Origin: Paracoccaceae bacterium
GTDB taxonomy: Bacteria; Pseudomonadota; Alphaproteobacteria; Rhodobacterales; Rhodobacteraceae
Reading direction: 5' to 3'
Assembly (NCBI GenBank): GCA_037968835.1
Contig: JBBKWG010000106.1
Location: forward strand, 7,419 to 71,418
Length of the DNA stretch: 64,000 nucleotides
Positions 1-64,000 of this stretch are shown here, piece by piece. The first letter of the stretch is position 1. Every line of letters begins with the position of its first letter. Both the position numbers and the translations under genes were made by a program. The notes below the pieces were generated by a model that was given only the letters and a program-made list of their open reading frames with translations, made no database searches and was not told the origin of the DNA.

Positions 1-264
1 CATGTCGGCAATGGCTGCGATCACGCCAACGACAAGCGGAGCAAAGACTAGCGCGACGACAAATCCGAACGCGGGATGCCCGCCCAGTGTCGTTGCAATC
101 CACCAGGCAATGACTGCGCCGAGCATGAAGAACTCGCCATGCGCGACGTTGACCACCCGCATGACGCCGAAGACCAGACCGAGCCCGACAGCCGTCAGCG
201 CAAGCACCGCCGCGCCGACAGCACCTTCAAGCACGGCAAGAAGCAGGTGCGGCCCGAATTCCAC
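1..264 (-). CDS. Branched-chain amino acid ABC transporter permease (LivH-like), N-terminal part, runs off window
   Basis: My own minus-strand translation from GTG at 264 gives VEFGPHLLLAVLEGAVGAAVLALTAVGLGLVFGVMRVVNVAHGEFFMLGAV, a typical LivH N-terminus. It lies directly downstream of the binding-protein gene on the same strand. Not in the ORF track because it is partial. Confidence 0.7.
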   Translation of the reverse strand, partial: MEFGPHLLLAVLEGAVGAAVLALTAVGLGLVFGVMRVVNVAHGEFFMLGAVIAWWIATTLGGHPAFGFVVALVFAPLVVGVIAAIADM

Positions 265-354
265 GTCAGGCCGCGTCTTTTCGTGTCGAACTCGAATGAA
301 TTCGACCAGTCGCGAATTCACTCGAAGCAGGTTGAAAAAACCGCATTTCCCCGA

Positions 355-1644
355 TCAGAGCGGTTGCGTCGTGTAATCCACTTCGTCGGGATAAAGCGTG
401 TCTTCGATCGACGTCGTATGAGCCAGAACCAGCTTACCGCCTTCAGCCCGCGTGATGTACTGGTGTCCGAAAACCTGATGCGTCTTGCCGTTGAAACGCT
501 TTGCGCCCTGCGGATGGTCGAACCCGGCGGGCATGTCCGTCATGGCCTCGACCGCCTCGATCAGTTTGCCGCGATCGTCCGGCCCCGCGTATCCGGCGGT
601 TTCCATCGCGGCCTTCACGACGTGGAGCGTTTCCCAGCACCCGAACATGTGAGAATACGTTGATATGTCCTTGGAGTCGTTTACTGACGCCCCGTTCTCA
701 TCGACACCAACGGCGGCGCGAAATGCCCTGTCGTATTCGGTTTGATCGGCTTGGACATAGCGTGGATTGCCCTCCCAGAAATATGTCCCTTCAAGAAACT
801 CAAGGCCGGGCGAACTCATGTCCACGGCTTCCAGACTGTCGATGAAACCAAACATCTCGGGCCGGCTCGGACCAAAGAATTCGCCGAGTTCCTTGACGAA
901 CGTCAGCACGGCTGGCCCGACCATGACATGGTAAAGCACCTCGGTCTCCCTCGGGATCTTCGGGAAATATTTGGTGAAAGAGGTCTCTGCGGGCGGGATC
1001 GCGATGTGTTCCAGGACTTCACCGCCAGCGGCTTCGATGGCAGCCGTGAAATAGTCGCGATGGTCGTGGCCGAACGCGAAGTCGGGGAAGATCATCGTGA
1101 CTTTCTTGCCGAGGTTCTCGGCCACGAACGGAGCCATCGCCTGAACCTGGCTTCTGACGTCCGTAATTCCCGGCTGAAGCGTGTAGCGGTTCAACATCCC
1201 GGATGCGACGTGATGCCCTTCCGAGACCACGAAATACGGCAGTTTCAGTTCCCCCGCCCGCGGGGCGGAGCCGATCACCACGTGTGAAAACAAGGTGCCG
1301 AAGGCGATGTCGCAATTCGATTGGGTCGCGAACTTCTCGACCACCTCGGCACCGCGCTTGGGATCGGTTCCGTCGTCTTCTGCAACGATCTCGATCATGC
1401 GCCCGTTGATGCCGCCCTCATCGTTGATCTTTTTCACTGCCGCCTGCGTTGTGCGGTCGTACCAACGCCCGTAGGCGGCGCCAATGCCGGTGCGGTGGAC
1501 CTGAAATCCAATCCGGATCGGTCCTGCGGACTGCGCATGGGTATAGCGCGCCCAAAGCGGCAGGGTTGCAGCGGCGACTGCCCCAGCCCCAAGTGTTTTC
1601 AGTGCCGAACGGCGTGTCTGGCCGGTGGTCAATTTCCTGGTCAT
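355..1644 (-). CDS. ABC transporter substrate-binding protein, Leu/Ile/Val (amide/urea)-binding family
   Basis: ORF 355..1722. The likely start is ATG at 1644 (MTRKLTTGQTRRSALKTLGAGAVAAATLPLWA, a Tat-like signal). The periplasmic-binding-fold sequence begins PIRIGFQ. Adjacent to the LivH-like permease. Confidence 0.85.
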   Translation of the reverse strand: MTRKLTTGQTRRSALKTLGAGAVAAATLPLWARYTHAQSAGPIRIGFQVHRTGIGAAYGRWYDRTTQAAVKKINDEGGINGRMIEIVAEDDGTDPKRGAEVVEKFATQSNCDIAFGTLFSHVVIGSAPRAGELKLPYFVVSEGHHVASGMLNRYTLQPGITDVRSQVQAMAPFVAENLGKKVTMIFPDFAFGHDHRDYFTAAIEAAGGEVLEHIAIPPAETSFTKYFPKIPRETEVLYHVMVGPAVLTFVKELGEFFGPSRPEMFGFIDSLEAVDMSSPGLEFLEGTYFWEGNPRYVQADQTEYDRAFRAAVGVDENGASVNDSKDISTYSHMFGCWETLHVVKAAMETAGYAGPDDRGKLIEAVEAMTDMPAGFDHPQGAKRFNGKTHQVFGHQYITRAEGGKLVLAHTTSIEDTLYPDEVDYTTQPL

Positions 1645-1963
1645 GGCTATCCCCTGTCGGTGGTTTTTACGTTGCGTGTCGGCTTTGGCGCGAGTTTGCA
1701 AAGACATGCGCTGCCTGTCCAATTCTTTCTTTCCTCACAGACCCAGCGGCGTCGTAACCCGGGCTGCCAGCCGAGCCGACACAGACATTGGTTTGAGCAA
1801 CCGCGAGTTGGCGAAGAGGACGAAATCGCGCGATATTGCGGTCCGTCCTGCGAAAGCGATGCCAAAAAAAATTCCGAAAGATCAGATTGATCCTCGGCTT
1901 TCATTGACAAACACAGTGCGCGTCGGAACGATCACGGCGCAGGGCGGACGGCGAGGCAGGACC

Positions 1964-4018
1964 ATGGCGACGACATCGGGCGGGCGCATTGCAGGCGTCG
2001 ATGTCGGCGGCACGTTCACGGATCTGATAGCACTCGACCCCGATGGACAGGTTCGACTCGCCAAGGTTCCAAGCACACCCGAAAATCAGGCGTTCGGCGT
2101 CATGTCGGCGCTTGCGGCGGGACATTGCGTGCTGCCCGATCTTGACCTCATCGTTCACGGCACTACGACCACGACCAACGCGGTTCTTGAGCGCAAGCTG
2201 AGCCGGACCGGGCTGATAACGACCGCAGGATTTCGCGACATCCTGGAACTTGGTCGGCGCACCCGTCCTTCGGCTTATGGAATGAAAGGTGAATTCACGC
2301 CGATCATCCCGCGCGATCTGCGGCTGGAGGTTCCCGAGCGGATGGACGCCAGCGGAGAGGTCGTGATCCCGCTCGATGATGATGCCGTGCGCGAGGCGGC
2401 GGAAAGGCTTCGCGATGCCGGGTGCGAGGCCCTCGTCATTCACTTCCTTCACGCCTATGCCAATCCCACTCACGAGCAGCGCGCTGCCGAAATCGTTGCG
2501 CCCTTCTTTCCCGATGGGCATATCACCATGGGGCACGCGCTGTTGTCCGAAAGCCGCGAATTCGAGCGGGGCGTGACGGCTGCGGTCAATGCCAGCGTCC
2601 AGCCTATTCTTGCGCGTTATATCAGGCGCTTGCGGGCCGATCTGAATGACGCTGGCTATCGCGGCGACGTTCTGGTGATGAATGGCAACGGGGGGATGGT
2701 GTCGTCGTCCCGCGTCGCCGAGGAGGCTGCCAAAACCGTCATGTCCGGCCCGGCTTCAGGGGTCATGGCAGCTGCGTTTGTCGGTCGTCAAAGCGGACAC
2801 CGCGACCTGATTACATACGATATGGGCGGCACCTCGACGGATGTGGCGCTGATCCGCGACGCCCGGCCCTCGGTCTCTAACGAAATCGAGATCGAATATG
2901 CAATGCCGATCCACGTTCCGATGGTCGATGTTCGCACCGTCGGTGCAGGCGGCGGTTCGATCGCACGCGTCAATGCGGCCGGATTGCTCGAAGTCGGACC
3001 CCAAAGCGCCGGGGCCGATCCGGGACCGATTTGCTATGGTCGTGGTGGGCGCGAGCCGACGATTTCGGATGCGAACCTGCTGCTTGGCAAACTCGATCCG
3101 TCCAAACTGGCCGTCGCTGGCGGAATTGCGATTGCAGACGTGGAACGGATATTCGCCGCGACAATCGGCGATCCGCTTGGCTTGTCGGCCATCGAAGCGG
3201 CGCGTGCTGTTATTACAGTCGCGAACATCAAGATGGCCGGCGCAATCCGAATGGTATCGGTCTCGCTGGGTGCCGACCCGCGTGATTTCTCTCTGTTCGC
3301 CTTCGGGGGTGCCGGGCCGCTGCACGCAACGGCACTGGCGCGGGAGCTTTCCATCCCCCGCGTCCTCGTCCCTGCCCGCCCCGGTCTGACCAACGCCATC
3401 GGGTGCGTGACGGCCGATTTGCGGCATGATTTCGTGCGCACGATCAATAGGCCGCTCGATGCTCTGGGTGACGGCAGCCTCGCCGCGATATTCGAGGAAC
3501 AGGGCGACCGGGGCCGTGCCATGGTTGATGCCGAGCACATAGCTCTTGATCGCATCGAAACGCATTTGAGCGTCGACATGCAGTATGTCGGGCAGACGCA
3601 TCTTCTGCGGGTCGAAATAGCAGACGCTGCAATCAGCGCCGAAGCACTCCGCTCGTTATTCGAAAAGGTCTATTTCGCGCGATTTCGCGTTTCACTGGAG
3701 GGCATCCGGGTCAGCGTGGTGAACGTCAACTGCTCGGTCGTCGGAGTCCGTCCACCGCTCGACATCACCGCGCTGATTGATCCCGCTGGGCGAAAAGCGA
3801 CGCTTGAGGACGCTATGACGGGCACGCGCACCGTGGTATTCGACGAACCGATTTTCGACACACCGATTTACTGGCGGGATTATCTGCCGCTGGACGCCAG
3901 GCTTCAGGGGCCAGCGGTGATTGAACAGATGGATACCACGATCCTTGTCGAACCGGGGTGCACGGCCATCGGCGATCGGTCTGGAAATATCATGATCGAG
4001 GTGGGGAATGGCGCTTGA
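1964..4018 (+). CDS. hyuA: Hydantoinase/oxoprolinase family protein, A (beta) subunit
   Basis: The start within ORF 1625..4018 was chosen at MATTSGGRIAGVDVGGTFTDL, the canonical Hydantoinase_A N-terminus with a GVDVGGTFTD ATPase motif. 684 aa. Confidence 0.85.
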   Translation: MATTSGGRIAGVDVGGTFTDLIALDPDGQVRLAKVPSTPENQAFGVMSALAAGHCVLPDLDLIVHGTTTTTNAVLERKLSRTGLITTAGFRDILELGRRTRPSAYGMKGEFTPIIPRDLRLEVPERMDASGEVVIPLDDDAVREAAERLRDAGCEALVIHFLHAYANPTHEQRAAEIVAPFFPDGHITMGHALLSESREFERGVTAAVNASVQPILARYIRRLRADLNDAGYRGDVLVMNGNGGMVSSSRVAEEAAKTVMSGPASGVMAAAFVGRQSGHRDLITYDMGGTSTDVALIRDARPSVSNEIEIEYAMPIHVPMVDVRTVGAGGGSIARVNAAGLLEVGPQSAGADPGPICYGRGGREPTISDANLLLGKLDPSKLAVAGGIAIADVERIFAATIGDPLGLSAIEAARAVITVANIKMAGAIRMVSVSLGADPRDFSLFAFGGAGPLHATALARELSIPRVLVPARPGLTNAIGCVTADLRHDFVRTINRPLDALGDGSLAAIFEEQGDRGRAMVDAEHIALDRIETHLSVDMQYVGQTHLLRVEIADAAISAEALRSLFEKVYFARFRVSLEGIRVSVVNVNCSVVGVRPPLDITALIDPAGRKATLEDAMTGTRTVVFDEPIFDTPIYWRDYLPLDARLQGPAVIEQMDTTILVEPGCTAIGDRSGNIMIEVGNGA

Positions 4019-5762
4019 TCCGATAACCCTTTCCGTCATTCAGGCCGGACTACAGCAGGTTTGCGACGAAATGGACCTGACGTTCTCGCGCGCCGCGTTC
4101 TCTCCTGTCATTGCCGAGGCCAACGACAGGTCGGACGGAATTTATGCAGCGGATGACGGCTCGCTGATCGCTCAGGGCGCGGGCGGCTTGCCGGTGTTTG
4201 TCGGGACCATGCAATATTCGACCCGCTGCCTGATCGAAATGATCGCGGATGGCCGCGTTGCCGCACCGCGCCCCGGCGACATCTACATCGTCAACGATCC
4301 GTATCTTGGCGGAACCCATCTGATGGATGTCCGGTTCGCGCGACCATTCTACCGGGACGGACGGATTTTCTGCTGGCTGTCCAACACCGGCCACTGGCCC
4401 GATACAGGCGGCGCGGTTCCCGGCGGATTCTCGGCTTCAGCCACCGCTGTCGAACAGGAGGGGCTTCGATTGCCGCCGGTTCGATTGTTCAAGGAAGGCG
4501 TACTGGACACCGAGATCTATTCGATCATCTGCTCCAACATCCGGGTTGCCGATCAGCGGATCGGGGACGTCAAGGCGCAGGCGGCAGCGTTGCTTGTCGG
4601 CGAGGAGCGGCTCGACGCTTTGCTCGACCGCTATGGCGACGCGGTTGTGTCGGAAGCAATCGGGGAACTGCGCGTGCGCGCGTGCGATCAGATGCGCAGT
4701 TTCATCGCCGCCACACCGGACGGCGAATACGAGAGCGTTGCATGGATCGACAGCGATGGTGTGGTCAACGAGCCTTTGGCAATACGTCTGAGAGTGACAA
4801 TCGCCGACGAAACGGTCGTCTTTGATTTCTCGGGCTCTAGTCCGCCCTGCCGGGGTCCGATGAACTCTGTCAGGGCAACGACGCTATCGTCGGTATATCT
4901 AGCGGTCCGCCACATCTTTCCAGAGGTTCCGATCAGCGCCGGGGCATTCGATCCCCTTCAGATCGTCGGCATCAAGAATACGTTTCTCGACGCAGAATAT
5001 CCGCGCCCGGTGTCGGGGTGTGCGGCCGAGGTATCGCAGCGGATCGCGGAAGCTGTTTTTGCCGCACTGGTGCAGGCGCTGCCGGACCGGGTGACTGCGG
5101 CCCCCGCCGGGACAAGCGGGAATTTCGCACTTGGCGGACATGACCCCGCGCGCGGCCGGGATTTCGTGATGTATCAGCTATCTGGCGGCGGCTACGGCGG
5201 CAATTCCGACCATGACGGGCTGACCAACGGATGTTCGACGATCGGCATTTCCAAGGCCCCTCCCGTCGAAATCATGGAACAGGCGTTTCCGGTCCTCTAC
5301 CACCGCTACGCCTTGCGCGAAGGGTCCGGCGGCGCGGGGCGACACCGGGGTGGGTTTGGGCTCGACTATGAACTGGAAATTCGCCGGGGAACCGCGCAGG
5401 CGAGCTTCGTAATGGATCATGGGCGTTTCGGTCCGCAGGGCGCCCTTGGCGGCATGGACGGGGCGAAGAACGAAGTCACTGTCTGGCAGGACGGCGCGTC
5501 GTATGTCCCGGTTCATCTGTCCAAAGAGCAAGACATTCCGCTGCGCGCCGGCGACCGGGTTCGGGTCCGAACGCCTGGCGGCGGTGGCTACGGCGATCCA
5601 ATGACGCGGTTACCCGACGCCGTCGCAGAGGATGTCAGACTCGGGCGGTACACGCGGGATGAAGCTAAACGGTTGTTCGGGGTCGTCATCGGCGAGGATT
5701 TGGGCGTCGACAAGAACGCCACCGAAATCCTCCGAAAGCAGATCGCCAGTTCGGGTCCCTAG
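4008..5762 (+). CDS. hyuB: Hydantoinase B/oxoprolinase family protein
   Basis: 584 aa. The N-terminus MALDPITLSVIQAGLQQVCDEM is typical of Hydantoinase_B. It overlaps the hyuA stop by 11 nt, suggesting an operon. Confidence 0.85.
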   Translation: MALDPITLSVIQAGLQQVCDEMDLTFSRAAFSPVIAEANDRSDGIYAADDGSLIAQGAGGLPVFVGTMQYSTRCLIEMIADGRVAAPRPGDIYIVNDPYLGGTHLMDVRFARPFYRDGRIFCWLSNTGHWPDTGGAVPGGFSASATAVEQEGLRLPPVRLFKEGVLDTEIYSIICSNIRVADQRIGDVKAQAAALLVGEERLDALLDRYGDAVVSEAIGELRVRACDQMRSFIAATPDGEYESVAWIDSDGVVNEPLAIRLRVTIADETVVFDFSGSSPPCRGPMNSVRATTLSSVYLAVRHIFPEVPISAGAFDPLQIVGIKNTFLDAEYPRPVSGCAAEVSQRIAEAVFAALVQALPDRVTAAPAGTSGNFALGGHDPARGRDFVMYQLSGGGYGGNSDHDGLTNGCSTIGISKAPPVEIMEQAFPVLYHRYALREGSGGAGRHRGGFGLDYELEIRRGTAQASFVMDHGRFGPQGALGGMDGAKNEVTVWQDGASYVPVHLSKEQDIPLRAGDRVRVRTPGGGGYGDPMTRLPDAVAEDVRLGRYTRDEAKRLFGVVIGEDLGVDKNATEILRKQIASSGP

Positions 5763-5885
5763 TCAGACCACCATGCAGAATGCTGCCGCGCAGATTTCGC
5801 CGCCGGCGGTTGGTGTGGCCATCAGGACAAGAACGAGCGCTCCGAGCATCGTCGCCGCAAGAAATAAAAGTCTATTTTCCAGCAT
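5763..5885 (-). CDS. Hypothetical 40-aa peptide with signal-peptide-like N-terminus and a C-x4-C tail
   Basis: Own translation: MLENRLLFLAATMLGALVLVLMATPTAGGEICAAAFCMVV. GGGAGA sits 5 nt upstream of the ATG. It is below the ORF-track size cut-off and lies downstream of the regulator on the same strand. Confidence 0.3.
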   Translation of the reverse strand: MLENRLLFLAATMLGALVLVLMATPTAGGEICAAAFCMVV

Positions 5886-5945
5886 CGTAGTCTCCCAATC
5901 ATCTAAAATTGGACCGGTCAGTTGGAAATTCGCTGGCCGAAACGT

Positions 5946-5973
5946 AAAAAATCAATCCTTACCGCGGCTAAGG
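5946..5973 (-). terminator. Weak rho-independent terminator candidate after the regulator gene
   Basis: The minus strand reads CCTTA-gccgcgg-TAAGG, then attga, then TTTTTT. The stem is only 5 bp and the T-run is offset. Confidence 0.3.
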
Positions 5974-5976
5974 GGT

Positions 5977-7614
5977 TCAGCCACTCAGCGCCATCAATTT
6001 GTCGCCGTCCAGCAACCCGCTCCAGCGAAGGGGTGAAATCGGGTAATGTGCATCGTTTGCCATGCGCTCAAACGAGAAATCAGGCTCCAACTTGCGCAAA
6101 CGATTGGCGACGCGCACCGCGGCCTCGGGCCGGTCGGCGGAGGCGTAAAGCGCCGTCAGATAACGCAGGGGCGGGCGGAAATCGGGCGACATCGCGTGCG
6201 CGGCCTCGGCCAGTTTCAGGGCTTCTTCTCCCCTGCCCGTCAGAGCCGCTGTCAGGCAGCGTCCCATGTCCCACCAGAACCCAAAGGGCGACCCGACGCT
6301 GATGCGCTGTGCCCGCACCGCAAGGGCGTGCGCTTCGCTGAGTTGGCCGGCATAAAGTTTCGCTGTTGAAAGGCTGTCCCACGCCAGAGGATTCGCAGGG
6401 TTCAGGTTGACAGAACGGCGCGCGAGTTCATTGCAGGCGCTGACATCGTCATCCAGAACCAGTCGAGTATTGGCGACGGTAGCCAGAACCATCGAGTTCA
6501 GAGGTTCCAGTTCCATTGCATGTTTACAGAATGCCCGCGCTTCCTCGTCAAGTCCGTCCGAGCGGTCGGGGTGGCGTTCCACTTCCTGAATGACACGCAA
6601 TTGCGCCCGCCAAGCGAGTGCCAGCGCGCGCGGCGAAAGATCGAAAGCTTGCTCCAGCATCTTGTCGGCTTCCGACAAGGCATCCGGGCGCATCTGGAAA
6701 ATCCGTCGCACCGCCAGCCTGATCAGAAGGTTGGCATCCCTGACGTCGGCAGTGTCTTCGACGCGGATTGTCAACGCGTCGGCAAGCGCGTCGATCAACT
6801 GGTTGCCAAGGGAGACGACCTCCAGATCCTCGACCGGTGGCGCGCCATGCAATTGCGTGGATGTCATTCCCGCCCAGATCAACTCTGTCGACGCGCCCTG
6901 GTTAATTCTCGCGCGCAGTCCGACACGCGCCCTGTCGACGGTGTATGCCTGCACCTCGACGCGGAACGCGTCTTTGGGATGGCTGGCAGCATCGCCAACG
7001 CGCACATCGACGGTCAGGGTTTCACGCAAACTGCGCACCACACAGTCGACAAAGATGTCCTCGATCAACTGAAGATGGTTCTTGTCCTGGCTTTTAGTCA
7101 CGAAGATGATCGTCGGTCGCTCGGGCCGACGCGAGGTATTCGCGAGCAAGACGCTCGGCATCGCCAAATCGGCCTTGAACCGCTCTCTTGAAAGCCAGTC
7201 CGGCAATTCGTGATCGCCGTCAATCAGCGCAATGCCTTCGAGGAACTCTTCGTTCTCCCCGGCCGGAACCAGAAGCAGGGCATCCAGAACAAGTTTTACG
7301 CTGCGCCTGTCGGCGTCCAGGAGCGTCCCGAATTCACCAAGCGCGCGGCGGATTTCACTCAACGCTTGCCTCAGACTGACCGCGGATTTTTCACGCGGGC
7401 GATCCGGCCAGAGTTTGTTCTGAAGCCAAAGCCGACCCCGACTGCCGGTCTCGCTGGTCGCAAGAAGCGCCAGAATCGCCTGAGACTTCGCACTATTTGG
7501 CGCAAGATCCTTGCCATCGGGGGATTCAAAGCGAAACCTTCCAAAGAGAGACATTTCTGGCAGCTTGCGCCCGGTCGCCGTCATCGCCTTTACGCTCCTT
7601 GTCTTCCCGGCCAA
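5977..7614 (-). CDS. Transcriptional regulator: N-terminal OmpR/SARP-type winged helix plus C-terminal TPR repeats
   Basis: 545 aa. The N-terminal segment LFGRFRFESPDGKDL...SKSQAILALLA...LWPDRPREKSAVSLRQALSEIRRALG resembles a Trans_reg_C/BTAD wHTH. The C-terminal 200 aa are TPR-like helical repeats. No P-loop is visible. An alternative start is ATG 7554 (MSLFGRF). Confidence 0.7.
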   Translation of the reverse strand: MAGKTRSVKAMTATGRKLPEMSLFGRFRFESPDGKDLAPNSAKSQAILALLATSETGSRGRLWLQNKLWPDRPREKSAVSLRQALSEIRRALGEFGTLLDADRRSVKLVLDALLLVPAGENEEFLEGIALIDGDHELPDWLSRERFKADLAMPSVLLANTSRRPERPTIIFVTKSQDKNHLQLIEDIFVDCVVRSLRETLTVDVRVGDAASHPKDAFRVEVQAYTVDRARVGLRARINQGASTELIWAGMTSTQLHGAPPVEDLEVVSLGNQLIDALADALTIRVEDTADVRDANLLIRLAVRRIFQMRPDALSEADKMLEQAFDLSPRALALAWRAQLRVIQEVERHPDRSDGLDEEARAFCKHAMELEPLNSMVLATVANTRLVLDDDVSACNELARRSVNLNPANPLAWDSLSTAKLYAGQLSEAHALAVRAQRISVGSPFGFWWDMGRCLTAALTGRGEEALKLAEAAHAMSPDFRPPLRYLTALYASADRPEAAVRVANRLRKLEPDFSFERMANDAHYPISPLRWSGLLDGDKLMALSG

Positions 7615-7629
7615 GCGGAAATATCTCGC

Positions 7630-7644
7630 TTAACCCAAGGTTAA
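7630..7644. promoter_or_regulatory. Perfect CtrA-type box TTAA-N7-TTAA (TTAACCCAAGGTTAA)
   Basis: Read directly in the divergent control region between the regulator and the PAP2/S8 operon. It matches the alphaproteobacterial CtrA consensus TTAA-N7-TTAA(C). It is also a 6-bp inverted repeat, TTAACC/GGTTAA. Confidence 0.4.
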
Positions 7645-7676
7645 TTTGACCACGATTTGGTAACAGATTCAAGAAA

Positions 7677-7726
7677 TTCACAAACCGGATCACGAAATCG
7701 GCCCTTTCGTGAATACAACGTGAAAA
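7677..7726. promoter_or_regulatory. Nested inverted-repeat operator candidate
   Basis: The element reads TTCACAAA-ccgga-TCACGAAA-tcggccc-TTTCGTGA-atacaa-CGTGAAAA. The inner 8-bp arms are perfect (7690-7697 and 7705-7712). The outer arms share TTCAC/GTGAA. It lies about 80-130 nt upstream of the PAP2 ATG. Confidence 0.35.
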
Positions 7727-7806
7727 TCCATGGCCCACAGGTGAGCGGTGTTGAACAGCGCAAACCTTTAGTCTTTCCTGACTTGGAAATAATCGGGGGA
7801 TTGCGA

Positions 7807-8913
7807 ATGTCCGAATACGGAAAAGGCCAAGGCAAAGGTCAGGGAAAGGGTCAGGGCAAGGGTCAGGGCAAGGGTCAGGGGAAAGGCCAGGGCAAGGGCC
7901 AAGGCAAAGGTCAGGGCACCGATCACGCCGGTGGCGAGGCTTCTGGTTCGCTTAGCTCGGCTCTCATCACCAGCCACGACGGCATCGTCGGATATTGGGA
8001 TGGAATGCCATTGCGCCGACCAGCCCCGCTTGGCCGGTCGGATACTGATCTCAGCTACCTTTCGGGCGAAATCCGGGGCGATTTGCTGGATTCGATCCTG
8101 ACACCGAACCTTACGATGTCGGGACAAGACGGCACCGCCACAATCTCGGCTCGCGGCAATCTGCTTCTCACACTCAACCGACCGGCTTCCGCAGTATTTC
8201 GTCACCAACTTCCTATGGTGCGCGCATATTCCGATCTTCGCGACGATCGCATTCTCGAGATACTCCACCAGACCGAAGACCTGCTGTCGTTCTTCGGTGC
8301 GCTTGCCTATCTCAGCCCCGAACGGTGCGGCAGAACGCTTGAGGTTATGGCGGCGGCGGTCCGGCTTGCGGTCCATGTCGAAATGCCCCTCAAGCATTTT
8401 TGCCGCTCCCCGCGACCAATCGACTATGCCACCCAAATTCAGCCGATCGTCCAGACGCCGGATCACTCCAGCTTCCCTTCCGGGCACGCCATCGAAGTTT
8501 TCGCGGCGGCCACCGTGATGACGCGCCTGTTGACGGGAAAGGGTCCCAAAGCCGCGCTTACCGGCAGCGATCGGACTGCCGCGATGCCCTTCAAACTTGC
8601 CCATCGGATTGCGACGAACCGCAGCATCGCGGGCGTTCATTTCCCGGTCGATTCCGCCGCAGGGGCAGTTGTCGGCTGTCTTGTTGGCGAAACGGTCTAT
8701 CAGATTGCGACCGGGACGGACGAGATGGATTGGCCGGCGCCACGGGATCTGACGTTCGATTTGAGCGACGACGAGGCCGCGGCTTTCGACCTTACGCTCG
8801 TCTGGTTGCGTGACACGTTGGGCGATGATGCGACTGAAACGGAACCTGGCGACAATATTCTGGGAGCATTGTGGAAAAAAGCCGCCGAGGAATGGACGGA
8901 AGCCGCGGCATGA
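7807..8913 (+). CDS. PAP2 (acid phosphatase / vanadium haloperoxidase) superfamily protein, apparently soluble, with N-terminal (GKGQ)x8 tail
   Basis: All three PAP2 motifs are present: KHFCRSPRP (K-x6-RP), PSGH, and NRSIAGVHFPVD (R-x5-H-x3-D). I see no clear signal peptide or long hydrophobic helices. The start was chosen at ATG 7807 (MSEYGKGQ), preceded by GGGGGA. Confidence 0.75.
   Translation: MSEYGKGQGKGQGKGQGKGQGKGQGKGQGKGQGKGQGTDHAGGEASGSLSSALITSHDGIVGYWDGMPLRRPAPLGRSDTDLSYLSGEIRGDLLDSILTPNLTMSGQDGTATISARGNLLLTLNRPASAVFRHQLPMVRAYSDLRDDRILEILHQTEDLLSFFGALAYLSPERCGRTLEVMAAAVRLAVHVEMPLKHFCRSPRPIDYATQIQPIVQTPDHSSFPSGHAIEVFAAATVMTRLLTGKGPKAALTGSDRTAAMPFKLAHRIATNRSIAGVHFPVDSAAGAVVGCLVGETVYQIATGTDEMDWPAPRDLTFDLSDDEAAAFDLTLVWLRDTLGDDATETEPGDNILGALWKKAAEEWTEAAA
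7819..7914 (+). repeat. Eight tandem 12-nt units encoding GKGQ, imperfect at synonymous sites
   Basis: Read directly: gga aaa ggc caa / ggc aaa ggt cag / gga aag ggt cag / ggc aag ggt cag (x2) / ggg aaa ggc cag / ggc aag ggc caa / ggc aaa ggt cag. Confidence 0.95.
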
Positions 8914-10919
8914 CACTTCGCTGGACCAATTGGTGCGACGATCCATCCGCCGATACCGGCATATCGCCCTACGTCGACTGGCTGCGAACCGCGACGTTCG
9001 AGGGCAAGGAAGTGCACGAGGGCCTGTCGCTGGCGCCGCTTCCGCTGCCGAAGAGTGTGACCAAAGGGAATTCTGACCAGTCGCACGGCAATTCGCGATC
9101 CGTGCCTGCCCCATTGCCCGAATTTGCGCGACCCGGCCAGTCGCGATCACCGCAGACGGACCCTCAGATCTCTCTGACTTGGATGCCTGACGCGGATTCG
9201 ACAATTATCGGATTGATCGACAGCGCCATCGCCCTTGCCCACGCGCGGTTTCGACGGATCGACGGGGGAACGCGCGTCCTTTCAGCCTGGTTGCAGGCCG
9301 GTGAATGGCGCGACCCGGCCGCGGTTCCATTCGGTCGCGAGCTATTTCGCACGGAGATCGACCGATTGATGTGGCGCGCGACGCTTGGCGGGGCCATCGA
9401 CGAAGACGCGTTTGACCGCTCGGCGGGGCTGACGCAATTTCACCACCCGCGGGGCGATCGACGCCTGAACGAGAATGCCACTCACGGAACCCACGTCGGA
9501 GATCTGGCGGCGGGATTTGAACTTCGCGATTCCAGCGCGGACGAGGCGCGCCGTCGTTTGCCGATCATCGCAGTCGGGCTGCCGCCACGCGCGTGCATCG
9601 GCGCGTCCGGAAACTTTCTGGAATTCTATGCAATTCACGCGGTGGACTACATCATTGATCGTGCCGACCGGATCTGGAGTGCCTGTGGTTACGGCGATGG
9701 CGGCTTTCCGATTGTGATCAACCTGTCCTACGGACTTCAGGCCGGGCCGAAGGATGGACAAAAGCTTATCGAAAAGGTCATTCGCGTCGCCACTGAGCGG
9801 GCGGAAACCGAAGGCCGTCCGATCCGGGTCGTCCTGCCAGCGGGAAATGACCTTTTGTCCGAGGGCGCAGCCGATTTCCGGGTAAGCGCAAGTCAGAAGG
9901 TCGACCTCGACTGGCGGATCAGGCCGGGCGACCACACCCCGAATTATGCCGAGATCTGGTCGGATGTGATTGCTGGCAAGGCGCACAAGAAGGCGTCGCA
10001 CCCACTGACGGTTTCGCTCGCTCCTCCCGGTGGGCCTGCGGGGCCAAACGGCGCGGGAAAAGCCGGGCAGATAGCCACGCTGATTGACGATGCCGACCCC
10101 AACACGCCGCTGGCGAAAATCTACTGCCGCCTCCACGACAACACGCCGTTGCATGGGTCTCCGGGCTCGCCTTGGCACAGGCTGGTCTATGTCTTGTGCA
10201 CGCGTCAAACCCTTGGCAACAGCATTTCGCCAACGTCACCGGCGGGGCGGTGGGCGATCTCGGTTTCTCCAAACGGGAATGAAGCCCAACGCGGGTTCGC
10301 GTATGTTCAGTCCGATCAAAGCCTGACATTCGGCAGCGAAACCGGGCTTGTGTCGTCGTTTGCGCACCCGGAATTCGAAGCCGACGACGAAAGCGGGCGT
10401 CCGATCGACGCGTGGTCTTATCCGACGGATGACACCGCGCCGGTTCTGACCGATACGACGCCGCCTATGATGCGCCGTGGGACGCTGAACGCGATCGCAT
10501 CGAGCAATAGTGTGCGCGTTATCGGAAGCTATCGGCGCACGGACGGCGCACCCTCGGTTTTTTCCAGCGCTGCCTCTTCCGGCGCAGTTGGAAATGGCCG
10601 CGCCGCACCAACAGCCCTTCTCCCAGGCGACGACGGTGCGGCGCGGTTCGGTCTGATGGCAGCAGGATCGCGGAGTGGCTCGGCGGCGGTGATGCAAGGC
10701 ACGAGTTTTTCCACAGCACTTGCCACGCGGCGCATTGCTTTGGCGATGCTCGAATGGATCGACACGGGATGCGTCGGCGAAGCGCCGGGCAGCGAAACGT
10801 GGTTTCAGGCAATGGCCATGCAAGACGAGTTGTCGCTCGGCTATCCCGGTAAAGTCATGGCGGAGAAGGCCGGTGCCGGAAGGCTGGCAGCGCCAGCAAC
10901 AGGACGAATGCCTCGCTGA
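8910..10919 (+). CDS. S8 family serine peptidase (subtilase), no evident signal peptide
   Basis: The catalytic residues appear in subtilase order: Asp in IGLIDSAI, His in NATHGTHVGD, Asn in VLPAGND, Ser in MQGTSFSTA. ATG 8910 overlaps the PAP2 stop (ATGA), indicating translational coupling. 669 aa. Confidence 0.8.
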   Translation: MTLRWTNWCDDPSADTGISPYVDWLRTATFEGKEVHEGLSLAPLPLPKSVTKGNSDQSHGNSRSVPAPLPEFARPGQSRSPQTDPQISLTWMPDADSTIIGLIDSAIALAHARFRRIDGGTRVLSAWLQAGEWRDPAAVPFGRELFRTEIDRLMWRATLGGAIDEDAFDRSAGLTQFHHPRGDRRLNENATHGTHVGDLAAGFELRDSSADEARRRLPIIAVGLPPRACIGASGNFLEFYAIHAVDYIIDRADRIWSACGYGDGGFPIVINLSYGLQAGPKDGQKLIEKVIRVATERAETEGRPIRVVLPAGNDLLSEGAADFRVSASQKVDLDWRIRPGDHTPNYAEIWSDVIAGKAHKKASHPLTVSLAPPGGPAGPNGAGKAGQIATLIDDADPNTPLAKIYCRLHDNTPLHGSPGSPWHRLVYVLCTRQTLGNSISPTSPAGRWAISVSPNGNEAQRGFAYVQSDQSLTFGSETGLVSSFAHPEFEADDESGRPIDAWSYPTDDTAPVLTDTTPPMMRRGTLNAIASSNSVRVIGSYRRTDGAPSVFSSAASSGAVGNGRAAPTALLPGDDGAARFGLMAAGSRSGSAAVMQGTSFSTALATRRIALAMLEWIDTGCVGEAPGSETWFQAMAMQDELSLGYPGKVMAEKAGAGRLAAPATGRMPR

Positions 10920-10942
10920 GCCTCGGCGAATGACATTTCGGA

Positions 10943-12571
10943 TCAGGTCTGCGACCCAAGCGCCCTGACTTGCTCGCGAAGCAGGAACTTCTGGATCTTT
11001 CCGGTGGCAGTCTTTGGCAACTCGCCAAAAATTACCGACTTTGGCGTCTTGAAACCGGCTAGATTCTCGCGGCACCAGCCAATCAGTTCGGCCTCACCGG
11101 TCGCCGAGCCGTTGCGCAGTTCCACGAACGCACAGGGCGTTTCGCCCCATTTGTCATCTGGTCGCGCCACGACGGCGGCAGCGGTCACGTCCGGGTGGCG
11201 ATAAAGCACGGCCTCGACCTCGACACTCGAAATATTCTCGCCACCCGAGATGATGACGTCTTTCAAGCGGTCGCGGATCTGGATGTATCCGTTTTCGTGC
11301 ATGACCGCCGCATCGCCCGACCAGAAATAGCCATCGGCAAACGCCTCGTCTGTCGCGTCGGGGTTTTTCAGATAGCCGGCCATGATCGTGTTGCCGCGAA
11401 TTGCGATCTCGCCCTGCGTCGCGCCATCCGCCGGAACATCTTTTCCGGTTGTCCTGTCGATAACGCGTAGTTCCTCGACCATCGGGAAGGAAATGCCCTG
11501 ACGCGCCTGCATTTCCGCCTGCTCTGAAAGCGGCAAACCGCCCCATTTCTCCTGCCAGAGACATTGCGCGATGTGTCCGTAGGTTTCGGTCAGTCCGTAA
11601 GCCTGCATGATCGTCATGCCGATCCGGCCCGCCCGTTCCAGAACCGCCGGCGGTGGGGGTGCGCCAGCCGTCATCGCCTTGACCGGTGGATCAAAGGGCA
11701 TTTTCGGGGCGTCCGGGCTATCGGCCATCATCTGCAGAACGATTGGCGCCGCGCCAAGGTGCGTCACGCCTTCTTCCTTGATCGCACGAAACAGCTTTGC
11801 GGGCGCTGCGTCGCGCGTGAACACCATGCGCCCGCCGACGATCGGAACCAGCCAGGGGTGGTTCCAGCCATTGCAGTGAAACATCGGCACAACCGACAGG
11901 TAAACCGGACGGTGGGGGACATCCCATCCCGCGACGGTTCCAAGCGCCATCAGATAGGCACCCCGGTGGTGATAGACCACGCCCTTTGGTCGCCCGGAGG
12001 TTCCCGACGTGTAGTTCAACGCGATTGCATTCCATTCGTCGTCGGGAAGCCGCCAGTCCGAGAGCGGGTCCCCCTCGGAAACAAGCGCCTCGTAATCGGA
12101 CTGACCAAATCCTTCGGCGCTGTCCGGCCGAGCATCTACAATATCCACAACCGGGATTTCGCGCCCGAGGATGCTGAAAGCACTGCGCAGCAATCCGGCA
12201 AACGCGGTGTCGGCAAAAATGATCTTCGCTTCGCCGTGATCGAGAATATAAGCGATCGTTTCGGGTTCCAGCCGGATATTTATCGAGTTCAAGACCGCAC
12301 CGGCCATTGGCGCGGCATAGTGAAGTTCGAACAACTCGGGAATGTTCGGCGCAAGAACCGATACCGTGTCACCGGGCGCGATTCCGCGTGATCGAAGCGC
12401 TGATGCGAGCGAACGGCATCTTGCGGCGGTTTCAGACCACGTGCGGCGGATCGAGCCATAGCCGACTGCTTCGTCGTCGCCGTATACGAATGCCGCGCGC
12501 TTCAGGAACGAGATTGGCGTCAATGGAACGTAGTTTGCGGCCACGCGCCCGAAACTGTCTGCTGCCGACAT
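10943..12571 (-). CDS. AMP-dependent acyl-CoA synthetase/ligase
   Basis: AMP-binding motif YTSGTSGRPKGV. The start was chosen at MSAADSFGRVAANYVPLTP (ATG 12571) within ORF 10943..12715. Confidence 0.85.
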   Translation of the reverse strand: MSAADSFGRVAANYVPLTPISFLKRAAFVYGDDEAVGYGSIRRTWSETAARCRSLASALRSRGIAPGDTVSVLAPNIPELFELHYAAPMAGAVLNSINIRLEPETIAYILDHGEAKIIFADTAFAGLLRSAFSILGREIPVVDIVDARPDSAEGFGQSDYEALVSEGDPLSDWRLPDDEWNAIALNYTSGTSGRPKGVVYHHRGAYLMALGTVAGWDVPHRPVYLSVVPMFHCNGWNHPWLVPIVGGRMVFTRDAAPAKLFRAIKEEGVTHLGAAPIVLQMMADSPDAPKMPFDPPVKAMTAGAPPPPAVLERAGRIGMTIMQAYGLTETYGHIAQCLWQEKWGGLPLSEQAEMQARQGISFPMVEELRVIDRTTGKDVPADGATQGEIAIRGNTIMAGYLKNPDATDEAFADGYFWSGDAAVMHENGYIQIRDRLKDVIISGGENISSVEVEAVLYRHPDVTAAAVVARPDDKWGETPCAFVELRNGSATGEAELIGWCRENLAGFKTPKSVIFGELPKTATGKIQKFLLREQVRALGSQT

Positions 12572-12735
12572 GAGTTCTCCCCGGTTCGAATATGACCCGC
12601 AAAAACGGGATCTGCGGATCATGTCACAAGAATTTTTCTGTTGCATATGATTCGTGGCGTATATGCTGCAGTTGCCAAGTAATGGGATGCCTGCTTTCTT
12701 GCGGCAAATAATCAAAAGTTCAGGGAGAACTAAAA

Positions 12736-14343
12736 ATGGATAAGAAATCCTACATCAGGACACAGGCACTTCGCCTGACCAAAGGCGAAATCAACCGACG
12801 CCGCTTCATCATGTCGGCGCTCGCAACAGGCGTGACGCTACCGACAGCGATGTCTTTGGCTGGCCGCGCTCAAGCGATGACACCCAAGTCCGGCGGATTG
12901 TTCCGCATGGCTGTCGGGCACGGGTCGACGACGGACTCGATTGATCCCGCGACTGCCGAGAACGATTTCACGACGACCGTGCTATATTCGCGCGGCAACC
13001 ACTTGACCGAGGTTTCCAACACTGGCGAGCTGGTGCCCGATCTTGCGGAAAACTATGAAACCGACGACGCGAAAACCTGGGTCTTCAATCTTCGCCCGGG
13101 CGTAGAATTCCACAACGGCAAGACGCTGACCCCGGAAGATGTCATCGCGACGCTGAACTACCATCGCGCCGAAGATTCAAAGTCTGCGGCAAAGGGCCTG
13201 GTCACCCAGATCCTCGACATCCGCAAGGACGGCGACAATCAGGTCGTGATCGAACTCGAGGCCGGCAACGCCGACTTCCCGTTTATTCTGTCGGATTATC
13301 ACCTGATGATCATGTCGTCGGAAGACGGCGCGGTTGACGGTCAGGCGCAAGACAACGGCACCGGTGGCTACATCGTCCAGAACTACGAGCCAGGTGTTCG
13401 TTCGACTTTCTCGCGCAACCCGAACTACTTCAAAGAGGGTCGCGCCCACTTCGACAACGTCGAGATCTATTCGATCCTCGACACAACCGCGCGCCAGAAC
13501 GCCGTGATGAACGGCGATGTGGAGTATTCGGGCGATATCGATCCAAAGACCGTTGCGCTTCTTGGCCGCGTGCCAACGCTCGACATCCTGGAATCGACAG
13601 GCACCCAGCACTACACGTTCCCGATGCGCCTTTCGGTCGAGCCGTTCGGCAACTACGACCTGCGCATGGCCCTAAAGTATGCGATCAAGCGTCAGGAACT
13701 GGTCGACAAGATCCTGCTTGGCCACGGCACTCCGGGCAACGACGTCCCCGTCAACGCGTCGATGCCGTTCTTCAACACAGAGCTTCCGGTGCACGAATTC
13801 GATCCCGAGAAAGCCGCGGAGCACTACAAGAAGTCCGGCCACTCTGGTCCGATCCAGCTTTCAGCAGCCGATGCGGCCTTCGCGGGCGCGGTTGATGCGG
13901 CCCAGCTTATCGCTGCATCCGCCAAAGATGCCGGCATCGACATCGAAGTCGTGCGCGAGCCGTCCGATGGCTATTGGTCGAACGTCTGGAACAAGAAGGG
14001 CTGGTGCGCCTGTTACTGGTCGGGTCGCCCGACGCAGGACTGGATGTATGCCTCTGCCTACACCAACGACACCGAATGGAACGATACCGCCTGGACCGAC
14101 ACCGAAGCGGCAAATCAGTTCAACGAAGTGGTCGTATCGGCGCGTTCGGAAACCGACGACGCCAAGCGCAAGGATCAGTACTGGGAAGCACAGCGGCTGT
14201 TGCAAGACGACGGCGGCGCAATCGTCAGCATGTTCGCGAATTACATCGCGGCCCATGCCAAGACGCTGGCTCACGACGAATCCGTGGCCGCGAACTGGGC
14301 AAACGACGGCAACAAGGCGCAAGAGCGCTGGTGGTTCGCCTAA
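12736..14343 (+). CDS. ABC transporter substrate-binding protein, family 5 (peptide/nickel/opine type)
   Basis: 535 aa with a Tat-type signal (RRRFIMSALATGVTLPTAMSLAGRAQA) and a DppA/OppA-like body. Confidence 0.85.
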   Translation: MDKKSYIRTQALRLTKGEINRRRFIMSALATGVTLPTAMSLAGRAQAMTPKSGGLFRMAVGHGSTTDSIDPATAENDFTTTVLYSRGNHLTEVSNTGELVPDLAENYETDDAKTWVFNLRPGVEFHNGKTLTPEDVIATLNYHRAEDSKSAAKGLVTQILDIRKDGDNQVVIELEAGNADFPFILSDYHLMIMSSEDGAVDGQAQDNGTGGYIVQNYEPGVRSTFSRNPNYFKEGRAHFDNVEIYSILDTTARQNAVMNGDVEYSGDIDPKTVALLGRVPTLDILESTGTQHYTFPMRLSVEPFGNYDLRMALKYAIKRQELVDKILLGHGTPGNDVPVNASMPFFNTELPVHEFDPEKAAEHYKKSGHSGPIQLSAADAAFAGAVDAAQLIAASAKDAGIDIEVVREPSDGYWSNVWNKKGWCACYWSGRPTQDWMYASAYTNDTEWNDTAWTDTEAANQFNEVVVSARSETDDAKRKDQYWEAQRLLQDDGGAIVSMFANYIAAHAKTLAHDESVAANWANDGNKAQERWWFA

Positions 14344-14366
14344 GTCACGCGTTACCAGACAAGAGA

Positions 14367-14394
14367 AAGGCGGCCCAAGCGGGTCGCCTTTTTT
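14367..14394 (+). terminator. Rho-independent terminator after the SBP gene
   Basis: AAAGGCGGCCC-aagc-GGGTCGCCTTTTTT. The GC stem has one mismatch and is followed by a T6 run. Confidence 0.5.
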
Positions 14395-14450
14395 ACTGGT
14401 CAGGTAATCGCCTGCCACTGCGCGCGGTTGGATTCAGCCGCCTCGCCCAC

Positions 14451-15209
14451 CTACACCCCGGCAGATTGACCACCATCAACGGTCAGGACAGATCCGGTCA
14501 TGAATCGCGACGCGTCCGAGGCGAGCAAAAGGAACGGCCCATCAAGATCGCTCAATTCGCCGAACCGTTTCATTGGAATGCGCCGCTTGATCTTGTCGCC
14601 GACCTCTCCGGCAAGGTCATCTTTGTTGATTTCGGTGAGAAAATAGCCGGGCGCGAGCGCGTTGACGCGGATACCACACGCGGCCCATTCAACAGCTAGC
14701 GCCCGCGTCAAATTGACGACACCGGCCTTGCTCGCCGCATAGGCGGCAACCATGGATGCCCCGCGTTCCCCCAGTATCGACGCGACATTGATGACGTTTC
14801 CGGGAATTCCGGCGGCGATATTCAATGCCATCAGTTGTCGCGTAAGATGAAATGGGGCGCTCAGATTTGTTGCCAGAAGCCTGTCCCAATCAGACGCTTC
14901 CATTTCTATCGCCGGTCCCGAAAACGCGATACCGGCGTTGTTGAGAAGAATATCGACCGCGCCGAACGACACCTCGATCTGGCCGACGGCGTTGGCAACC
15001 TCGACGGTATCGGTGACATCGAGTTCCAGCGCTTCGGCCGATCCCGACTGCGCGACAATGCTGTCCACCAATGCTTCGATACGATCGCGACGCCGCGCCG
15101 CCAGAATAACGTGGGCACCGGCGTTCGCGGCAACGACAGAAAGATGGGCACCAATGCCGCTTGATGCGCCCGTGATCAGGATCGTTTTGCCATCCAGCCG
15201 AAACATCAA
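14451..15209 (-). CDS. SDR family oxidoreductase
   Basis: TGASSGIGAHL (TGxxxGxG) and YAASKAG (YxxxK). 252 aa. Confidence 0.85.
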   Translation of the reverse strand: MMFRLDGKTILITGASSGIGAHLSVVAANAGAHVILAARRRDRIEALVDSIVAQSGSAEALELDVTDTVEVANAVGQIEVSFGAVDILLNNAGIAFSGPAIEMEASDWDRLLATNLSAPFHLTRQLMALNIAAGIPGNVINVASILGERGASMVAAYAASKAGVVNLTRALAVEWAACGIRVNALAPGYFLTEINKDDLAGEVGDKIKRRIPMKRFGELSDLDGPFLLLASDASRFMTGSVLTVDGGQSAGV

Positions 15210-15356
15210 AGCCCCTCCGTCGTCGGACCTTCGTTGGAACCGAGGGACTTGTCAAAGCGGACACCGGGCTTGCGTTTTTTCCTCACAGTCACTTCGACAC
15301 GTCAGGTCGCGGCGCGAGATGGCCGAGCTTTCGGGCGTGCCCCAAGTCGGATTGGA

Positions 15357-17021
15357 CTAGCTACCGCTCAGTGCCGCCGATACCGGCGCGAGCGTGACGC
15401 TTTCCGCACGGTTTCCAAGTGCCCATTCGACTACGGCCGCCAGCGTCGCCGGACGTGTGCGGCCAACAAGGATGACAGCGTCGTTCTGTCTGGCGCGAAA
15501 CGCAGCCCGGTCCATTGCACGCCGGATCTGATCGTCGGTCTCGCCTTCGCCGTCGATGTCGCGGAATATCAGCCCGGTCGGCACCCCGACCCGTTCGGCC
15601 AGTTGGTGCGCCGTGTTCAAGCCACGTGGAAACGTAATCAACCCGTGACCCGACGCCGTGACGACATCAATGACCTGCGCCACCGCTGCCCGGTCCGACT
15701 GGAAACTGCCGCCGGAGAGGTCCATCACGGCCACAGCCTGCGGCACATTCTCAAAATTCACCCGCATCGCGACTTCGACATCCTGCGGCGTTGCTCCCTC
15801 GGGAAGCGACGGGATCATCACGACCTCGCGCCCGGCAGCACGGTACGATTCTGCGATTTGCTTGGCTCGCTCCTGCCCGGCATTCACGCCGAACGAAACA
15901 CTTTCGGGCAGACCGTCTAGAAGTGCGGAATCAAGCGGTTCGCTGCCCTCGTGCAGCAACACTATTGAAAGCAGCGGTCGTCCTTCGGGATTAGAGAAAC
16001 CGCTGCGCCAGCGTTGAAGCGCATTGGATTGTTCTGTTATTTCAACGGGTTCGTCAGTATCGATGGTTTCGGGCTCCGACGTTTCGGTCGACCCCGAACC
16101 CGGCAACCTCCGAATGATCGGAAGTGCTTCGTCATCACTTTCTGGTGCATCGCCGATACGCGGCAGTCTGTCTGTCTCGACGTCCGGTGCAAGATTGCCG
16201 ATTTCATCGACTGGTGAGAAGAACTCTGGTTGGTCATCAGACGCAATGACCCCGGCGGGCGACGGATCGGATTCCGGTGCAACCCCGGCATCGGGCGATT
16301 GCGATGCGGACGGCATGGTTTCCGGGGCCTCCATCGGCTCGGGTGCCTCGACAGTTTCGACAGTCGCGGGCGGTTCATTCGTGCTGGTCGAGGGCACGGT
16401 GGCGGGGACGTCGAGCACTGCAATCTCGGGCGAAACGTCATCCGCTTCCAAAAGCGCGGACACATCCGGCGCGGTGGTTTGGGTATCCGGCGCAGGGGCG
16501 GGTGTTTCAGGTGCAGTCAGTCCCAGACCGGGAACCGGATCCGCAGGTGGGCTTTGACCGGGACCGGTGACATCGACGTCTACACCGTCGGCAAACTCTG
16601 GCACGTCACCCAGTCCCGCCGGGCTTTCGATGGTCGGCTGAGGAACTTCCAGCACTGACGTATCAAAGGCCGGTGGCGTTTCAGCAATGTCCGCGGGCGG
16701 CGTGACACCGCTGACGGCTTCGCCTGCGGGTCGCGTTTCAACCTGAGGAACAACCGGTTCCGTTTCGGGCCGCGCCTGATCGAACTCAGTGCCGGCCGGT
16801 ATTTCGACCGGGCTGGCTTCCGGCTTCGGAAAGCTCAGTTGTTGACGATCGACGATCTGACTCGACACGAGCAACAGCCCGAGTCCAACAAGTCCGCCCC
16901 AAAAAATGCCTGCGAGAAAGCCGCGTGCCAACGCCCTCTCCTTTGCTCTGCTCAAGTAAGGGTGCCTTGACCATTGCTGGCACCTCTGACCAAGTATACC
17001 GGCGCTTTCGCGCGCTGACAC
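15357..17021 (-). CDS. Divergent polysaccharide deacetylase family (YibQ-like) protein with a long acidic Pro/Glu/Thr-rich linker
   Basis: The C-terminal ~230 aa (LLSIVLLHEG...VAVMDLSGGSFQ...ILVGRTRPATL) resemble Polysacc_deac_2. There is one N-terminal TM helix. The start is uncertain: TTG at 16931, preceded by AAGGAG, is a good alternative. Confidence 0.7.
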   Translation of the reverse strand: MSARESAGILGQRCQQWSRHPYLSRAKERALARGFLAGIFWGGLVGLGLLLVSSQIVDRQQLSFPKPEASPVEIPAGTEFDQARPETEPVVPQVETRPAGEAVSGVTPPADIAETPPAFDTSVLEVPQPTIESPAGLGDVPEFADGVDVDVTGPGQSPPADPVPGLGLTAPETPAPAPDTQTTAPDVSALLEADDVSPEIAVLDVPATVPSTSTNEPPATVETVEAPEPMEAPETMPSASQSPDAGVAPESDPSPAGVIASDDQPEFFSPVDEIGNLAPDVETDRLPRIGDAPESDDEALPIIRRLPGSGSTETSEPETIDTDEPVEITEQSNALQRWRSGFSNPEGRPLLSIVLLHEGSEPLDSALLDGLPESVSFGVNAGQERAKQIAESYRAAGREVVMIPSLPEGATPQDVEVAMRVNFENVPQAVAVMDLSGGSFQSDRAAVAQVIDVVTASGHGLITFPRGLNTAHQLAERVGVPTGLIFRDIDGEGETDDQIRRAMDRAAFRARQNDAVILVGRTRPATLAAVVEWALGNRAESVTLAPVSAALSGS

Positions 17022-17056
17022 CCCATAACTGCAACTGCAGGCCGAAGAGACGCAAA

Positions 17057-17638
17057 ATGCTGCTTCTGATCGACAATTATGACAGCTTCACCTTCAATCT
17101 GGTCCACTATTTGGGTGAACTTGGCGCGGAATGCGTCGTGAAACGCAATGATGGGTTGAATGTGCAGGAAGCCATGGCGCTCAGACCGTCGGGGATTATT
17201 CTGTCGCCGGGGCCATGCGATCCGGACAAAGCCGGTATCTGTCTTGCCCTGACCGAAGCCGCTGCCGAAACCGGGACACCGCTGCTGGGTGTATGTCTTG
17301 GTCACCAGACAATCGGCCAAGCGTTCGGCGGCAGGGTCGTGCGGGCCGGTGAGATCGTTCACGGTAAACTCGGCCAGATGCACCATGCCGGCGACAGCGT
17401 GTTTGCGGGACTGCCGTCGCCGTTGGCCGCGACCCGGTATCACTCGCTGATCGTCGAGCGGGAAACGCTTCCGGAGGTGCTGGACATCACGGCATGGCTT
17501 GAGGACGGCACGATCATGGGGCTTCGGCACAAGACAAAGCCAATTCACGGCGTTCAATTCCACCCCGAATCGATCCGCTCAGAACACGGACACCAAATGC
17601 TGAAGAATTTCCTCGACCTTGTCCCGGTTCCCGCATGA
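17057..17638 (+). CDS. trpG: Anthranilate synthase component II (glutamine amidotransferase)
   Basis: [19 protein letters not shown] and the GVCLGHQ catalytic Cys motif. The start was chosen at ATG 17057. Confidence 0.85.
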
Positions 17639-18648
17639 GCGATGATCTGAAGTCGCTGATCGCAATCGCCGTCGATCGCTCGCTGACCCGTGCCGAAGCA
17701 GAGACCGCATTCCGGTGCCTGTTCGAGGGTGAAGCAACGCCAAGTCAGATCGGCGGTCTTCTGATGACGCTCCGCACGCGCGGCGAAACGGTCGAGGAAT
17801 ACGCTGCCGCCGCCGCCGTCATGCGGGCGAAATGCCGGAAAGTCCGCGCCCCCGAAGGCGCGATGGATATCGTCGGCACGGGCGGCGACGGCAAGGGAAC
17901 GCTCAACATTTCGACGGCGACCGCCTTTGTCGTCGCCGGCGCGGGCGTTCCTGTCGCCAAACACGGGAACCGCAATCTCTCGTCGAAATCCGGGGCCGCA
18001 GATGCGCTCACACAGATGGGAATCGACGTCATGGTCGGCGCAGATGTGGTCGAGCGCGCATTGAGCGAGGTCGGCATCGGGTTCATGATGGCGCCGATGC
18101 ACCATCCCGCAATCGCCCACGTCATGCCGACACGGGCGGAGCTTGGGACACGGACGATCTTCAATATCCTCGGTCCGCTCACAAATCCGGCAGGCGTAAA
18201 GCGTCAACTCACCGGGGCGTTCTCCGAAGCGATGCTGCGACCGATGGCGGAAACTTTGATGACTCTCGGCTCGGAAGCCGCCTGGCTTGTGCACGGATCG
18301 GATGGCACCGATGAAATCACGATTACGGGAAAGACCAAAGTCATCGCACTGAAGGATGGCGTGATCAAAGAGTTCGATGTCCATCCCGAGGATGCGCATT
18401 TGCCCGTCCATCCGTTTGCGGCGATTGTGGGCGGCACACCCGAGGAAAACGCCCGCGCCTTCCGTGCCCTGCTTTCGGGCGAGACATCGGCATATCGCGA
18501 TGCCGTCCTGCTGAACGCCGCCGCGGCACTTTTGATCGCAGGAAGAGCGTCCAATCTGCCAGAGGGCGTCGACATGGCAGCGCAGTCAATCGACAGCGGA
18601 GCCGCGCGCGAAAAGATCGAAGGCCTTGCGCGTGTCACGTCGGCTTGA
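17635..18648 (+). CDS. trpD: Anthranilate phosphoribosyltransferase
   Basis: [15 protein letters not shown] motif. ATGA overlap with the trpG stop. Confidence 0.9.
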
Positions 18649-18665
18649 GTGAATGGACTGATTGA

Positions 18666-19358
18666 GTGACAGCAGATCTTACGAGTCTGGGAGATTGGGC
18701 GTCGCTTCCATTCTTCAGCGAGACCTGGCCCACACTTAGTTCGCAGATTGCGGCAGATAACCGCGAGATCTTGCCGCCGGAGCAAGCTCGCTTCGCAGCA
18801 CTTGCCCACACCCCACCCTCCGAAGTCCGGGTGATAATTCTGGGTCAGGACCCCTATCCCACTCCCGGACACGCCAACGGTCTTGCGTTCTCTGTCGCGC
18901 CGGATGTCGCACTCCCGCGCTCGCTCGCGAACATCTATCGCGAGATGCGCGACGACATTGGTGCCGCGCCCGATAATGGCGACCTGACCCATTGGGCGGA
19001 TCAAGGTGTGCTACTTCTCAACACCTGCCTTTCGGTGCCCGCCCGCGAAGCAGCCGGACACGCGCGGTTGGGATGGCACAAGCTGGCCGAGCAGATTTTG
19101 CAGCGTGTTTCGAAACGCCCCTGCGCATTTTTGCTTTGGGGCAAGACAGCGCAGGCCTTTCGCCCTCACATCGTTGGTCGTGGCCATCTCATCGTCGAGA
19201 CCGCGCATCCCTCACCCCTGTCGGCCCAACGCGGGTTTTTTGGATCGCGCCCCTTCTCAGCCATTAACAATTGGCTGATCTCGCGTGGTGAACCTCCGAT
19301 CCGGTGGGCTGATCGGCCCGACTCTTCCCAAGGATCGAGCGACGCGGTATTGCAGTAG
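18666..19358 (+). CDS. ung: Uracil-DNA glycosylase (family 1)
   Basis: [18 protein letters not shown] and the HPSPLSA motif. GTG start. Confidence 0.85.
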
Positions 19359-19360
19359 CC

Positions 19361-20176
19361 ATGACCACCGCACTCGACCGCATCAAAGCCTACAAGCTCG
19401 GGGAAATCGCGTCCGCGAAGGCGCGAAAGCCTTTGCGGCACGTCGAAGATGAAGCCCGCGAGGCGACGCCGGTGCGCGGATTTACCGCCGCGCTACGCCA
19501 AGCCTCCCAAACCGGTTACGGGCTGATTGCGGAAATCAAGAAAGCCAGCCCATCCAAAGGTCTGATACGGGCCGATTTCGACCCGCCTTCTCTTGCCCGC
19601 GCATATGAATCCGGTGGCGCAACCTGCCTTTCGGTACTGACTGATGCGCCCTCGTTTCAAGGCGCGCCGGAATATCTGACCGCCGCCCGGAACGCTGTTT
19701 CGATCCCCTGTCTTCGCAAGGATTTCATCTATGACACTTATCAGGTCGCAGAAGCACGCGCCTGGGGTGCGGATTGCATTCTGATTATCATGGCGAGCGT
19801 TTCCGATGCCCAAGCCGCTGAAATTGAGAATTGTGCAATGAATACATGGCACATGAACGTTCTTGTTGAAGTGCATGATGAAGAAGAACTTGATCGTGCC
19901 TTGGACCTTCGCTCGCCGCTTTTGGGGATCAACAACCGAAACCTCAAGACATTCGAGACGGATTTAGGAACGACACGAAATCTCGCCGCCCGTGTGCCGA
20001 CAGAGAAACTGCTGATTGCGGAAAGCGGGCTTTCCACTCCCGACGATCTGGCGGATTTGGCAGAGTACGGCGCGCGTTGTTTTCTGATCGGCGAAAGTCT
20101 GATGCGGCAACACGATGTCGCGGCGGCCACTCGGAACATCCTTGCCATTCCGACAGCGGCCGAGCGCGCAACCTGA
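19361..20176 (+). CDS. trpC: Indole-3-glycerol phosphate synthase
   Basis: [13 protein letters not shown] motif. 271 aa. Confidence 0.9.
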
Positions 20177-20655
20177 TGCCTGAACTGACGCACTTCAATT
20201 CGGACGGTCAAGCGCACATGGTGGACGTGTCCGACAAACCAAGCACGAACCGCGTTGCCATTGCCGAAGGCTACGTGAAGATGCGTCTCGAAACGCTTGA
20301 TATAATTATCGACAATCGTGCAAAGAAGGGTGACGTTCTGTCTGTCGCGCGGCTGGCTGGGATTATGGGCGCGAAGAAGACATCCGAGTTGATCCCGCTC
20401 TGCCACCCTCTGCCGATTACCAAGGTTTCGCTGGAACTTGCCATTGACCGCGATCGCCCTGGCGTGCGGGTCGAAGCGACGGTGAAAACGGCAGGTCAGA
20501 CCGGCGTCGAGATGGAGGCACTTACCGCAGTCGCAACGGCGTGTCTGACCATCTACGATATGGTTAAGGCCGTCGAGAAGTCGATGACGATCGAGGGCAT
20601 TCGTCTCGTTCTGAAAGATGGCGGTAAATCAGGACGTTACGAGGCGACCCGGTGA
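20176..20655 (+). CDS. moaC: Cyclic pyranopterin monophosphate synthase
   Basis: [21 protein letters not shown]...ELIPLCHPL. The ATG shares one nt with the trpC stop (TGATG). Confidence 0.9.
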
Positions 20656-21824
20656 TATCCGTGGCCGAGGCGCTGCAACGCGTCCTCGCACTGGCGCGTC
20701 CAATGGGTGACGAATTGGTGCCTTTACGTCATGCGGCAGGACGACGGCTTGCCCAAGACGTCACTGCCACCCGCGACCAACCACCCTTCCCATCCTCGGC
20801 CATGGACGGATACGCCGTCCGGGCCGAAGACGTCGCGCCCTCGGCTGAACTATCGGTGATTGGCGAAGCGGCAGCCGGTCATGCCTTTGATGGCGTAATT
20901 GGCGCCGTCGAAGCAGTTCGAATATTCACCGGCGCGCCGGTCCCGAGCGGAGCCTCGCGCGTGATTATTCAGGAGGACGTCACCCGGTCAGGTGACAAGG
21001 TTGTTTTGAACGATAATGTAGATTCATCGTTTTATATCAGATCAAAAGGAGACGATTTTAAAGTCGGTGATACGGTAAGCGCACCTCGAAGACTTGTGGC
21101 TTCGGACATCGCATTAATCGCCTCGATGAACTTCCGCGAAGTGAGCGTTAAACGTCGACCTGAAATCGCAATTATCGCAACGGGTGACGAGTTGGTCATG
21201 CCGGGCGAAAACCCGAGAAACGATCAGATAATCGCGTCCAACACGTTCGGGCTCGCGGTCCTGTTCGAAGCGGAGGGCGCATTTGTGCGCATTCTCCCGA
21301 TCGCCCGCGACACGGCGGAATCATTGACGACGGCATTTTCGCTTGCGACGGATTCCGACCTCATCGTCACGATTGGCGGTGCGTCCGTCGGGGATCACGA
21401 TATCGTCGGACAATTGGCGAGCGAGCTAGGCATGGACCGTTCATTTTACAAGGTTGCGATGCGGCCCGGAAAACCGCTGATGGCCGGACATTTCAACGGA
21501 CTTCCCCTGATTGGATTGCCAGGCAATCCAGTCTCATCAATGATTTGCGGTCATATCTTCATTCTTCCGATGATCCGAGCAATGATGGGTGACCAGCCCG
21601 GACCGCTGCCCAGATATAAGGTGCCGCTCGCTGCTGCTCTCAACGCGAATGGGCCGCGTGAGCACTACATGCGCGCTATCGTCGAAAACGGTCGCGTTCA
21701 CGCAGCAGATCGTCAGGATAGTGCGCTTTTGTCCGTTCTCGCGACGGCCAATGCGTTGATCGTGCGTCCACCCGATGACCCGCCTCGCGCTGAAGGGGTT
21801 CTGGTTGATGTTATTGACCTCTGA
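20652..21824 (+). CDS. moeA: Molybdopterin molybdenumtransferase
   Basis: [11 protein letters not shown] motif. GTGA overlap with moaC. 390 aa. Confidence 0.85.
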
Positions 21825-21845
21825 CAAATCGTTGACACAAAACGG

Positions 21846-21871
21846 GAACACGTGTAGAACATCCCCTGAAC
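21846..21871. promoter_or_regulatory. Alphaproteobacterial SOS operator: three GAAC tetramers spaced by 7 nt (two overlapping LexA boxes)
   Basis: GAACacgtgtaGAACatcccctGAAC, 44-69 nt upstream of the lexA ATG. It matches the GTTC-N7-GTTC / GAAC-N7-GAAC LexA motif defined in Rhodobacter and Rhizobium. Confidence 0.7.
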
Positions 21872-21914
21872 AGCCCGGCGCGTAACCGGGGCCGAGCAGA
21901 GGATGGCTTCATCA

Positions 21915-22607
21915 ATGTTGACCCGTAAACAACTCGATTTGTTGGAATTCATCCACAAGCGTGTGCAGCGCGATGGTGTCCCGCCTTCGTTCGACGAAAT
22001 GAAGGATGCGCTGGACCTTCGGTCCAAGTCCGGAATTCATCGCCTGATAACGGCGCTGGAAGAACGTGGGTTCATTCGACGGCTGGCCCACCGCGCGCGT
22101 GCAATCGAAATCGTAAAGCTACCCGAAGCTCTGGATTCCGGCGCGACGTTCGTTCCGAAAGTCATCGAAGGTGACAAAGGGACCAAACGTCCGCCCGCCA
22201 ATTCCATGACCGTTCAAGTACACGCCGTCGAATTGCCCGTCATGGGTCGAATTGCAGCCGGTGTGCCGATCGAAGCAATCAGCGAAGTCAGCCATACCGT
22301 GTCTGTTCCGGGACAGATGGTGGGTGGCAAGGGTCACCACTACGCCCTTGAAGTGAAAGGCGATTCGATGATCGACGTCGGCATTAACGACGGCGATATC
22401 GTTGTCATCCGCGAGACGAAAACCGCCAGCAACGGCGATATAGTGGTCGCACTCGTCAAAGATCAGGAGGCAACGCTCAAGCGCTTCCGTCAGTCCGGAA
22501 ATACTATCGCGCTTGAAGCCGCGAATCCGGCGTACGAGACCCGATTGTACCGCGACGATCAGGTCAAAGTGCAGGGACGGCTGGTCGGCCTCATCCGAAG
22601 CTACTGA
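21915..22607 (+). CDS. lexA: LexA repressor
   Basis: [13 protein letters not shown]...[20 protein letters not shown] (wHTH). The S24 peptidase part contains [17 protein letters not shown] and LKRF. The longest ORF starts at 21903. Confidence 0.9.
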
Positions 22608-24655
22608 GACCATAGTCGGTGACCGGATTTATCGCGGACCGTCGTGATTTCCGTTCGTTCATCTGTTCTGGCAATTGCCAGCGCGCCCGTTTGTGACAAC
22701 CGGCGCGCGTCAAAGCCGTTACATTCGCGAGGAAACTCGGTTGCGACGTTCACAATGACCAGATCGGCGTCGGCGCATTGAAGCACGGCAAGGGCGGCTG
22801 CAACCTTTCCGGTCGCGTGCAAAATGCGCAGGCCGTGAGCCTCGATCCAGTTCAGCCGATCGACGGGATGGGTCTTCATCCGCCCATAGGCAGTTTCCTG
22901 CAAAGCCGGATCGCCATCGTTTTCGAGCCAACTCATCGCCGCGAAGCTTTCGCCGCGTTCCTTCGATAAAGCCCGGCCTTTCGGCGTCATCACTCCGATC
23001 AATCCGCCGGACTGCGATACCAGGACGTCGGGTCTTTCGGCTTGCGACCACAGGATCAGGGCGAAGAGTACAAGACCCAGACCTGCGGCCCTCGTGCGTC
23101 CCTGCCATATGACAACCCAAAGGCCGCCAAGCGTGAGAAGCGGAACAACCGCCGGGCCGGGCGTAACGACTTGGCTGATCGCCGATGGCCAGCCGGAAAC
23201 CGTCGATGCGACGCCAAGAATCCATAGGATCGCCAGTTCCATGAGCGCCAGTCCGACCCACGCCAGCCCTAGTGGTGCAAGTGCACCCGCCAAGACCGCG
23301 CCGGGTATGATGAGCGCGCCCATCAACGGGACAGCCACGATATTTGCCAGAAGGCCGTAGTGGGGAATTTGGTTGAAATGCGCGGCCGCGAACGGTGCGG
23401 TTGCGGCTCCGGCCACCGCCGATGACAGCGCGACGCCTCCGATAACGCGCACCAACCAAGGCCACCGAACAAGTGAAGTTCCGATTTCGCGCAGGCCGCC
23501 GTATACCGCAACCAGCGCGGTGGTCGCGGCGAATGACATCTGAAATCCCGGGCCGTACAGTGTCTCGGGGCGCAATGTCAGCACGATCAGGGCCGCTACC
23601 GCCACCGCACGCAGCGTGATGGCGCGTCGGTCGACCAGCACTGCGCCCAACATGACTGCGACCATGATGAATGCGCGTTCCGTCGCGACGTTTCCGCCTG
23701 ACAGCGCAAGATAAACCGCTCCCGCATGCAACGCGACTGCAGCAGCGATTTTCTTCGTCGGCCAATATAACGCGATGCGCGGCCAAGCGGCCAACAGCGT
23801 TCGGGTCGCCGCGAAGATGAACCCGGTCAAAAGCCCCATGTGAAGGCCCGAGATCGCCAGTAGATGGGCCAGATTCGATGCGCGCAGATTGTCCAGAACT
23901 TGTCGATCCATGCCTGATCTGTCGCCGGTCGTAATGGCAGCCGCGAAGGCGCCAGCGGCTCCGGGCAACGCATTCTGAACCGCATTCGACAGCCGCTTGC
24001 GCAGCCTGTAGAGTCCGAGTTTCGCCTCGGATTCCCGGTGGGGCGACAATACCAGCGCCGGCGTGCGGGTGTAGCCGACCGCGCCAAGGCGTTGAAACCA
24101 TGCTTGGCGCTGGAAATCGTAGCCGCCGGGTTCAACCGGCCCTTCGGGTGGCCCGAGGTGTCCGGTCACCACAATTACCAGCCCCGGTTCGGGCGTGAAA
24201 TACTCTTGCGGTCCGTGCAGCGAGACACGGACACGCGCTGGCGTTCTGCCGGGTCGCACTTTGCTGAGATTTACCTTGTCCAATGTGAGGCGGACAGCAT
24301 CCGATTGCGAGCGGTCGATTTCGACAATTCGTCCCTCAATCGGACCGTAGTAGCGAAAGGGTAACTTGATCTCGGAAACGGTTTGTGCGCGGACGCCCGC
24401 CAGCAAGAAGCCGACAAGGCACAGGATCAGTCCGGTAACCACTGGCCGCAATCCCGGACCGCTCACCGCGCCGACGATTAGCAGCAGGCAGGCCCCGATC
24501 ACGAGCGCGGCCCAGATGACCGGCGTGGGCTCTTGCAACAGAGAAAAATAAAACCCGATACCAATGCCAAGCGCCACGGGCGACCACGGAAACAGGTGGC
24601 CACGCTGGTTGTTGAGGCTATCGGAAAGACTGAAAAAAGGGCGCACCCTTGTCAC
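22601..24655 (-). CDS. comEC: ComEC/Rec2 family DNA internalisation channel protein
   Basis: Polytopic membrane protein with the Competence-domain signature [15 protein letters not shown]. The C-terminal beta-lactamase-like region lacks HxHxDH. The start may be GTG 24646. Confidence 0.8.
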
Positions 24656-24721
24656 CTCCGGGCGCGTTGACTACACCACGCGAAACTCGCACCTCATGGT
24701 TTCCAAAAGGTTTACGTCCGT

Positions 24722-26125
24722 ATGACCGACCGTCCCGTCGTAACCCGTTTCGCGCCCTCTCCGACGGGTTATCTGCACATTGGCGGAGCGCGAACGGCGT
24801 TGTTCAACTGGCTCTATGCCCGAGGTCACGGCGGGCGTTTTCTGCTTCGGATCGAAGATACCGACCGCGCGAGATCGACACCTGAAGCGACCGAAGCGAT
24901 TTTTCGCGGCCTCAGGTGGCTGGGACTTGATTGGGACGGCGACGCGGTGAGTCAAGCCTCGCGTGTCGAACGTCATGCTGAAGTCGCTCATCAGATGCTG
25001 ACCGCCGGAGCCGCGTACAAGTGCTTTTCCACGCAGGACGAGATAGCCGCGTTCCGGGAAGATGCCAAAGCCCAGGGAAACTCGACGATCTTTCGCTCGC
25101 CGTGGCGCGACGTGCCCGCCTCAGACCAGCCCGCTGGCCCCTTCGCGATCCGCGTCAAGGCGCCGCGCGACGGCGAGACGATCATCCGCGATCAGGTTCA
25201 GGGCGACGTCACCATTCGCAACGATCAGCTTGACGACATGATCGTGCTACGCTCGGACGGAACGCCGGTTTATATGTTGGCTGTGGTTGTCGACGATCAC
25301 GATATGGGCGTCACTCATGTCATCCGTGGCGACGACCATCTGAACAATGCCGCGCGTCAAATGCTGGTCTATCAAGCGATGGGTTGGGACGTGCCGGTAT
25401 GGGCGCATATCCCGCTTATTCACGGCGAGGACGGCAAGAAACTGTCCAAACGCCACGGGGCGCTTGGGGTTGAGGAATGGCAGGCGGCGGGATACCCGGC
25501 GGCGGGAATGCGAAATTATCTGACGCGGCTCGGGTGGAGTCACGGCGACGACGAATTCTTTTCCTCCGAGCAGGCAATCACTTGGTTCGACTTTTACGGA
25601 ATTGGCAAGTCGCCCGCCCGCTTCGATACAAAGAAACTGCTCAATCTGTCGGGCCAGCACATCGCAGTTTCGCACGATGCTGCACTTGTAGCGGAAATCG
25701 GCGAATATCTGAAAGCCGCTGGTCTGCCGCCGTTGAAAGTGCAGCAGGCAGGCGATCTGGAACGCGCAATGTACTGCCTGAAGGATCGCGCGCGCTTGTT
25801 CCCGGAACTCCTTGAAAAAGCGCATTTTGTGTTGACAAGCAGGCCGATTGAAATCGACCCGAAATCGCAAGGGACGCTTGATCCGGTCTCCCGAGGGATA
25901 CTGCTGGAATTGACGCCGCAACTGCAAAATGTTAGCTGGACGCGCGATACGCTTGAGCAAATTGTCGAGGCTCTGGCCGAGGCACATGACACGAAGCTCG
26001 GGAAGATTGCAGCCCCCCTGCGCGCTGCGCTTGCAGGGAGATCCGTCTCGCCCAGCGTATTCGATATGATGCTTGTTCTCGGGCGGGAAGAAACGATACT
26101 CCGACTGACCGACGCGGCGAAATAA
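24722..26125 (+). CDS. gltX: Glutamate--tRNA ligase
   Basis: [12 protein letters not shown] (HIGH) and KLSKRH (KMSKS). Confidence 0.9.
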
Positions 26126-26197
26126 AACGGCGTCCCGGGTGTATTACCGGATCGCGGAAACCGCGCCCGCGCTTCTTGCGCAGGCGGAACGACAGGG

Positions 26198-27499
26198 ATG
26201 AGAATGGCCGAAACAAACAAAACCGCGAAGCTGCGCTTTGAAGGCAAAGAGCTTGAACTTCCGATCCTGTCACCCTCTGCGGGGCCGGATGTGATCGACA
26301 TCAGAAAGCTATACGCACAGGGCGACGTTTTCACCTACGATCCCGGTTTCACCTCGACGGCGTCGTGCGACAGCACCATCACGTTCATTGACGGTGACAA
26401 GGGCGAGCTGCTCCACCGCGGCTATCCGATCGACCAACTTGCCGAGAAATCCCATTTCCTGGAAGTCTGCTATCTGTTGCTTTACGGCGATCTCCCATCT
26501 GCTGAACAACTGGAAGATTTCGAGGCCCGCGTCACCAATCACACGATGCTTCACGAACAAATGCAGTATTTTTTCCGTGGCTTCCGCCGCGACGCTCATC
26601 CAATGGCCGTTGTCGTCGGGGTCGTGGGCGCCATGTCCGCGTTCTATCATGACAGCACAGATGTCAGCGATCCCTGGCAGCGCGAAGTCGCGTCGATCCG
26701 TTTGATCGCGAAAATGCCGACCATTGCGGCGTGGGCCTACAAGTATTCGATCGGGCAGCCGTTCGTGTATCCACGCAACGACCTGGATTACGCGTCCAAC
26801 TTCCTGCGCATGTGTTTTTCGGTTCCCGCCGAGGAGTACGAGGTCAATCCGATCCTCGCCCGCGCCATGGACCGCATTTTCACGCTGCATGCTGACCACG
26901 AGCAGAATGCTTCGACCTCGACCGTGCGTCTGGCATCGTCGTCCGGCGCCAACCCGTTCGCGTGTATTGCCGCCGGCGTTGCGTGTCTTTGGGGGCCAGC
27001 CCATGGCGGCGCGAACCAGGCGTGTCTTGAGATGCTGCGCGAAATAGGCACGGTTGATCGCATTCCCGAGTATATCGAGCGGGCCAAGGACAAGAACGAT
27101 CCGTTCCGTCTGATGGGCTTCGGACACCGCGTCTACAAGAATTTCGACCCGCGCGCGAAGGTGATGAAACAGTCGGCGGACGAGGTTCTGGATTTGCTCG
27201 GAATCGAGAACAATCCAACGCTTCAGGTCGCCAAGGAGTTGGAGAAGATCGCGCTTCAGGACCCGTATTTCAAAGAAAAGAAGCTTTATCCGAACGTCGA
27301 TTTTTATTCGGGCATCATCCTCGATGCCATGGGCTTCCCGACGTCGATGTTCACCCCGGTTTTTGCTGTCGCACGGACCGTTGGGTGGGTCAGTCAGTGG
27401 AAAGAAATGATCGCTGACCCGCAGATGAAAATCGGCCGCCCACGCCAGCTTTATGTGGGCGCTACGCGTCGCGATTATGTAGATGTCGAAGACAGGTGA
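26198..27499 (+). CDS. gltA: Citrate synthase
   Basis: [14 protein letters not shown] signature. 433 aa. Confidence 0.9.
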
Positions 27500-27508
27500 G
27501 CTTTGGGC

Positions 27509-27526
27509 GGGGGCCGGAAGGCCCCC
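27509..27526. terminator. Hairpin between convergent gltA and hisI
   Basis: GGGGGCC-ggaa-GGCCCCC, a 7-bp GC stem. The flanking T/A runs are weak. Confidence 0.4.
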
Positions 27527-27539
27527 CGTTTACGCTGAT

Positions 27540-27899
27540 TTACGCTTCAGATTTCATCAATTCGATCTCGCTGCCATCGCGCACCGCCGTGTAGAAACAG
27601 CTCTTGCGATTGGTGTGACACGCTGGACCGGCTTGCTCGACGATCAGCAACAGGCAGTCGCGGTCGCAATCGACTCGCAAGTCGACAAGTTTCTGAATGT
27701 GACCCGATGTCTCGCCCTTCACCCAAAATTCCGATCTTGACCTTGACCAATACGTGACGCGGCCACTGGCGAGGGTGCGGGCAACCGCGTCAGAATTCAT
27801 CCAAGCCATCATCAGCACATCGCCGGTTGCGGCTTCTTGCGCGATGACGGGAATCAAGCCCTGATCATTGTAACGCAGGCTTGCAGGATCGAATTCCAT
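27540..27899 (-). CDS. hisI: Phosphoribosyl-AMP cyclohydrolase
   Basis: [39 protein letters not shown] motif. Confidence 0.85.
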
Positions 27900-27964
27900 G
27901 AGCCATTCCTTTCCAAAATGCGGCAGCGCTCCTATCTAGAAGCCGGAGGCGCCAAAGGGAAGCC

Positions 27965-28411
27965 ATGTCCGAGACCGACCTTATCAAGCTCTACTCGGGG
28001 CGAATTCTGGAACTGGCAGCGGACATTCCGCTGACTGATCGCCTTGATACGCCCGATGCTTCGGTGAAAAAGCGTTCGCCGTTGTGCGGTTCGACCGTCA
28101 CCGTCGATGTGCGCATGAATGATGGCCGGATTTCCGAGTTCGGGCAGGATGTGAAGGCCTGCGCTCTGGGTCAGGCTTCGGCGTCGGTACTTGGACGACA
28201 TGTCATCGGACGTACTCAAGCCGAGATCGGCCACGCCCGCGATCAGCTTCGTGCGATGTTGACCAAAGATGGTCCGGTGCCCGACGCGCCGTTCGACGAC
28301 TACGAAGTGCTTTTACCCGCGCGCGAGTTCCGCAATCGACACGCATCGATCCTGCTCGCTCTGGAAGCCACAGCAGAGGCTGCTGCCAAAGCTGAAGCCA
28401 GCGCCGCATAA
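27965..28411 (+). CDS. Iron-sulfur cluster assembly scaffold-like protein (NifU N-terminal/IscU fold)
   Basis: LYSGRILELAADIP...SPLCGSTVTV...KACALGQASASVL resembles IscU/SufU-type scaffolds. The third Cys is not obvious. Confidence 0.65.
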   Translation: MSETDLIKLYSGRILELAADIPLTDRLDTPDASVKKRSPLCGSTVTVDVRMNDGRISEFGQDVKACALGQASASVLGRHVIGRTQAEIGHARDQLRAMLTKDGPVPDAPFDDYEVLLPAREFRNRHASILLALEATAEAAAKAEASAA

Positions 28412-28430
28412 CTTCGTCACTGTCCTTAAC

Positions 28431-28467
28431 AAAAAAAACCGCCGCGCATTCAAAGGAATGGCGGCGG
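28431..28467 (-). terminator. Strong rho-independent terminator on the minus strand
   Basis: The minus strand reads CCGCCGC-CATTC-cttt-GAATG-c-GCGGCGG followed by T8. That is a 12-bp stem with one bulge. On the plus strand the run is A8 upstream of the stem, so the polarity is minus. Confidence 0.7.
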
Positions 28468-28598
28468 AAGTGGCGCATCTGGGAAAGCCCGGTCGCGACC
28501 CGGGACGGGGTCGCAGTCACGAGGGACAAAACTCTGGCTTCGCATCGAAGTTGGGGACAGGATGCGTGACCGGTGGTCCAGACCGCAGGCAGAAAAGG

Positions 28599-28718
28599 TC
28601 AGAGAAGTCCGGGAAGCGACAAGCCGACGACAAATATCACGATCAATGCAGAGACGCCGGCGAAATCCTGCGCCAACGTACCGGAACTGCGGGCAATCGT
28701 CTCTTTCAGCTCATTCAT
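28599..28718 (-). CDS. Hypothetical 39-aa tail-anchored membrane peptide, candidate SOS-regulated
   Basis: Own translation: MNELKETIARSSGTLAQDFAGVSALIVIFVVGLSLPGLL. AAGGA sits 8 nt upstream of the ATG. A LexA box lies ~85-100 nt upstream and the terminator ~130 nt downstream. Below the ORF-track cut-off. Confidence 0.35.
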   Translation of the reverse strand: MNELKETIARSSGTLAQDFAGVSALIVIFVVGLSLPGLL

Positions 28719-28801
28719 TTTATTGATCCTTCATTCGGGGTCAGACAGCGGGCGGGCTGTGTTGTTGCCCCTTTGTTCTCAAATTATGAACAGTCTGTAA
28801 A

Positions 28802-28816
28802 GAACTTTTTGAGAAC
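28802..28816. promoter_or_regulatory. LexA (SOS) box GAAC-N7-GAAC (GTTC-N7-GTTC on the minus strand)
   Basis: GAACtttttgaGAAC, read directly. It is embedded in a cluster of five GAAC/GTTC tetramers within 28775-28826, between the recG stop and the small minus-strand ORF. Confidence 0.5.
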
Positions 28817-28844
28817 ATTCGCGAACAAAATGGCATCAATCATG

Positions 28845-33073
<4,229 letters not shown>

Positions 33074-33124
33074 TCATGGATAGGATCGGCTCCGGGTCAG
33101 GTCCAGTCGCTTATTGGATCGCTG

Positions 33125-33838
33125 CTAGGCCGAAGCAGCGAGCGGTTCATCAAGCGTCAGCGTTTCCGGGTCGCGCAGCACATATCCACGCCCCCAAACG
33201 GTTTCGATATAATTGTCGCCATCCGTTGCGCCGCTGAGTTTCTTGCGCAGCTTGCAGATGAAAACGTCGATAATCTTCAGTTCCGGTTCGTCCATTCCGC
33301 CATAAAGGTGATTGAGAAACATCTCCTTTGTGAGCGTTGTGCCCTTCCGCAGCGAGAGGAGTTCAAGCATCTGATACTCCTTGCCGGTCAGGTGAACCGT
33401 CTTTCCGGCAACGTCGACAGTCTTGGCATCCAGATTGACCGCCACCTTGCCGGTCGAGATGATCGACTGTGCGTGACCTTTCGAGCGACGGATGATGGCA
33501 TGAATTCGCGCCACCAGTTCTTCGCGGTGAAAGGGTTTGGTCAGATAGTCATCTGCCCCGAACCCGAATCCCTTGATCTTGCTTTCGGTGTCGTCCGATC
33601 CGGTTAGGATCAGAATCGGCGTATCCACCCGGGACATGCGAAGTTGTCGCAGGACTTCGTGTCCATCAATGTCGGGAAGATTGAGATCAAGCAGGATCAG
33701 ATCGTAGTCGTAAAGCTTGGCAAGGTCGATTCCCTCCTCGCCGAGATCGGTGGCATAAACATTCAGATTGGCATGCGTCAGCATCAACTCGATGCTCCGC
33801 GAGGTCGTTGGATCGTCTTCGACCAAAAGTACGCGCAT
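33125..33838 (-). CDS. ctrA: Cell-cycle response regulator CtrA
   Basis: [20 protein letters not shown]...[14 protein letters not shown]...[14 protein letters not shown]...[13 protein letters not shown] is highly CtrA-like. The start was chosen at ATG 33838. Confidence 0.9.
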
Positions 33839-33890
33839 ATCAGTTCTCCGCAATCATCCCTACTGTGCAATTAACAATGGCAACGATTGG

Positions 33891-33905
33891 TTAACCACCT
33901 GTTAC
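33891..33905. promoter_or_regulatory. Near-consensus CtrA box TTAA-N7-TTAC in the ctrA promoter region
   Basis: TTAAccacctgTTAC, 53-67 nt upstream of the ctrA ATG. One mismatch to TTAA-N7-TTAA. Confidence 0.35.
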
Positions 33906-33930
33906 GATACGTTCAACTTATCTATACAAT

Positions 33931-34209
33931 CTAAAGTTGTCTATAGCGCTGAATTGACGTGGCTTTCAGCGCCGTTTCGCCGTGCTGTTCAACCGCAGCG
34001 TGCCATGATTCGAATTCTTCCGCCGACAGCCGATAGATTGACAACGCTTCCTCGCGCGTGATCAGCTTGCCGTTTACCGCGCGAACGACGGCCGCCTTGC
34101 GGCTGGCCACCCAACGGCGCGTGGATGGATCCGGAAGATCCGCACGGGTCATCACCGTGCCATCCGGCATCGTTACCGCGCGAGGACCTTCGACTTTTTT
34201 GAGGTACAT
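33931..34209 (-). CDS. sciP: DUF1153-type small helix-turn-helix protein, SciP-like CtrA co-regulator
   Basis: 92 aa. The segment ADLPDPSTRRWVASRKAAVVRAVNGKLITREEALSIYRLSAEEFESWHAAVEQHG fits my recollection of the SciP/DUF1153 pattern. It is adjacent to ctrA, as in Rhodobacter capsulatus. Confidence 0.6.
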   Translation of the reverse strand: MYLKKVEGPRAVTMPDGTVMTRADLPDPSTRRWVASRKAAVVRAVNGKLITREEALSIYRLSAEEFESWHAAVEQHGETALKATSIQRYRQL

Positions 34210-34324
34210 GGAGTGCCCGTTTCAAATCTTGCCGGCCTCATTGTGACTTGCGCCCCCTTAATCATGCGTGAAGCTGCCCTTGTGAGTATGTTGCATTTTC
34301 ATATATTCCAATCGAACTCACGCG

Positions 34325-35488
34325 ATGATCGGACTGGAAGCGATGGCACTCGACCTGAATGAAACGCGCAATTCGCTGGGCTTTGGCAAGCCTGCCGGCG
34401 ACACGCGCGTTGTCGTGGCGATGTCGGGAGGCGTCGACAGTTCTGTCGTTGCGGCCGAGCTTGCGAGCGAAGGCTATGACGTTGTCGGCGTGACGCTTCA
34501 ACTTTACGACCACGGAGCGGCGCTCGCCAAAAAAGGCGCGTGCTGCGCCGGAATCGATATTCACGATGCCCGCCGGGTCGCCGAGGATATGGGCTTTCCG
34601 CACTATGTTCTGGATTACGAGAACATTTTCCGCGACGCGGTCATCGACGAATTTGCCGACAGCTATCTTGCCGGTGCGACACCTGTTCCGTGCATCCGCT
34701 GCAATGAGCGCGTGAAATTCAAGGATCTGCTGGAAACGGCGAAGGATCTGGAAGCCGATTGCATGGCGACCGGGCATTACATTCAGCGCAAGGATGGCGC
34801 GAACGGGCCGGAGCTTCATATGGCGGCGGACCCGGCGCGCGATCAAAGCTATTTCCTGTTTTCGACGACGCGTGCGCAACTGGGCTTTCTCAGGTTTCCC
34901 CTTGGCCATCTACAGTCCAAGGGTGAAACCCGCGCGCTTGCCGCACGTCACGGGCTATCGGTCGCCGACAAACCCGACAGTCAGGACATATGCTTTGTGC
35001 CCGATGGCAATTATGCCAGCGTCATCGAAAAGCTGCGTCCCGGCGCGGCGGAACCCGGAGAGATCGTCCACAGCGACGGCCGCGTTCTGGGCGCACATGG
35101 CGGCGTCATCCACTATACCATCGGCCAACGGCGCGGACTTGGCATCGGCGGGCTTGAAGATCCGCTTTACGTGGTGAAGCTGGATGTCGAGGCGCGGCGC
35201 GTTGTCGTCGGTCCGAAATCCATGCTGTCGACGCGGATCGTGCCGGTGCGGGAAATCAACTGGCTTGGCGATGCGCCCTTCGACAGTCAGGAGGAATGGC
35301 ATCTGTCCGTCAAATTGCGCTCGACGCGGCCGCCCAGCGAAGCGATCGTACGGCCGCTTTCGGCGACAACGGCAAGTGTTGAACTTTTGTCGCCCGAGGA
35401 AGGTGTGTCGCCGGGTCAGGCCTGCGTTTTCTACGAAACCGGCGGGACGCGCGTGTTCGGCGGCGGCTGGATCTGGCGCGGCAACTGA
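34325..35488 (+). CDS. mnmA: tRNA 2-thiouridine(34) synthase
   Basis: PP-loop [11 protein letters not shown] and catalytic Cys motifs (PCIRCN, DICF). Confidence 0.9.
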
Positions 35489-35514
35489 CGCGTGCTTGAC
35501 CGGACGGGTCTCGC

Positions 35515-36675
35515 TTATCTTAAACCGTCGAGGACTGCGCGGGCCGCGCGAATGCCCGGTGGCTCGCCAGCACTGCCAAGTTTCATCATCGTATCGGACA
35601 TCGCGTCGATCTGCGCCTCGCGTGCGACCGGGTCCAAAAGCAATTCGGCCAGAGCTGCCGCGATCGGCTGAGGTTCGCACTCGGGACCGAGGAATTCGGG
35701 GATCACGCGCGTTCCAGACACCAGATTTACCAGCGTGACGGTATCGACCCGAGCCAGACGCGACATGATCTGCCAACTGAGCCAGCTCATGTCATAGGCG
35801 ATGACCATTGGCGTTCCTGACGCCGCAAGTTCCAGCGAGACCGTGCCCGAGGTGGCCAATGCAGCATCCGCCGCCGCGAACGCGGCGCGTTTGCGCACAC
35901 GTGCCGCCTCGGCGTTCGCGCCGGTGACCAGGACCAACGGATCGCCCGGCCAGGTCTTAGCTATTTCGACGACCATCTCGGCAACGGCATCCGCGGCAGG
36001 CACGACGACGCGGACGTCCGGCACTCTGCGCGCGACCTCTGCCAGGGCTTCGGCGAAGACGGGAGACATGCGTTCGATTTCGCTTTGGCGCGAGCCTGGC
36101 AGGACAAGCAGTATCCGCCTGCCGCCAAGTCCCTCAAGCACGCGGAAGTCCTCGACTTCGGCTGGGCTGGCGACCGGTTCGGTCACGACCGGATGACCCA
36201 CAAAATCGCACCGCACGCCCGCCGCTTCCATGTATGGCGGCTCGAACGGCAACAGCGCGAGGACCTGATCGATATATCGAGCCATCTTCCTGGCACGGCC
36301 CGGACGCCATGCCCAGACCGAAGGCGCAACGTATTGGATCGTTCTGATGTCCGACGCGGCCTTCACGCGCTTGGCCAGACGCAACGAAAAGTCCGGGCTG
36401 TCAATCGTGAGCAAAGCGTTGGGTTGCCAGTCCAGAACGTCGTGGGTTGCTTCATTCAATCGGCGTTTCAAGGCGGGATATCTGGGAAGGACTTCCGAGA
36501 TACCCATGACACTCAAATCATCCATCGAAAAAAGACTGGCCATGCCCTCGGCCTGCATCAGAGGACCGGCGACGCCGCGAAACTCGATGCCGGGAGAGAG
36601 TGTTTTCAGCCCCGCCATGATCGCGGCGCCCAGTTTGTCGCCCGAAGGCTCGCCTGCGAGAAGATAGATCCTCAT
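35515..36675 (-). CDS. lpxB: Lipid-A-disaccharide synthase
   Basis: MRIYLLAGEPSGDKLGA N-terminus (ATG 36675 within ORF 35515..36777). Confidence 0.85.
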   Translation of the reverse strand: MRIYLLAGEPSGDKLGAAIMAGLKTLSPGIEFRGVAGPLMQAEGMASLFSMDDLSVMGISEVLPRYPALKRRLNEATHDVLDWQPNALLTIDSPDFSLRLAKRVKAASDIRTIQYVAPSVWAWRPGRARKMARYIDQVLALLPFEPPYMEAAGVRCDFVGHPVVTEPVASPAEVEDFRVLEGLGGRRILLVLPGSRQSEIERMSPVFAEALAEVARRVPDVRVVVPAADAVAEMVVEIAKTWPGDPLVLVTGANAEAARVRKRAAFAAADAALATSGTVSLELAASGTPMVIAYDMSWLSWQIMSRLARVDTVTLVNLVSGTRVIPEFLGPECEPQPIAAALAELLLDPVAREAQIDAMSDTMMKLGSAGEPPGIRAARAVLDGLR

Positions 36676-36715
36676 CGCGCTCGCAATTCGCTGGTTTTGT
36701 GAAACAGACAGGGCA

Positions 36716-37504
36716 TCAGGCCGCACGCACCCAGAGGAACAGGCCCAGTTCATCGCAAGCGCGTTCAACCGCCGCAAGATCGAGCACGATGACGCCGTCG
36801 CATTCTACGACCAGCCCGTCAAGACCCGCCTTGGCCACACCTGCAACCGTATCGACGCCGATGGTCGGCAGGTCGATGCGGCGGTCCTGCGTCGGCTTCT
36901 TCGCCTTGTAGAAGATGCCACCCGTCCCATCGGGCCTTTGACGGAGGCTTTTCAGCATCCAGTCGGTGCCGAATACGCCCTCCATCGCAAGCAACTGGCC
37001 GTTCAGAACGGCACAGGACTGCCCAACATCAAGCGGCCCAAGTCCCGCAATGATATCCGCCGCGCGTGCAGCGTCATTCCTGTTGCCGTCGTCGGGTCGC
37101 CTTGTGGTGTAGGTTCCGGGCATCGGCAAAAGCGCGGACGACAGTTCGTTGGCGGCGATCACGCGAAATCCGGCCTCCTCAAATATCTCGATGACTGTCC
37201 GAAGCGCAGCGTCATCGCCTGCCTGAAGCGCCGCCATCATGCGTGGCACTAGCGGCACGGTGGCCGCGTCGATTTCGTCCGGATCGAGCTTGGGGCGCTG
37301 AATTGCGCCAGCGAAACAGACCCTGGTGACGCCAAGCGCCTTCAGTTCGTCTATCAGGGTGCCGAGATGTTCGATGCGGAAGCGACGATCCGGGACCAAC
37401 AGGTCCGGGTCGAACCCTTCCAGCGACGCAATATGCGGTGTCTCTTTCAACGCATCGGCCAGCACCGCAGGAAGTTTCCCCTGCCCTGCGATCAGCGCCA
37501 GCAC
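36716..37504 (-). CDS. lpxI: UDP-2,3-diacylglucosamine diphosphatase LpxI (DUF1009)
   Basis: GTG 37504 gives (M)LALIAGQGKLPAVLA, the typical LpxI N-terminus, 1 nt after the lpxA stop. It sits between lpxA and lpxB, as usual in Alphaproteobacteria. Confidence 0.75.
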   Translation of the reverse strand: MLALIAGQGKLPAVLADALKETPHIASLEGFDPDLLVPDRRFRIEHLGTLIDELKALGVTRVCFAGAIQRPKLDPDEIDAATVPLVPRMMAALQAGDDAALRTVIEIFEEAGFRVIAANELSSALLPMPGTYTTRRPDDGNRNDAARAADIIAGLGPLDVGQSCAVLNGQLLAMEGVFGTDWMLKSLRQRPDGTGGIFYKAKKPTQDRRIDLPTIGVDTVAGVAKAGLDGLVVECDGVIVLDLAAVERACDELGLFLWVRAA

Positions 37505-37505
37505 A

Positions 37506-38306
37506 TCAACGCTCCGGCGTGAGGAAATGGCGGTCCGAGGCGGCGAGGACGAAATCCACGATCTCGCGGACATAGTCGCTATCGGTTTCGGTGCCAAGCC
37601 GCTGCGCGCGTTCCTGAAACGACCCCTCGCCCTGTGCCAGCATCTGAAACGCCGCCCTGAGCGCAGTAATATCGGACCGCGCGACACCTTTTCGTTTCAG
37701 CCCGACCAGGTTCAGCCCGTCCAACTGACCGCGGGGTGCCTGCACCAGACCGTAGGGAATGACATCATTGGTGACCATCGTCACCGCGCCGATGATCGCG
37801 CCATGACCAATCCGCACCCATTGGTGAATACCGGAAAGTCCTCCAATGATGACATCGTCCCCGATGACGCAATGTCCGGCAATCGCCCCCTGATTTGCCA
37901 CGATCACACGATCCCCGACGATTGCGTCGTGGGCGACGTGAGCCCCGGTCATGAACAGGCAATCGTCGCCGACGCGGGTTTCGCCGCCGCCGCCTTCGGT
38001 CCCGGTGTTCATCGTAACGCCTTCGCGAATGCGGTTTCGCTTGCCGACAGTCAGGCGTGTCTCTTCACCCTTGAATTTCAGGTCCTGCGGTATTTCACCA
38101 ATGACCGCACCAGGGAAAACAACGGTCTCGTCGCCCAAAACAGTGTGTCCGGTGACGACGGCGTGGGATTTCACCTCGACCCGGGCACCAAGCGTCACGT
38201 TCGCTCCGATGACGCTGAACGGACCGACACGCGCGCCGGCCCCGATCACGGCACCATCTTCGACAACAGCGGATGGATGAATTTGCGCCGAGGGGTCCAC
38301 CTTCAC
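37506..38306 (-). CDS. lpxA: Acyl-ACP--UDP-N-acetylglucosamine O-acyltransferase
   Basis: Hexapeptide repeats ([26 protein letters not shown]...). The likely GTG start at 38306 overlaps the fabZ stop (GTGA). The longest ORF reaches 38345. Confidence 0.85.
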
Positions 38307-38758
38307 TTGGGCAGATCCATCATGGCGGTGAATTCGCATTCGCATGCCAACTCGCCCTCGACCAGCGCGCGGCCTTTGAATTTCCAGACCTTGCCACCCC
38401 CGCGAAGGGTTTCGACCTCCATCCGGAGCGTATCCCCGGGTCCGACCTTTCGACGAAACTTGGCGTTGTCGATGGCCATGAAATAGACGCCAAATTGCTT
38501 GTCGGCGAGATCGAGTCCCACCCCGGCTATGACGGCTGCGGTCTGCGCCATCGCTTCGATCATGAGTACGCCCGGGAAAACCGGCATTCCGGGGAAATGC
38601 CCGGTGAATTGCGGCTCGTTCATGGTCACGTTTTTTATGCCAACGCCGAATTTGGTGCCGTCAATCTCGATAACTTTGTCGACAAGGAGAAAAGGATACC
38701 TGTGCGGAATTATGCGCTGGATCAGAGCGATGTCGGCGCTCGCCTTCGTGTCGGTCAT
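38303..38758 (-). CDS. fabZ: 3-hydroxyacyl-ACP dehydratase
   Basis: [11 protein letters not shown] and [19 protein letters not shown] motifs. ATG 38758 is preceded by GAAGGA. Confidence 0.9.
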
Positions 38759-38820
38759 GGTCGGTCCTTCGCTCTTGATCACAACGGCCTAGCAAGCCAG
38801 TTCGGCGGCATCAAGGCAGG

Positions 38821-39363
38821 TCACTCGGGCTTTGCCTCGTCGTTCACTCGCCGTATCGCCTCGTCCGTGATGTCGATGCGATCTGCGGACAGGAACACGT
38901 CCCGGCGGTCCAGCACCATTAACGCGCCGCGCTCGCGGACAATCTCGGAGATGATACTGGCGACATCGGTGAAAAAGGTCTGGCGAGCTTCTTCGCGGGT
39001 GCGTGCGATCACCCGTTCTTTCTGATCCTGCTCGGCTCGTATACGCTGCACCTTGTCGTCAAAGGCATCGGCAAGGGTACGGAATTCCTCGGGCGGCAGG
39101 GTCGCCCGTTTCAGGGTCAACTCGCCTTCTTCTGCGATCAGATCCGCCTCGATCTTCTTGTTTTCCTCACCCAGTGCCTGGGCGCTTTCCTCCAGCGCGC
39201 GGATCGCCTCGGACCCAAGCGAGGTTTCAGCGAACAGCCGATCCTGATCAATGGTAAGAACCGGTGGCGGGATGCCAACGGAAGCATCCTGAGCGTGCGC
39301 GGGCGCTACCAGAAAAGCCGCCATAGCCACTGCCGCAATAACAAGGATGCGGCTGACGGCCAT
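38821..39363 (-). CDS. OmpH/Skp family periplasmic chaperone
   Basis: Signal peptide MAVSRILVIAAVAMAAFLVAPAHA, then a coiled-coil-rich body. It lies immediately downstream of bamA. Confidence 0.8.
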   Translation of the reverse strand: MAVSRILVIAAVAMAAFLVAPAHAQDASVGIPPPVLTIDQDRLFAETSLGSEAIRALEESAQALGEENKKIEADLIAEEGELTLKRATLPPEEFRTLADAFDDKVQRIRAEQDQKERVIARTREEARQTFFTDVASIISEIVRERGALMVLDRRDVFLSADRIDITDEAIRRVNDEAKPE

Positions 39364-39364
39364 C

Positions 39365-41668
39365 TCAGAACTGCGTCGAAATGGTAATATCGAAAGTGTT
39401 TTCCTCATCCAGATCGTTCGATTTGATCGGCTTGGCAAAATTCAGTCGCAACGGACCGATCGGCGTCGTCCAGAAAATCGAAACGCCGACTGACGAGCGC
39501 AACTCGAAACCGTCGTCGACCGTCACAACGCCCGCCGTATTGTCGAGACCCCAAAGCGACCCGACGTCGAAAAAGACGCCGCCCGATATCCCGTATTCCT
39601 CGGGCAATCCCAGCGGAAAATCGGCTTCAAAGCGGGCGACGGCGTATTTATTTCCGCCAAGAACATCCGAAATTCCTGCGCCGGTATCACGCGGACCGAT
39701 TCCGCGGGACGAAAAGCCGCGCAAGTCGTTGGACGACAGGAAGAAGCGGTCGGTGACACGCGTATCGCTGCCACCAAGTGACTTGATCATGCCACCTTCG
39801 AAAATCGCCCTGATCGTGACTTCCTCGTTGAGAATATCGCGTTGCGCGACTGCGCGCGCGGTGGTTCTGACGAACTCGATGTCGCCGCCAAGACCTGCGA
39901 GTTCCTGACCGAAACTCAGAAGCACACCTTGCGTGGGGTTCAGACCGCCGCGCAACAGATCGAGTGTGTAATTATAGCCGATCGAACTGCGCAACGCGTC
40001 GCCTTCTTCGGCCGCGATAATCGGAGACGCATCGGCGACAACATCGAAAATGTTCTCCTTGGCGATCTCGTAGAACACCGACACGCGCGAATTTTCTCCG
40101 ACTGGGAAGCCCAGCGAGGGGGAAATGGATGTCACTCGAGTCTGATAGGCGCCGGTGTCGTAATCGGTGGTGACGTATGATGCATCAAGTCCAAACGTCA
40201 GATCGCGGCCAAGGAAGGCGGGTTCGCGGAACGACAGACGCGACCTGGTGTTTTCGCTGCCTGACTGGACGTCGAGCGACAGCGCCTGACCGCGTCCCAG
40301 AAAGTTCCGTTCGGAGAAGCCGACGTTGAGTGCGAATCCCGTATCGTTTGAATAGGTGCCGCCAAACGAAAGTGAACCGGTCGGCTGTTCTTCGACATCG
40401 ACGTCCACCACCACCTGATTGGGAGCGGAGCCCTCGCGTGTTTGAACGTCAGCATCCGAGAAGAACCCCAACGCGCGAATGCGTTCGGCCGCATTCCGGA
40501 TTTCGCGAGGGTTGAACGGATCTCCTTCGACCGTGTCGAACTGACGCCTGACAACGCGGTCGAGTGTCGTGGCGTTGCCCTCGACGTCGATCCGCTCGAC
40601 GAAAACACGCTGACCGCGCACCAGCGCAAATTCCACGTCAAGCATCAGGGATCGCGCGTTCCGCGTGACCCGCGGATCGACGCGCAAAAAGTCGAAACCC
40701 TGCTGGAGCGCCAGTTGTTCAAGCCGCGCGATCTGCTGCTCGATCTTAGTCGGCGACCAGGTCTCGCCCGAACGAAGCCGGATAGCGCGACGATATTCTG
40801 AAACGTCGAGGTTGGCGAACTCGCTTGAAACGCTGATTGCGCCTACGTTGAAGCTCTGACCTTCGCGCACATTGAACGTGACGAAACTGGCGTCGCGTTC
40901 GCGCGAAAACTCGGTCGTCACGTCCAGAACTTCGAAATCCACATATCCACGTGAGCGGTAGAAGTCCGTCAGCAACTGCCGGTCGAACGCAATCCGGTCG
41001 GCAATGAAGGTGTCGGCGCGAATGAGCGATCGCAGGAAGCCGGCTTGCTTGGTCCCGACAACCCTGCGCAGACGCCGGTCCGAGAATGCGCGGTTGCCGA
41101 CGAAACTTACGCGTTCGTTCTCGACAACTTTGCCTTCGGTTACCTCGAACACGAGGTCCACACGGTTATCGGTGCGGCGAATGATGCGCGGTGTCACGGT
41201 CGCTGCAAGGCGCGAGGCCCGCGTATAGGCATCGGCAATCGCGGCGGCGTCGGCTTCGGCCACGCTCGGCGAATAGACCCGGCGCGGTTGCGAGGTTACG
41301 TCGGCCAGAAGCGCTTCGTCCTCCAGCCGCCGATTGCCTTCGATATTGATGCGATTGATTGTCGGCCATTCGGTGACTTCGACACGAAGACCGTTGCCCG
41401 TGGGCACGATCTCGGCGGTCTCAAATAATCCCGAGGCGATGATGCGTTGCAACGCGTCGTTGATCTGGCCGTCTGTGACCGTCTCGCCCGAGCTGATGCC
41501 GATAAAACTCAGGATCGTTGCATCGGGGATGCGTTGATTGCCCTCGATCACGACTGAATTGACGCGGACCTGCGCCCAGGCTTCGTCGGTCGGAAATGCG
41601 ACCGTCGCCAAAAGTAATGCCGCGCCGGTCAATCGTATGCCCGCGCCGATCCAAGATGCCCCTGCCAT
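39365..41668 (-). CDS. bamA: Outer membrane protein assembly factor BamA
   Basis: Signal peptide, POTRA repeats, and a beta-barrel ending in ...ISTQF (terminal Phe). The start was chosen at ATG 41668 (MAGASWIGAG). Confidence 0.9.
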   Translation of the reverse strand: MAGASWIGAGIRLTGAALLLATVAFPTDEAWAQVRVNSVVIEGNQRIPDATILSFIGISSGETVTDGQINDALQRIIASGLFETAEIVPTGNGLRVEVTEWPTINRINIEGNRRLEDEALLADVTSQPRRVYSPSVAEADAAAIADAYTRASRLAATVTPRIIRRTDNRVDLVFEVTEGKVVENERVSFVGNRAFSDRRLRRVVGTKQAGFLRSLIRADTFIADRIAFDRQLLTDFYRSRGYVDFEVLDVTTEFSRERDASFVTFNVREGQSFNVGAISVSSEFANLDVSEYRRAIRLRSGETWSPTKIEQQIARLEQLALQQGFDFLRVDPRVTRNARSLMLDVEFALVRGQRVFVERIDVEGNATTLDRVVRRQFDTVEGDPFNPREIRNAAERIRALGFFSDADVQTREGSAPNQVVVDVDVEEQPTGSLSFGGTYSNDTGFALNVGFSERNFLGRGQALSLDVQSGSENTRSRLSFREPAFLGRDLTFGLDASYVTTDYDTGAYQTRVTSISPSLGFPVGENSRVSVFYEIAKENIFDVVADASPIIAAEEGDALRSSIGYNYTLDLLRGGLNPTQGVLLSFGQELAGLGGDIEFVRTTARAVAQRDILNEEVTIRAIFEGGMIKSLGGSDTRVTDRFFLSSNDLRGFSSRGIGPRDTGAGISDVLGGNKYAVARFEADFPLGLPEEYGISGGVFFDVGSLWGLDNTAGVVTVDDGFELRSSVGVSIFWTTPIGPLRLNFAKPIKSNDLDEENTFDITISTQF

Positions 41669-41806
41669 GATGTCCCGCCCGCTCGAATTGCTCTTTGATC
41701 TGTGAGTATCCAGATTTCGAGGGCCTGTCAAAAGCCAGAAGCCGCCCAATGGGACGGCCTCTGCAAGTCGTTCGGATCTCTCAGCCGGTCAGACTGTCTT
41801 TTCCGC

Positions 41807-41932
41807 TCAGTGGTGGCCGATATAAGCGGCCAGGAACAGCGCGCCACACAGGGCCAGCACTGCCACCAGTCGGTCGAGATTGAGTTCGACCAGCAGTTCT
41901 ATACCGCGATATCCGTTCTGCAGTGCGTGCAT
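41807..41932 (-). CDS. Hypothetical 41-aa tail-anchored membrane peptide between rseP and bamA
   Basis: Own translation: MHALQNGYRGIELLVELNLDRLVAVLALCGALFLAAYIGHH. A strong GGAGG sits 6 nt upstream of the ATG. Below the ORF-track cut-off. Confidence 0.3.
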   Translation of the reverse strand: MHALQNGYRGIELLVELNLDRLVAVLALCGALFLAAYIGHH

Positions 41933-42021
41933 TTCGCACCTCCTGTCCGTGCCATTTCCTGCGACAAAAATATTCCGGAATTATGGCCGGATTGGGGCAG
42001 GCTCTCGGCGGTTCGGTGGCA

Positions 42022-43359
42022 TTACGGGCAGAATATATCATTTGTTACGGCGAAAATCATCAGCGCCAACATGATCGTCAGCCCCCCCGCCATCAGATAG
42101 CGCAGGGCCTGATCGCTTGGCGGATGTCCGGTCAGGGCTTCCCAGGCGTGGAACACCAGATGACCGCCATCCAGCACGGGAATCGGGAACAAATTGAGCA
42201 TTCCGACCGCGGTCGACAGTACCGCGATGAACCAGATGAACGTGAGCCAGCCCATGCTGGCCGCCTGCCCGGAGGTTTCGGCGATGCCGATCGGACCCGA
42301 CAGGTTGCAGGTCGAAATCTTGCCCGCGATCATGTGATAGAGACCCGACAGACTTTGCTCGATGATCGAGTAGGTCTGCGTGACCCCATACCCAAGTGCT
42401 TCGCCCAGACCCGGCGTTACCGTCGCCGGCTGGAAAATCAAGCCGCCGCCGAGACCGATCATATAGCGCGTCTCGAAGCCGCCCTCGGCCAGCGGTTGAT
42501 CCATCCGGCGCGGCTCAAGCGTGAAGTCGGAGGTTTCACCGTCGCGCCACACAGTCAAAGCAAGCGGATTTCCGCCGGAATCGCCAACAGCCTGACGAAG
42601 TTGCTCAAAATCGAAAATCGGCGTGCCGTCCACGGCAAGGATGACGTCGCCCGCTTTCAGATCCGCGTCCTCGGCTGCCGAGCCTGGCTGGACCGACGTT
42701 GCGAGGGGAGGATAGAGCCACGGGCCTTCGACGACCATCTCCTGGCCATCACGCAGAATCGTGTATTGAAGCGAACGCGCGGCCTCCAAAGCCTCGCCAA
42801 ACGCGGGGAAATTTTCGGTCGACGGAACGGCTTTGCCGTCGATGGCAAGAAGCACATCGCCCTTTTGCAGCTCTTGCACGGCATTTGGTACGTCGCGCAA
42901 TTCATCGACGGTTATGGGATCGGAGGTCACCCCACGGATCATGATGAGCGCGGCGAACACGACGAAGGACAATAAAAAGTTGAAGACCGGCCCCGCCACA
43001 ACGGTCGCGGCACGGGCCCAGAGCGGCGCGCCGTGCATGGTCGATCTGCGTTCTTCGTCGCTTAGCGCCGCCATGGCCACGCCATCCTTGGCGGATGCGG
43101 CGCTGCTGTCGCCAAGGAATTTCACGTAACCGCCAAAGGGAAGCGCCGCGACTTGCCATCTGGTTCCGTGTTTGTCCATTCGGCTGAACAAGACAGGGCC
43201 GAACCCGATCGAGAACACCTCGGCCTTGATGCCGGTCCAGCGCCCGACGATGTAGTGACCGTATTCGTGGATCGCGACAATGACGGAAAGCGCAACGATG
43301 AATGCGATCAGCGTATATGCCAGATTGCCGAATGTCGGGATAATTCCTGCGAGGTCCAT
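42022..43359 (-). CDS. rseP: RIP zinc metalloprotease RseP (M50)
   Basis: HEYGHY zinc motif, PDZ region, and multiple TM helices. Confidence 0.85.
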   Translation of the reverse strand: MDLAGIIPTFGNLAYTLIAFIVALSVIVAIHEYGHYIVGRWTGIKAEVFSIGFGPVLFSRMDKHGTRWQVAALPFGGYVKFLGDSSAASAKDGVAMAALSDEERRSTMHGAPLWARAATVVAGPVFNFLLSFVVFAALIMIRGVTSDPITVDELRDVPNAVQELQKGDVLLAIDGKAVPSTENFPAFGEALEAARSLQYTILRDGQEMVVEGPWLYPPLATSVQPGSAAEDADLKAGDVILAVDGTPIFDFEQLRQAVGDSGGNPLALTVWRDGETSDFTLEPRRMDQPLAEGGFETRYMIGLGGGLIFQPATVTPGLGEALGYGVTQTYSIIEQSLSGLYHMIAGKISTCNLSGPIGIAETSGQAASMGWLTFIWFIAVLSTAVGMLNLFPIPVLDGGHLVFHAWEALTGHPPSDQALRYLMAGGLTIMLALMIFAVTNDIFCP

Positions 43360-43368
43360 GTCCGTCCT

Positions 43369-44538
43369 TCAGTTCCGTCTCTGCACGATAGCCTCGCCAG
43401 CACGTATACGTGCCATGTGGTCGGCATTGCGCACGGTATCAAGGGTAATCGCGGCGTTTCCTAGACCTTCCCCTGACATCTTTTCGATCACATCTTCGAC
43501 AATCCCCGCCATATCGAGAAAACCGATACGGCCTTCGATGAAGGCGTCAAGCGCCGCTTCCTTCGCGCCGTTGAACACTGCTCCCGTCAACCCGCCAGAG
43601 TCCATGACCCCGCGTGCCAGCCGCAACGCGGGGTAACGCATTTCGTCTGGTTCGCGAAAGGTCAGTTGCCCGATCTTGGCAAGATCCAGTCGCTCCACCG
43701 GAAGATGCCGCCGTTCGGGCCAGTGCAGTGCGTAGCCAATGGCGTGGCGCATATCGGGCGGTCCGACATGGGCCATCAGCGCGCCGTCGTGAAAACCGAC
43801 CAACGCATGTATCAGGCTTTCGGGATGAATCAGGGTTTCGATTTGTCTGGCTGAAATGCCAAAATATTCATGTGTTTCAATAAGCTCAAGGGCTTTGTTG
43901 AACAAGCTGGCGCTGTCTATCGTGATCCGCTGGCCCATAGCCCAGTTCGGATGCGAAGATGCCTGAGCCAACGACGCACCTTTCAGCCGCTCGATCGGCC
44001 AGTCCCGGAACGCACCGCCCGAAGCGGTGATGATAACGCGCTCAACCGCTTTGATGTCCTCGCCAACCAGCGCTTGAAACACGGCCGAATGTTCGCTGTC
44101 GACAGGCAGGATCGTCGCGCCGTGCTCGCGTGCGGTTTGCATCAGCAATGGACCTGCCGTAACAAGGCTTTCCTTGTTGGCAAGCGCAAGCGTCGCGCCC
44201 TGCTTCAAAGCCCTCAGTCCGGGTGCAAGTCCGGCGACGCCCACAATCGACGACATCGTCCAGTCGACAGGTCGATCGGCTGCGTCTGTGACTGCACCTG
44301 CTCCGGCGGCGGCTTCGATGCCGCTGCCTGACAGCGCTGTTCTGAGGTCGCCGAGGCAGTCATCAAAGGCGGTAACAGCGATCTCGGCGCCAAGCGCTTT
44401 CGCCTGTTCCGCCAGTTTCGCGACGTTTCGTCCGCCCGTCAGTGCGACGACCTGATACTCGTTCTTTGACCGCGAAATCAGGTCGACCGTGTTGGAACCG
44501 ATGGAGCCGGTCGATCCGAAGATCGTGATCCGACGCAT
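43369..44538 (-). CDS. dxr: 1-deoxy-D-xylulose-5-phosphate reductoisomerase
   Basis: IFGSTGSIGSNT NADPH motif. 389 aa. Confidence 0.9.
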   Translation of the reverse strand: MRRITIFGSTGSIGSNTVDLISRSKNEYQVVALTGGRNVAKLAEQAKALGAEIAVTAFDDCLGDLRTALSGSGIEAAAGAGAVTDAADRPVDWTMSSIVGVAGLAPGLRALKQGATLALANKESLVTAGPLLMQTAREHGATILPVDSEHSAVFQALVGEDIKAVERVIITASGGAFRDWPIERLKGASLAQASSHPNWAMGQRITIDSASLFNKALELIETHEYFGISARQIETLIHPESLIHALVGFHDGALMAHVGPPDMRHAIGYALHWPERRHLPVERLDLAKIGQLTFREPDEMRYPALRLARGVMDSGGLTGAVFNGAKEAALDAFIEGRIGFLDMAGIVEDVIEKMSGEGLGNAAITLDTVRNADHMARIRAGEAIVQRRN

Positions 44539-45332
44539 CAGAGAGGGACCACCGCCGGCGGGAAGTCTATGATCTGCGCCACAAGGAGCAGAAACAGCGA
44601 GGCGCCCAGCATCGCGTCAAACCGATCGAACATACCCCCATGCCCCGGCAGGATGTTCGAGCTGTCTTTGACCCCCATGCGACGCTTCAAAGCACTTTCA
44701 GCGACATCGCCGAATTGTCCGGCTATAGAGGCTGCAATCGAAATCCCGATGAGTTCATAGCCCGACTGGCCCAACCAGACGAAGATTGCGCCAACGATAC
44801 CGGCGCCAATCCATCCGGCGACGGTCCCTGACCATGTTTTCTTGGGGCTTACCTTTGGCCAGAATTTCGGTCCACCGATAAAGCGGCCGGCGAAATAGCC
44901 GAGGATGTCGGTCACGATCACCACAAGCGCCAGCCAGGCCATCCAGCCAAAGCCGAAATCATCGCGCAGAGCGACGAGTCCCAGACCGGCGAAAAGGATC
45001 GCCAGCGAGTAGATCGCGTAAGTGAAACGGTGCGCTTTCAGGCGGGCCACGCCAAGAAGCGTCGGAGCAAACAGTAGCGGGAGCGCGAAACCGGCCGAAA
45101 TCTCGAGCCCTGCCAGCAACACCAGCCCACCGAAGACGCCGAAAGGAATGGCGTCCGCGCCGCCGCCAAGCATGCGGACCAGTTCCCAGATCATGATGCC
45201 GCAGATCAGCGCGACGAGGATATGAAAGGGAAAACCGCCGATCCACATGACGGCCAGACCAAGCGCGGCAGCAGCCGCCCCGGAAATCAGCCGCTGGCTC
45301 AGGTCATTCCATTGCCCTTTGGCTTCGATCAT
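44538..45332 (-). CDS. cdsA: Phosphatidate cytidylyltransferase
   Basis: Signature SALKRRMGVKDSSNILPGHGGMFDRFD. Confidence 0.85.
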   Translation of the reverse strand: MIEAKGQWNDLSQRLISGAAAAALGLAVMWIGGFPFHILVALICGIMIWELVRMLGGGADAIPFGVFGGLVLLAGLEISAGFALPLLFAPTLLGVARLKAHRFTYAIYSLAILFAGLGLVALRDDFGFGWMAWLALVVIVTDILGYFAGRFIGGPKFWPKVSPKKTWSGTVAGWIGAGIVGAIFVWLGQSGYELIGISIAASIAGQFGDVAESALKRRMGVKDSSNILPGHGGMFDRFDAMLGASLFLLLVAQIIDFPPAVVPL

Positions 45333-46054
45333 CCCGGAACCGCGCCGTATCGCCGCTCTCGCTGCGAATAACCGGCAAGGACGTGGGCGAACTCGGCAGC
45401 GGTGAAATCGGGCCAGAGAGTGTCGATGAATTCGTATTCCGAATAGGCCGATTGCCAGAGCAGGAAGTTCGATATCCGCGCCTCGCCACTGGTGCGGATC
45501 ACAAGGTCCGGATCGGGCAGAACGTAAGTATCAAGGTACTTAGCCAGCGTTTCGGCGTCGACAGCTTCGGGATCCAACCTGCCCGCCGCGACTTCGCGCG
45601 CCAGACGTTTTGTAGCGCGTGCCACCTCGTCGCGACTGCCATAGTTCAGTGCCACCGTAAGATGCACCAGATCGTTTCCGCAGGTCAGCAATTCCAGTTC
45701 GTCCATCAACGCTACAAGCGTTTCGTCCAGACGAATCCTGTCGCCGATGAACCGAACCCGCACGCCGGATTCGAGCAATTGCTTGGTTTCGCTCATCAGA
45801 TATCGCTTGAAAAGCTTCATCAGACCCGAAACTTCGACCTGAGTGCGCTTCCAGTTCTCGGTCGAGAATGCGAATATAGTCAGATACTTGACGCCAAGAT
45901 CGGGACACGCTTCGACAATCTCGCGGACGCGTCGCGCACCTGCGTGATGGCCGAATAGCCGCGGTTTGCCCCGCGCCTGTGCCCAACGGCCGTTGCCGTC
46001 CATGATAATCGCCACGTGTTGAGGCGCGGCCTTATTCAGTCTGTTCATGCCCAA
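45329..46054 (-). CDS. uppS: Isoprenyl transferase (undecaprenyl diphosphate synthase)
   Basis: HVAIIMDGNGRWA motif. ATGA overlap with the cdsA start. Confidence 0.9.
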   Translation of the reverse strand: MGMNRLNKAAPQHVAIIMDGNGRWAQARGKPRLFGHHAGARRVREIVEACPDLGVKYLTIFAFSTENWKRTQVEVSGLMKLFKRYLMSETKQLLESGVRVRFIGDRIRLDETLVALMDELELLTCGNDLVHLTVALNYGSRDEVARATKRLAREVAAGRLDPEAVDAETLAKYLDTYVLPDPDLVIRTSGEARISNFLLWQSAYSEYEFIDTLWPDFTAAEFAHVLAGYSQRERRYGAVPG

Positions 46055-46090
46055 AACGGGTCTCCTCGGACTGCCCCACCCCGACGCAGA

Positions 46091-46654
46091 TTAAACCTGC
46101 ATTATTTCTTCTTGCTTACTTTCAAGTGCATTATCTATCCGCGTGATCGCGGCATCGGTCAGCGTCTGCACCTCGTCGGACCAGAATTTCTGATCGTCTT
46201 CCGACATGCCTTCGGCTTTCGCCTTCTTGATCTGATCCATTCCATCGCGCCGCACGTTGCGGATCGCGACCTTGGCGTTTTCGGCATAGGTCCCGGCAAC
46301 CTTGGTCAACTCGCGGCGGCGCTCTTCGTTCAATTCTGGAATGGGCAGTCGGATGATCGTGCCGTCGACCACCGGATTGATTCCCAGCCCCGACTCTCGC
46401 AGCGCCTTTTCGACCTTGCCGACCAGTGCCTTGTCCCAGACGTTCAGGGTGATCATGCGCGGCTCGGGCACATTGACTGTGCCGACCTGATTGACTGGCG
46501 TCATCGAACCGTAGGCATCGACCATCACTGGCTCCAGCATCGACGCTGACGCGCGACCGGTCCGCAAGGTCTGGAATTCCTGGCGAAGCGAGGCCATTGC
46601 GCCATCCATCCGCCGTTGCAAATCGCCCAGATCAATTTCGATATCGTCAGCCAT
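46091..46654 (-). CDS. frr: Ribosome recycling factor
   Basis: [36 protein letters not shown]. The start was chosen at ATG 46654. Confidence 0.9.
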
Positions 46655-46820
46655 GCCCGTCACTTCCCGATCTTCCGGCCGCTCAAGCCGGTTTTCAGCC
46701 TCTATAACCGCAGCAATGCCGGAATGTATAGTCTGGGTGCCACCCAAGTGTGCAGTGTTTCAGCAGTTTTTTTTGGCGGAGACGTTTCAAAGCCCGATTT
46801 CTGTCAGCACGCTTAACAGA

Positions 46821-47555
46821 TCAATCCTGCACAATCGTATAGGTTCCCTCGCCGGCCAGAATGCCGCGGAATCCACCTGGTTCGTCCAGGGAAAATACTA
46901 TGATCGGCAGCTTGTTGTCGCGTGCCAGTGCGATGGCCGATGCGTCCATGACGCCAAGATGCTGGGCCAGCACCTCGTCATAGGTCACGCGATCATAGCG
47001 CTTGGCATCGTCGTGCTTGGTCGGGTCCTTGTCATAAACGCCGTCGACCTTGGTGCCCTTGAAAATCGCCTCGCACGACATTTCCGACGCTCTGAGAGTG
47101 GCGGCCGTGTCCGTCGTGAAATACGGGTTGCCGGTTCCGGCGGCAAAGATGCAGACCCGTTTCTTTTCCAGGTGGCGCACCGCGCGACGGCGGATATAGG
47201 GCTCGGCGACCTCATCCATGCGAATTGCCGATATCACGCGGGTGTGGATATCAAGATCCTCCAGCGCCGATTGCATAGCGAGCGCGTTCATGACTGTCGC
47301 GAGCATCCCCATGTAATCGGCCGTCGTGCGCTCCATCCCTTGCGCGCTGCCCTGCAATCCGCGGAAAATGTTGCCGCCGCCGATGACCATGCAGATTTCG
47401 ACGCCTAGTTCGTGGACCGACTGAACTTCGCGCGCGATCCGTGCCACAGTGGGCGGATGCAGGCCATATCCCAGATCGCCCATCAGCGCCTCTCCCGAGA
47501 TCTTCAGCAGAACGCGCCGGTATGCAGCTCTTGGCTCGGTCAAATCGCTGGTCAT
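46821..47555 (-). CDS. pyrH: UMP kinase
   Basis: [13 protein letters not shown] motif. The start was chosen at ATG 47555. Confidence 0.9.
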
Positions 47556-47619
47556 GGGCGGCCCTTTCAATCGGTCCTGTTGGCGCCAGATTTGGCGGGG
47601 CTTTGCGCCCGGCGCGAAA

Positions 47620-48552
47620 ATGTCCGAAAACGGCGCGGTATTCAACGAGGAAGGCACAGCGCGGGTGAATGATCTGATCGAAGATGTTCTGGGCAGCCTC
47701 GATACCCGTCGCCCCGTCCTGTTGGCGGGACCGACCGCCAGCGGCAAATCTTCCCTCGCGATGGCGATTGCGGCACACATGGGCGGCCCGGTGGTCAATG
47801 CTGACGCGCTTCAGGTCTATGGCGACTGGCGGGTGCTGACCGCGCGCCCGTCGCCCGAGGACGAAGCTGCCATTCCCCACCGGCTTTACGGCCACGTGCC
47901 CGGCAACCGGCCGTATTCGGTCGGCCAGTGGTTGCGCGACGTCGCGCCGTTTCTGGATGGTCCGCCACCGGTCATCGTCGGTGGAACCGGGCTGTATTTT
48001 TTGGCGCTGATCGAGGGACTCGCGGCCATTCCCGACATACCCGCATTGGTTCGAAAGGAAGCCGATGAACGGCTGGCGACGGAAGGTCTGAGCGCGCTTC
48101 TTTCCGGTATCGACGCCGAAACCGCCAAGCGTATTGATGCCCAAAATCCGATGCGCGTGCAGCGGGCGTGGGAAGTTCAGCGGGCGACGGGACGCGGATT
48201 GGCGGCTTGGCAGGACGACACCGGCCCGCCGCTACTCAGCCTCGACAACGTGCAGGCGTTTGTGCTGAGCGCGCCGAAGGATTGGCTCAATCCCCGGATC
48301 GAGGCACGCTTCGATCAGATGCTGCGCGCGGGTGCCTTGGATGAAGCGCGGCGAAATGCTGCAAACTGGCGCCCTGACTTGCCTTCGGCCAAGGCAATCG
48401 GTGCCGGAGAGCTGATAGCGCACGTCCGTGAAGGATTGTCTCTTGATGCCGCGCGGGTCGCCGCCATTACTCTCAGTCGTCAATACGCCAAGCGCCAACG
48501 AAGCTGGTTTCGCGGACGGATGAAGGATTGGAACTGGATCAATGCGGGCTAG
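47620..48552 (+). CDS. miaA: tRNA dimethylallyltransferase
   Basis: P-loop [11 protein letters not shown]. The start was chosen at ATG 47620 and is approximate. Confidence 0.85.
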
Positions 48553-48655
48553 GATGCGGTGCGCGATGTTAGCGCATGACATTTCTGATCGACCGCCGCG
48601 ATTTCCGCCCGCTTTGCGCTGGCACAAGACGCCGCCATTTGTCATAAGACGCGCG

Positions 48656-48796
48656 ATGACCAACAGGATCGCACTAGGCCTCGGTCTGTTCCTTGTGGCG
48701 CTTTTTGCGCTGAATTTCGCGTTCGGGCTGGAATGGCATGTTTTTCTCGGACGAAAATTTCTGGAGCTGATCCGTGTGATCGCCTTCTGGCGCTAG
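48656..48796 (+). CDS. Hypothetical small membrane protein (46 aa)
   Basis: MTNRIALGLGLFLVALFALNFAFGLEWHVFLGRKFLELIRVIAFWR has one clear TM helix. No homology call is possible from the sequence alone. Confidence 0.3.
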   Translation: MTNRIALGLGLFLVALFALNFAFGLEWHVFLGRKFLELIRVIAFWR

Positions 48797-48825
48797 TGCC
48801 CAGACAAATCTGAAGGAGATGAAAC

Positions 48826-49827
48826 GTGGCAGTCAAAGTGGCAATTAACGGCTTCGGCCGGATCGGTCGAAACGTCTTGCGCGCAATCGCAGAATCGGGA
48901 CGCAAGGACATTCAGGTCGTGGCGATCAACGATCTCGGCCCTGTCGAGACCAACGCCCACCTTCTGCGCTACGATTCAGTTCATGGCCGGTATCCCGGCA
49001 CTGTCACCGTGAACGGGGATTCGATCGACGTCGGTACCGGACCGATCAAGGTCACGGCCGAGCGTGACCCCAAGACCCTGCCCTGGGGCGATGTCGATAT
49101 CGCGCTGGAGTGCACCGGGATTTTCACCGCTCGCGACAAGGCGGCGCTTCACCTGGAAAACGGCTCCAAGCGCGTGCTGATCTCTGCACCCGGTGCAGGT
49201 TCCGACAAGACGGTTGTTTACGGCGTCAATCACGACGTCCTGACGGCCGACGATCTGGTCGTGTCCAATGCCTCGTGCACGACGAACTGTCTGAGTCCTG
49301 TGGCTAAGGTGCTGAACGACGTCATCGGCATCGACAAAGGCTTCATGACGACGATTCACAGCTACACAGGCGATCAGCCAACACTCGATACGATGCATTC
49401 GGATCTCTACCGCGCGCGCGCTGCCGCGATGTCGATGATCCCGACATCGACCGGGGCGGCAAAGGCCGTCGGTCTGGTGCTGCCCGAGCTTGACGGCAAG
49501 CTTGACGGGGTTGCGATCCGGGTGCCGACCCCAAACGTTTCGGTGGTCGATCTGGTGTTCAACGCAAGCCGCGCCACGAGCGTGGAAGAAGTCAACGACG
49601 CCATCCGCAAGGCTGCCGATGGTCCGATGAAAGGCATTCTAGGCTATACGGACGAAAAGCTGGTCTCGATGGACTTCAACCACGACCCGCATTCGTCGAT
49701 CTTCCACACCGATCAGACCAAGGTGATGGACGGAACGATGGTGCGAATCCTCACCTGGTATGACAACGAATGGGGCTTTTCGAACAGGATGGCCGACGTT
49801 GCGGTCGCCATGGGCAAGCTGATCTGA
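48826..49827 (+). CDS. gap: Type I glyceraldehyde-3-phosphate dehydrogenase
   Basis: INGFGRIGR and the [10 protein letters not shown] active site. The GTG start is preceded by GAAGGAG. Confidence 0.9.
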
Positions 49828-49854
49828 GACCGTCTGGCAAGTTCAACAGTTCTG

Positions 49855-49878
49855 CGGCGCCGTCAGCGGCGCCGTTTT
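49855..49878 (+). terminator. Rho-independent terminator after gap
   Basis: CGGCGCC-gtcagc-GGCGCCG followed by TTTT. Confidence 0.6.
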
Positions 49879-49973
49879 CAATTGACGGGGCCAACACGGA
49901 ATAGTTCTGGTTCAAGTGCAAATTATCGAGTTCCCCACATGGCGCCACCTCGGGCCACTACGAAAGAGCGCAC

Positions 49974-50129
49974 ATGCGCGTACTATTCACGTCTACCAGC
50001 GGACCCGGACATCTTAACCCTTTGCTCCCCTATGCCACGGCACTGAGGGAAGCGGGCCACGAGGTCAGGATCGCCGCACCGCCGAGTGCGGCGCCGCCGA
50101 TCCGACGCGCTGATCATGCCCCTTTCTAA
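49974..50129 (+). pseudogene. N-terminal remnant (51 codons) of a GT1/MGT-family glycosyltransferase
   Basis: Own translation: MRVLFTSTSGPGHLNPLLPYATALREAGHEVRIAAPPS... This is the characteristic N-terminus of ~400-aa UDP-glycosyltransferases. The frame stops at 50127-50129 and the rest of the gene is missing. Confidence 0.5.
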
Positions 50130-50364
50130 GAGCAGCTTCGGCTATGTGTGTCGCAAGCTACACTGGATGCGCCTGTCGCCGTCTCTGTCGTAAAGCAAGA
50201 CGTCTCGCCCACCATCGAACTCGATCGCCAGCGGGTACCAATCCAAACCCAGTCAATCGTTGCTTCTATCTGATTTTTAGTTGGGGACAGCGACAGCGAG
50301 ATTACTTTGAAAGAGCACGAGCGCACCGCCGTATTGTTACGTATGGTTCCTGTAAAATGCCACG

Positions 50365-50847
50365 TCAGTTCATTCCACACCGCTGCCTGATCAAACCCCA
50401 GTTACCCTCAAACTGCGCCAGTGAACTCATTTCGACCGCACAATGTGTCGTGCTTGGATTGCGAGGACGAACGCCGTTATGCTTGTCCAGCCACGCGCAA
50501 TAGTTGTGCAGAATTATTGACTGCAGTTCGTGTTGAGGCAGTATGAAGTATCTGTCCTGTCCAGCGCTGTCGCCAATCTTCACAAATACGTAAACCAGTT
50601 CGCCATCTAACGCGTCGTTCGATCCACCCACAATTTGCCGGTCACCTTCAAAATCAATGTGTATGAAGCGCGTTGCGTTAAAGTGAACTGAGCCAGTGCG
50701 CCATGCTTTGATTTGCAGGTGCAGTGTCGTATCGTTCGCGTATGCCAAAATATCAATGTCAGGCATGTTACCCGCAAATGAAGTAGCAACAATCCCACGC
50801 CTGCCTAGCTCAGCGACCACTAAGCTTTCACCAATCTGCCCCGCCAA
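50365..50847 (-). CDS. Hypothetical protein, PD-(D/E)xK nuclease-fold-like
   Basis: 160 aa with a TTG start. The pattern GESLVVAELGRRG...MPDIDILAY...LHLQIKA fits E...D-x-D...(Q)-x-K restriction-endonuclease-fold motifs. The region is visibly more A+T-rich than its flanks. Confidence 0.45.
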   Translation of the reverse strand: MAGQIGESLVVAELGRRGIVATSFAGNMPDIDILAYANDTTLHLQIKAWRTGSVHFNATRFIHIDFEGDRQIVGGSNDALDGELVYVFVKIGDSAGQDRYFILPQHELQSIILHNYCAWLDKHNGVRPRNPSTTHCAVEMSSLAQFEGNWGLIRQRCGMN

Positions 50848-50971
50848 CTGCGTCCTAAAATTGCGTGACAGGTTGCTGCTCCAACATGTCTCAACCGCTA
50901 ACTTTTATGCTAATTTCGCAATACCAATACGTCAATGACTTCAGTACTCTGCCATAGGACTGTTATGCACG

Positions 50972-50998
50972 AAAAAAGGGCTGCAGAAAATGCAGCCC
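50972..50998 (-). terminator. Rho-independent terminator after rpsI
   Basis: The minus strand reads GGGCTGCA-ttttc-TGCAGCCC followed by TTTTTT. Confidence 0.65.
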
Positions 50999-51031
50999 TC
51001 TGTAATTGTTTAGAAATATACTGGCTCTCAG

Positions 51032-51532
51032 TTAGCGCTTCGAGAACTGGAAGCTCTTACGGGCTTTCGCCTTGCCGAACTTCTTGCGCTCTACGACGCG
51101 GCTGTCGCGGGTCAGGAAGCCGGCCGCCTTCAGCGCCGCACGAAGCGACGGATCATAAAGCTGCAACGCCTTCGAGATGCCGTGCTTGACCGCGCCGGCC
51201 TGGCCAGAGAGACCGCCACCCTTGACCGTTGCCATCACGTCGAATTCGCCTTCGCGACCGGCCACGGTAAATGGCTGGCGAAGGATCATCTGAAGCACCG
51301 GACGGGCGAAGTACTCGGCCATCTCTTTGCCGTTGACCACGACCTTGCCGGATCCGGGCTTTATCCAGACGCGTGCGACCGCGTCCTTGCGCTTGCCTGT
51401 GGCATATGCGCGGCCCAGTTTATCGCGGACCGGTTCGCGGTGAATGGCGGTTTCCACAATCGTTTCGACCGAAGCGTCGGATCCCGCCACGACGTCTTTC
51501 AGATCGTCCAGCGTCTTGATATCTTCTGCCAT
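51032..51532 (-). CDS. rpsI: 30S ribosomal protein S9
   Basis: ...[19 protein letters not shown]...[19 protein letters not shown]-terminus. Confidence 0.95.
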
Positions 51533-51535
51533 GCC

Positions 51536-51994
51536 TTAGCTCCGGGTGTTCTTCTTGTTCATGGACTTAACGTCCAGAACAGAGGGGTTCTGCGCCTCGT
51601 GCGGGTGCTCGGCACCTGCATAGACGCGAAGGTTGGTCATCTGCTTGGCGGACAGGCGATTGCCCGGCAGCATGCGCTTGACGGCCTGAGTAACGACGCG
51701 CTCGGGATGCGCGCCCTCAAGAATCTGGCCGGTGGTGCGCGACTTGATGCCGCCCGGATAGCCGGTGTGCCAATAATTGGGTTTGTCGCGCTTGTTGCCC
51801 GTCAACTGCACCTTGTCGGCGTTGATGATGATGACGTTGTCGCCCATGTCCATGTGCGGAGTGAACGACGGCTTGTGCTTGCCGCGCAGTCGCGTGGCGA
51901 CGATCGAGGCGAGGCGGCCCAGAACCACGCCTTCGGCGTCGATCAGGATCCAGCTCTTGTCGATGTCCGCCGGTGTTGCGGAAAAAGTTTTCAT
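51536..51994 (-). CDS. rplM: 50S ribosomal protein L13
   Basis: [30 protein letters not shown]. The start was chosen at ATG 51994. Confidence 0.95.
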
Positions 51995-52241
51995 TGCATT
52001 GCCCTTTGGGGGGTTCATTCGGATGACCGGGTTCTAAGCGATCCCCACGCACAGTCAAGGTCATTCGGCGGCTGTTAATTCAGCAAATTCAATGCGTTAA
52101 AAGTTAGGTATTATATTACCCCACTTTTGTAGCCATAAGCGGTCGATTTTTGCGTTAAGTTTAACGACTGTCAAACTTGCGCCCGAATTGTCGGCTAAGA
52201 CTGCGGAATTCAGTGTTCTGTATCGGTATCGGGAGTATCCC

Positions 52242-52475
52242 ATGATCACCAGCATTTTCCTCGCATTTGTGGCCCTCGGCATAGCCTTGGGAGTCGTCTT
52301 CGTCGGTTACGGAGGCGTCTTTCTTCTAATCATCGGACTTTGCTGCGCGTCTGTGACGTTCAGCTACCTTGCGGCAACGCTGCGCATAGGTCCCGGCAGC
52401 AAGAAAGCCGACAAGTCGCACGGTCAAAAAAGCGGCCTGATCACTGGCCTTGCATTCACGGATCAACGCCACTAA
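52242..52475 (+). CDS. Hypothetical small membrane protein (77 aa, two TM helices)
   Basis: MITSIFLAFVALGIALGVVFVGYGGVFLLIIGLCCASVTFSYL... GGGAG sits upstream of the ATG. Confidence 0.4.
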   Translation: MITSIFLAFVALGIALGVVFVGYGGVFLLIIGLCCASVTFSYLAATLRIGPGSKKADKSHGQKSGLITGLAFTDQRH

Positions 52476-52566
52476 TTGCCCCCCTTCTAGGCACCGATCC
52501 CATCCCGACCTAATGCGGGGGGCGCTAAGGGCCGGATTACAATCAACTGGACAGAAGGGGAGTGCC

Positions 52567-53091
52567 ATGACGGACGGCGCCAACCTCTTCCACCTGGGGA
52601 TCGGTCTGGATTCAGGCGCCCATGCGGAAGATTCTCGCGGCGATGACGCTGCGCAAACCGTTGCCGCGAACGCTAATCGCGACATTTTCGATACTGATCG
52701 GGAAGATCACTTCATCCGCCGTGGCGGCAGGGTTTTCGCGGGAACTCACCTGATTATCGAAGTTGTGGAGGGCACCGGGCTTGATGACGAAGCCCGCATC
52801 CAACAAGCGTTCCGCGACTGCGTCGATGTCTGCGGTGCAACGCTTCTGCACATGCACACCCATAAATTCTCGCCCCAAGGCGTCTCGGGTGTGGCAGTGC
52901 TGGCCGAAAGCCATATCTCGGTCCACACTTGGCCCGAGATCGGCTACGGCGCGTTCGACGTATTCATGTGCGGCGAAGCCGAACCCTGGCACGCAGTCGA
53001 CGTTCTCGCCAAAGCGTTCCAGACAAGCGATGTGCGGGTGAAAGAGCTACTGCGCGGCGATGGCCTTGTGACCGTCGAGGCCGTGGCCTGA
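52567..53091 (+). CDS. speD: S-adenosylmethionine decarboxylase proenzyme (class 1, pyruvoyl)
   Basis: LAESHISVHTWPE self-cleavage motif. AAGGGGA sits upstream of ATG 52567. Confidence 0.8.
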   Translation: MTDGANLFHLGIGLDSGAHAEDSRGDDAAQTVAANANRDIFDTDREDHFIRRGGRVFAGTHLIIEVVEGTGLDDEARIQQAFRDCVDVCGATLLHMHTHKFSPQGVSGVAVLAESHISVHTWPEIGYGAFDVFMCGEAEPWHAVDVLAKAFQTSDVRVKELLRGDGLVTVEAVA

Positions 53092-53107
53092 CGCTCAGGC
53101 GCGGGCG

Positions 53108-54733
53108 TCAGTGCCCGCCGCCCATGATGCCCGTGCGCACCCCGTAATCTGCGGCGATCTGGTAATCCGGGTCGTCATCGCTGTCGATCACCAACTGCCC
53201 TGCCCGCTTCAGTAGCCGGTGACAGTCGTGGCTCAGATGGCGCAGTTGCACTTCCTTGCCCGCAGCCTCGTACTTTTCCGCCAGCACCTCGATTGCTGTC
53301 AGGGCGGATTGATCTACGACGCGACTGTCTGCGAAGTCGACGATGACCAGCGCGGGATCGGACTCGGGCTCGAACAGTTCCGAAAACCCGGCGGTCGAGC
53401 CGAAAAATAGCGGACCGTTGATCTGATAGACCTTCGCGCCTTCCGGCGAAACGTAGGTCTTGGCGCTGATCCGGGTGGCGTTGTTCCAGGCATAGGCGAG
53501 TGCCGAGACGATCACCCCGACAACCACGGCAGTCGCAAGATCATAAAGAACCGTCACGGCAGTAACCAAGAAGATCACGACGGCGTCCGTGAGCGGCACC
53601 TTACGAAGAATAGTCAGACTATTCCACGCAAACGTGCCGATCACGACCATGAACATGACGCCCACCAGTGCGGCGAGCGGAATTTGCTCTATCACCGGCG
53701 AGGCCACGACGATGAACGCCAGCAGGAACAGCGCCGCAGAAATCCCAGACAGGCGCGAACGTCCACCGGATTTCACGTTGATCATCGACTGGCCGATCAT
53801 GGCGCAGCCGCCCATGCCACCGAAAAAGCCGGTGACGGTGTTGGCAGCGCCTTGGGCAATGCATTCGCGGCTGGCGCCGCCGCGCTGACCGGTGATTTCG
53901 CCGACAAGGTTCAACGTCAGCAGGCTTTCGATCAGACCGATTGCCGACAGGATCAATGCATAGGGCAGGATGATCTCGAACGTTTCAAACGTGAGCGGCA
54001 CCGATGGCAGGTGAAAGGACGGCAAACCGCCCTGGATCGAGGCGAGATCACCAACGCGCGGCACGTCGATGCCGAATGCGATTACGGCAATCGCGACCAA
54101 GCCTATACCTGCCAATGGGGCGGGCACTGACTTGGTAATTCTCGGCATGACCCAGATAATCGCCATGGTCGCGGCCACCAGCGCCAGCATCGTGACAAGC
54201 GGCCAGCCCGACAGCCATTCGCCCCGCGCCAATCCGTGTCCCGCAGACTTGGCGGTTCCGGGCACCTGAAACTGCGACAACTGGGCGAGAAAGATGACGA
54301 TAGCCAGTCCGTTCACGAACCCGAGCATTACCGGATGGGGTACGAGACGGATGAACTTGCCAAGCCGAAACACCCCGAACGCAATCTGGATCAGTCCCAT
54401 CAGAACTACAGCCGCGAACAGATATTCCACCCCGTGCATGGCGACGAGCGAAACCATAACGACCGCCAGAGCGCCGGTCGCGCCGGAAATCATGCCCGGA
54501 CGACCGCCGAAGACGGCAGTGATCAGCCCCACGATGAACGCCGCGTAAAGCCCGACCAGCGGATGCACACCGGCGACGAACGCGAATGCGACCGCCTCGG
54601 GCACCAACGCCAGCGAGACGGTCAGACCGGCAAGAACTTCGGTTTTGATCTGAGCCGGCCGCATGGGAAATTGTCCACCCATATCGGCAATACTCGGTCC
54701 GGCCGCCAATGCAGCCATCAGGAACTTGGTCAC
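53108..54733 (-). CDS. SulP family inorganic anion transporter with C-terminal STAS domain
   Basis: 541 aa. Polytopic, with a SulP-like N-terminus (EVLAGLTVSLALVPEAVAFA) and a STAS-like C-terminal ~110 aa. Confidence 0.85.
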   Translation of the reverse strand: MTKFLMAALAAGPSIADMGGQFPMRPAQIKTEVLAGLTVSLALVPEAVAFAFVAGVHPLVGLYAAFIVGLITAVFGGRPGMISGATGALAVVMVSLVAMHGVEYLFAAVVLMGLIQIAFGVFRLGKFIRLVPHPVMLGFVNGLAIVIFLAQLSQFQVPGTAKSAGHGLARGEWLSGWPLVTMLALVAATMAIIWVMPRITKSVPAPLAGIGLVAIAVIAFGIDVPRVGDLASIQGGLPSFHLPSVPLTFETFEIILPYALILSAIGLIESLLTLNLVGEITGQRGGASRECIAQGAANTVTGFFGGMGGCAMIGQSMINVKSGGRSRLSGISAALFLLAFIVVASPVIEQIPLAALVGVMFMVVIGTFAWNSLTILRKVPLTDAVVIFLVTAVTVLYDLATAVVVGVIVSALAYAWNNATRISAKTYVSPEGAKVYQINGPLFFGSTAGFSELFEPESDPALVIVDFADSRVVDQSALTAIEVLAEKYEAAGKEVQLRHLSHDCHRLLKRAGQLVIDSDDDPDYQIAADYGVRTGIMGGGH

Positions 54734-54939
54734 TAACGGACCCTTTCATCTGTATGCTTTGGACCGGCACCTAACAGATTATGCCCGAAAGGCACGGTAT
54801 TCCTTGGAATAGCTGCGTTGCGTGTCGATCATGCCACGTCAAGGGTGGCGGGAAACGGCAATACCGGCGGCGGCCTGGTCTTGCGACCCTTCCCATTTCG
54901 CTGCCCCTCTGGCATCCGATGTTTCTGAAGGAGACCGAA

Positions 54940-55785
54940 ATGTCCGACTGGATCCGTGAAAGCCTGCATCCCGACTATGCTCAGACGCTGAAGGCGGAAA
55001 GGATGCTATACGACAGCAAGACCGAAAAGCAGCGGTTGCAGGTGTTCGAGAACGGGACGTTCGGGCGCGTGTTGGCGCTGGATGGCGTCGTCCAGACGAC
55101 CGAGCGCGACAACTTCATCTATCACGAGATGCTGACCCACGTGCCGATCCTCGCCCATGGCGCAGTCAACCGTGCCCTGATCGTCGGCGGTGGCGATGGC
55201 GGGATGGCGCGGGAAGTCCTCAAGCATCAGACTATCGAGCAAGTCACGATGGTCGAAATCGACGCCGGAGTTGTCGACTTTTCGCGCGAATACCTTCCGA
55301 TGCTCAGCAATGGCGCTTTCGACGATCCTCGCCTGAACGTCGTGATCGCGGATGGTGCCGACTTCATGCGCGAAACGCCGGGTGGCTTCGACGTCATCAT
55401 TGTCGATTCGACCGATCCGATCGGACCCGGTGAGGTGCTGTTTACTGACACGTTCTACGGCCACGCGGCGCGCGCGCTCTCCGATGGCGGCATTCTGGTC
55501 ACTCAGAACGGCGTGCCGTTCCTTCAGGGCGACGAACTAACCAATTCCATGCGTGCATTCAGCGCGCTGTTCTCCGATTGGGCCTGTTATACGGCGACGA
55601 TCCCGACCTACGCGGGCGGTCCGATGGCGTTTGGCTGGGGCACGAACGGCGACGCGCGGCATTCCCAGATAATGGACCTCGAAGTGCGCTTCGCGGCGTC
55701 CGGAATCACCACGGAGTACTACACGCCCGCCGTCCATCAGGCCGCCTTCGCGCTGCCAGCCTATATCGAGAAGCTGCTGCCATGA
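54940..55785 (+). CDS. speE: Polyamine aminopropyltransferase (spermidine synthase)
   Basis: LIVGGGDGGMAREVLKH and DVIIVDSTDPIGPG motifs. GAAGGAG sits upstream of ATG 54940. Confidence 0.85.
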   Translation: MSDWIRESLHPDYAQTLKAERMLYDSKTEKQRLQVFENGTFGRVLALDGVVQTTERDNFIYHEMLTHVPILAHGAVNRALIVGGGDGGMAREVLKHQTIEQVTMVEIDAGVVDFSREYLPMLSNGAFDDPRLNVVIADGADFMRETPGGFDVIIVDSTDPIGPGEVLFTDTFYGHAARALSDGGILVTQNGVPFLQGDELTNSMRAFSALFSDWACYTATIPTYAGGPMAFGWGTNGDARHSQIMDLEVRFAASGITTEYYTPAVHQAAFALPAYIEKLLP

Positions 55786-56534
55786 AGATCGCCGACACAC
55801 TGGCTATCGTGACAGGCGCGGCATCCGGGCTGGGAGCGGCGACGGCGCAGGCGCTTGCCAAGGCAGGTGTCAAGGTCACCATTCTTGATCGCGATCGCAA
55901 AGGGGCCGAGACGGCAGAAACAATCGGCGCGCATTTCGTCGAAGTTGACGTAACCGACGATGCGTCAGTCACCAACGCCATCGCCAAGGCAAGCGATCTC
56001 ATGGGCGGACTTACCGCCGCAATCAGTTGCGCGGGAATCGCAGGCGCGGCGAAAATGGTTGGGCGGGACGGCCCGCACGACCTTGCGCTGTGGCAGCGCA
56101 CGCTCGATATCAACCTGACCGGCAGCTTCAACATTGCGCGCCACGCCGCGGCTGCCATGGCCACCAATGAACCCAACGAAGATGGCGAGCGCGGGATTAT
56201 CATCAACACCGCGTCCGTGGCCGCTTTCGAGGGGCAAAAGGGTCAGGCCGCCTATGCTGCTTCCAAGGGCGGTATCGCGGGAATGACGCTGCCCGCCGCG
56301 CGCGACCTCGCGTCGCTCGGGATCCGCGTCAACGCAATCGCGCCGGGGATATTCCTGACGCCGATGCTTGAAGGTCTGGGTCAGGACGTCATGGATGGAC
56401 TCGCCAAAGACGTCGTGTTCCCCAAACGCCTTGGCAATCCGTCGGAATTTGCCAGCCTGGTGATCCACATGATCGAGAACGCCTACCTGAACGGGACTGT
56501 TATCCGGCTCGACGGCGCGCTCAGGATGCCCTGA
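55782..56534 (+). CDS. SDR family oxidoreductase (3-hydroxyacyl-CoA dehydrogenase type-2-like)
   Basis: VTGAASGLGAA and YAASKGGIAGM. ATGA overlap with the speE stop. Confidence 0.85.
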   Translation: MKIADTLAIVTGAASGLGAATAQALAKAGVKVTILDRDRKGAETAETIGAHFVEVDVTDDASVTNAIAKASDLMGGLTAAISCAGIAGAAKMVGRDGPHDLALWQRTLDINLTGSFNIARHAAAAMATNEPNEDGERGIIINTASVAAFEGQKGQAAYAASKGGIAGMTLPAARDLASLGIRVNAIAPGIFLTPMLEGLGQDVMDGLAKDVVFPKRLGNPSEFASLVIHMIENAYLNGTVIRLDGALRMP

Positions 56535-56589
56535 TCGAAGCGATACCACGCCTGTTTCGCGTCGCCGCAAATCGTGCGAGTGTCGCCGG

Positions 56590-57189
56590 ATGCCGCACCA
56601 AAATCGCGTCCTTGCCACCGGAGAGTTCGTTGCCGATCCCGCACGCGGGCTGTTCATGGGCAATCGCGGAATTTTGCACGACGAGTATCAACGCATCGGG
56701 CACGTCCGCTGGCGTCACAAGGCATGGATCACCTGTCGGCTGAAATACAAAGGCTGGTTCCGAGAAATCATGCAGCTTGGAAACTATACCGAGTTGTTCT
56801 TTCTTGACGAAGCCGTCGCACTGGCCGCCGGTCACCGCCCCTGCGCGCTATGTCGTCGCGAGTAGTATACCGCCTTTCGCGACGCGCTTGGTCACAGCGG
56901 AACGGCAAAAGAACTTGACGCGCTTCTGCACGACGACCGCGCGGCACCGCGAAGTTTCGATCAAAAGCGTCACCGGGCAGCGATAAAATCACTGCCCGAC
57001 GGTGCAATCATCCTGAAAAACCGCACGCCGATGCTGGTTCAAGGCGAAAATCTGCGCCCCGTCGCGCCGAAAGGCTATGGCAAGCCGGTGCGCCGACCCA
57101 AGTCGGGGAGCGTGACCGTTCTGACCCCGAAAATGACGCTGAATGCTCTGAGGAACGGCTATTCGCCGAAACTGCACAAATCAGCCTGA
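56590..57189 (+). pseudogene. Conserved-looking hypothetical ORF interrupted by one in-frame TAG (56863-56865)
   Basis: 91 codons (..AGHRPCALCRRE) are followed by TAG. The same frame then stays open for 107 more codons (YTAFRDALGH...YSPKLHKSA) to TGA 57187-57189. Codon third positions look coding throughout. Confidence 0.5.
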
Positions 57190-58995
57190 CGCTTCGGACT
57201 TTTCAGCCAGACCAAGCCATTGTTCTTCTGCAGCTTCCAGTTTCGCCTGCCGCTCGCTCAACGCCTCGGTCGCTTTCGCGAATTTGACAGGTTCGCGAGT
57301 ATAAAGATTGGCGTCGGCCAAAAGCTCGGTCAACTTGCCGATTTCCGCTTCCAGACGTGCAATCACCGCCGGCAGCGTCTCGAACTTGTGCTTCTCGGTG
57401 AAGCTGAGCCCCTGCCCGCCTTTGCCCTGATCGGGCTTGGCGGCTTCTTCGGCTCTTGCGGCGGAAACGGGCGTGGATTGTGCGACCAGTTTCCGTTTGG
57501 GCGCATAGTCCGACCAACCACCGGCATGAACGGTGATACTTCCGTTACCTTCCATCGCGACCGTTGTTGACGCCACACGATCCAAAAAATCCCGATCGTG
57601 GCTGACCAGAAGCACGGTGCCGTCGTAGTCGCCGATCAGTTCCTGCAACAAGTCCAGCGTCTCGATATCGAGATCGTTTGTCGGCTCGTCGAGAATAAGC
57701 AGGTTGGACGGTTTGGCCATGATCCGCGCCAGCAACAGCCGCGCCTTTTCTCCGCCGGACAGCGATTTCACCGGCGCGCGAGCCTGCGCTTCGTCGAACA
57801 GGAATTCCTTCAAATAGCCGACCACGTGCTTGGGGATGCCGCGCACCATGACCTGATCCGCCCGCCCGCCGACGCGCATGTCCTTGTCGCCGGTCAGACT
57901 GTCCCAAAGCGTCGCTTCTGGATCAAGCTGTGAGCGGCGCTGATCGAACACGGCCATTTCCAGCCCCGTTCCCAGCGTGATCTTACCGCTGTCGGGCGCG
58001 CGCTGGCCGGTCAGAAGCTCAATCAACGTGGTCTTGCCCACGCCGTTGGGTCCGACAAAGGCGATCCGGTCCCCGCGCATCACCCGAAACGAAAAGTCCT
58101 GACAGATGAGCTTTCCTTCATAACGCTTTGAAATCGCGGTGGCTTCGATAACTTTCCGGCCCGATTTCGGACCGGCATCAAGCGCCATCGCGGCGGTGCC
58201 TTCGCGCCGGATCTGGGAGGCACGTTTTTCGCGCAAGGTCGCCAGCGCCCGAAGGCGTCCCTGATTGCGGGTTCGACGTGCCGAAATCCCTTCGACCGCC
58301 CACCGCGCTTCGGCCTTGATCTTGCGGTTCAGCTTGTGGCGGGCGTCGTCCTCGTCCGCCCAGATTTTCTCGCGCCACTCCTCGAAATGCTCGAAGCCCT
58401 TGTCCTGACGACGAACTGCGCCGCGGTCGATCCACAGCGTTCCGCGCGTCAGTGCCCTAAGAAACGCGCGGTCGTGCGAAATCACGACAAACGCCTGCCG
58501 CGTTTCCGCGAGCCGTGCTTCCAGCCAAAGCGTCGCTTCGATGTCCAGATGGTTCGTCGGCTCGTCAAGCAGCATCAGATCGGGCGCTTCGGCGATCAGT
58601 CTGGCCAGCGCCGCGCGCCGCCGTTCGCCGCCGGAAGCCGCCGCAACGGTGGTATCGGGGTCGAACTTCAGCCCTTCGGCCACCGCTTCAATGCGCCACA
58701 TCTCGGCATCGCCAAGTTCGCGAATGGCAAAATCGCCCAGCGTCGCGCAGCCCGCCATGTCGGGCTCTTGCTCCATGTAGCCAACTGAATCGCCCGGCGA
58801 CAGTGACCGCTCGCCCTTGTCCGGTAGATCCAGACCGGCCATTACCTTCATCAACGTCGACTTGCCCGACCCGTTGCGCCCCACCAACGCCAGACGATCG
58901 CCGCTTTGAATCACCAGCGACAAATCCTTAAGAACAGGATCGCCGCCGAATGTCAGCGAGATGTCGGTCAATTGAAGAAGTGGAGCACGTGCCAT
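57181..58995 (-). CDS. ABC-F family ATPase (Uup-like)
   Basis: Two ABC cassettes ([17 protein letters not shown] and [17 protein letters not shown]), no TM domain, and a C-terminal coiled coil. Confidence 0.85.
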
Positions 58996-59057
58996 GGTCG
59001 CTCAGCTATGCCGCCGATGGTATGCCGTCAACGGGGTGCGACACGGTGTTTGGGATA

Positions 59058-59810
59058 TCAGCCCGCGACGGCCCTGAGTGCGCGCACCCGGGCCAATGGA
59101 ATCAAGCGGATTTCAAGGCCGGTGAACACGTGCAGCGTATTCAGGTCGCGATCGACGACCGCGTGATCGCTGACCCAGCCGCCCATTGTCAGGTAGGACC
59201 GCAGAAGCGGCGGCATTGACTTCAGCGCCCTCGCGCGATCCGGAACACGGCGCAGTCGTCGCGCGAACCGGAACACATCGGGCGCCTTCACTCTGGGCCA
59301 CCACCGCTTCGGAGCCAGATGCTTGTCGCGCAGCATTGCGAATGCGTCGGCGTAAACCTTTGAATCGGTGCCGTGAAACGACGAGCATCCAAACAGCATC
59401 TCGATGCCATCGCGATCGACAATCGTTGTCATTGCCGCCCAGGCAACGCGCAGGATGTCCGGATCGGCCAGACCGGGCGCAACGCAAAAGCGGCCCATCT
59501 CGACCATAGGGCCGTCGAAGGATTTGAGCGCCTCCAACTCGTAATATTGCGCGGAATAGGACCGTTCTATATCCGCCCCCGACCCCAGCGGCAGCAATCG
59601 GAATGTCGCGGCCAGAGCACCGCTTTCAACGACTTCCACCAGAACATGAAGGCAGATCCCGTCAAAAACATCCGATTCCAGCCCGTCAGGTCGAGACGCA
59701 GCGCCGGTGCCCACGACGAACGCCTGATAGCGCAACCGCTGTGCGCTCTCGATATCCTGCGGAGTTTCGGCAAGCCGGGCGCGGTATCGTCCTATCCGTG
59801 TGGTCAGCAT
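59058..59810 (-). CDS. GNAT family N-acyltransferase (OlsB / lyso-ornithine-lipid synthase-like)
   Basis: MLTTRIGRYRARLAETPQDIESAQRLRYQAF... resembles the OlsB/Acetyltransf_5 family. No adjacent olsA is seen. Confidence 0.65.
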   Translation of the reverse strand: MLTTRIGRYRARLAETPQDIESAQRLRYQAFVVGTGAASRPDGLESDVFDGICLHVLVEVVESGALAATFRLLPLGSGADIERSYSAQYYELEALKSFDGPMVEMGRFCVAPGLADPDILRVAWAAMTTIVDRDGIEMLFGCSSFHGTDSKVYADAFAMLRDKHLAPKRWWPRVKAPDVFRFARRLRRVPDRARALKSMPPLLRSYLTMGGWVSDHAVVDRDLNTLHVFTGLEIRLIPLARVRALRAVAG

Positions 59811-59917
59811 GTCGTGATCTTCACCCACTTGGTCCCCGGCGGAAAGCCCCCTAGATATAGGCGCGAAGAGCGTGCCACGAAACCCGTGGCAGCGATGCGA
59901 ATGGAAAAGGAAGCCCG

Positions 59918-60313
59918 ATGGACAAAGTCGTCAAATCCGATGCCGAATGGAAAGAGCAACTGGGCGATCTGGCCTTCAAGGTCACGCGCAAGCACGGTAC
60001 CGAACGTGCCGGAACCCACGATAACTTCTCCAAGGATCCCGGCACCTTTACATGCACCTGTTGTGGCGCGTCGCTTTTCGATCAGGCTCACAAGTTTGAA
60101 AGCGGCACCGGCTGGCCCTCATTTTTCCAACCGCTCGATTCCGAAATGGTCGGCGAACAGGAAGACAGCGGCTTTTTCATGAAGCGTACTGAAGTTCACT
60201 GCAACCTTTGCGATGCGCATCTGGGACACGTCTTTCCCGATGGCCCCAAACCGACTGGGCTGCGCTATTGCATCAACGGTGTGGCGCTCGACTTCGAGCC
60301 GCAGACCGATTGA
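59918..60313 (+). CDS. msrB: Peptide-methionine (R)-S-oxide reductase
   Basis: CxxC pairs (CTCCG, CNLCD) and the RYCINGVAL active site. Confidence 0.9.
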   Translation: MDKVVKSDAEWKEQLGDLAFKVTRKHGTERAGTHDNFSKDPGTFTCTCCGASLFDQAHKFESGTGWPSFFQPLDSEMVGEQEDSGFFMKRTEVHCNLCDAHLGHVFPDGPKPTGLRYCINGVALDFEPQTD

Positions 60314-60778
60314 TTACTGATCGTTCAGGAATTGGCCTGCATTGAAGTTGCCAAGGTTCGAGAACAACTGACGCAGGAACCCGACGCCACGGATATTGTC
60401 GTCCGTGACCCGCCGCGACAGCACCACGACCTGGCCGTCTCCCAGCCCGAAGCGTTCGATGTTTTCGACCCGCGTATCCTCGGCAAAGCTGATGACGACA
60501 ACTTCGCGGTCGACTTCGACGGGGGCGCGCCACAGGAAACGTTCGTATTCGGACCGCACGTAGTACCAGCCGCGATCGTCGACAATGCCGGCTGTACCGG
60601 GACGCCCGACAAGCCGCGCGACCGTTTCCTTGGTATCGAGACCGACCATGACATCCGAAAGCACTTCGTCGTCGGGGGCGTAGCCGTGCTTGTCGCTCAG
60701 CGTCGCGCAGGCACCGACTGCCAGGATCGCAACGCCTGCCAGAGCCGCCCGGATGGATGCGCTGCCGATACCCGTCAT
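60314..60778 (-). CDS. bamE: Outer membrane protein assembly factor BamE (SmpA/OmlA lipoprotein)
   Basis: Lipobox LAVGAC and a SmpA_OmlA-like body (GLDTKETVARLVGRPG...WYYV). Confidence 0.7.
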   Translation of the reverse strand: MTGIGSASIRAALAGVAILAVGACATLSDKHGYAPDDEVLSDVMVGLDTKETVARLVGRPGTAGIVDDRGWYYVRSEYERFLWRAPVEVDREVVVISFAEDTRVENIERFGLGDGQVVVLSRRVTDDNIRGVGFLRQLFSNLGNFNAGQFLNDQ

Positions 60779-60860
60779 GCTGCCCTGCCCCTTGCCAATC
60801 TATCCTCTCACGCCTAGTCGGCATAGCGAGAGTTCGATCCCGGTTCAAGGAGCCTCGCAC

Positions 60861-61406
60861 GTGTCCCAACCCGATCCAAATGTCGTTCTGCGACTTGCCG
60901 AGATGACCCGCGCGCGCGAATTCGCCTTGAGGCCCGATGCGGATGCGCGCGCTCAGCTTGCCGATCTGCTTGGTGTCTCCGCCATCCGAAAGCTGATGTT
61001 TACCGGATCAATTGCGCCCGAAGGCAAGCGCGATTGGCTTTTGACGGCAGAACTCGGCGCGACCGTGGTGCAGCCCTGCGTCGTCACATTCGCCCCCGTC
61101 ACGACGCGTATCGACCAGACGGTGACCCGCCGCTACCTTGCCGAAATACCAACCCTTCCGGAAGCCAGCGAAGTCGAGATGACCGACGACGAGACCGACG
61201 ACCCGCTGCCCGCAATCCTCGATCTTTCAAGTGTGATGGCCGAGGCGTTGTCACTCGCCCTGCCGGATTTCCCACGTGTCGAGGGCGCCAGTGTCGATGA
61301 CGCAGCGTTTACTGAACCCGGCAAGACAGCAATGACCGATGAAGATGCAAGACCCTTTGCGTCGTTGAAGGAATTCCGCGAAAAGCTGTCGAAAAAGGAC
61401 GACTGA
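60861..61406 (+). CDS. yceD: YceD family (DUF177) protein
   Basis: Acidic ~180-aa protein immediately upstream of rpmF-plsX-fabH, the canonical synteny. GTG 60861 is preceded by AAGGAG. Confidence 0.7.
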   Translation: MSQPDPNVVLRLAEMTRAREFALRPDADARAQLADLLGVSAIRKLMFTGSIAPEGKRDWLLTAELGATVVQPCVVTFAPVTTRIDQTVTRRYLAEIPTLPEASEVEMTDDETDDPLPAILDLSSVMAEALSLALPDFPRVEGASVDDAAFTEPGKTAMTDEDARPFASLKEFREKLSKKDD

Positions 61407-61560
61407 TCGCGCTGGAATCGCCCTTGCGTTCGAGGGGAATCGCAGTATGTTCCCGGCCTCGCCTGAACAATGGTTGGACATGGGCCGCGCCAGCGCGTAT
61501 GAGGCCCACGATTATATGAAACAAAGGGGCACGGCCCCCGTCAGATACTGAGGATGAGAC

Positions 61561-61767
61561 ATGGCTGTCCCCCAGAATAAAGTCACCAAGTCGCGCCGCA
61601 ACATGCGCCGCGCCCATGACTCGCTTGTCGCCGCTAACCCGGCCGAGTGCCCGAATTGCGGTGAACTGAAGCGCCCGCACCACGTTTGCGCCGCCTGCGG
61701 GCACTACGCACAACGCGAAGTGGTCGCTCAGGCCGACGAGATTGACCTGGACGACGACGCGGCGTAA
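61561..61767 (+). CDS. rpmF: 50S ribosomal protein L32
   Basis: [19 protein letters not shown] and CxxC...CxxC. Confidence 0.95.
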
Positions 61768-61794
61768 GCGCGCCCCGCGCGCCCGGCCCTGGCG

Positions 61795-62898
61795 ATGACG
61801 GATACATCCGATCACACCAAAGGCGCATCGCGGCGTATCGTCATTTCCATTGATGCGATGGGCGGCGACCACGGACCCGTGGCCGTCGTCGCTGGCATTG
61901 CCAAAAGTGCCGAGAAGAACCCTGACATTGCGTTCATCGTTCACGGTCGCAAGGCCGAGCTCGAACCGCTCATCAAGAAGCGCAAACTGTCGGACAGGTG
62001 TGAGATCCGCGACGTGCCCGATGTCGTCACGATGGACGCGAAGCCCAGCCATGTGATGCGGAACGGCAAAGGCACGTCGATGTGGTCGGCGGTCGAAGCT
62101 CTGCGCGATGGCGAGGCCGAGGCGGTAGTGTCCTGCGGCAATACCGGCGCGCTGATGGCCGTCTCGATGTTGCGTCTGCGCAAACTGCCTGGCGTCGATC
62201 GCCCGGCGATTGCTTGCCTGTGGCCCTCGCGCAATCCCGGCGGTTTCAACGTGATGCTGGATGTGGGTGCCGATATCCGGGCCGACGAACGCGATCTGCT
62301 TCAATACGCGCTCATGGGCGGTTCTTATGCCCGTAACGGGCTTGGCATCCAACGGCCTCGCGTCGGTTTGTTGAATGTGGGAACCGAGGAACACAAGGGG
62401 CGCGCTGAAATCAAGACCGCGCACGATCTCTGCACCGAGGTTCTGCCGGGTGCCGATCTGGATTTCGTCGGCTTCGTCGAAGGCGGCGATATTCCGTCCG
62501 ACACGGTTGATGTGATCGTGACCGATGGTTTTACCGGCAACGTCGCCCTAAAAACCGGAGAAGGCACCGCGGCTTTGATCCGGTCGCTTCTGAAGGACGC
62601 GTTCGGGGCAACCCCGCTCAGCCGGATCGCGGCGCTGCTGGCGGTCTCGTCGCTTCGACGATTGACCAAGCGGATCGACCCACGCAATGTGAACGGCGGG
62701 GTTTTTCTGGGTTTGAACGGCACCGTCGTGAAATCGCACGGTTCGGCGGACGCGACCGGCGTTTCATCGGCCATCAAGCTAGCTTTTCGACTTGCTGAAA
62801 GCCGCTTCACCGAACGTCTGGCGGCACGGGTTGCATCCGCTCCGGCGGCGCGGCAGGATGCGGATGGGCAAGGGGACAAGGACGAGCACTCCGAATGA
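61795..62898 (+). CDS. plsX: Phosphate acyltransferase
   Basis: IDAMGGDHGP and GNTGALMA motifs. Confidence 0.9.
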   Translation: MTDTSDHTKGASRRIVISIDAMGGDHGPVAVVAGIAKSAEKNPDIAFIVHGRKAELEPLIKKRKLSDRCEIRDVPDVVTMDAKPSHVMRNGKGTSMWSAVEALRDGEAEAVVSCGNTGALMAVSMLRLRKLPGVDRPAIACLWPSRNPGGFNVMLDVGADIRADERDLLQYALMGGSYARNGLGIQRPRVGLLNVGTEEHKGRAEIKTAHDLCTEVLPGADLDFVGFVEGGDIPSDTVDVIVTDGFTGNVALKTGEGTAALIRSLLKDAFGATPLSRIAALLAVSSLRRLTKRIDPRNVNGGVFLGLNGTVVKSHGSADATGVSSAIKLAFRLAESRFTERLAARVASAPAARQDADGQGDKDEHSE

Positions 62899-63866
62899 CA
62901 ACACGCGCCGTTGTGCAAGGCGTCGGGCATTACTTGCCTGACCGGGTGGTCCCCAACTCCGAGTTTGAGACCAAAGTCGAGACGTCCGACGAATGGATCA
63001 AATCGCGCACCGGCATCGAGCGACGTCATTTCGCGGCCGAGGGGCAAACCACTTCGGAAATGGCAGCGCGCGCCGCGACCAATGCGCTCGCGATGGCCGG
63101 ACTGGAGCCGGATGATATCGACGCGCTGATCGTCGCGACATCGACTGCCGACCTCACCTTCCCGTCGGCCGCGACCATGGTTCAAGAAAAAATGGGGATG
63201 ACGCGGGGCTTCGCGTTCGATGTTCAAGCCGTTTGCGCGGGCTTCGTATTCGCGCTGGCAAATGCAAATGCCCTGATCGTGTCCGGACAAGCCAAACGGG
63301 CGCTGGTTATCGGTGCCGAGACCTTCAGTCGCATTCTCGACTGGGACGACCGTTCAACCTGCGTTCTGTTCGGCGACGGTGCCGGAGCGGTCATTCTGGA
63401 AATCGCGGAAGGCGACGGAAGCACCAGCGACCGCGGCATCCTGTCGATCGACCTGAATTCCGACGGGCGGCACAAGGGTATCCTGTATGTCGATGGCGGT
63501 GTTTCGACCAATTCAACCGGTCTCCTGAGGATGCAGGGCAAGGAAGTCTATCGCCACGCCGTGGAAAAACTGGCGCAAACCGCCCATACGGCTCTGGAAA
63601 AGGCGGGGTTGAGCAGCGACGATGTCGACTGGATCGTTCCGCATCAGGCGAACCTCAGAATCATCAAATCGACGGCGCAGAAAATGGGTGTCGGCATGGA
63701 ACGGGTCGTGGTGACCGTTCAGGATCATGGCAACACTTCTGCCGCATCGATTCCCCTGGCTCTGTCGGTTGGCGTCGAACGCGGCCAGATCAAACGCGGC
63801 GATCTGGTGGTGACCGAGGCGATTGGCGGCGGTTTGGCATGGGGATCGGTGGTCCTCCGCTGGTAA
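62895..63866 (+). CDS. fabH: Beta-ketoacyl-ACP synthase III
   Basis: Catalytic Cys in AVCAGFVFAL, HQANLRI, and GNTSAAS. ATGA overlap with plsX. Confidence 0.9.
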   Translation: MTTRAVVQGVGHYLPDRVVPNSEFETKVETSDEWIKSRTGIERRHFAAEGQTTSEMAARAATNALAMAGLEPDDIDALIVATSTADLTFPSAATMVQEKMGMTRGFAFDVQAVCAGFVFALANANALIVSGQAKRALVIGAETFSRILDWDDRSTCVLFGDGAGAVILEIAEGDGSTSDRGILSIDLNSDGRHKGILYVDGGVSTNSTGLLRMQGKEVYRHAVEKLAQTAHTALEKAGLSSDDVDWIVPHQANLRIIKSTAQKMGVGMERVVVTVQDHGNTSAASIPLALSVGVERGQIKRGDLVVTEAIGGGLAWGSVVLRW

Positions 63867-63958
63867 TCTCTCTTTAACCCCTATTTCCAACCTCTTGTTA
63901 TTGACTCGGAATTTCATCACGCCCATGCTCTGGGTCGAACCAAAAACAGGGGGACAAG

Positions 63959-64000
63959 ATGAGTGAGACGACGCTGACCCGCATGGATTTGAGCGAAGCA
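63959..64000 (+). CDS. ihfA: Integration host factor subunit alpha, first 14 codons only
   Basis: MSETTLTRMDLSEA is an IHF-alpha-like N-terminus. GGGGGA sits upstream. The plsX-fabH-ihfA synteny is common in Alphaproteobacteria. Very short fragment. Confidence 0.5.
   Translation, partial: MSETTLTRMDLSEA

Follow-up and report, generated by a model that had tools for sequence, protein, structure and literature searches.

Among described systems, those closest to the locus analysed here are the clostridial Csp germination proteases, which are intracellular subtilases, and the soluble class A acid phosphatases. CspB retains its inhibitory prodomain, carries a jellyroll of nine strands and roughly 130 amino acids, and cuts pro-SleC, thereby providing a precedent for zymogen activation (PMC3567191). 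The locus lies in a 64-kb stretch of DNA, the whole of which we refer to as the window, and encodes a sensor-regulator, a repeat-tailed PAP2 protein and an S8 protease, a combination that matches no described system. A first-pass annotation had proposed an undescribed, self-regulated cytoplasmic PAP2 and S8 module consisting of a regulator, a control region and the two enzyme open reading frames. All four parts are present, and the proposal holds, the synteny, database, literature and crude hydropathy checks all being favourable. The three window proteins have no match in PADLOC and only far-sub-threshold matches in NCBIfam, and the trio was not found in the literature searched, in agreement with the earlier statement that no characterised pathway or defence system fits.

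The gene order recurs elsewhere. Among the first 82 loci the PAP2 gene lies immediately 5' of the S8 gene in 81, the single exception being a truncated contig, and in each of the 83 testable loci the sensor gene adjoins the PAP2 gene, divergently in 41 and co-directionally in 42. The trio occurs in alpha- and beta-proteobacteria and in one Anaerolineae MAG, and also on three plasmids, one of them conjugative. Distribution is patchy and the contexts are variable: the commonest further neighbour family occurs beside the trio in only 12 loci, and there is no other conserved context. In the window the PAP2 stop and the S8 start overlap in an ATGA (8910..8913, + strand), as first described, an arrangement indicative of translational coupling; in many Rhodobacterales loci the coordinates of the open reading frames suggest an equal 4-nt overlap, and other clades have short gaps between the two genes. 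By a crude test that takes a value of 1.6 over a 19-residue hydropathy window as the threshold for a membrane helix, the three window proteins (maxima of 0.98, 1.44 and 1.20) have no membrane helix, signal peptide or hydrophobic N-terminus, in line with the soluble enzyme pair first described. We are highly confident that the module is real and that it is a signalling unit.

Gene 3 (8910..10919, + strand; 669 amino acids; PF00082, E = 5.8e-9) looks, from its sequence and predicted structure, like a catalytically intact subtilase with Csp architecture. The catalytic D104 (9219-9221), H192 (9483-9485) and S599 (10704-10706) and the oxyanion N271 (9720-9722) are all in place, as first annotated; D, H and S are kept in 78/78 homologues and N in 74/78. 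The AF2 model (pLDDT 84.9, pTM 0.90) has CspB as its top PDB match (4i0w, E = 1e-20, TMt 0.72), the Foldseek alignments to CspB, CspA and CspC span about 580 columns, and the match to PatA is far weaker (E = 5e-4). The likeness to the Csp proteases lies in a predicted prodomain, i.e. an N-terminal alpha/beta region of about residues 1-95 (8910..9194, + strand; AF2 secondary structure and Foldseek), and in a central jellyroll-like beta insertion in the subtilase domain at about residues 320-470 (9867..10319, + strand), for which AF2 predicts nine strands within residues 320-467. Thus, the absence of export signals from a subtilase, which had been regarded as an anomaly, is none, since the predicted architecture is that of intracellular proteases. 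Comparison of the end of the prodomain with the repeat unit of the PAP2 tail revealed no resemblance.

Gene 2 (7807..8913, + strand; 368 amino acids; PF01569, E = 3.7e-17), whose ATG is preceded by GGGGGA, appears on sequence and model grounds to encode a catalytically intact, soluble, acid-phosphatase-like enzyme. The initial assignment to a PAP2/haloperoxidase fold is right as to PAP2; the core, however, is nearer to class A acid phosphatases than to vanadium haloperoxidases, the closest PDB structures to the AF2 model (pLDDT 87.7) being class A enzymes such as 7f17, PhoC and PhoN. A family-specific N-terminal subdomain (residues 46-127; 7942..8187, + strand), delimited by AF2 secondary structure and motif conservation, opens with a conserved ALIxxxDGIVGxW helix. 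The catalytic signature reported for the window protein is complete (K196-x6-R203-P204, P224-S-G-H227 and R272-x5-H278-x3-D282; 8392..8652, + strand), and its residues are invariant in 43 homologues save S225 and G226, which are kept in at least 90%. A regular expression for the motifs is satisfied at 81 of 86 loci, and the remainder are truncations or spacing variants.

The most distinctive feature of the family, and our main new result, is a perfect tandem oligopeptide array at the N-terminus of the PAP2 protein. In the window it follows the leader MSEY as exactly the (GKGQ)x8 first noted (7819..7914, + strand) and is predicted to be disordered (pLDDT below 50 for residues 1-39). A perfect array is present in 63/63 analysable PAP2 open reading frames, and an equivalent one at every locus whose PAP2 5' end is intact and unmasked; there is exactly one per locus, always at this end. 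The unit varies by lineage (GKGQ, GQ, GGV, GGA, SGD, NSF and others), with lengths of 2, 3, 4, 5 and 8 residues and 3-22 copies. The array makes up a disordered tail over the first 20-50 residues. Despite the changes of unit its total length stays at roughly 18-48 residues, related lineages having, for example, GKGQ x8 and GQ x16-22. The eight identical units of the window are encoded by six different 12-mers. Units mismatch one another at 1.2% of first, 0.3% of second and 64% of third codon positions, so that 97.7% of all mismatches fall at the third position, and in close relatives K is replaced by R in all seven units with mixed AGA and CGN codons. The codons are thus synonymously scrambled, so that it is the peptide repeat on which selection acts. 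Public gene calls include the array in just 22 of 235 homologues, most starts being placed after the repeat. The first-pass annotation, in suggesting the GKGQ tail as a possible substrate, had pointed to this same array. The alternative substrate then named, a neighbouring 40-aa open reading frame (5763-5885, - strand), is unconserved in every related locus and has no bearing on the module.

Gene 1 encodes a one-component signal transducer with a constant middle domain and TPR sensor and an interchangeable output, which is a ToxR/OmpR-type winged helix in some loci and a class III adenylate cyclase in others. The window gene (5977..7584, - strand) had been read as 545 amino acids from TTG 7614. 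The open reading frame stands, but the likelier start is ATG 7584, which has an AAGGAG Shine-Dalgarno sequence 9 nt upstream and agrees with the public gene call P0356 (535 amino acids); with that start the divergent control region measures 222 bp, not the 192 bp first given. The annotated winged helix (7255..7554, - strand; about residues 21-120 in 545-aa numbering) escapes a Pfam search of the window protein alone. It is recovered by the family profile A3, which matches the ToxR winged helix (E = 3.3e-5) as well as AfsR (E = 5e-4), and window residues 43-109 align with the Trans_reg_C region (E = 4e-14) of the Phaeobacter homologue. The C-terminal TPR domain (5980..6702, - strand; about residues 305-545) gives weak Pfam matches below the cut-off in the window protein alone (E about 1e-3), and positions 345-510 of the family profile match TPR structures strongly. 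The intervening FlgO/TolB-N-like domain (approximate boundaries 6715..7125, - strand; about residues 164-300) is common to both types; PF17680 is weakly matched by cyclase-type and Kiloniella homologues, and window residues 164-520 are alignable to winged-helix-type and cyclase-type partners alike. Hence winged helix and TPR were both correctly named for the window, although in about half of the loci the output domain is an adenylate cyclase, with Guanylate_cyc scores down to E = 1e-9.

The control region was described as rich in symmetric elements. This we cannot confirm: it contains one perfect 8-nt inverted repeat (0.10 expected, P = 0.08), which is not conserved among relatives. What is conserved in winged-helix loci is a direct repeat, CGTGAAT-ACAA-CGTGAAA in the window (7708..7725, + strand; consensus CGTGAAT-N4-CGTGAAA), about 100 nt 5' of the PAP2 gene. 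When 10 intergenic regions are aligned, both GTGAA halves are invariant. The window has a single GTGAA-N6-GTGAA against 0.09 expected, and the element stands at the same spot in 26 of the divergent winged-helix-type loci fetched, Bradyrhizobium-type included. The corresponding position of cyclase-type loci lacks the repeat. With its 7-bp repeats and 11-bp period it resembles a Pho box, and to judge from the sequence it is the probable operator of the winged-helix protein. Two further boxes conserved in the same alignment, TTGACCACG (7646-7654) and TTCAAGAAA (7668-7676; together 7646..7676, + strand), may be promoter or operator elements. Of 36 cyclase-type modules, 5 have CRP-like palindromes upstream, and a Crp-type gene is nearby in 8/42 co-directional loci as against 0/41 divergent ones.

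How might the three proteins work together? The model that we put forward, tentatively, is one of feedback through processing of the tail. By analogy with CspB, the protease would stay inhibited by its prodomain pending a signal, and would then cleave the repeat tail of the PAP2 protein to which it is translationally coupled, much as CspB cleaves pro-SleC. Cleavage would alter the state of the phosphatase and liberate either a fragment of the tail or short peptides that are all alike; the TPR sensor would read the event through binding to the tail or to the pieces released. Its output, operon transcription in the winged-helix type or cAMP in the cyclase type, would then close the loop. That S8 acts on the tail we regard as nearly an even call, falling somewhat on the doubtful side; that the TPR domain reads the tail or its peptides is plausible at best. 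A single protease specificity is difficult to reconcile with unit lengths of 2, 3, 4, 5 and 8 residues, and the model assigns the conserved phosphatase chemistry no defined role.

In a rival scheme, the tail folds back to mask the PAP2 core and its removal by the Csp-like protease switches the phosphatase on. Gene 1 would be an ordinary operon regulator or cyclase whose input has nothing to do with the tail, for instance a metabolite or the phosphatase product. The precedent of a protease activating its partner enzyme and the ATGA overlap both suit it, and so does charge. Within one clade the PAP2 core compensates the charge of the tail, with an average of about -15 where the tail is basic and of about -7 where it is neutral (Mann-Whitney p = 0.0075). 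Since basic and neutral tails are interspersed on the NJ tree of the clade, this pattern is probably not one inherited split. The charge of the whole protein stays near -4 to -7 across all tail classes. Unlike the charge of the core, the net charges of the TPR domain and of S8 show no relation to that of the tail, which favours an interaction between tail and core in cis over tail-TPR binding. However, neutral tails (GGV, GGA) are incapable of electrostatic action, neither a mask nor a single cleavage site needs 3-22 identical units that stay perfect under saturated synonymous divergence, and a sensor domain that is constant in 83/83 loci while its output is swapped is left unexplained. We therefore consider autoinhibition on its own unlikely, if a serious contender.

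Alternatively, the tail might act uncleaved as a multivalent scaffold that docks at least two TPR sensors, S8 merely ending the signal by degrading it. Class III adenylate cyclases work as dimers, and both outputs would be dimer-dependent, through the cyclase active sites or through tandem winged helices on the direct repeat; moreover, the units are identical, each under selection, and the tail keeps to roughly 18-48 residues though the unit changes. Yet TPR charge does not follow tail charge, and the TPR repeats are mutually non-identical, so that register matching is not implied. We judge this reading improbable.

Multi-copy cores cut by subtilases are familiar from the cyanobactins, with PatA/PatG, and from fungal ustiloxin-type precursors, with Kex2. 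It is therefore conceivable that S8 cuts the array into units, perhaps modified by PAP2, that are sensed or imported by other cells in a RiPP-like or quorum-sensing-like fashion. One report describes a uniform-cleavage protease for repeat precursors (PMC12957482). In 7 loci, the window among them, S8 is followed by a gene for a peptide-binding protein of the SBP_bac_5 family, which in one of these loci overlaps the S8 stop. Such genes, however, abound in these genomes. No conserved transporter, leader or recognition sequence accompanies the module, the units abut without flanking sites, units like GQ or GGA hold little information, and S8 is far nearer to Csp than to PatA. An exported peptide thus seems quite improbable. 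Still less credence is due to an anti-phage or conflict system with protease and phosphatase/haloperoxidase effectors under a cyclase or winged-helix sensor, a reading the first-pass annotation had considered and which is unsupported. The patchy distribution, varied contexts and plasmids would suit it, and the cyclase-plus-effector layout superficially resembles cyclic-nucleotide defence systems, but besides the lack of PADLOC matches the flanking genes are of metabolic, chemotaxis or transport types, a Pfam search of the window proteins found no cyclic-nucleotide-binding domain in PAP2 or S8, the nearby cNMP receiver is a Crp-type transcription factor, and the winged-helix version has a putative autoregulatory operator. 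That the genes are ordinary, unrelated envelope-enzyme neighbours and the repeat slippage-prone low-complexity or untranslated DNA, for which the few public calls with an array might speak, is refuted by the 83/83 synteny, the open frame with an ATG and a Shine-Dalgarno sequence just 5', the third-position bias, the arrays found in frame 5' of annotated starts at supposedly array-less loci, and the crude hydropathy.

Taken together, the best explanation is an autonomous three-gene signalling and processing module, cytoplasmic as judged by crude hydropathy. In the tail-processing model, units that differ by lineage would keep the signalling of each module among its own partners. We suggest that the trio probably forms a new kind of internal signalling switch.

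The sensor, the PAP2 enzyme and the subtilase are strictly co-inherited. The three reading frames drawn in the first-pass annotation were all borne out in the window, that is, a regulator gene (gene 1, 5977-7614, minus strand), a PAP2 gene (gene 2, 7807-8913, plus strand) and an S8 subtilase gene (gene 3, 8910-10919, plus strand), whose ATG overlaps the PAP2 stop codon in an ATGA, as had been claimed. A search with the subtilase returned about 120 relatives, mostly from metagenome-assembled genomes (MAGs) of marine Rhodobacterales, and 137 relatives came out of a scan that took a single genome for each of 185,579 species; 80 loci were kept. Altogether 85 loci were examined, a number that includes three plasmid records and two contigs with one Boseongicola homologue. 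The S8 gene has a PAP2 homologue immediately 5' of it in all of them except one contig that starts inside S8, and a sensor homologue lies directly 5' of PAP2 in 83, the remaining two having lost it to contig ends, so that the synteny and the co-occurrence on which the proposal of a module depended hold well outside the window. Gene 1 is divergent from the PAP2-S8 pair in 41 loci, the window among them, and co-directional with it in 42. No further gene is conserved with the trio, the next commonest neighbour family in a clustering of all neighbouring reading frames being present in only 12 loci.

The genome scan was built on two peptide patterns and therefore undercounts distant members. The family is not small, since a profile search with the PAP2 partner yields 843 clusters (50% identity) at E <= 1e-30, and two more distant members chosen from the PAP2 family, from Ruegeria and Hoeflea, both have the full trio. 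Hosts in the genome scan are Proteobacteria and one Anaerolineae MAG, and the nearest relatives of the window belong to Silicimonas and Boseongicola MAGs (S8 identity 56-66%). Protein searches place the trio on three plasmids, a conjugative one of Phaeobacter inhibens and one each of Roseibium aggregatum and Pontibrevibacter nitratireducens; Megablast detected no close DNA relatives on plasmids. A literature search that included the literal repeat strings of the PAP2 tail found no description of the trio. Taken together, this is a conserved and apparently undescribed three-gene module, and we hold it to be very probably a real signalling module.

The surroundings of the module vary. The flanking genes of the window were rightly described as ordinary catabolic ones, with hydantoinase/oxoprolinase-like hyuA/hyuB at 1625-5762 (plus strand) and an acyl-CoA synthetase-like reading frame at 10943-12715 (minus strand), both named as in that description. 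Elsewhere the module does not keep these neighbours; chemotaxis genes, ABC transporters or a glycogen-branching enzyme are found instead. A gene for an Opp/Dpp-type peptide-binding protein (SBP_bac_5) lies 3' of S8 in seven loci, among them the window (12736-14343, plus strand) and loci L001 (12225-13835), L006 (10242-11852) and the betaproteobacterial L057 (5955-7526), in which it overlaps the S8 stop codon; such genes are abundant in these genomes, and the adjacency could reflect either chance or a link to peptide transport. Two copies of one Boseongicola locus (L001 and L008) carry a Hint_2-domain protein of about 205 aa and an 80-aa reading frame just 3' of the regulator gene. Nine loci in all (L001:5966-6840, minus strand, and eight others of Rhodobacterales) contain a Hint_2 family member at some position; these genes are absent from the window and do not belong to the conserved trio. 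The hosts of the examined loci (L003-L087) and of the plasmid matches (H1-H25) are often plant, algal or animal associates (Bradyrhizobium, Microvirga, Rhizobium, Tardiphaga, Paraburkholderia, Caballeronia, Phaeobacter, Silicimonas, Roseibium), an enrichment that is anecdotal. One PAP2 homologue with a G-rich N-terminus (P0199), on a 1-kb contig filed under the alga Chrysoparadoxa australica, is probably a bacterial contamination of the eukaryotic assembly.

The subtilase matches PF00082 (E = 5.8e-9, 36.1 bits against a cut-off of 21.8), and the complete catalytic set attributed to it is in place (D104, H192, N271, S599). Its AlphaFold model (pLDDT 84.9, pTM 0.90) has as best match in the PDB the germination protease CspB of Clostridium perfringens (4i0w, E = 1e-20, TMt 0.72), followed by 9pr9, 6mw4 and 9pr8. 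CspB and then CspA and CspC of C. difficile head the Foldseek results at E = 1e-20 to 1e-16, and the next, non-Csp subtilases are fourteen orders of magnitude weaker. In the model, residues 1-95 form an alpha/beta region that resembles a prodomain, and the subtilase domain is interrupted by an insertion of nine beta strands (residues 320-467). Csp proteases are defined by an N-terminal prodomain and a central jellyroll inserted in the subtilase domain (PMC3567191), and the predicted insertion would correspond to this jellyroll. The Csp prodomain, once autoprocessed, remains attached and keeps the protease inhibited, and residues 1-95 would be its putative counterpart. A further likeness is to the Csp/pro-SleC pair, as the subtilase lacks a signal peptide and adjoins a candidate protein substrate with an N-terminal extension.

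There are also differences from Csp proteases. Sequence similarity is negligible (28.6 bits against a cut-off of 1250 for the NCBIfam model CspBA, 14.7 against 675 for CspC), the partner is a PAP2 enzyme and not a cortex hydrolase, and the hosts are non-sporulating Proteobacteria and the one Anaerolineae MAG, whereas Csp proteases act on pro-SleC in endospore germination. Moreover, the Asp/His/Ser triad is kept in all 78 full-length homologues (the oxyanion Asn in 74 of the 78), and pseudoprotease versions of the kind of CspC are absent from these 78. The subtilase is predicted from its model to be Csp-like in architecture, but it falls outside the family in sequence and in biology. A subtilase without signal peptide, which had been flagged as unusual, is not odd in itself given such an architecture; what is odd is to find a Csp-like architecture outside spore formers. 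Two further ideas about this protein were dropped. Unit lengths of 2, 3, 4, 5 and 8 residues in the tails of its PAP2 partners argue against a di- or tri-peptidyl "ruler" exopeptidase, and the end of the prodomain shows no resemblance to the repeat unit. The C-terminus of the subtilase (window 10866-10916) bears a conserved basic motif, GAGRL...GR..R, in which G655, R658 and R669 are invariant or nearly so in an alignment of homologues, and many homologues end exactly at the final Arg; a conserved (A/E)EW is found close to the end of PAP2. The TPR domain of gene 1 might dock on one or the other of these motifs.

The PAP2 protein matches PF01569 with E = 3.7e-17 (62.7 bits against a cut-off of 27.2). 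The catalytic signature seen at first pass is present as K196-x6-R203-P204, P224-SGH227 and R272-x5-H278-x3-D282, with N in place of the S that precedes the Arg in the consensus (S)RX5HX3D. These residues are invariant in 43 homologues, the exceptions being S225 and G226 at 90% or more, and the family-specific motifs DLRxDRxxEI and QTPDHS are conserved too. In the predicted structure (pLDDT 87.7) residues 1-39 are a disordered tail and residues 46-127 an N-terminal subdomain specific to the family, followed by a helical core, and a helix with the conserved motif ALIxxxDGIVGxW follows the tail. The best structural matches of the core are soluble, non-specific class A acid phosphatases, 7f17 from P. 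aeruginosa (E = 1e-5) and then PhoC, PhoN and the E. blattae enzyme (EB-NSAP); solved vanadium haloperoxidases match more weakly (E >= 0.085), and precomputed public Pfam results list PF22778 (VCPO_2nd) for PAP2 homologues. The chemistry may be that of a phosphatase, a phosphotransferase or a haloperoxidase, and both PAP2 and S8 are apparently active enzymes.

Class A acid phosphatases are periplasmic proteins of about 230 aa with signal peptides. The PAP2 partner shares with them a soluble all-helical core and all three PAP2 motifs, but it has an extra N-terminal subdomain and a repeat tail and, by a crude test, no signal peptide. It is a member of the PAP2 superfamily and not an exported class A phosphatase. 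By the same crude test none of the three proteins has a hydrophobic N-terminus or a 19-residue hydropathy window above 1.44, which agrees with the absence of export signals noted at first pass; the N-terminus of PAP2 is the polar repeat array, and its maximum 19-residue hydropathy is 1.44. The only hint of an export signal in the family comes from a metagenomic homologue of 482 aa (P0125). Its GQ array and PAP2 domain come after an N-terminus that resembles a signal peptide, a stretch rich in Gly, Arg and Gln, and EF-hand domains; the protein is either a genuine fusion or the result of reading through from the gene before it. A 478-aa reading frame antisense to PAP2 (7768-9204, minus strand) is artefactual and due to high G+C content; its hydrophobic "LALTLALT" stretch mirrors the GKGQ array, and simple clustering of reading frames is misled by it.

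The most distinctive feature of the family is the repeat tail. In the window MSEY is followed by exactly eight GKGQ units (7819-7914). A perfect array occurs in 63 of 63 analysable PAP2 reading frames with an intact, unmasked 5' end, preceded by Met and at most about 16 residues; there is exactly one array per locus, always at the 5' end of PAP2. Its period is two residues in 9 reading frames, three in 40 and four in 14, and the median copy number is 10 (range 3-22). The units differ between lineages: GKGQ, GRGQ, GNGQ, GGGQ, GKGS and GQ are found in Rhodobacterales, GGV, GGI and GGL in Microvirga, GGA in Tardiphaga, Paraburkholderia and some Bradyrhizobium loci, and SGD, SSD, SGE, GSE and SAE in winged-helix loci of Bradyrhizobium and its relatives. 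Others are SGV, TGV, SGA, SGI, SGH, GGH, GGF, GGN, LEG, DAN, NSF, NGI and NAE, and further family members use GGGAG, GSGAG, AGGAG, AGDGG, QAH, GPGT, AGGH and the eight-residue AGSHGGGL. A collagen-like or polyglycine-II structural tail was considered, and periods other than three and glycine-free units (SSD, SAE, DAN, NSF, QAH) do not fit it.

Within arrays the peptide is constant while the DNA is scrambled. Between units of identical peptide sequence, mismatches affect 1.2% of first, 0.3% of second and 64% of third codon positions; third positions account for 97.7% of all differences between units, the mean identity of units at the DNA level is 78%, and twelve GGV units can be encoded by twelve different 9-mers. 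Between close relatives with (GKGQ)7 and (GRGQ)7 all seven Lys residues have been replaced, with AGA, CGT and CGC as Arg codons. Because the differences fall at third positions and the replacement of Lys by Arg used mixed codons, the array is translated and old, each unit being kept identical to its neighbours by selection; the same two observations rule out recent replication slippage and untranslated DNA. We know of no bacterial enzyme family with perfect peptide arrays selected in this way. Such saturated scrambling of codons around identical, lineage-specific peptide units points to each unit being read by something sequence-specific.

Only 22 of 235 public PAP2 homologues (P0121-P0355) include the array, and most gene calls start after it. 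Two of the seemingly array-less entries, P0202 and P0239, have in-frame arrays 5' of the annotated start, (GPGT)x6 and (AGGH)x8, respectively (L086:5809-7095 and L087:5725-6870). A systematic misannotation of start codons thus hides the array and makes it invisible in protein databases. Two assemblies of one Boseongicola locus (L002:1850-2140 and L001:8860-9060) disagree in and just 5' of the first repeat units, where clustered substitutions, one of which creates a stop codon, set them apart; this splits the PAP2 call into reading frames of 77 and 324 aa and looks like an assembly error in one version rather than biology.

Gene 1 encodes a sensor whose output domain varies. The reading frame proposed for it (5977-7614) exists when read from a TTG, but a better start is the ATG at 7584, which has an AAGGAG Shine-Dalgarno sequence and agrees with the public 535-aa call. 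For the window protein Pfam gives a weak TPR signal and does not detect a winged helix. When 33 family members are combined in a profile, this matches TPR structures strongly and also the ToxR winged helix (3.3e-5) and AfsR (5e-4), and Trans_reg_C is detected in homologues, at 4e-14 in Phaeobacter (L084) and at 2e-3 to 5e-3 in two others (L035 and L023). A BTAD domain, which would follow the winged helix in a SARP regulator, is found neither in the window protein nor in any of 11 homologues. Gene 1 has neither a receiver domain nor a membrane anchor, and a membrane-anchored ToxR-like topology with periplasmic TPR was rejected for lack of any hydrophobic segment in the crude hydropathy test.

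Residues 164-520 of the window protein, that is, its middle domain and TPR, align to gene 1 of both orientations. The N-terminus of the divergent kind is a winged helix, and most of the sampled co-directional proteins have a class III adenylate cyclase domain instead (PF00211, down to E = 1e-9), with the exception of that of Phaeobacter, which has a winged helix. In an alignment the cyclase versions appear to have kept both Asp residues for metal binding, the Lys/Asp pair for adenine and, as a third motif, Asn/Arg. A gene for a Crp-type regulator (cNMP_binding and HTH_Crp_2) adjoins the module in 8 of 42 co-directional and in none of 41 divergent loci, and these eight represent at least four lineages. 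CRP-like palindromes (TGTGA-N6-TCACA, at most one mismatch) lie less than 350 nt 5' of five of 36 cyclase-type modules (L045, L059, L062, L076 and L077), where a rough estimate expects about 0.4 by chance, which hints at feedback of cAMP-Crp on the operon. Gene 1 thus is a conserved input module with alternative outputs directed at transcription; its constant part is the sensor, and both versions lead to transcriptional control, directly or through cAMP and Crp. Either output domain has its known counterpart, in cyclase-TPR proteins that go with Crp-type regulators and in activators of the ToxR/OmpR/PhoB type, respectively; different from these, the sensor here goes together with a PAP2-S8 pair in all the cases looked at.

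The symmetric elements that had been pointed out between genes 1 and 2 are no more frequent than expected by chance (P = 0.08) and are not conserved in relatives, so that palindromes were dropped as operators. Their place is taken by a direct repeat, CGTGAAT-N4-CGTGAAA (7708-7725), which is invariant in an alignment of ten intergenic regions of the winged-helix type. It stands at a constant position about 100 nt 5' of the PAP2 start in 26 of the fetched divergent loci, including loci of the Bradyrhizobium type, whose regulators are only about 30% identical to that of the window, and the 64 kb of the window contain a single GTGAA-N6-GTGAA where 0.09 would be expected. Seven-base repeats with a period of 11 bp (7+4+7) are the Pho-box layout recognised by winged helices of the OmpR/PhoB type. 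This suggests an operator-like element in front of the PAP2-S8 operon and a candidate site for the winged-helix protein. The 40-aa reading frame at 5763-5885, once considered as a peptide precursor, is not conserved.

What does the tail touch? Within Rhodobacterales the net charge of the PAP2 core is about -15 with a basic tail and about -7 with a neutral one (Mann-Whitney p = 0.0075, kinship ignored), and neither TPR nor S8 charge follows tail charge in this clade (p = 0.32 and 0.45, respectively). PAP2 proteins with acidic tails have near-neutral cores (p = 0.054), and the total charge of the protein stays at about -4 to -7 in all tail classes. Neutral and basic tails are interspersed in a neighbour-joining tree, in which neutral-tail lineages mostly have less acidic cores than their basic-tail neighbours, with some overlap; the sister pair of L023 (GQ, core -2) and L027 (GKGS, core -15) is a clear example. 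This pattern favours a tail that is attached to its own enzyme and perhaps lies on it part of the time, and it is the main point against simple electrostatic binding of tail and TPR.

Two kinds of known system come close to the module. In RRNPP systems (Rap/Phr, PlcR/PapR, NprR, Rgg, AimR) a peptide sensor of the TPR type is joined to an output that binds DNA or acts as an enzyme, and the cognate peptides, which are lineage-specific in sequence, are encoded next door and matured by proteases including subtilisins. These systems are known from Firmicutes and their phages, use an XRE-type HTH or Rap phosphatase, and rely on a small, secreted, single-copy pro-peptide that is re-imported through Opp. 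The trio resembles them in the output-TPR fusion, in the lineage-specific sequences encoded next door and, putatively, in peptide sensing. It differs in that the candidate peptide comes as many copies in an array, which is part of an enzyme and devoid of an export signal, all components being apparently cytoplasmic by the crude test, in that its DNA-binding domain is a winged helix, and in that it has no conserved small reading frame and an adjoining SBP_bac_5 gene in only seven loci. The other comparison is with multi-core precursors cut by subtilases, such as cyanobactin PatE with PatA/PatG and the fungal ustiloxin-type repeats with Kex2. Uniform cutting of repeat precursors has also been reported for WprP2 (PMC12957482). 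Common to these and the trio are tandem identical short cores in one product and a serine protease in the cluster. However, the units of the trio abut without spacers, leader or recognition sequences between them, they are 2-8 residues long and in many cases consist mainly of glycine, the array forms one protein with an enzyme of 330 aa, S8 has no more than weak similarity to PatA, and recognisable tailoring enzymes or an exporter are absent, as is any other gene conserved with the trio. No match for the trio was found in PADLOC, NCBIfam or the literature, and together with these differences this places the module outside the described kinds of system.

We propose that the Csp-like protease would be gated by its own prodomain and, once triggered, would cut the tail of the PAP2 partner with which it is co-translated. 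Cleavage would alter the state of the phosphatase and free identical peptides or a tail fragment, and the TPR sensor would read this event and feed back on transcription of the operon or on cAMP. Cleavage of the tail by S8 has, in our estimation, a little under an even chance, and reading of the tail by TPR is a more tentative step. No model so far accounts for the perfect identity of the units or for the role of the phosphatase chemistry. Among the other readings, the one that survives best is pure zymogen activation or autoinhibition of PAP2, with an unrelated input to the regulator. Both the likeness to Csp and pro-SleC and the charge pattern are compatible with it, the unit identity being as unexplained here as elsewhere, and we rate it as unlikely, though worth keeping in mind; if only an activation step in the style of Csp/SleC were shown, the module would shrink to a variant of that kind. 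A multivalent tail that dimerises the sensor and is not cleaved would make use of the many identical units, but the charge data speak against its simple electrostatic form, and we think it improbable. Export of the peptide product, as practised by RRNPP systems, is more doubtful still, given apparently cytoplasmic proteins and no exporter. The first-pass annotation also considered a defence effector pair. This is very improbable: none of the three proteins matches PADLOC-DB 2.0 at E <= 0.1, and as regards a system like Pycsar or CBASS, neither PAP2 nor S8 shows a domain that binds cNMP or is related to one, what binds cNMP nearby are transcription factors of the Crp type, and the window version has no cyclase. 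That the three genes are chance neighbours can be dismissed in view of their synteny.

The folds brought together in the module, a TPR sensor, a PAP2 enzyme and a subtilase, are known ones, but no known system explains their combination. Should the model of the subtilase be right, the Csp architecture, so far studied in clostridial spore germination, would extend to non-sporulating Proteobacteria. Many hosts are associates of plants or algae (Bradyrhizobium, Microvirga, Rhizobium, Paraburkholderia, Tardiphaga, Phaeobacter, Silicimonas), which makes an ecological link possible, and several of them are culturable. The proposed cleavage can be taken further, to a speculative form that we consider rather unlikely, in which the signal-gated Csp-like protease releases 3-22 identical peptides of 2-8 residues into the cytoplasm as a second messenger, each set being the private ligand of its own TPR sensor in the control of transcription or cAMP, and the diversity of units (GKGQ, GQ, GGV, GGA, SGD, NSF, AGGH, GPGT and others) would then represent orthogonal channels. 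If true, these channels would be comparable to pherotypes, but intracellular and in Proteobacteria, and with units as private ligands the family would supply ready-made orthogonal pairs of peptide and sensor.

Follow-up and report, generated by a model that had tools for sequence, protein, structure and literature searches.

Small hydrophobic peptides of fewer than 40 aa, encoded behind LexA boxes on heavily structured mRNAs, are represented in Escherichia coli by TisB (with IstR-1) and DinQ (with AgrB). A different class of small regulators comprises the sRNAs derived from 3' UTRs, which have their terminator in common with an upstream coding gene and display C/U-rich motifs in loops and at the 5' end. 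In the alphaproteobacterium Caulobacter crescentus, SidA is a 29-aa inner membrane protein which is induced via LexA cleavage and blocks division through late divisome proteins (FtsW) (PMC4211646).

The locus described here, detected in a window of 64,000 nucleotides (the whole stretch of DNA that was analysed) from a Paracoccaceae bacterium, resembles SidA in its single TM helix, LexA-type boxes and alphaproteobacterial host, but differs in that the peptide is longer (39-42 aa), its polar N-terminal half is conserved and its gene occupies a fixed position after recG. In addition, the small gene carries a conserved structured 3' UTR, and we know of no such element described for sidA. With TisB and DinQ it shares a small hydrophobic peptide gene with LexA-type boxes and a structured mRNA; in contrast to these, the 5' UTR is short and not conserved, the structure sits in the 3' UTR, and the gene is single-copy, syntenic family-wide and has no Pfam match. 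As in CpxQ and SroC of enterobacteria and SorX and CcsR1-4 of Rhodobacter sphaeroides, the structured RNA shares the terminator of the upstream gene, and C/U-rich motifs are likewise found in loops and in a single-stranded 5' end; however, the motif is CUGCC/GUCCC and not the CCUCCUCCC of CcsR, it belongs to no Rfam family, and LexA, not RpoHI/HII, is its putative regulator. An earlier note on this DNA had called the peptide SidA/TisB-like, a label that holds as a functional analogy only, as no sequence relationship to SidA, TisB or DinQ is detectable. In about 199 genomes of the class from families other than the GTDB family Rhodobacteraceae, a Caulobacter genome being assumed among them, the family profile gave no match. 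Judged from its sequence, the locus is a family-wide, unannotated unit belonging to an already known general type, the small membrane protein behind SOS boxes.

The unit lies on the minus strand between recG and a convergent NifU/SufU-like gene (Table 1). The earlier note had described this gap as 433 bp long and had placed in it a GTTC-N7-GTTC box within a cluster of five tetramers, a 39-codon ORF with an AAGGA Shine-Dalgarno and a 12-bp hairpin followed by T8 with minus-strand polarity only, and it had pointed to a triple motif in front of lexA in the same window. The size of the gap and all coordinates on the minus strand proved correct: the five tetramers start at 28826, 28816, 28805 and 28791 (GTTC) and at 28778 (GAAC), the one at 28791 not being conserved in relatives, and the lexA promoter does contain three phased GAAC repeats. 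The terminator is borne out by folding and by covariation among relatives, and its polarity by the plus strand, on which the hairpin is followed by GAAGTGG and no U-tract. Conservation, the coding substitution pattern and AlphaFold2 agree that the ORF is real and would encode a single-helix membrane peptide; both peptide and box are kept across Rhodobacteraceae, the box being part of a strongly conserved promoter/operator similar to the operators of lexA and recA in this family, and the segment between stop codon and terminator, which had been suggested as a possible RNA element, holds a conserved structured RNA with covariation.

Table 1. Coordinates of the small gene unit and of neighbouring features in the window.
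Feature	Position	Strand	Remarks
recG stop codon, TAA	28847-28845	minus	
Upstream GTTC half-site	28823-28826	minus	10 nt centre-to-centre before Box I; columns 87-94% conserved, unconstrained by the search pattern
Box I, GTTC-N7-GTTC, GTTCTCAAAAAGTTC	28802-28816	minus	abuts -35; canonical alphaproteobacterial LexA-type direct repeat
Putative -35, TTTACA (5/6 to TTGACA)	28796-28801	minus	read from the sequence; promoter role predicted
Putative extended -10, TGnGAACAA	28773-28781	minus	17 nt after -35; TG at 28781-28780, hexamer at 28778-28773; role predicted
Box II, GAAC-N7-CAAC, GAACAAAGGGGCAAC	28764-28778	minus	over -10 and predicted start; opposite to Box I
Predicted transcription start	near 28765	minus	
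Shine-Dalgarno, AAGGA	28727-28731	minus	8 nt before ATG
39-codon single-helix membrane protein gene	28599-28718	minus	conservation, codon-position entropy, AlphaFold2
Conserved structured RNA tail	28473-28594	minus	fold z=-4.0; covariance-model match; covariation
Long closing helix of the tail	28586-28568 paired with 28494-28473	minus	
Hairpin H1 of the tail	28566-28541	minus	loop CUGUCCCCAACUUC
3' inner hairpin of the tail	28514-28495	minus	loop CGUCCC
Rho-independent terminator	28431-28467	minus	12-bp hairpin with one bulge, 28467-28439; U8, 28438-28431
NifU/SufU-like gene	27965-28411	plus	
Phased GAAC repeats of the lexA promoter	21846-21871		three repeats
lexA	21903-22607	plus	

The 39-codon ORF, with the product MNELKETIARSSGTLAQDFAGVSALIVIFVVGLSLPGLL, is by all the marks of its conservation a real membrane protein gene. 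When the 433-bp spacer was compared by DNA similarity with 40 related genomes, with no pattern imposed, its first ~80 nt (the box region) were found to share 78-87% identity with 11 further genera of the family, and a homologous ORF of 39-42 codons with a Shine-Dalgarno follows the same promoter in 12/12 of the genera first found in this way; a GGAG/AGGA-type motif stands a few nt before the ATG in most of the relatives' ORFs. In the peptide alignment D18, L33 and P36 are invariant and K5, R10, G21 and L35 nearly so. The codon-position entropy of 1.20/0.79/1.57 (position 2 lower than 1, and 1 lower than 3) is a protein-coding signature, and the invariant D, G, L and P together with the conservative substitutions in the TM segment evidence purifying selection on the peptide.

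A profile search of 5.8 billion proteins, with an alignment query headed by a 42-aa relative and a cut-off of E<=0.01, retrieved 612 protein clusters, which are "hypothetical" wherever named, contain no Pfam domain and, where their source is named, belong to Rhodobacterales genera such as Ruegeria, Sulfitobacter, Loktanella, Rhodovulum and Phaeobacter. No significant match to Pfam, NCBIfam or PHROGs was obtained for 36 members of the family, and literature searches found no description of the small gene or of its RNA tail. Exactly one copy each is recognized by the family profile in 167 of the 201 genera of the GTDB family Rhodobacteraceae (sensu lato), and the small gene and the promoter motif occur once each in the window's own genome. 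The promoter pattern GTTC-N7-GTTCTTTAC-N18-GAACAA (44 nt, 19 specified bases) was also scanned against one genome per species, 185,579 species in all, giving at least 120 loci, nearly all of them in Rhodobacterales and including Paracoccus, Gemmobacter, Thioclava and Rhodobacter; three of the matches listed fall outside this order and are attributed to chance, about four being expected by chance. Among the matches listed, the ORF was recovered by a regular expression in 114 of 131 pattern-found loci, and the Rhodobacterales misses with enough downstream sequence are variant ORFs with variant C-termini; the C-terminal LP motif is not universal in the family. The regular expression fixed D, L and P, and the invariance of these residues is therefore taken from the other alignments and not from this set.

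With slightly better than even confidence it can be proposed that the unit is a LexA-controlled composite producing a membrane peptide, for which the late divisome would be the likeliest target, and a structured RNA tail. That this is a real gene under LexA-type control is, from the sequence evidence, quite probable; that the peptide is specifically a division inhibitor is a tentative assignment by analogy, to which we give somewhat less than even weight. According to this proposal, a self-contained, single-copy transcription unit specific to Rhodobacteraceae would be driven by a strong sigma-70-type promoter directly behind recG, which two opposed LexA-type operators would flank and overlap, Box I at the -35 and Box II at the -10/start. 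In undamaged cells LexA would keep the unit shut, and upon DNA damage the RecA-stimulated cleavage of LexA would release an mRNA of ~335 nt. The first product would be an inner membrane protein of 39 residues, tail-anchored by a single helix and with its basic N-terminal half in the cytoplasm, whose helix most likely packs against a membrane protein partner; by analogy with SidA, the late divisome (FtsW/FtsI/FtsN type) would be the most plausible target, an analogy pure and simple because there is no homology to SidA. The second product would be a structured RNA tail of ~120 nt that ends at the same terminator, displays CUGCC/GUCCC in its 5' single strand and loops, and may serve either in cis or as a regulatory RNA derived from the 3' UTR.

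Folding of the 171 nt that follow the stop codon yields a multi-branch structure and a terminal hairpin (dG -66.1, z=-4.0), and the tail has UUCUGCCUGCG as its 5' single strand. The 3' UTRs of 104 relatives measure 112-256 nt and follow a common plan, in which a single-stranded (U)UCUGCCUGCG and a long closing helix are accompanied by a hairpin with the loop CYGUCCCAA, an CUGCCUGUCCC element, often a GGGG-UUGCCUC-CCCC hairpin, and a terminator conserved in sequence. In per-sequence folds the long-range closing helix was recovered in 94/104 cases, and the motifs UGUCCC, CUGCCU and UUGCCU were ~79% unpaired vs 42% overall. The terminator hairpin is conserved and shows compensatory changes in 8/12 pairs across 98 relatives; a simple terminator scan found no terminator here, probably due to the bulge in the hairpin.

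From the raw MAFFT alignment of 98 tails, RNAalifold retrieved nothing but the terminator. A covariance model (R1) was built from a 19-sequence subfamily seed with the terminator excluded (132 positions, 26 pairs), and gave 46 matches in 100 sources at E<=0.01, all of them in the 3' UTR after the small ORF, with the window's own tail matching over the full model length (23.4 bits, E=0.0046); in whole-genome searches there was one match per genome, only at the small-gene locus. In the alignment of the 46 sequences, which was fitted to the covariance model, 89% of cells are paired vs 71% in shuffles (a value reached by 0/500) and 32-45% in slid controls. Changes on both sides occur in 25/26 pairs, as exemplified by a closing-helix pair that is AU in 20 sequences, GC in 18 and GU in 5, and one inner helix is weak (73% paired). 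Compensatory changes in the closing helix are also visible in the raw sequences (CUCAUG/CAUGAG, CUCGUG/CACGAG, CUCGCG/CGCGAG). No Rfam family matches the tail, the weak Ysr141 hits lying inside recG and far below threshold; this covariation-supported structure is new, and is a distinctive addition to the SOS-boxed small membrane protein kind.

Since the conservation of the tail equals that of the ORF and its covariation is strong, it may be asked whether the RNA is the main product, namely an SOS-induced 3'-UTR-derived sRNA with repeated CUGCC/GUCCC seeds, the ORF serving mainly to control the processing, stability or folding of the tail. The accessibility of the C/U-rich motifs noted above points in this direction, as does the long U-tract of the terminator, a feature typical of Hfq-type sRNAs. 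The distance from stop codon to CUGCC has a median of 5 nt and is 10 nt or less in 80/103 sequences, so that the base of the closing helix would be covered by the terminating ribosome; P1 starts inside the footprint of the latter, and a coupling between translation and tail folding is a speculative corollary. Nevertheless, the peptide itself is under purifying selection, which would be needless for a mere leader, and the single-genome scan with the tail seed yielded no conserved target: the seed has its best complement in the own genome at the start region of gltA (within the window), a match that is kept in 1/30 relatives and was discarded as a chance one. We regard an RNA-centred function as unlikely, and it is in any case compatible with the composite of peptide and RNA tail that we favour. 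A fully bifunctional SOS RNA, in which the LexA-controlled transcript would give both a peptide halting a membrane process (e.g., septation) and a trans-acting 3'-UTR sRNA, seems possible though rather improbable; processing would occur at the conserved UUCUGCC single strand, and the CUGCC/GUCCC loops would reprogramme the translation of other genes. If true, this would give the SOS response a post-transcriptional arm; none has to our knowledge been described in Alphaproteobacteria.

The control of the unit can be judged from its promoter, a strongly conserved stretch of ~65 nt in which GTTC-N6-GTTC-N7-GTTC runs over TTTACA and is followed by TGnGAACAA-N5-CAAC over the -10/start; the consensus of 127 aligned promoters is tttGTTCnCaaATGTTCTyAaAAAGTTCTTTACa-N11-ataTGAGAACAAAgnggCAACAaa. 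Columns unconstrained by the search pattern include the TG of the extended -10, kept in 99% of the 127 promoters, the CAAC of Box II (91-100% conserved) and the A5 tract that precedes TTTACA and resembles a proximal UP-element subsite (87-96%). The bare tetramer motif had to be rejected as evidence by itself, as it shows no excess over chance and no intergenic enrichment: the window contains 6 matches to GTTC-N7-GTTC vs 2.8 expected, a number reached in 7/100 shuffles, and of the 188 matches in the whole genome 32 (17%) fall outside crude gene calls vs 15% non-coding DNA. It is their conservation and context that lend the boxes significance, not the motif alone.

This context is provided by the lexA and recA promoters, which were extracted from ~29 relatives each. 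In the former, TTGACA-N17-TAGAAC is combined with GAACA-N6-GAACA(-N6-GAAC) over the -10, and a GAAC-containing -10 such as that predicted here therefore has a precedent. The recA promoters of relatives read TTGAAA-TGTTCTCnTTTTGaTC...CATAA...(G)AGAACAAGAGGCGAACA, so that a GTTC-N7-GnTC box in forward orientation occupies the spacer and a GAAC-N7-GAAC box in reverse orientation follows the -10. Two boxes facing opposite ways are likewise arranged in the small-gene promoter, whose Box II (GAGAACAAAGGGGCAACA) is very similar to GAGAACAAGAGGCGAACA, the recA operator of relatives. The tetramer, the spacing and the A-flank (GAACA) are those of alphaproteobacterial lexA/recA operators (GTTC-N7-GTTC), and the promoter lies between two oppositely oriented boxes, as is the case for recA in relatives; the small-gene unit departs from these operators in the CAAC end of Box II, in an extra GTTC at N6 and in an A-rich conserved spacer.

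A PWM of 21 columns was derived from 57 lexA/recA boxes of relatives, leaving out the window's own genome (training scores: minimum 12.2, median 24.2 bits). In this genome of 3.6 Mb, lexA ranked 1 (28.1 bits), recA 3 (26.1 bits), an imuA-like gene 5 (22.9 bits), uvrA 11 (18.8 bits), Box I 17 (16.3 bits), a ligase-associated DEXH helicase 19 (15.6 bits) and Box II 32 (13.3 bits). The score of Box I is below the median of bona fide sites, which counts against LexA, and Box II, which barely exceeds the training minimum, is the less convincing of the two candidate operators; its second half is almost never GAAC, C being present in 91% of promoters, and a constraint other than LexA, e.g., the transcription start, may lie behind its conservation. 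The spacer of Box I is A-rich and more conserved than usual LexA spacers, for which we assume a UP-element-like role, and the upstream GTTC pair is spaced N6, not N7.

These deviations, together with the unusual conservation of spacer and flanks and the lack of intergenic enrichment of the bare motif, could be accommodated if the GTTC/GAAC array were bound by a regulator other than LexA or were mere promoter architecture, the unit then falling outside the SOS response. However, GAACA-N6-GAACA also marks lexA, recA, uvrA and the imuA-like gene in the own genome and in its relatives, the opposed boxes copy the layout of the recA promoter, and in the 12 genera found without a pattern both tetramers of Box I are invariant and its spacer is variable. 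This reading is held to be improbable, and LexA is the best-supported candidate regulator of the small gene unit on the basis of operator similarity.

As to the peptide, AlphaFold2 modelling with a 36-sequence alignment predicts one continuous helix over residues 2-38 (mean pLDDT 83). Residues 1-17 are polar and residues 19-39 strongly apolar, with hydropathy rising to 2.7, and the conserved basic K5 and R10 suggest, by the positive-inside rule, an N-in topology with the N-terminal half in the cytoplasm. The TM helix, with the motif D18-x-x-G21...L33-x-L35-P36, is uniformly apolar, rich in small residues (A/G at several positions) and not amphipathic. Because of this composition, and of the invariance of G21, the segment would fit packing against a membrane partner better than pore formation. 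A relation to Flp/Fap pilins, prompted by D-x-x-G-A-x-A, was discarded: no Pfam hit at E<=1 was obtained for 36 members, and the processing motif G/XXXXEY is absent, G21 being followed by A/V-A-A-L with no Glu-Tyr.

A TisB/DinQ-type SOS toxin that would enter the inner membrane, collapse the proton-motive force and favour dormancy or persistence, its mRNA being kept translationally inert or stable by the tail, would agree with a small hydrophobic peptide behind LexA-type boxes, with the highly structured mRNA and with conserved polar residues at both ends of the helix (D18, and a His at position 34 in 65/107 sequences), but we consider it a poor candidate, given that the gene is single-copy, strictly syntenic and vertically inherited family-wide, unlike typical type I toxin loci, that the TM segment has the composition just described and no Pfam toxin family matches, that no promoter-like site was detected on the plus strand within 28000-29300 when both strands were scanned (a weak test for an antisense RNA), and that cis pairing of 5' UTR and tail finds no support in the comparison with permuted genomes (matched -24.5 vs permuted -24.8 kcal/mol, p=0.46). 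Every conserved block at the locus can be assigned to a feature of the minus strand.

Roseobacters and their relatives (Ruegeria, Sulfitobacter, Dinoroseobacter, Paracoccus, Rhodobacter) rank among the major marine bacteria and serve as models; we are aware of no small SOS effector or damage-induced division brake identified in this group, and our searches turned up none. The composite unit is a strong candidate for the damage-induced membrane effector of Rhodobacteraceae, as far as conservation and operator similarity can tell, and its presence in most genera of the family makes it a concrete and easily tested one. If the control by LexA holds, a single transcript would tie a small membrane protein, and possibly an RNA regulator as well, to the SOS response.

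Two further signals in the region were set aside. A 32-aa ORF at 28741-28839, which overlaps the operator, was taken as spurious, and a promoter-like site at 28744-28717 returned by the promoter scan was attributed to chance, as it overlaps the ATG and its sequence is kept only in the closest relative.

The gene table of a published LexA study in D. shibae shows a gap of 400 bp after recG (Dshi_1510), at NC_009952.1:1573042-1573442, without an annotated gene; the small gene unit, being unannotated there, would have been missed by gene-level transcriptomics. Among the matches listed, 124 of 131 loci have recG directly upstream; the distance between the end of recG and the motif has a median of 31 nt, and a SufU-like gene is usually found downstream in convergent orientation. 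In the window the first GTTC follows the recG stop after just 18 nt and no terminator was seen between them, so that expression independent of the SOS response could also arise by read-through from recG.

The design of the lexA promoter in the window was found again in the lexA promoters extracted from 29 relatives, and a -10 hexamer with GAAC thus appears to be the family norm for this gene. The recA promoters of the family (loci L165-L194, extracted from related genomes) have in common TTGAAA-TGTTCTCnTTTTGaTC..CATAA, with GAACAAGAGGCGAACA downstream, and as read from these shared motifs they carry two opposed LexA-type boxes, an arrangement reminiscent of recA in R. sphaeroides, where LexA reportedly exerts a dual action. 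In the organism's own genome, five high-scoring sites of the LexA matrix (built from relatives' lexA and recA boxes) were detected beyond the window: one upstream of an imuA-like gene, one upstream of a putative radical-SAM gene, one with a small SnoaL-like gene on one side and prfC on the other, and one ahead of a gene for a LysE-like transporter. Taken together, the five sites point to candidate members of the SOS regulon of this organism.

Feature coordinates
Feature	Location	Description	Basis
lexA promoter	window 21825-21902	TTGACA-N17-TAGAAC; GAACA-N6-GAACA-N6-GAAC over -10	sequence
LexA matrix site	C269:628-648		own genome
LexA matrix site	C144:684-704		own genome
LexA matrix site	C293:11343-11363		own genome
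LexA matrix site	C74:697-717		own genome
LexA matrix site	C65:5065-5085		own genome
gltA start region	window 26150-26200	CGCAGGCGGAA	
TTG ORF (-)	window 28741-28839	32 codons	

In Paracoccus (loci L023 and L112) the peptide is reduced to ~31 aa (M-S/T-REF..D..G...LWLPAILQA) and its polar N-terminal half is mostly lost; on this sequence comparison, the conserved core is the TM part. The TTG ORF, which overlaps the operator region, was judged spurious.

The 5' seed of the RNA tail, UUCUGCCUGCG, finds an 11-nt complementarity in the gltA start region, directly upstream of the citrate synthase gene and 2.4 kb from the unit. Since this complementarity was not conserved in 29 relatives, it was attributed to chance and gltA was rejected as a target. 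Within the recG coding sequence (loci L007-L012), Rfam gave weak hits below threshold to the Yersinia sRNA Ysr141; these probably stem from recG-derived sequence in the Rfam seed of Ysr141 and are unrelated to the unit.
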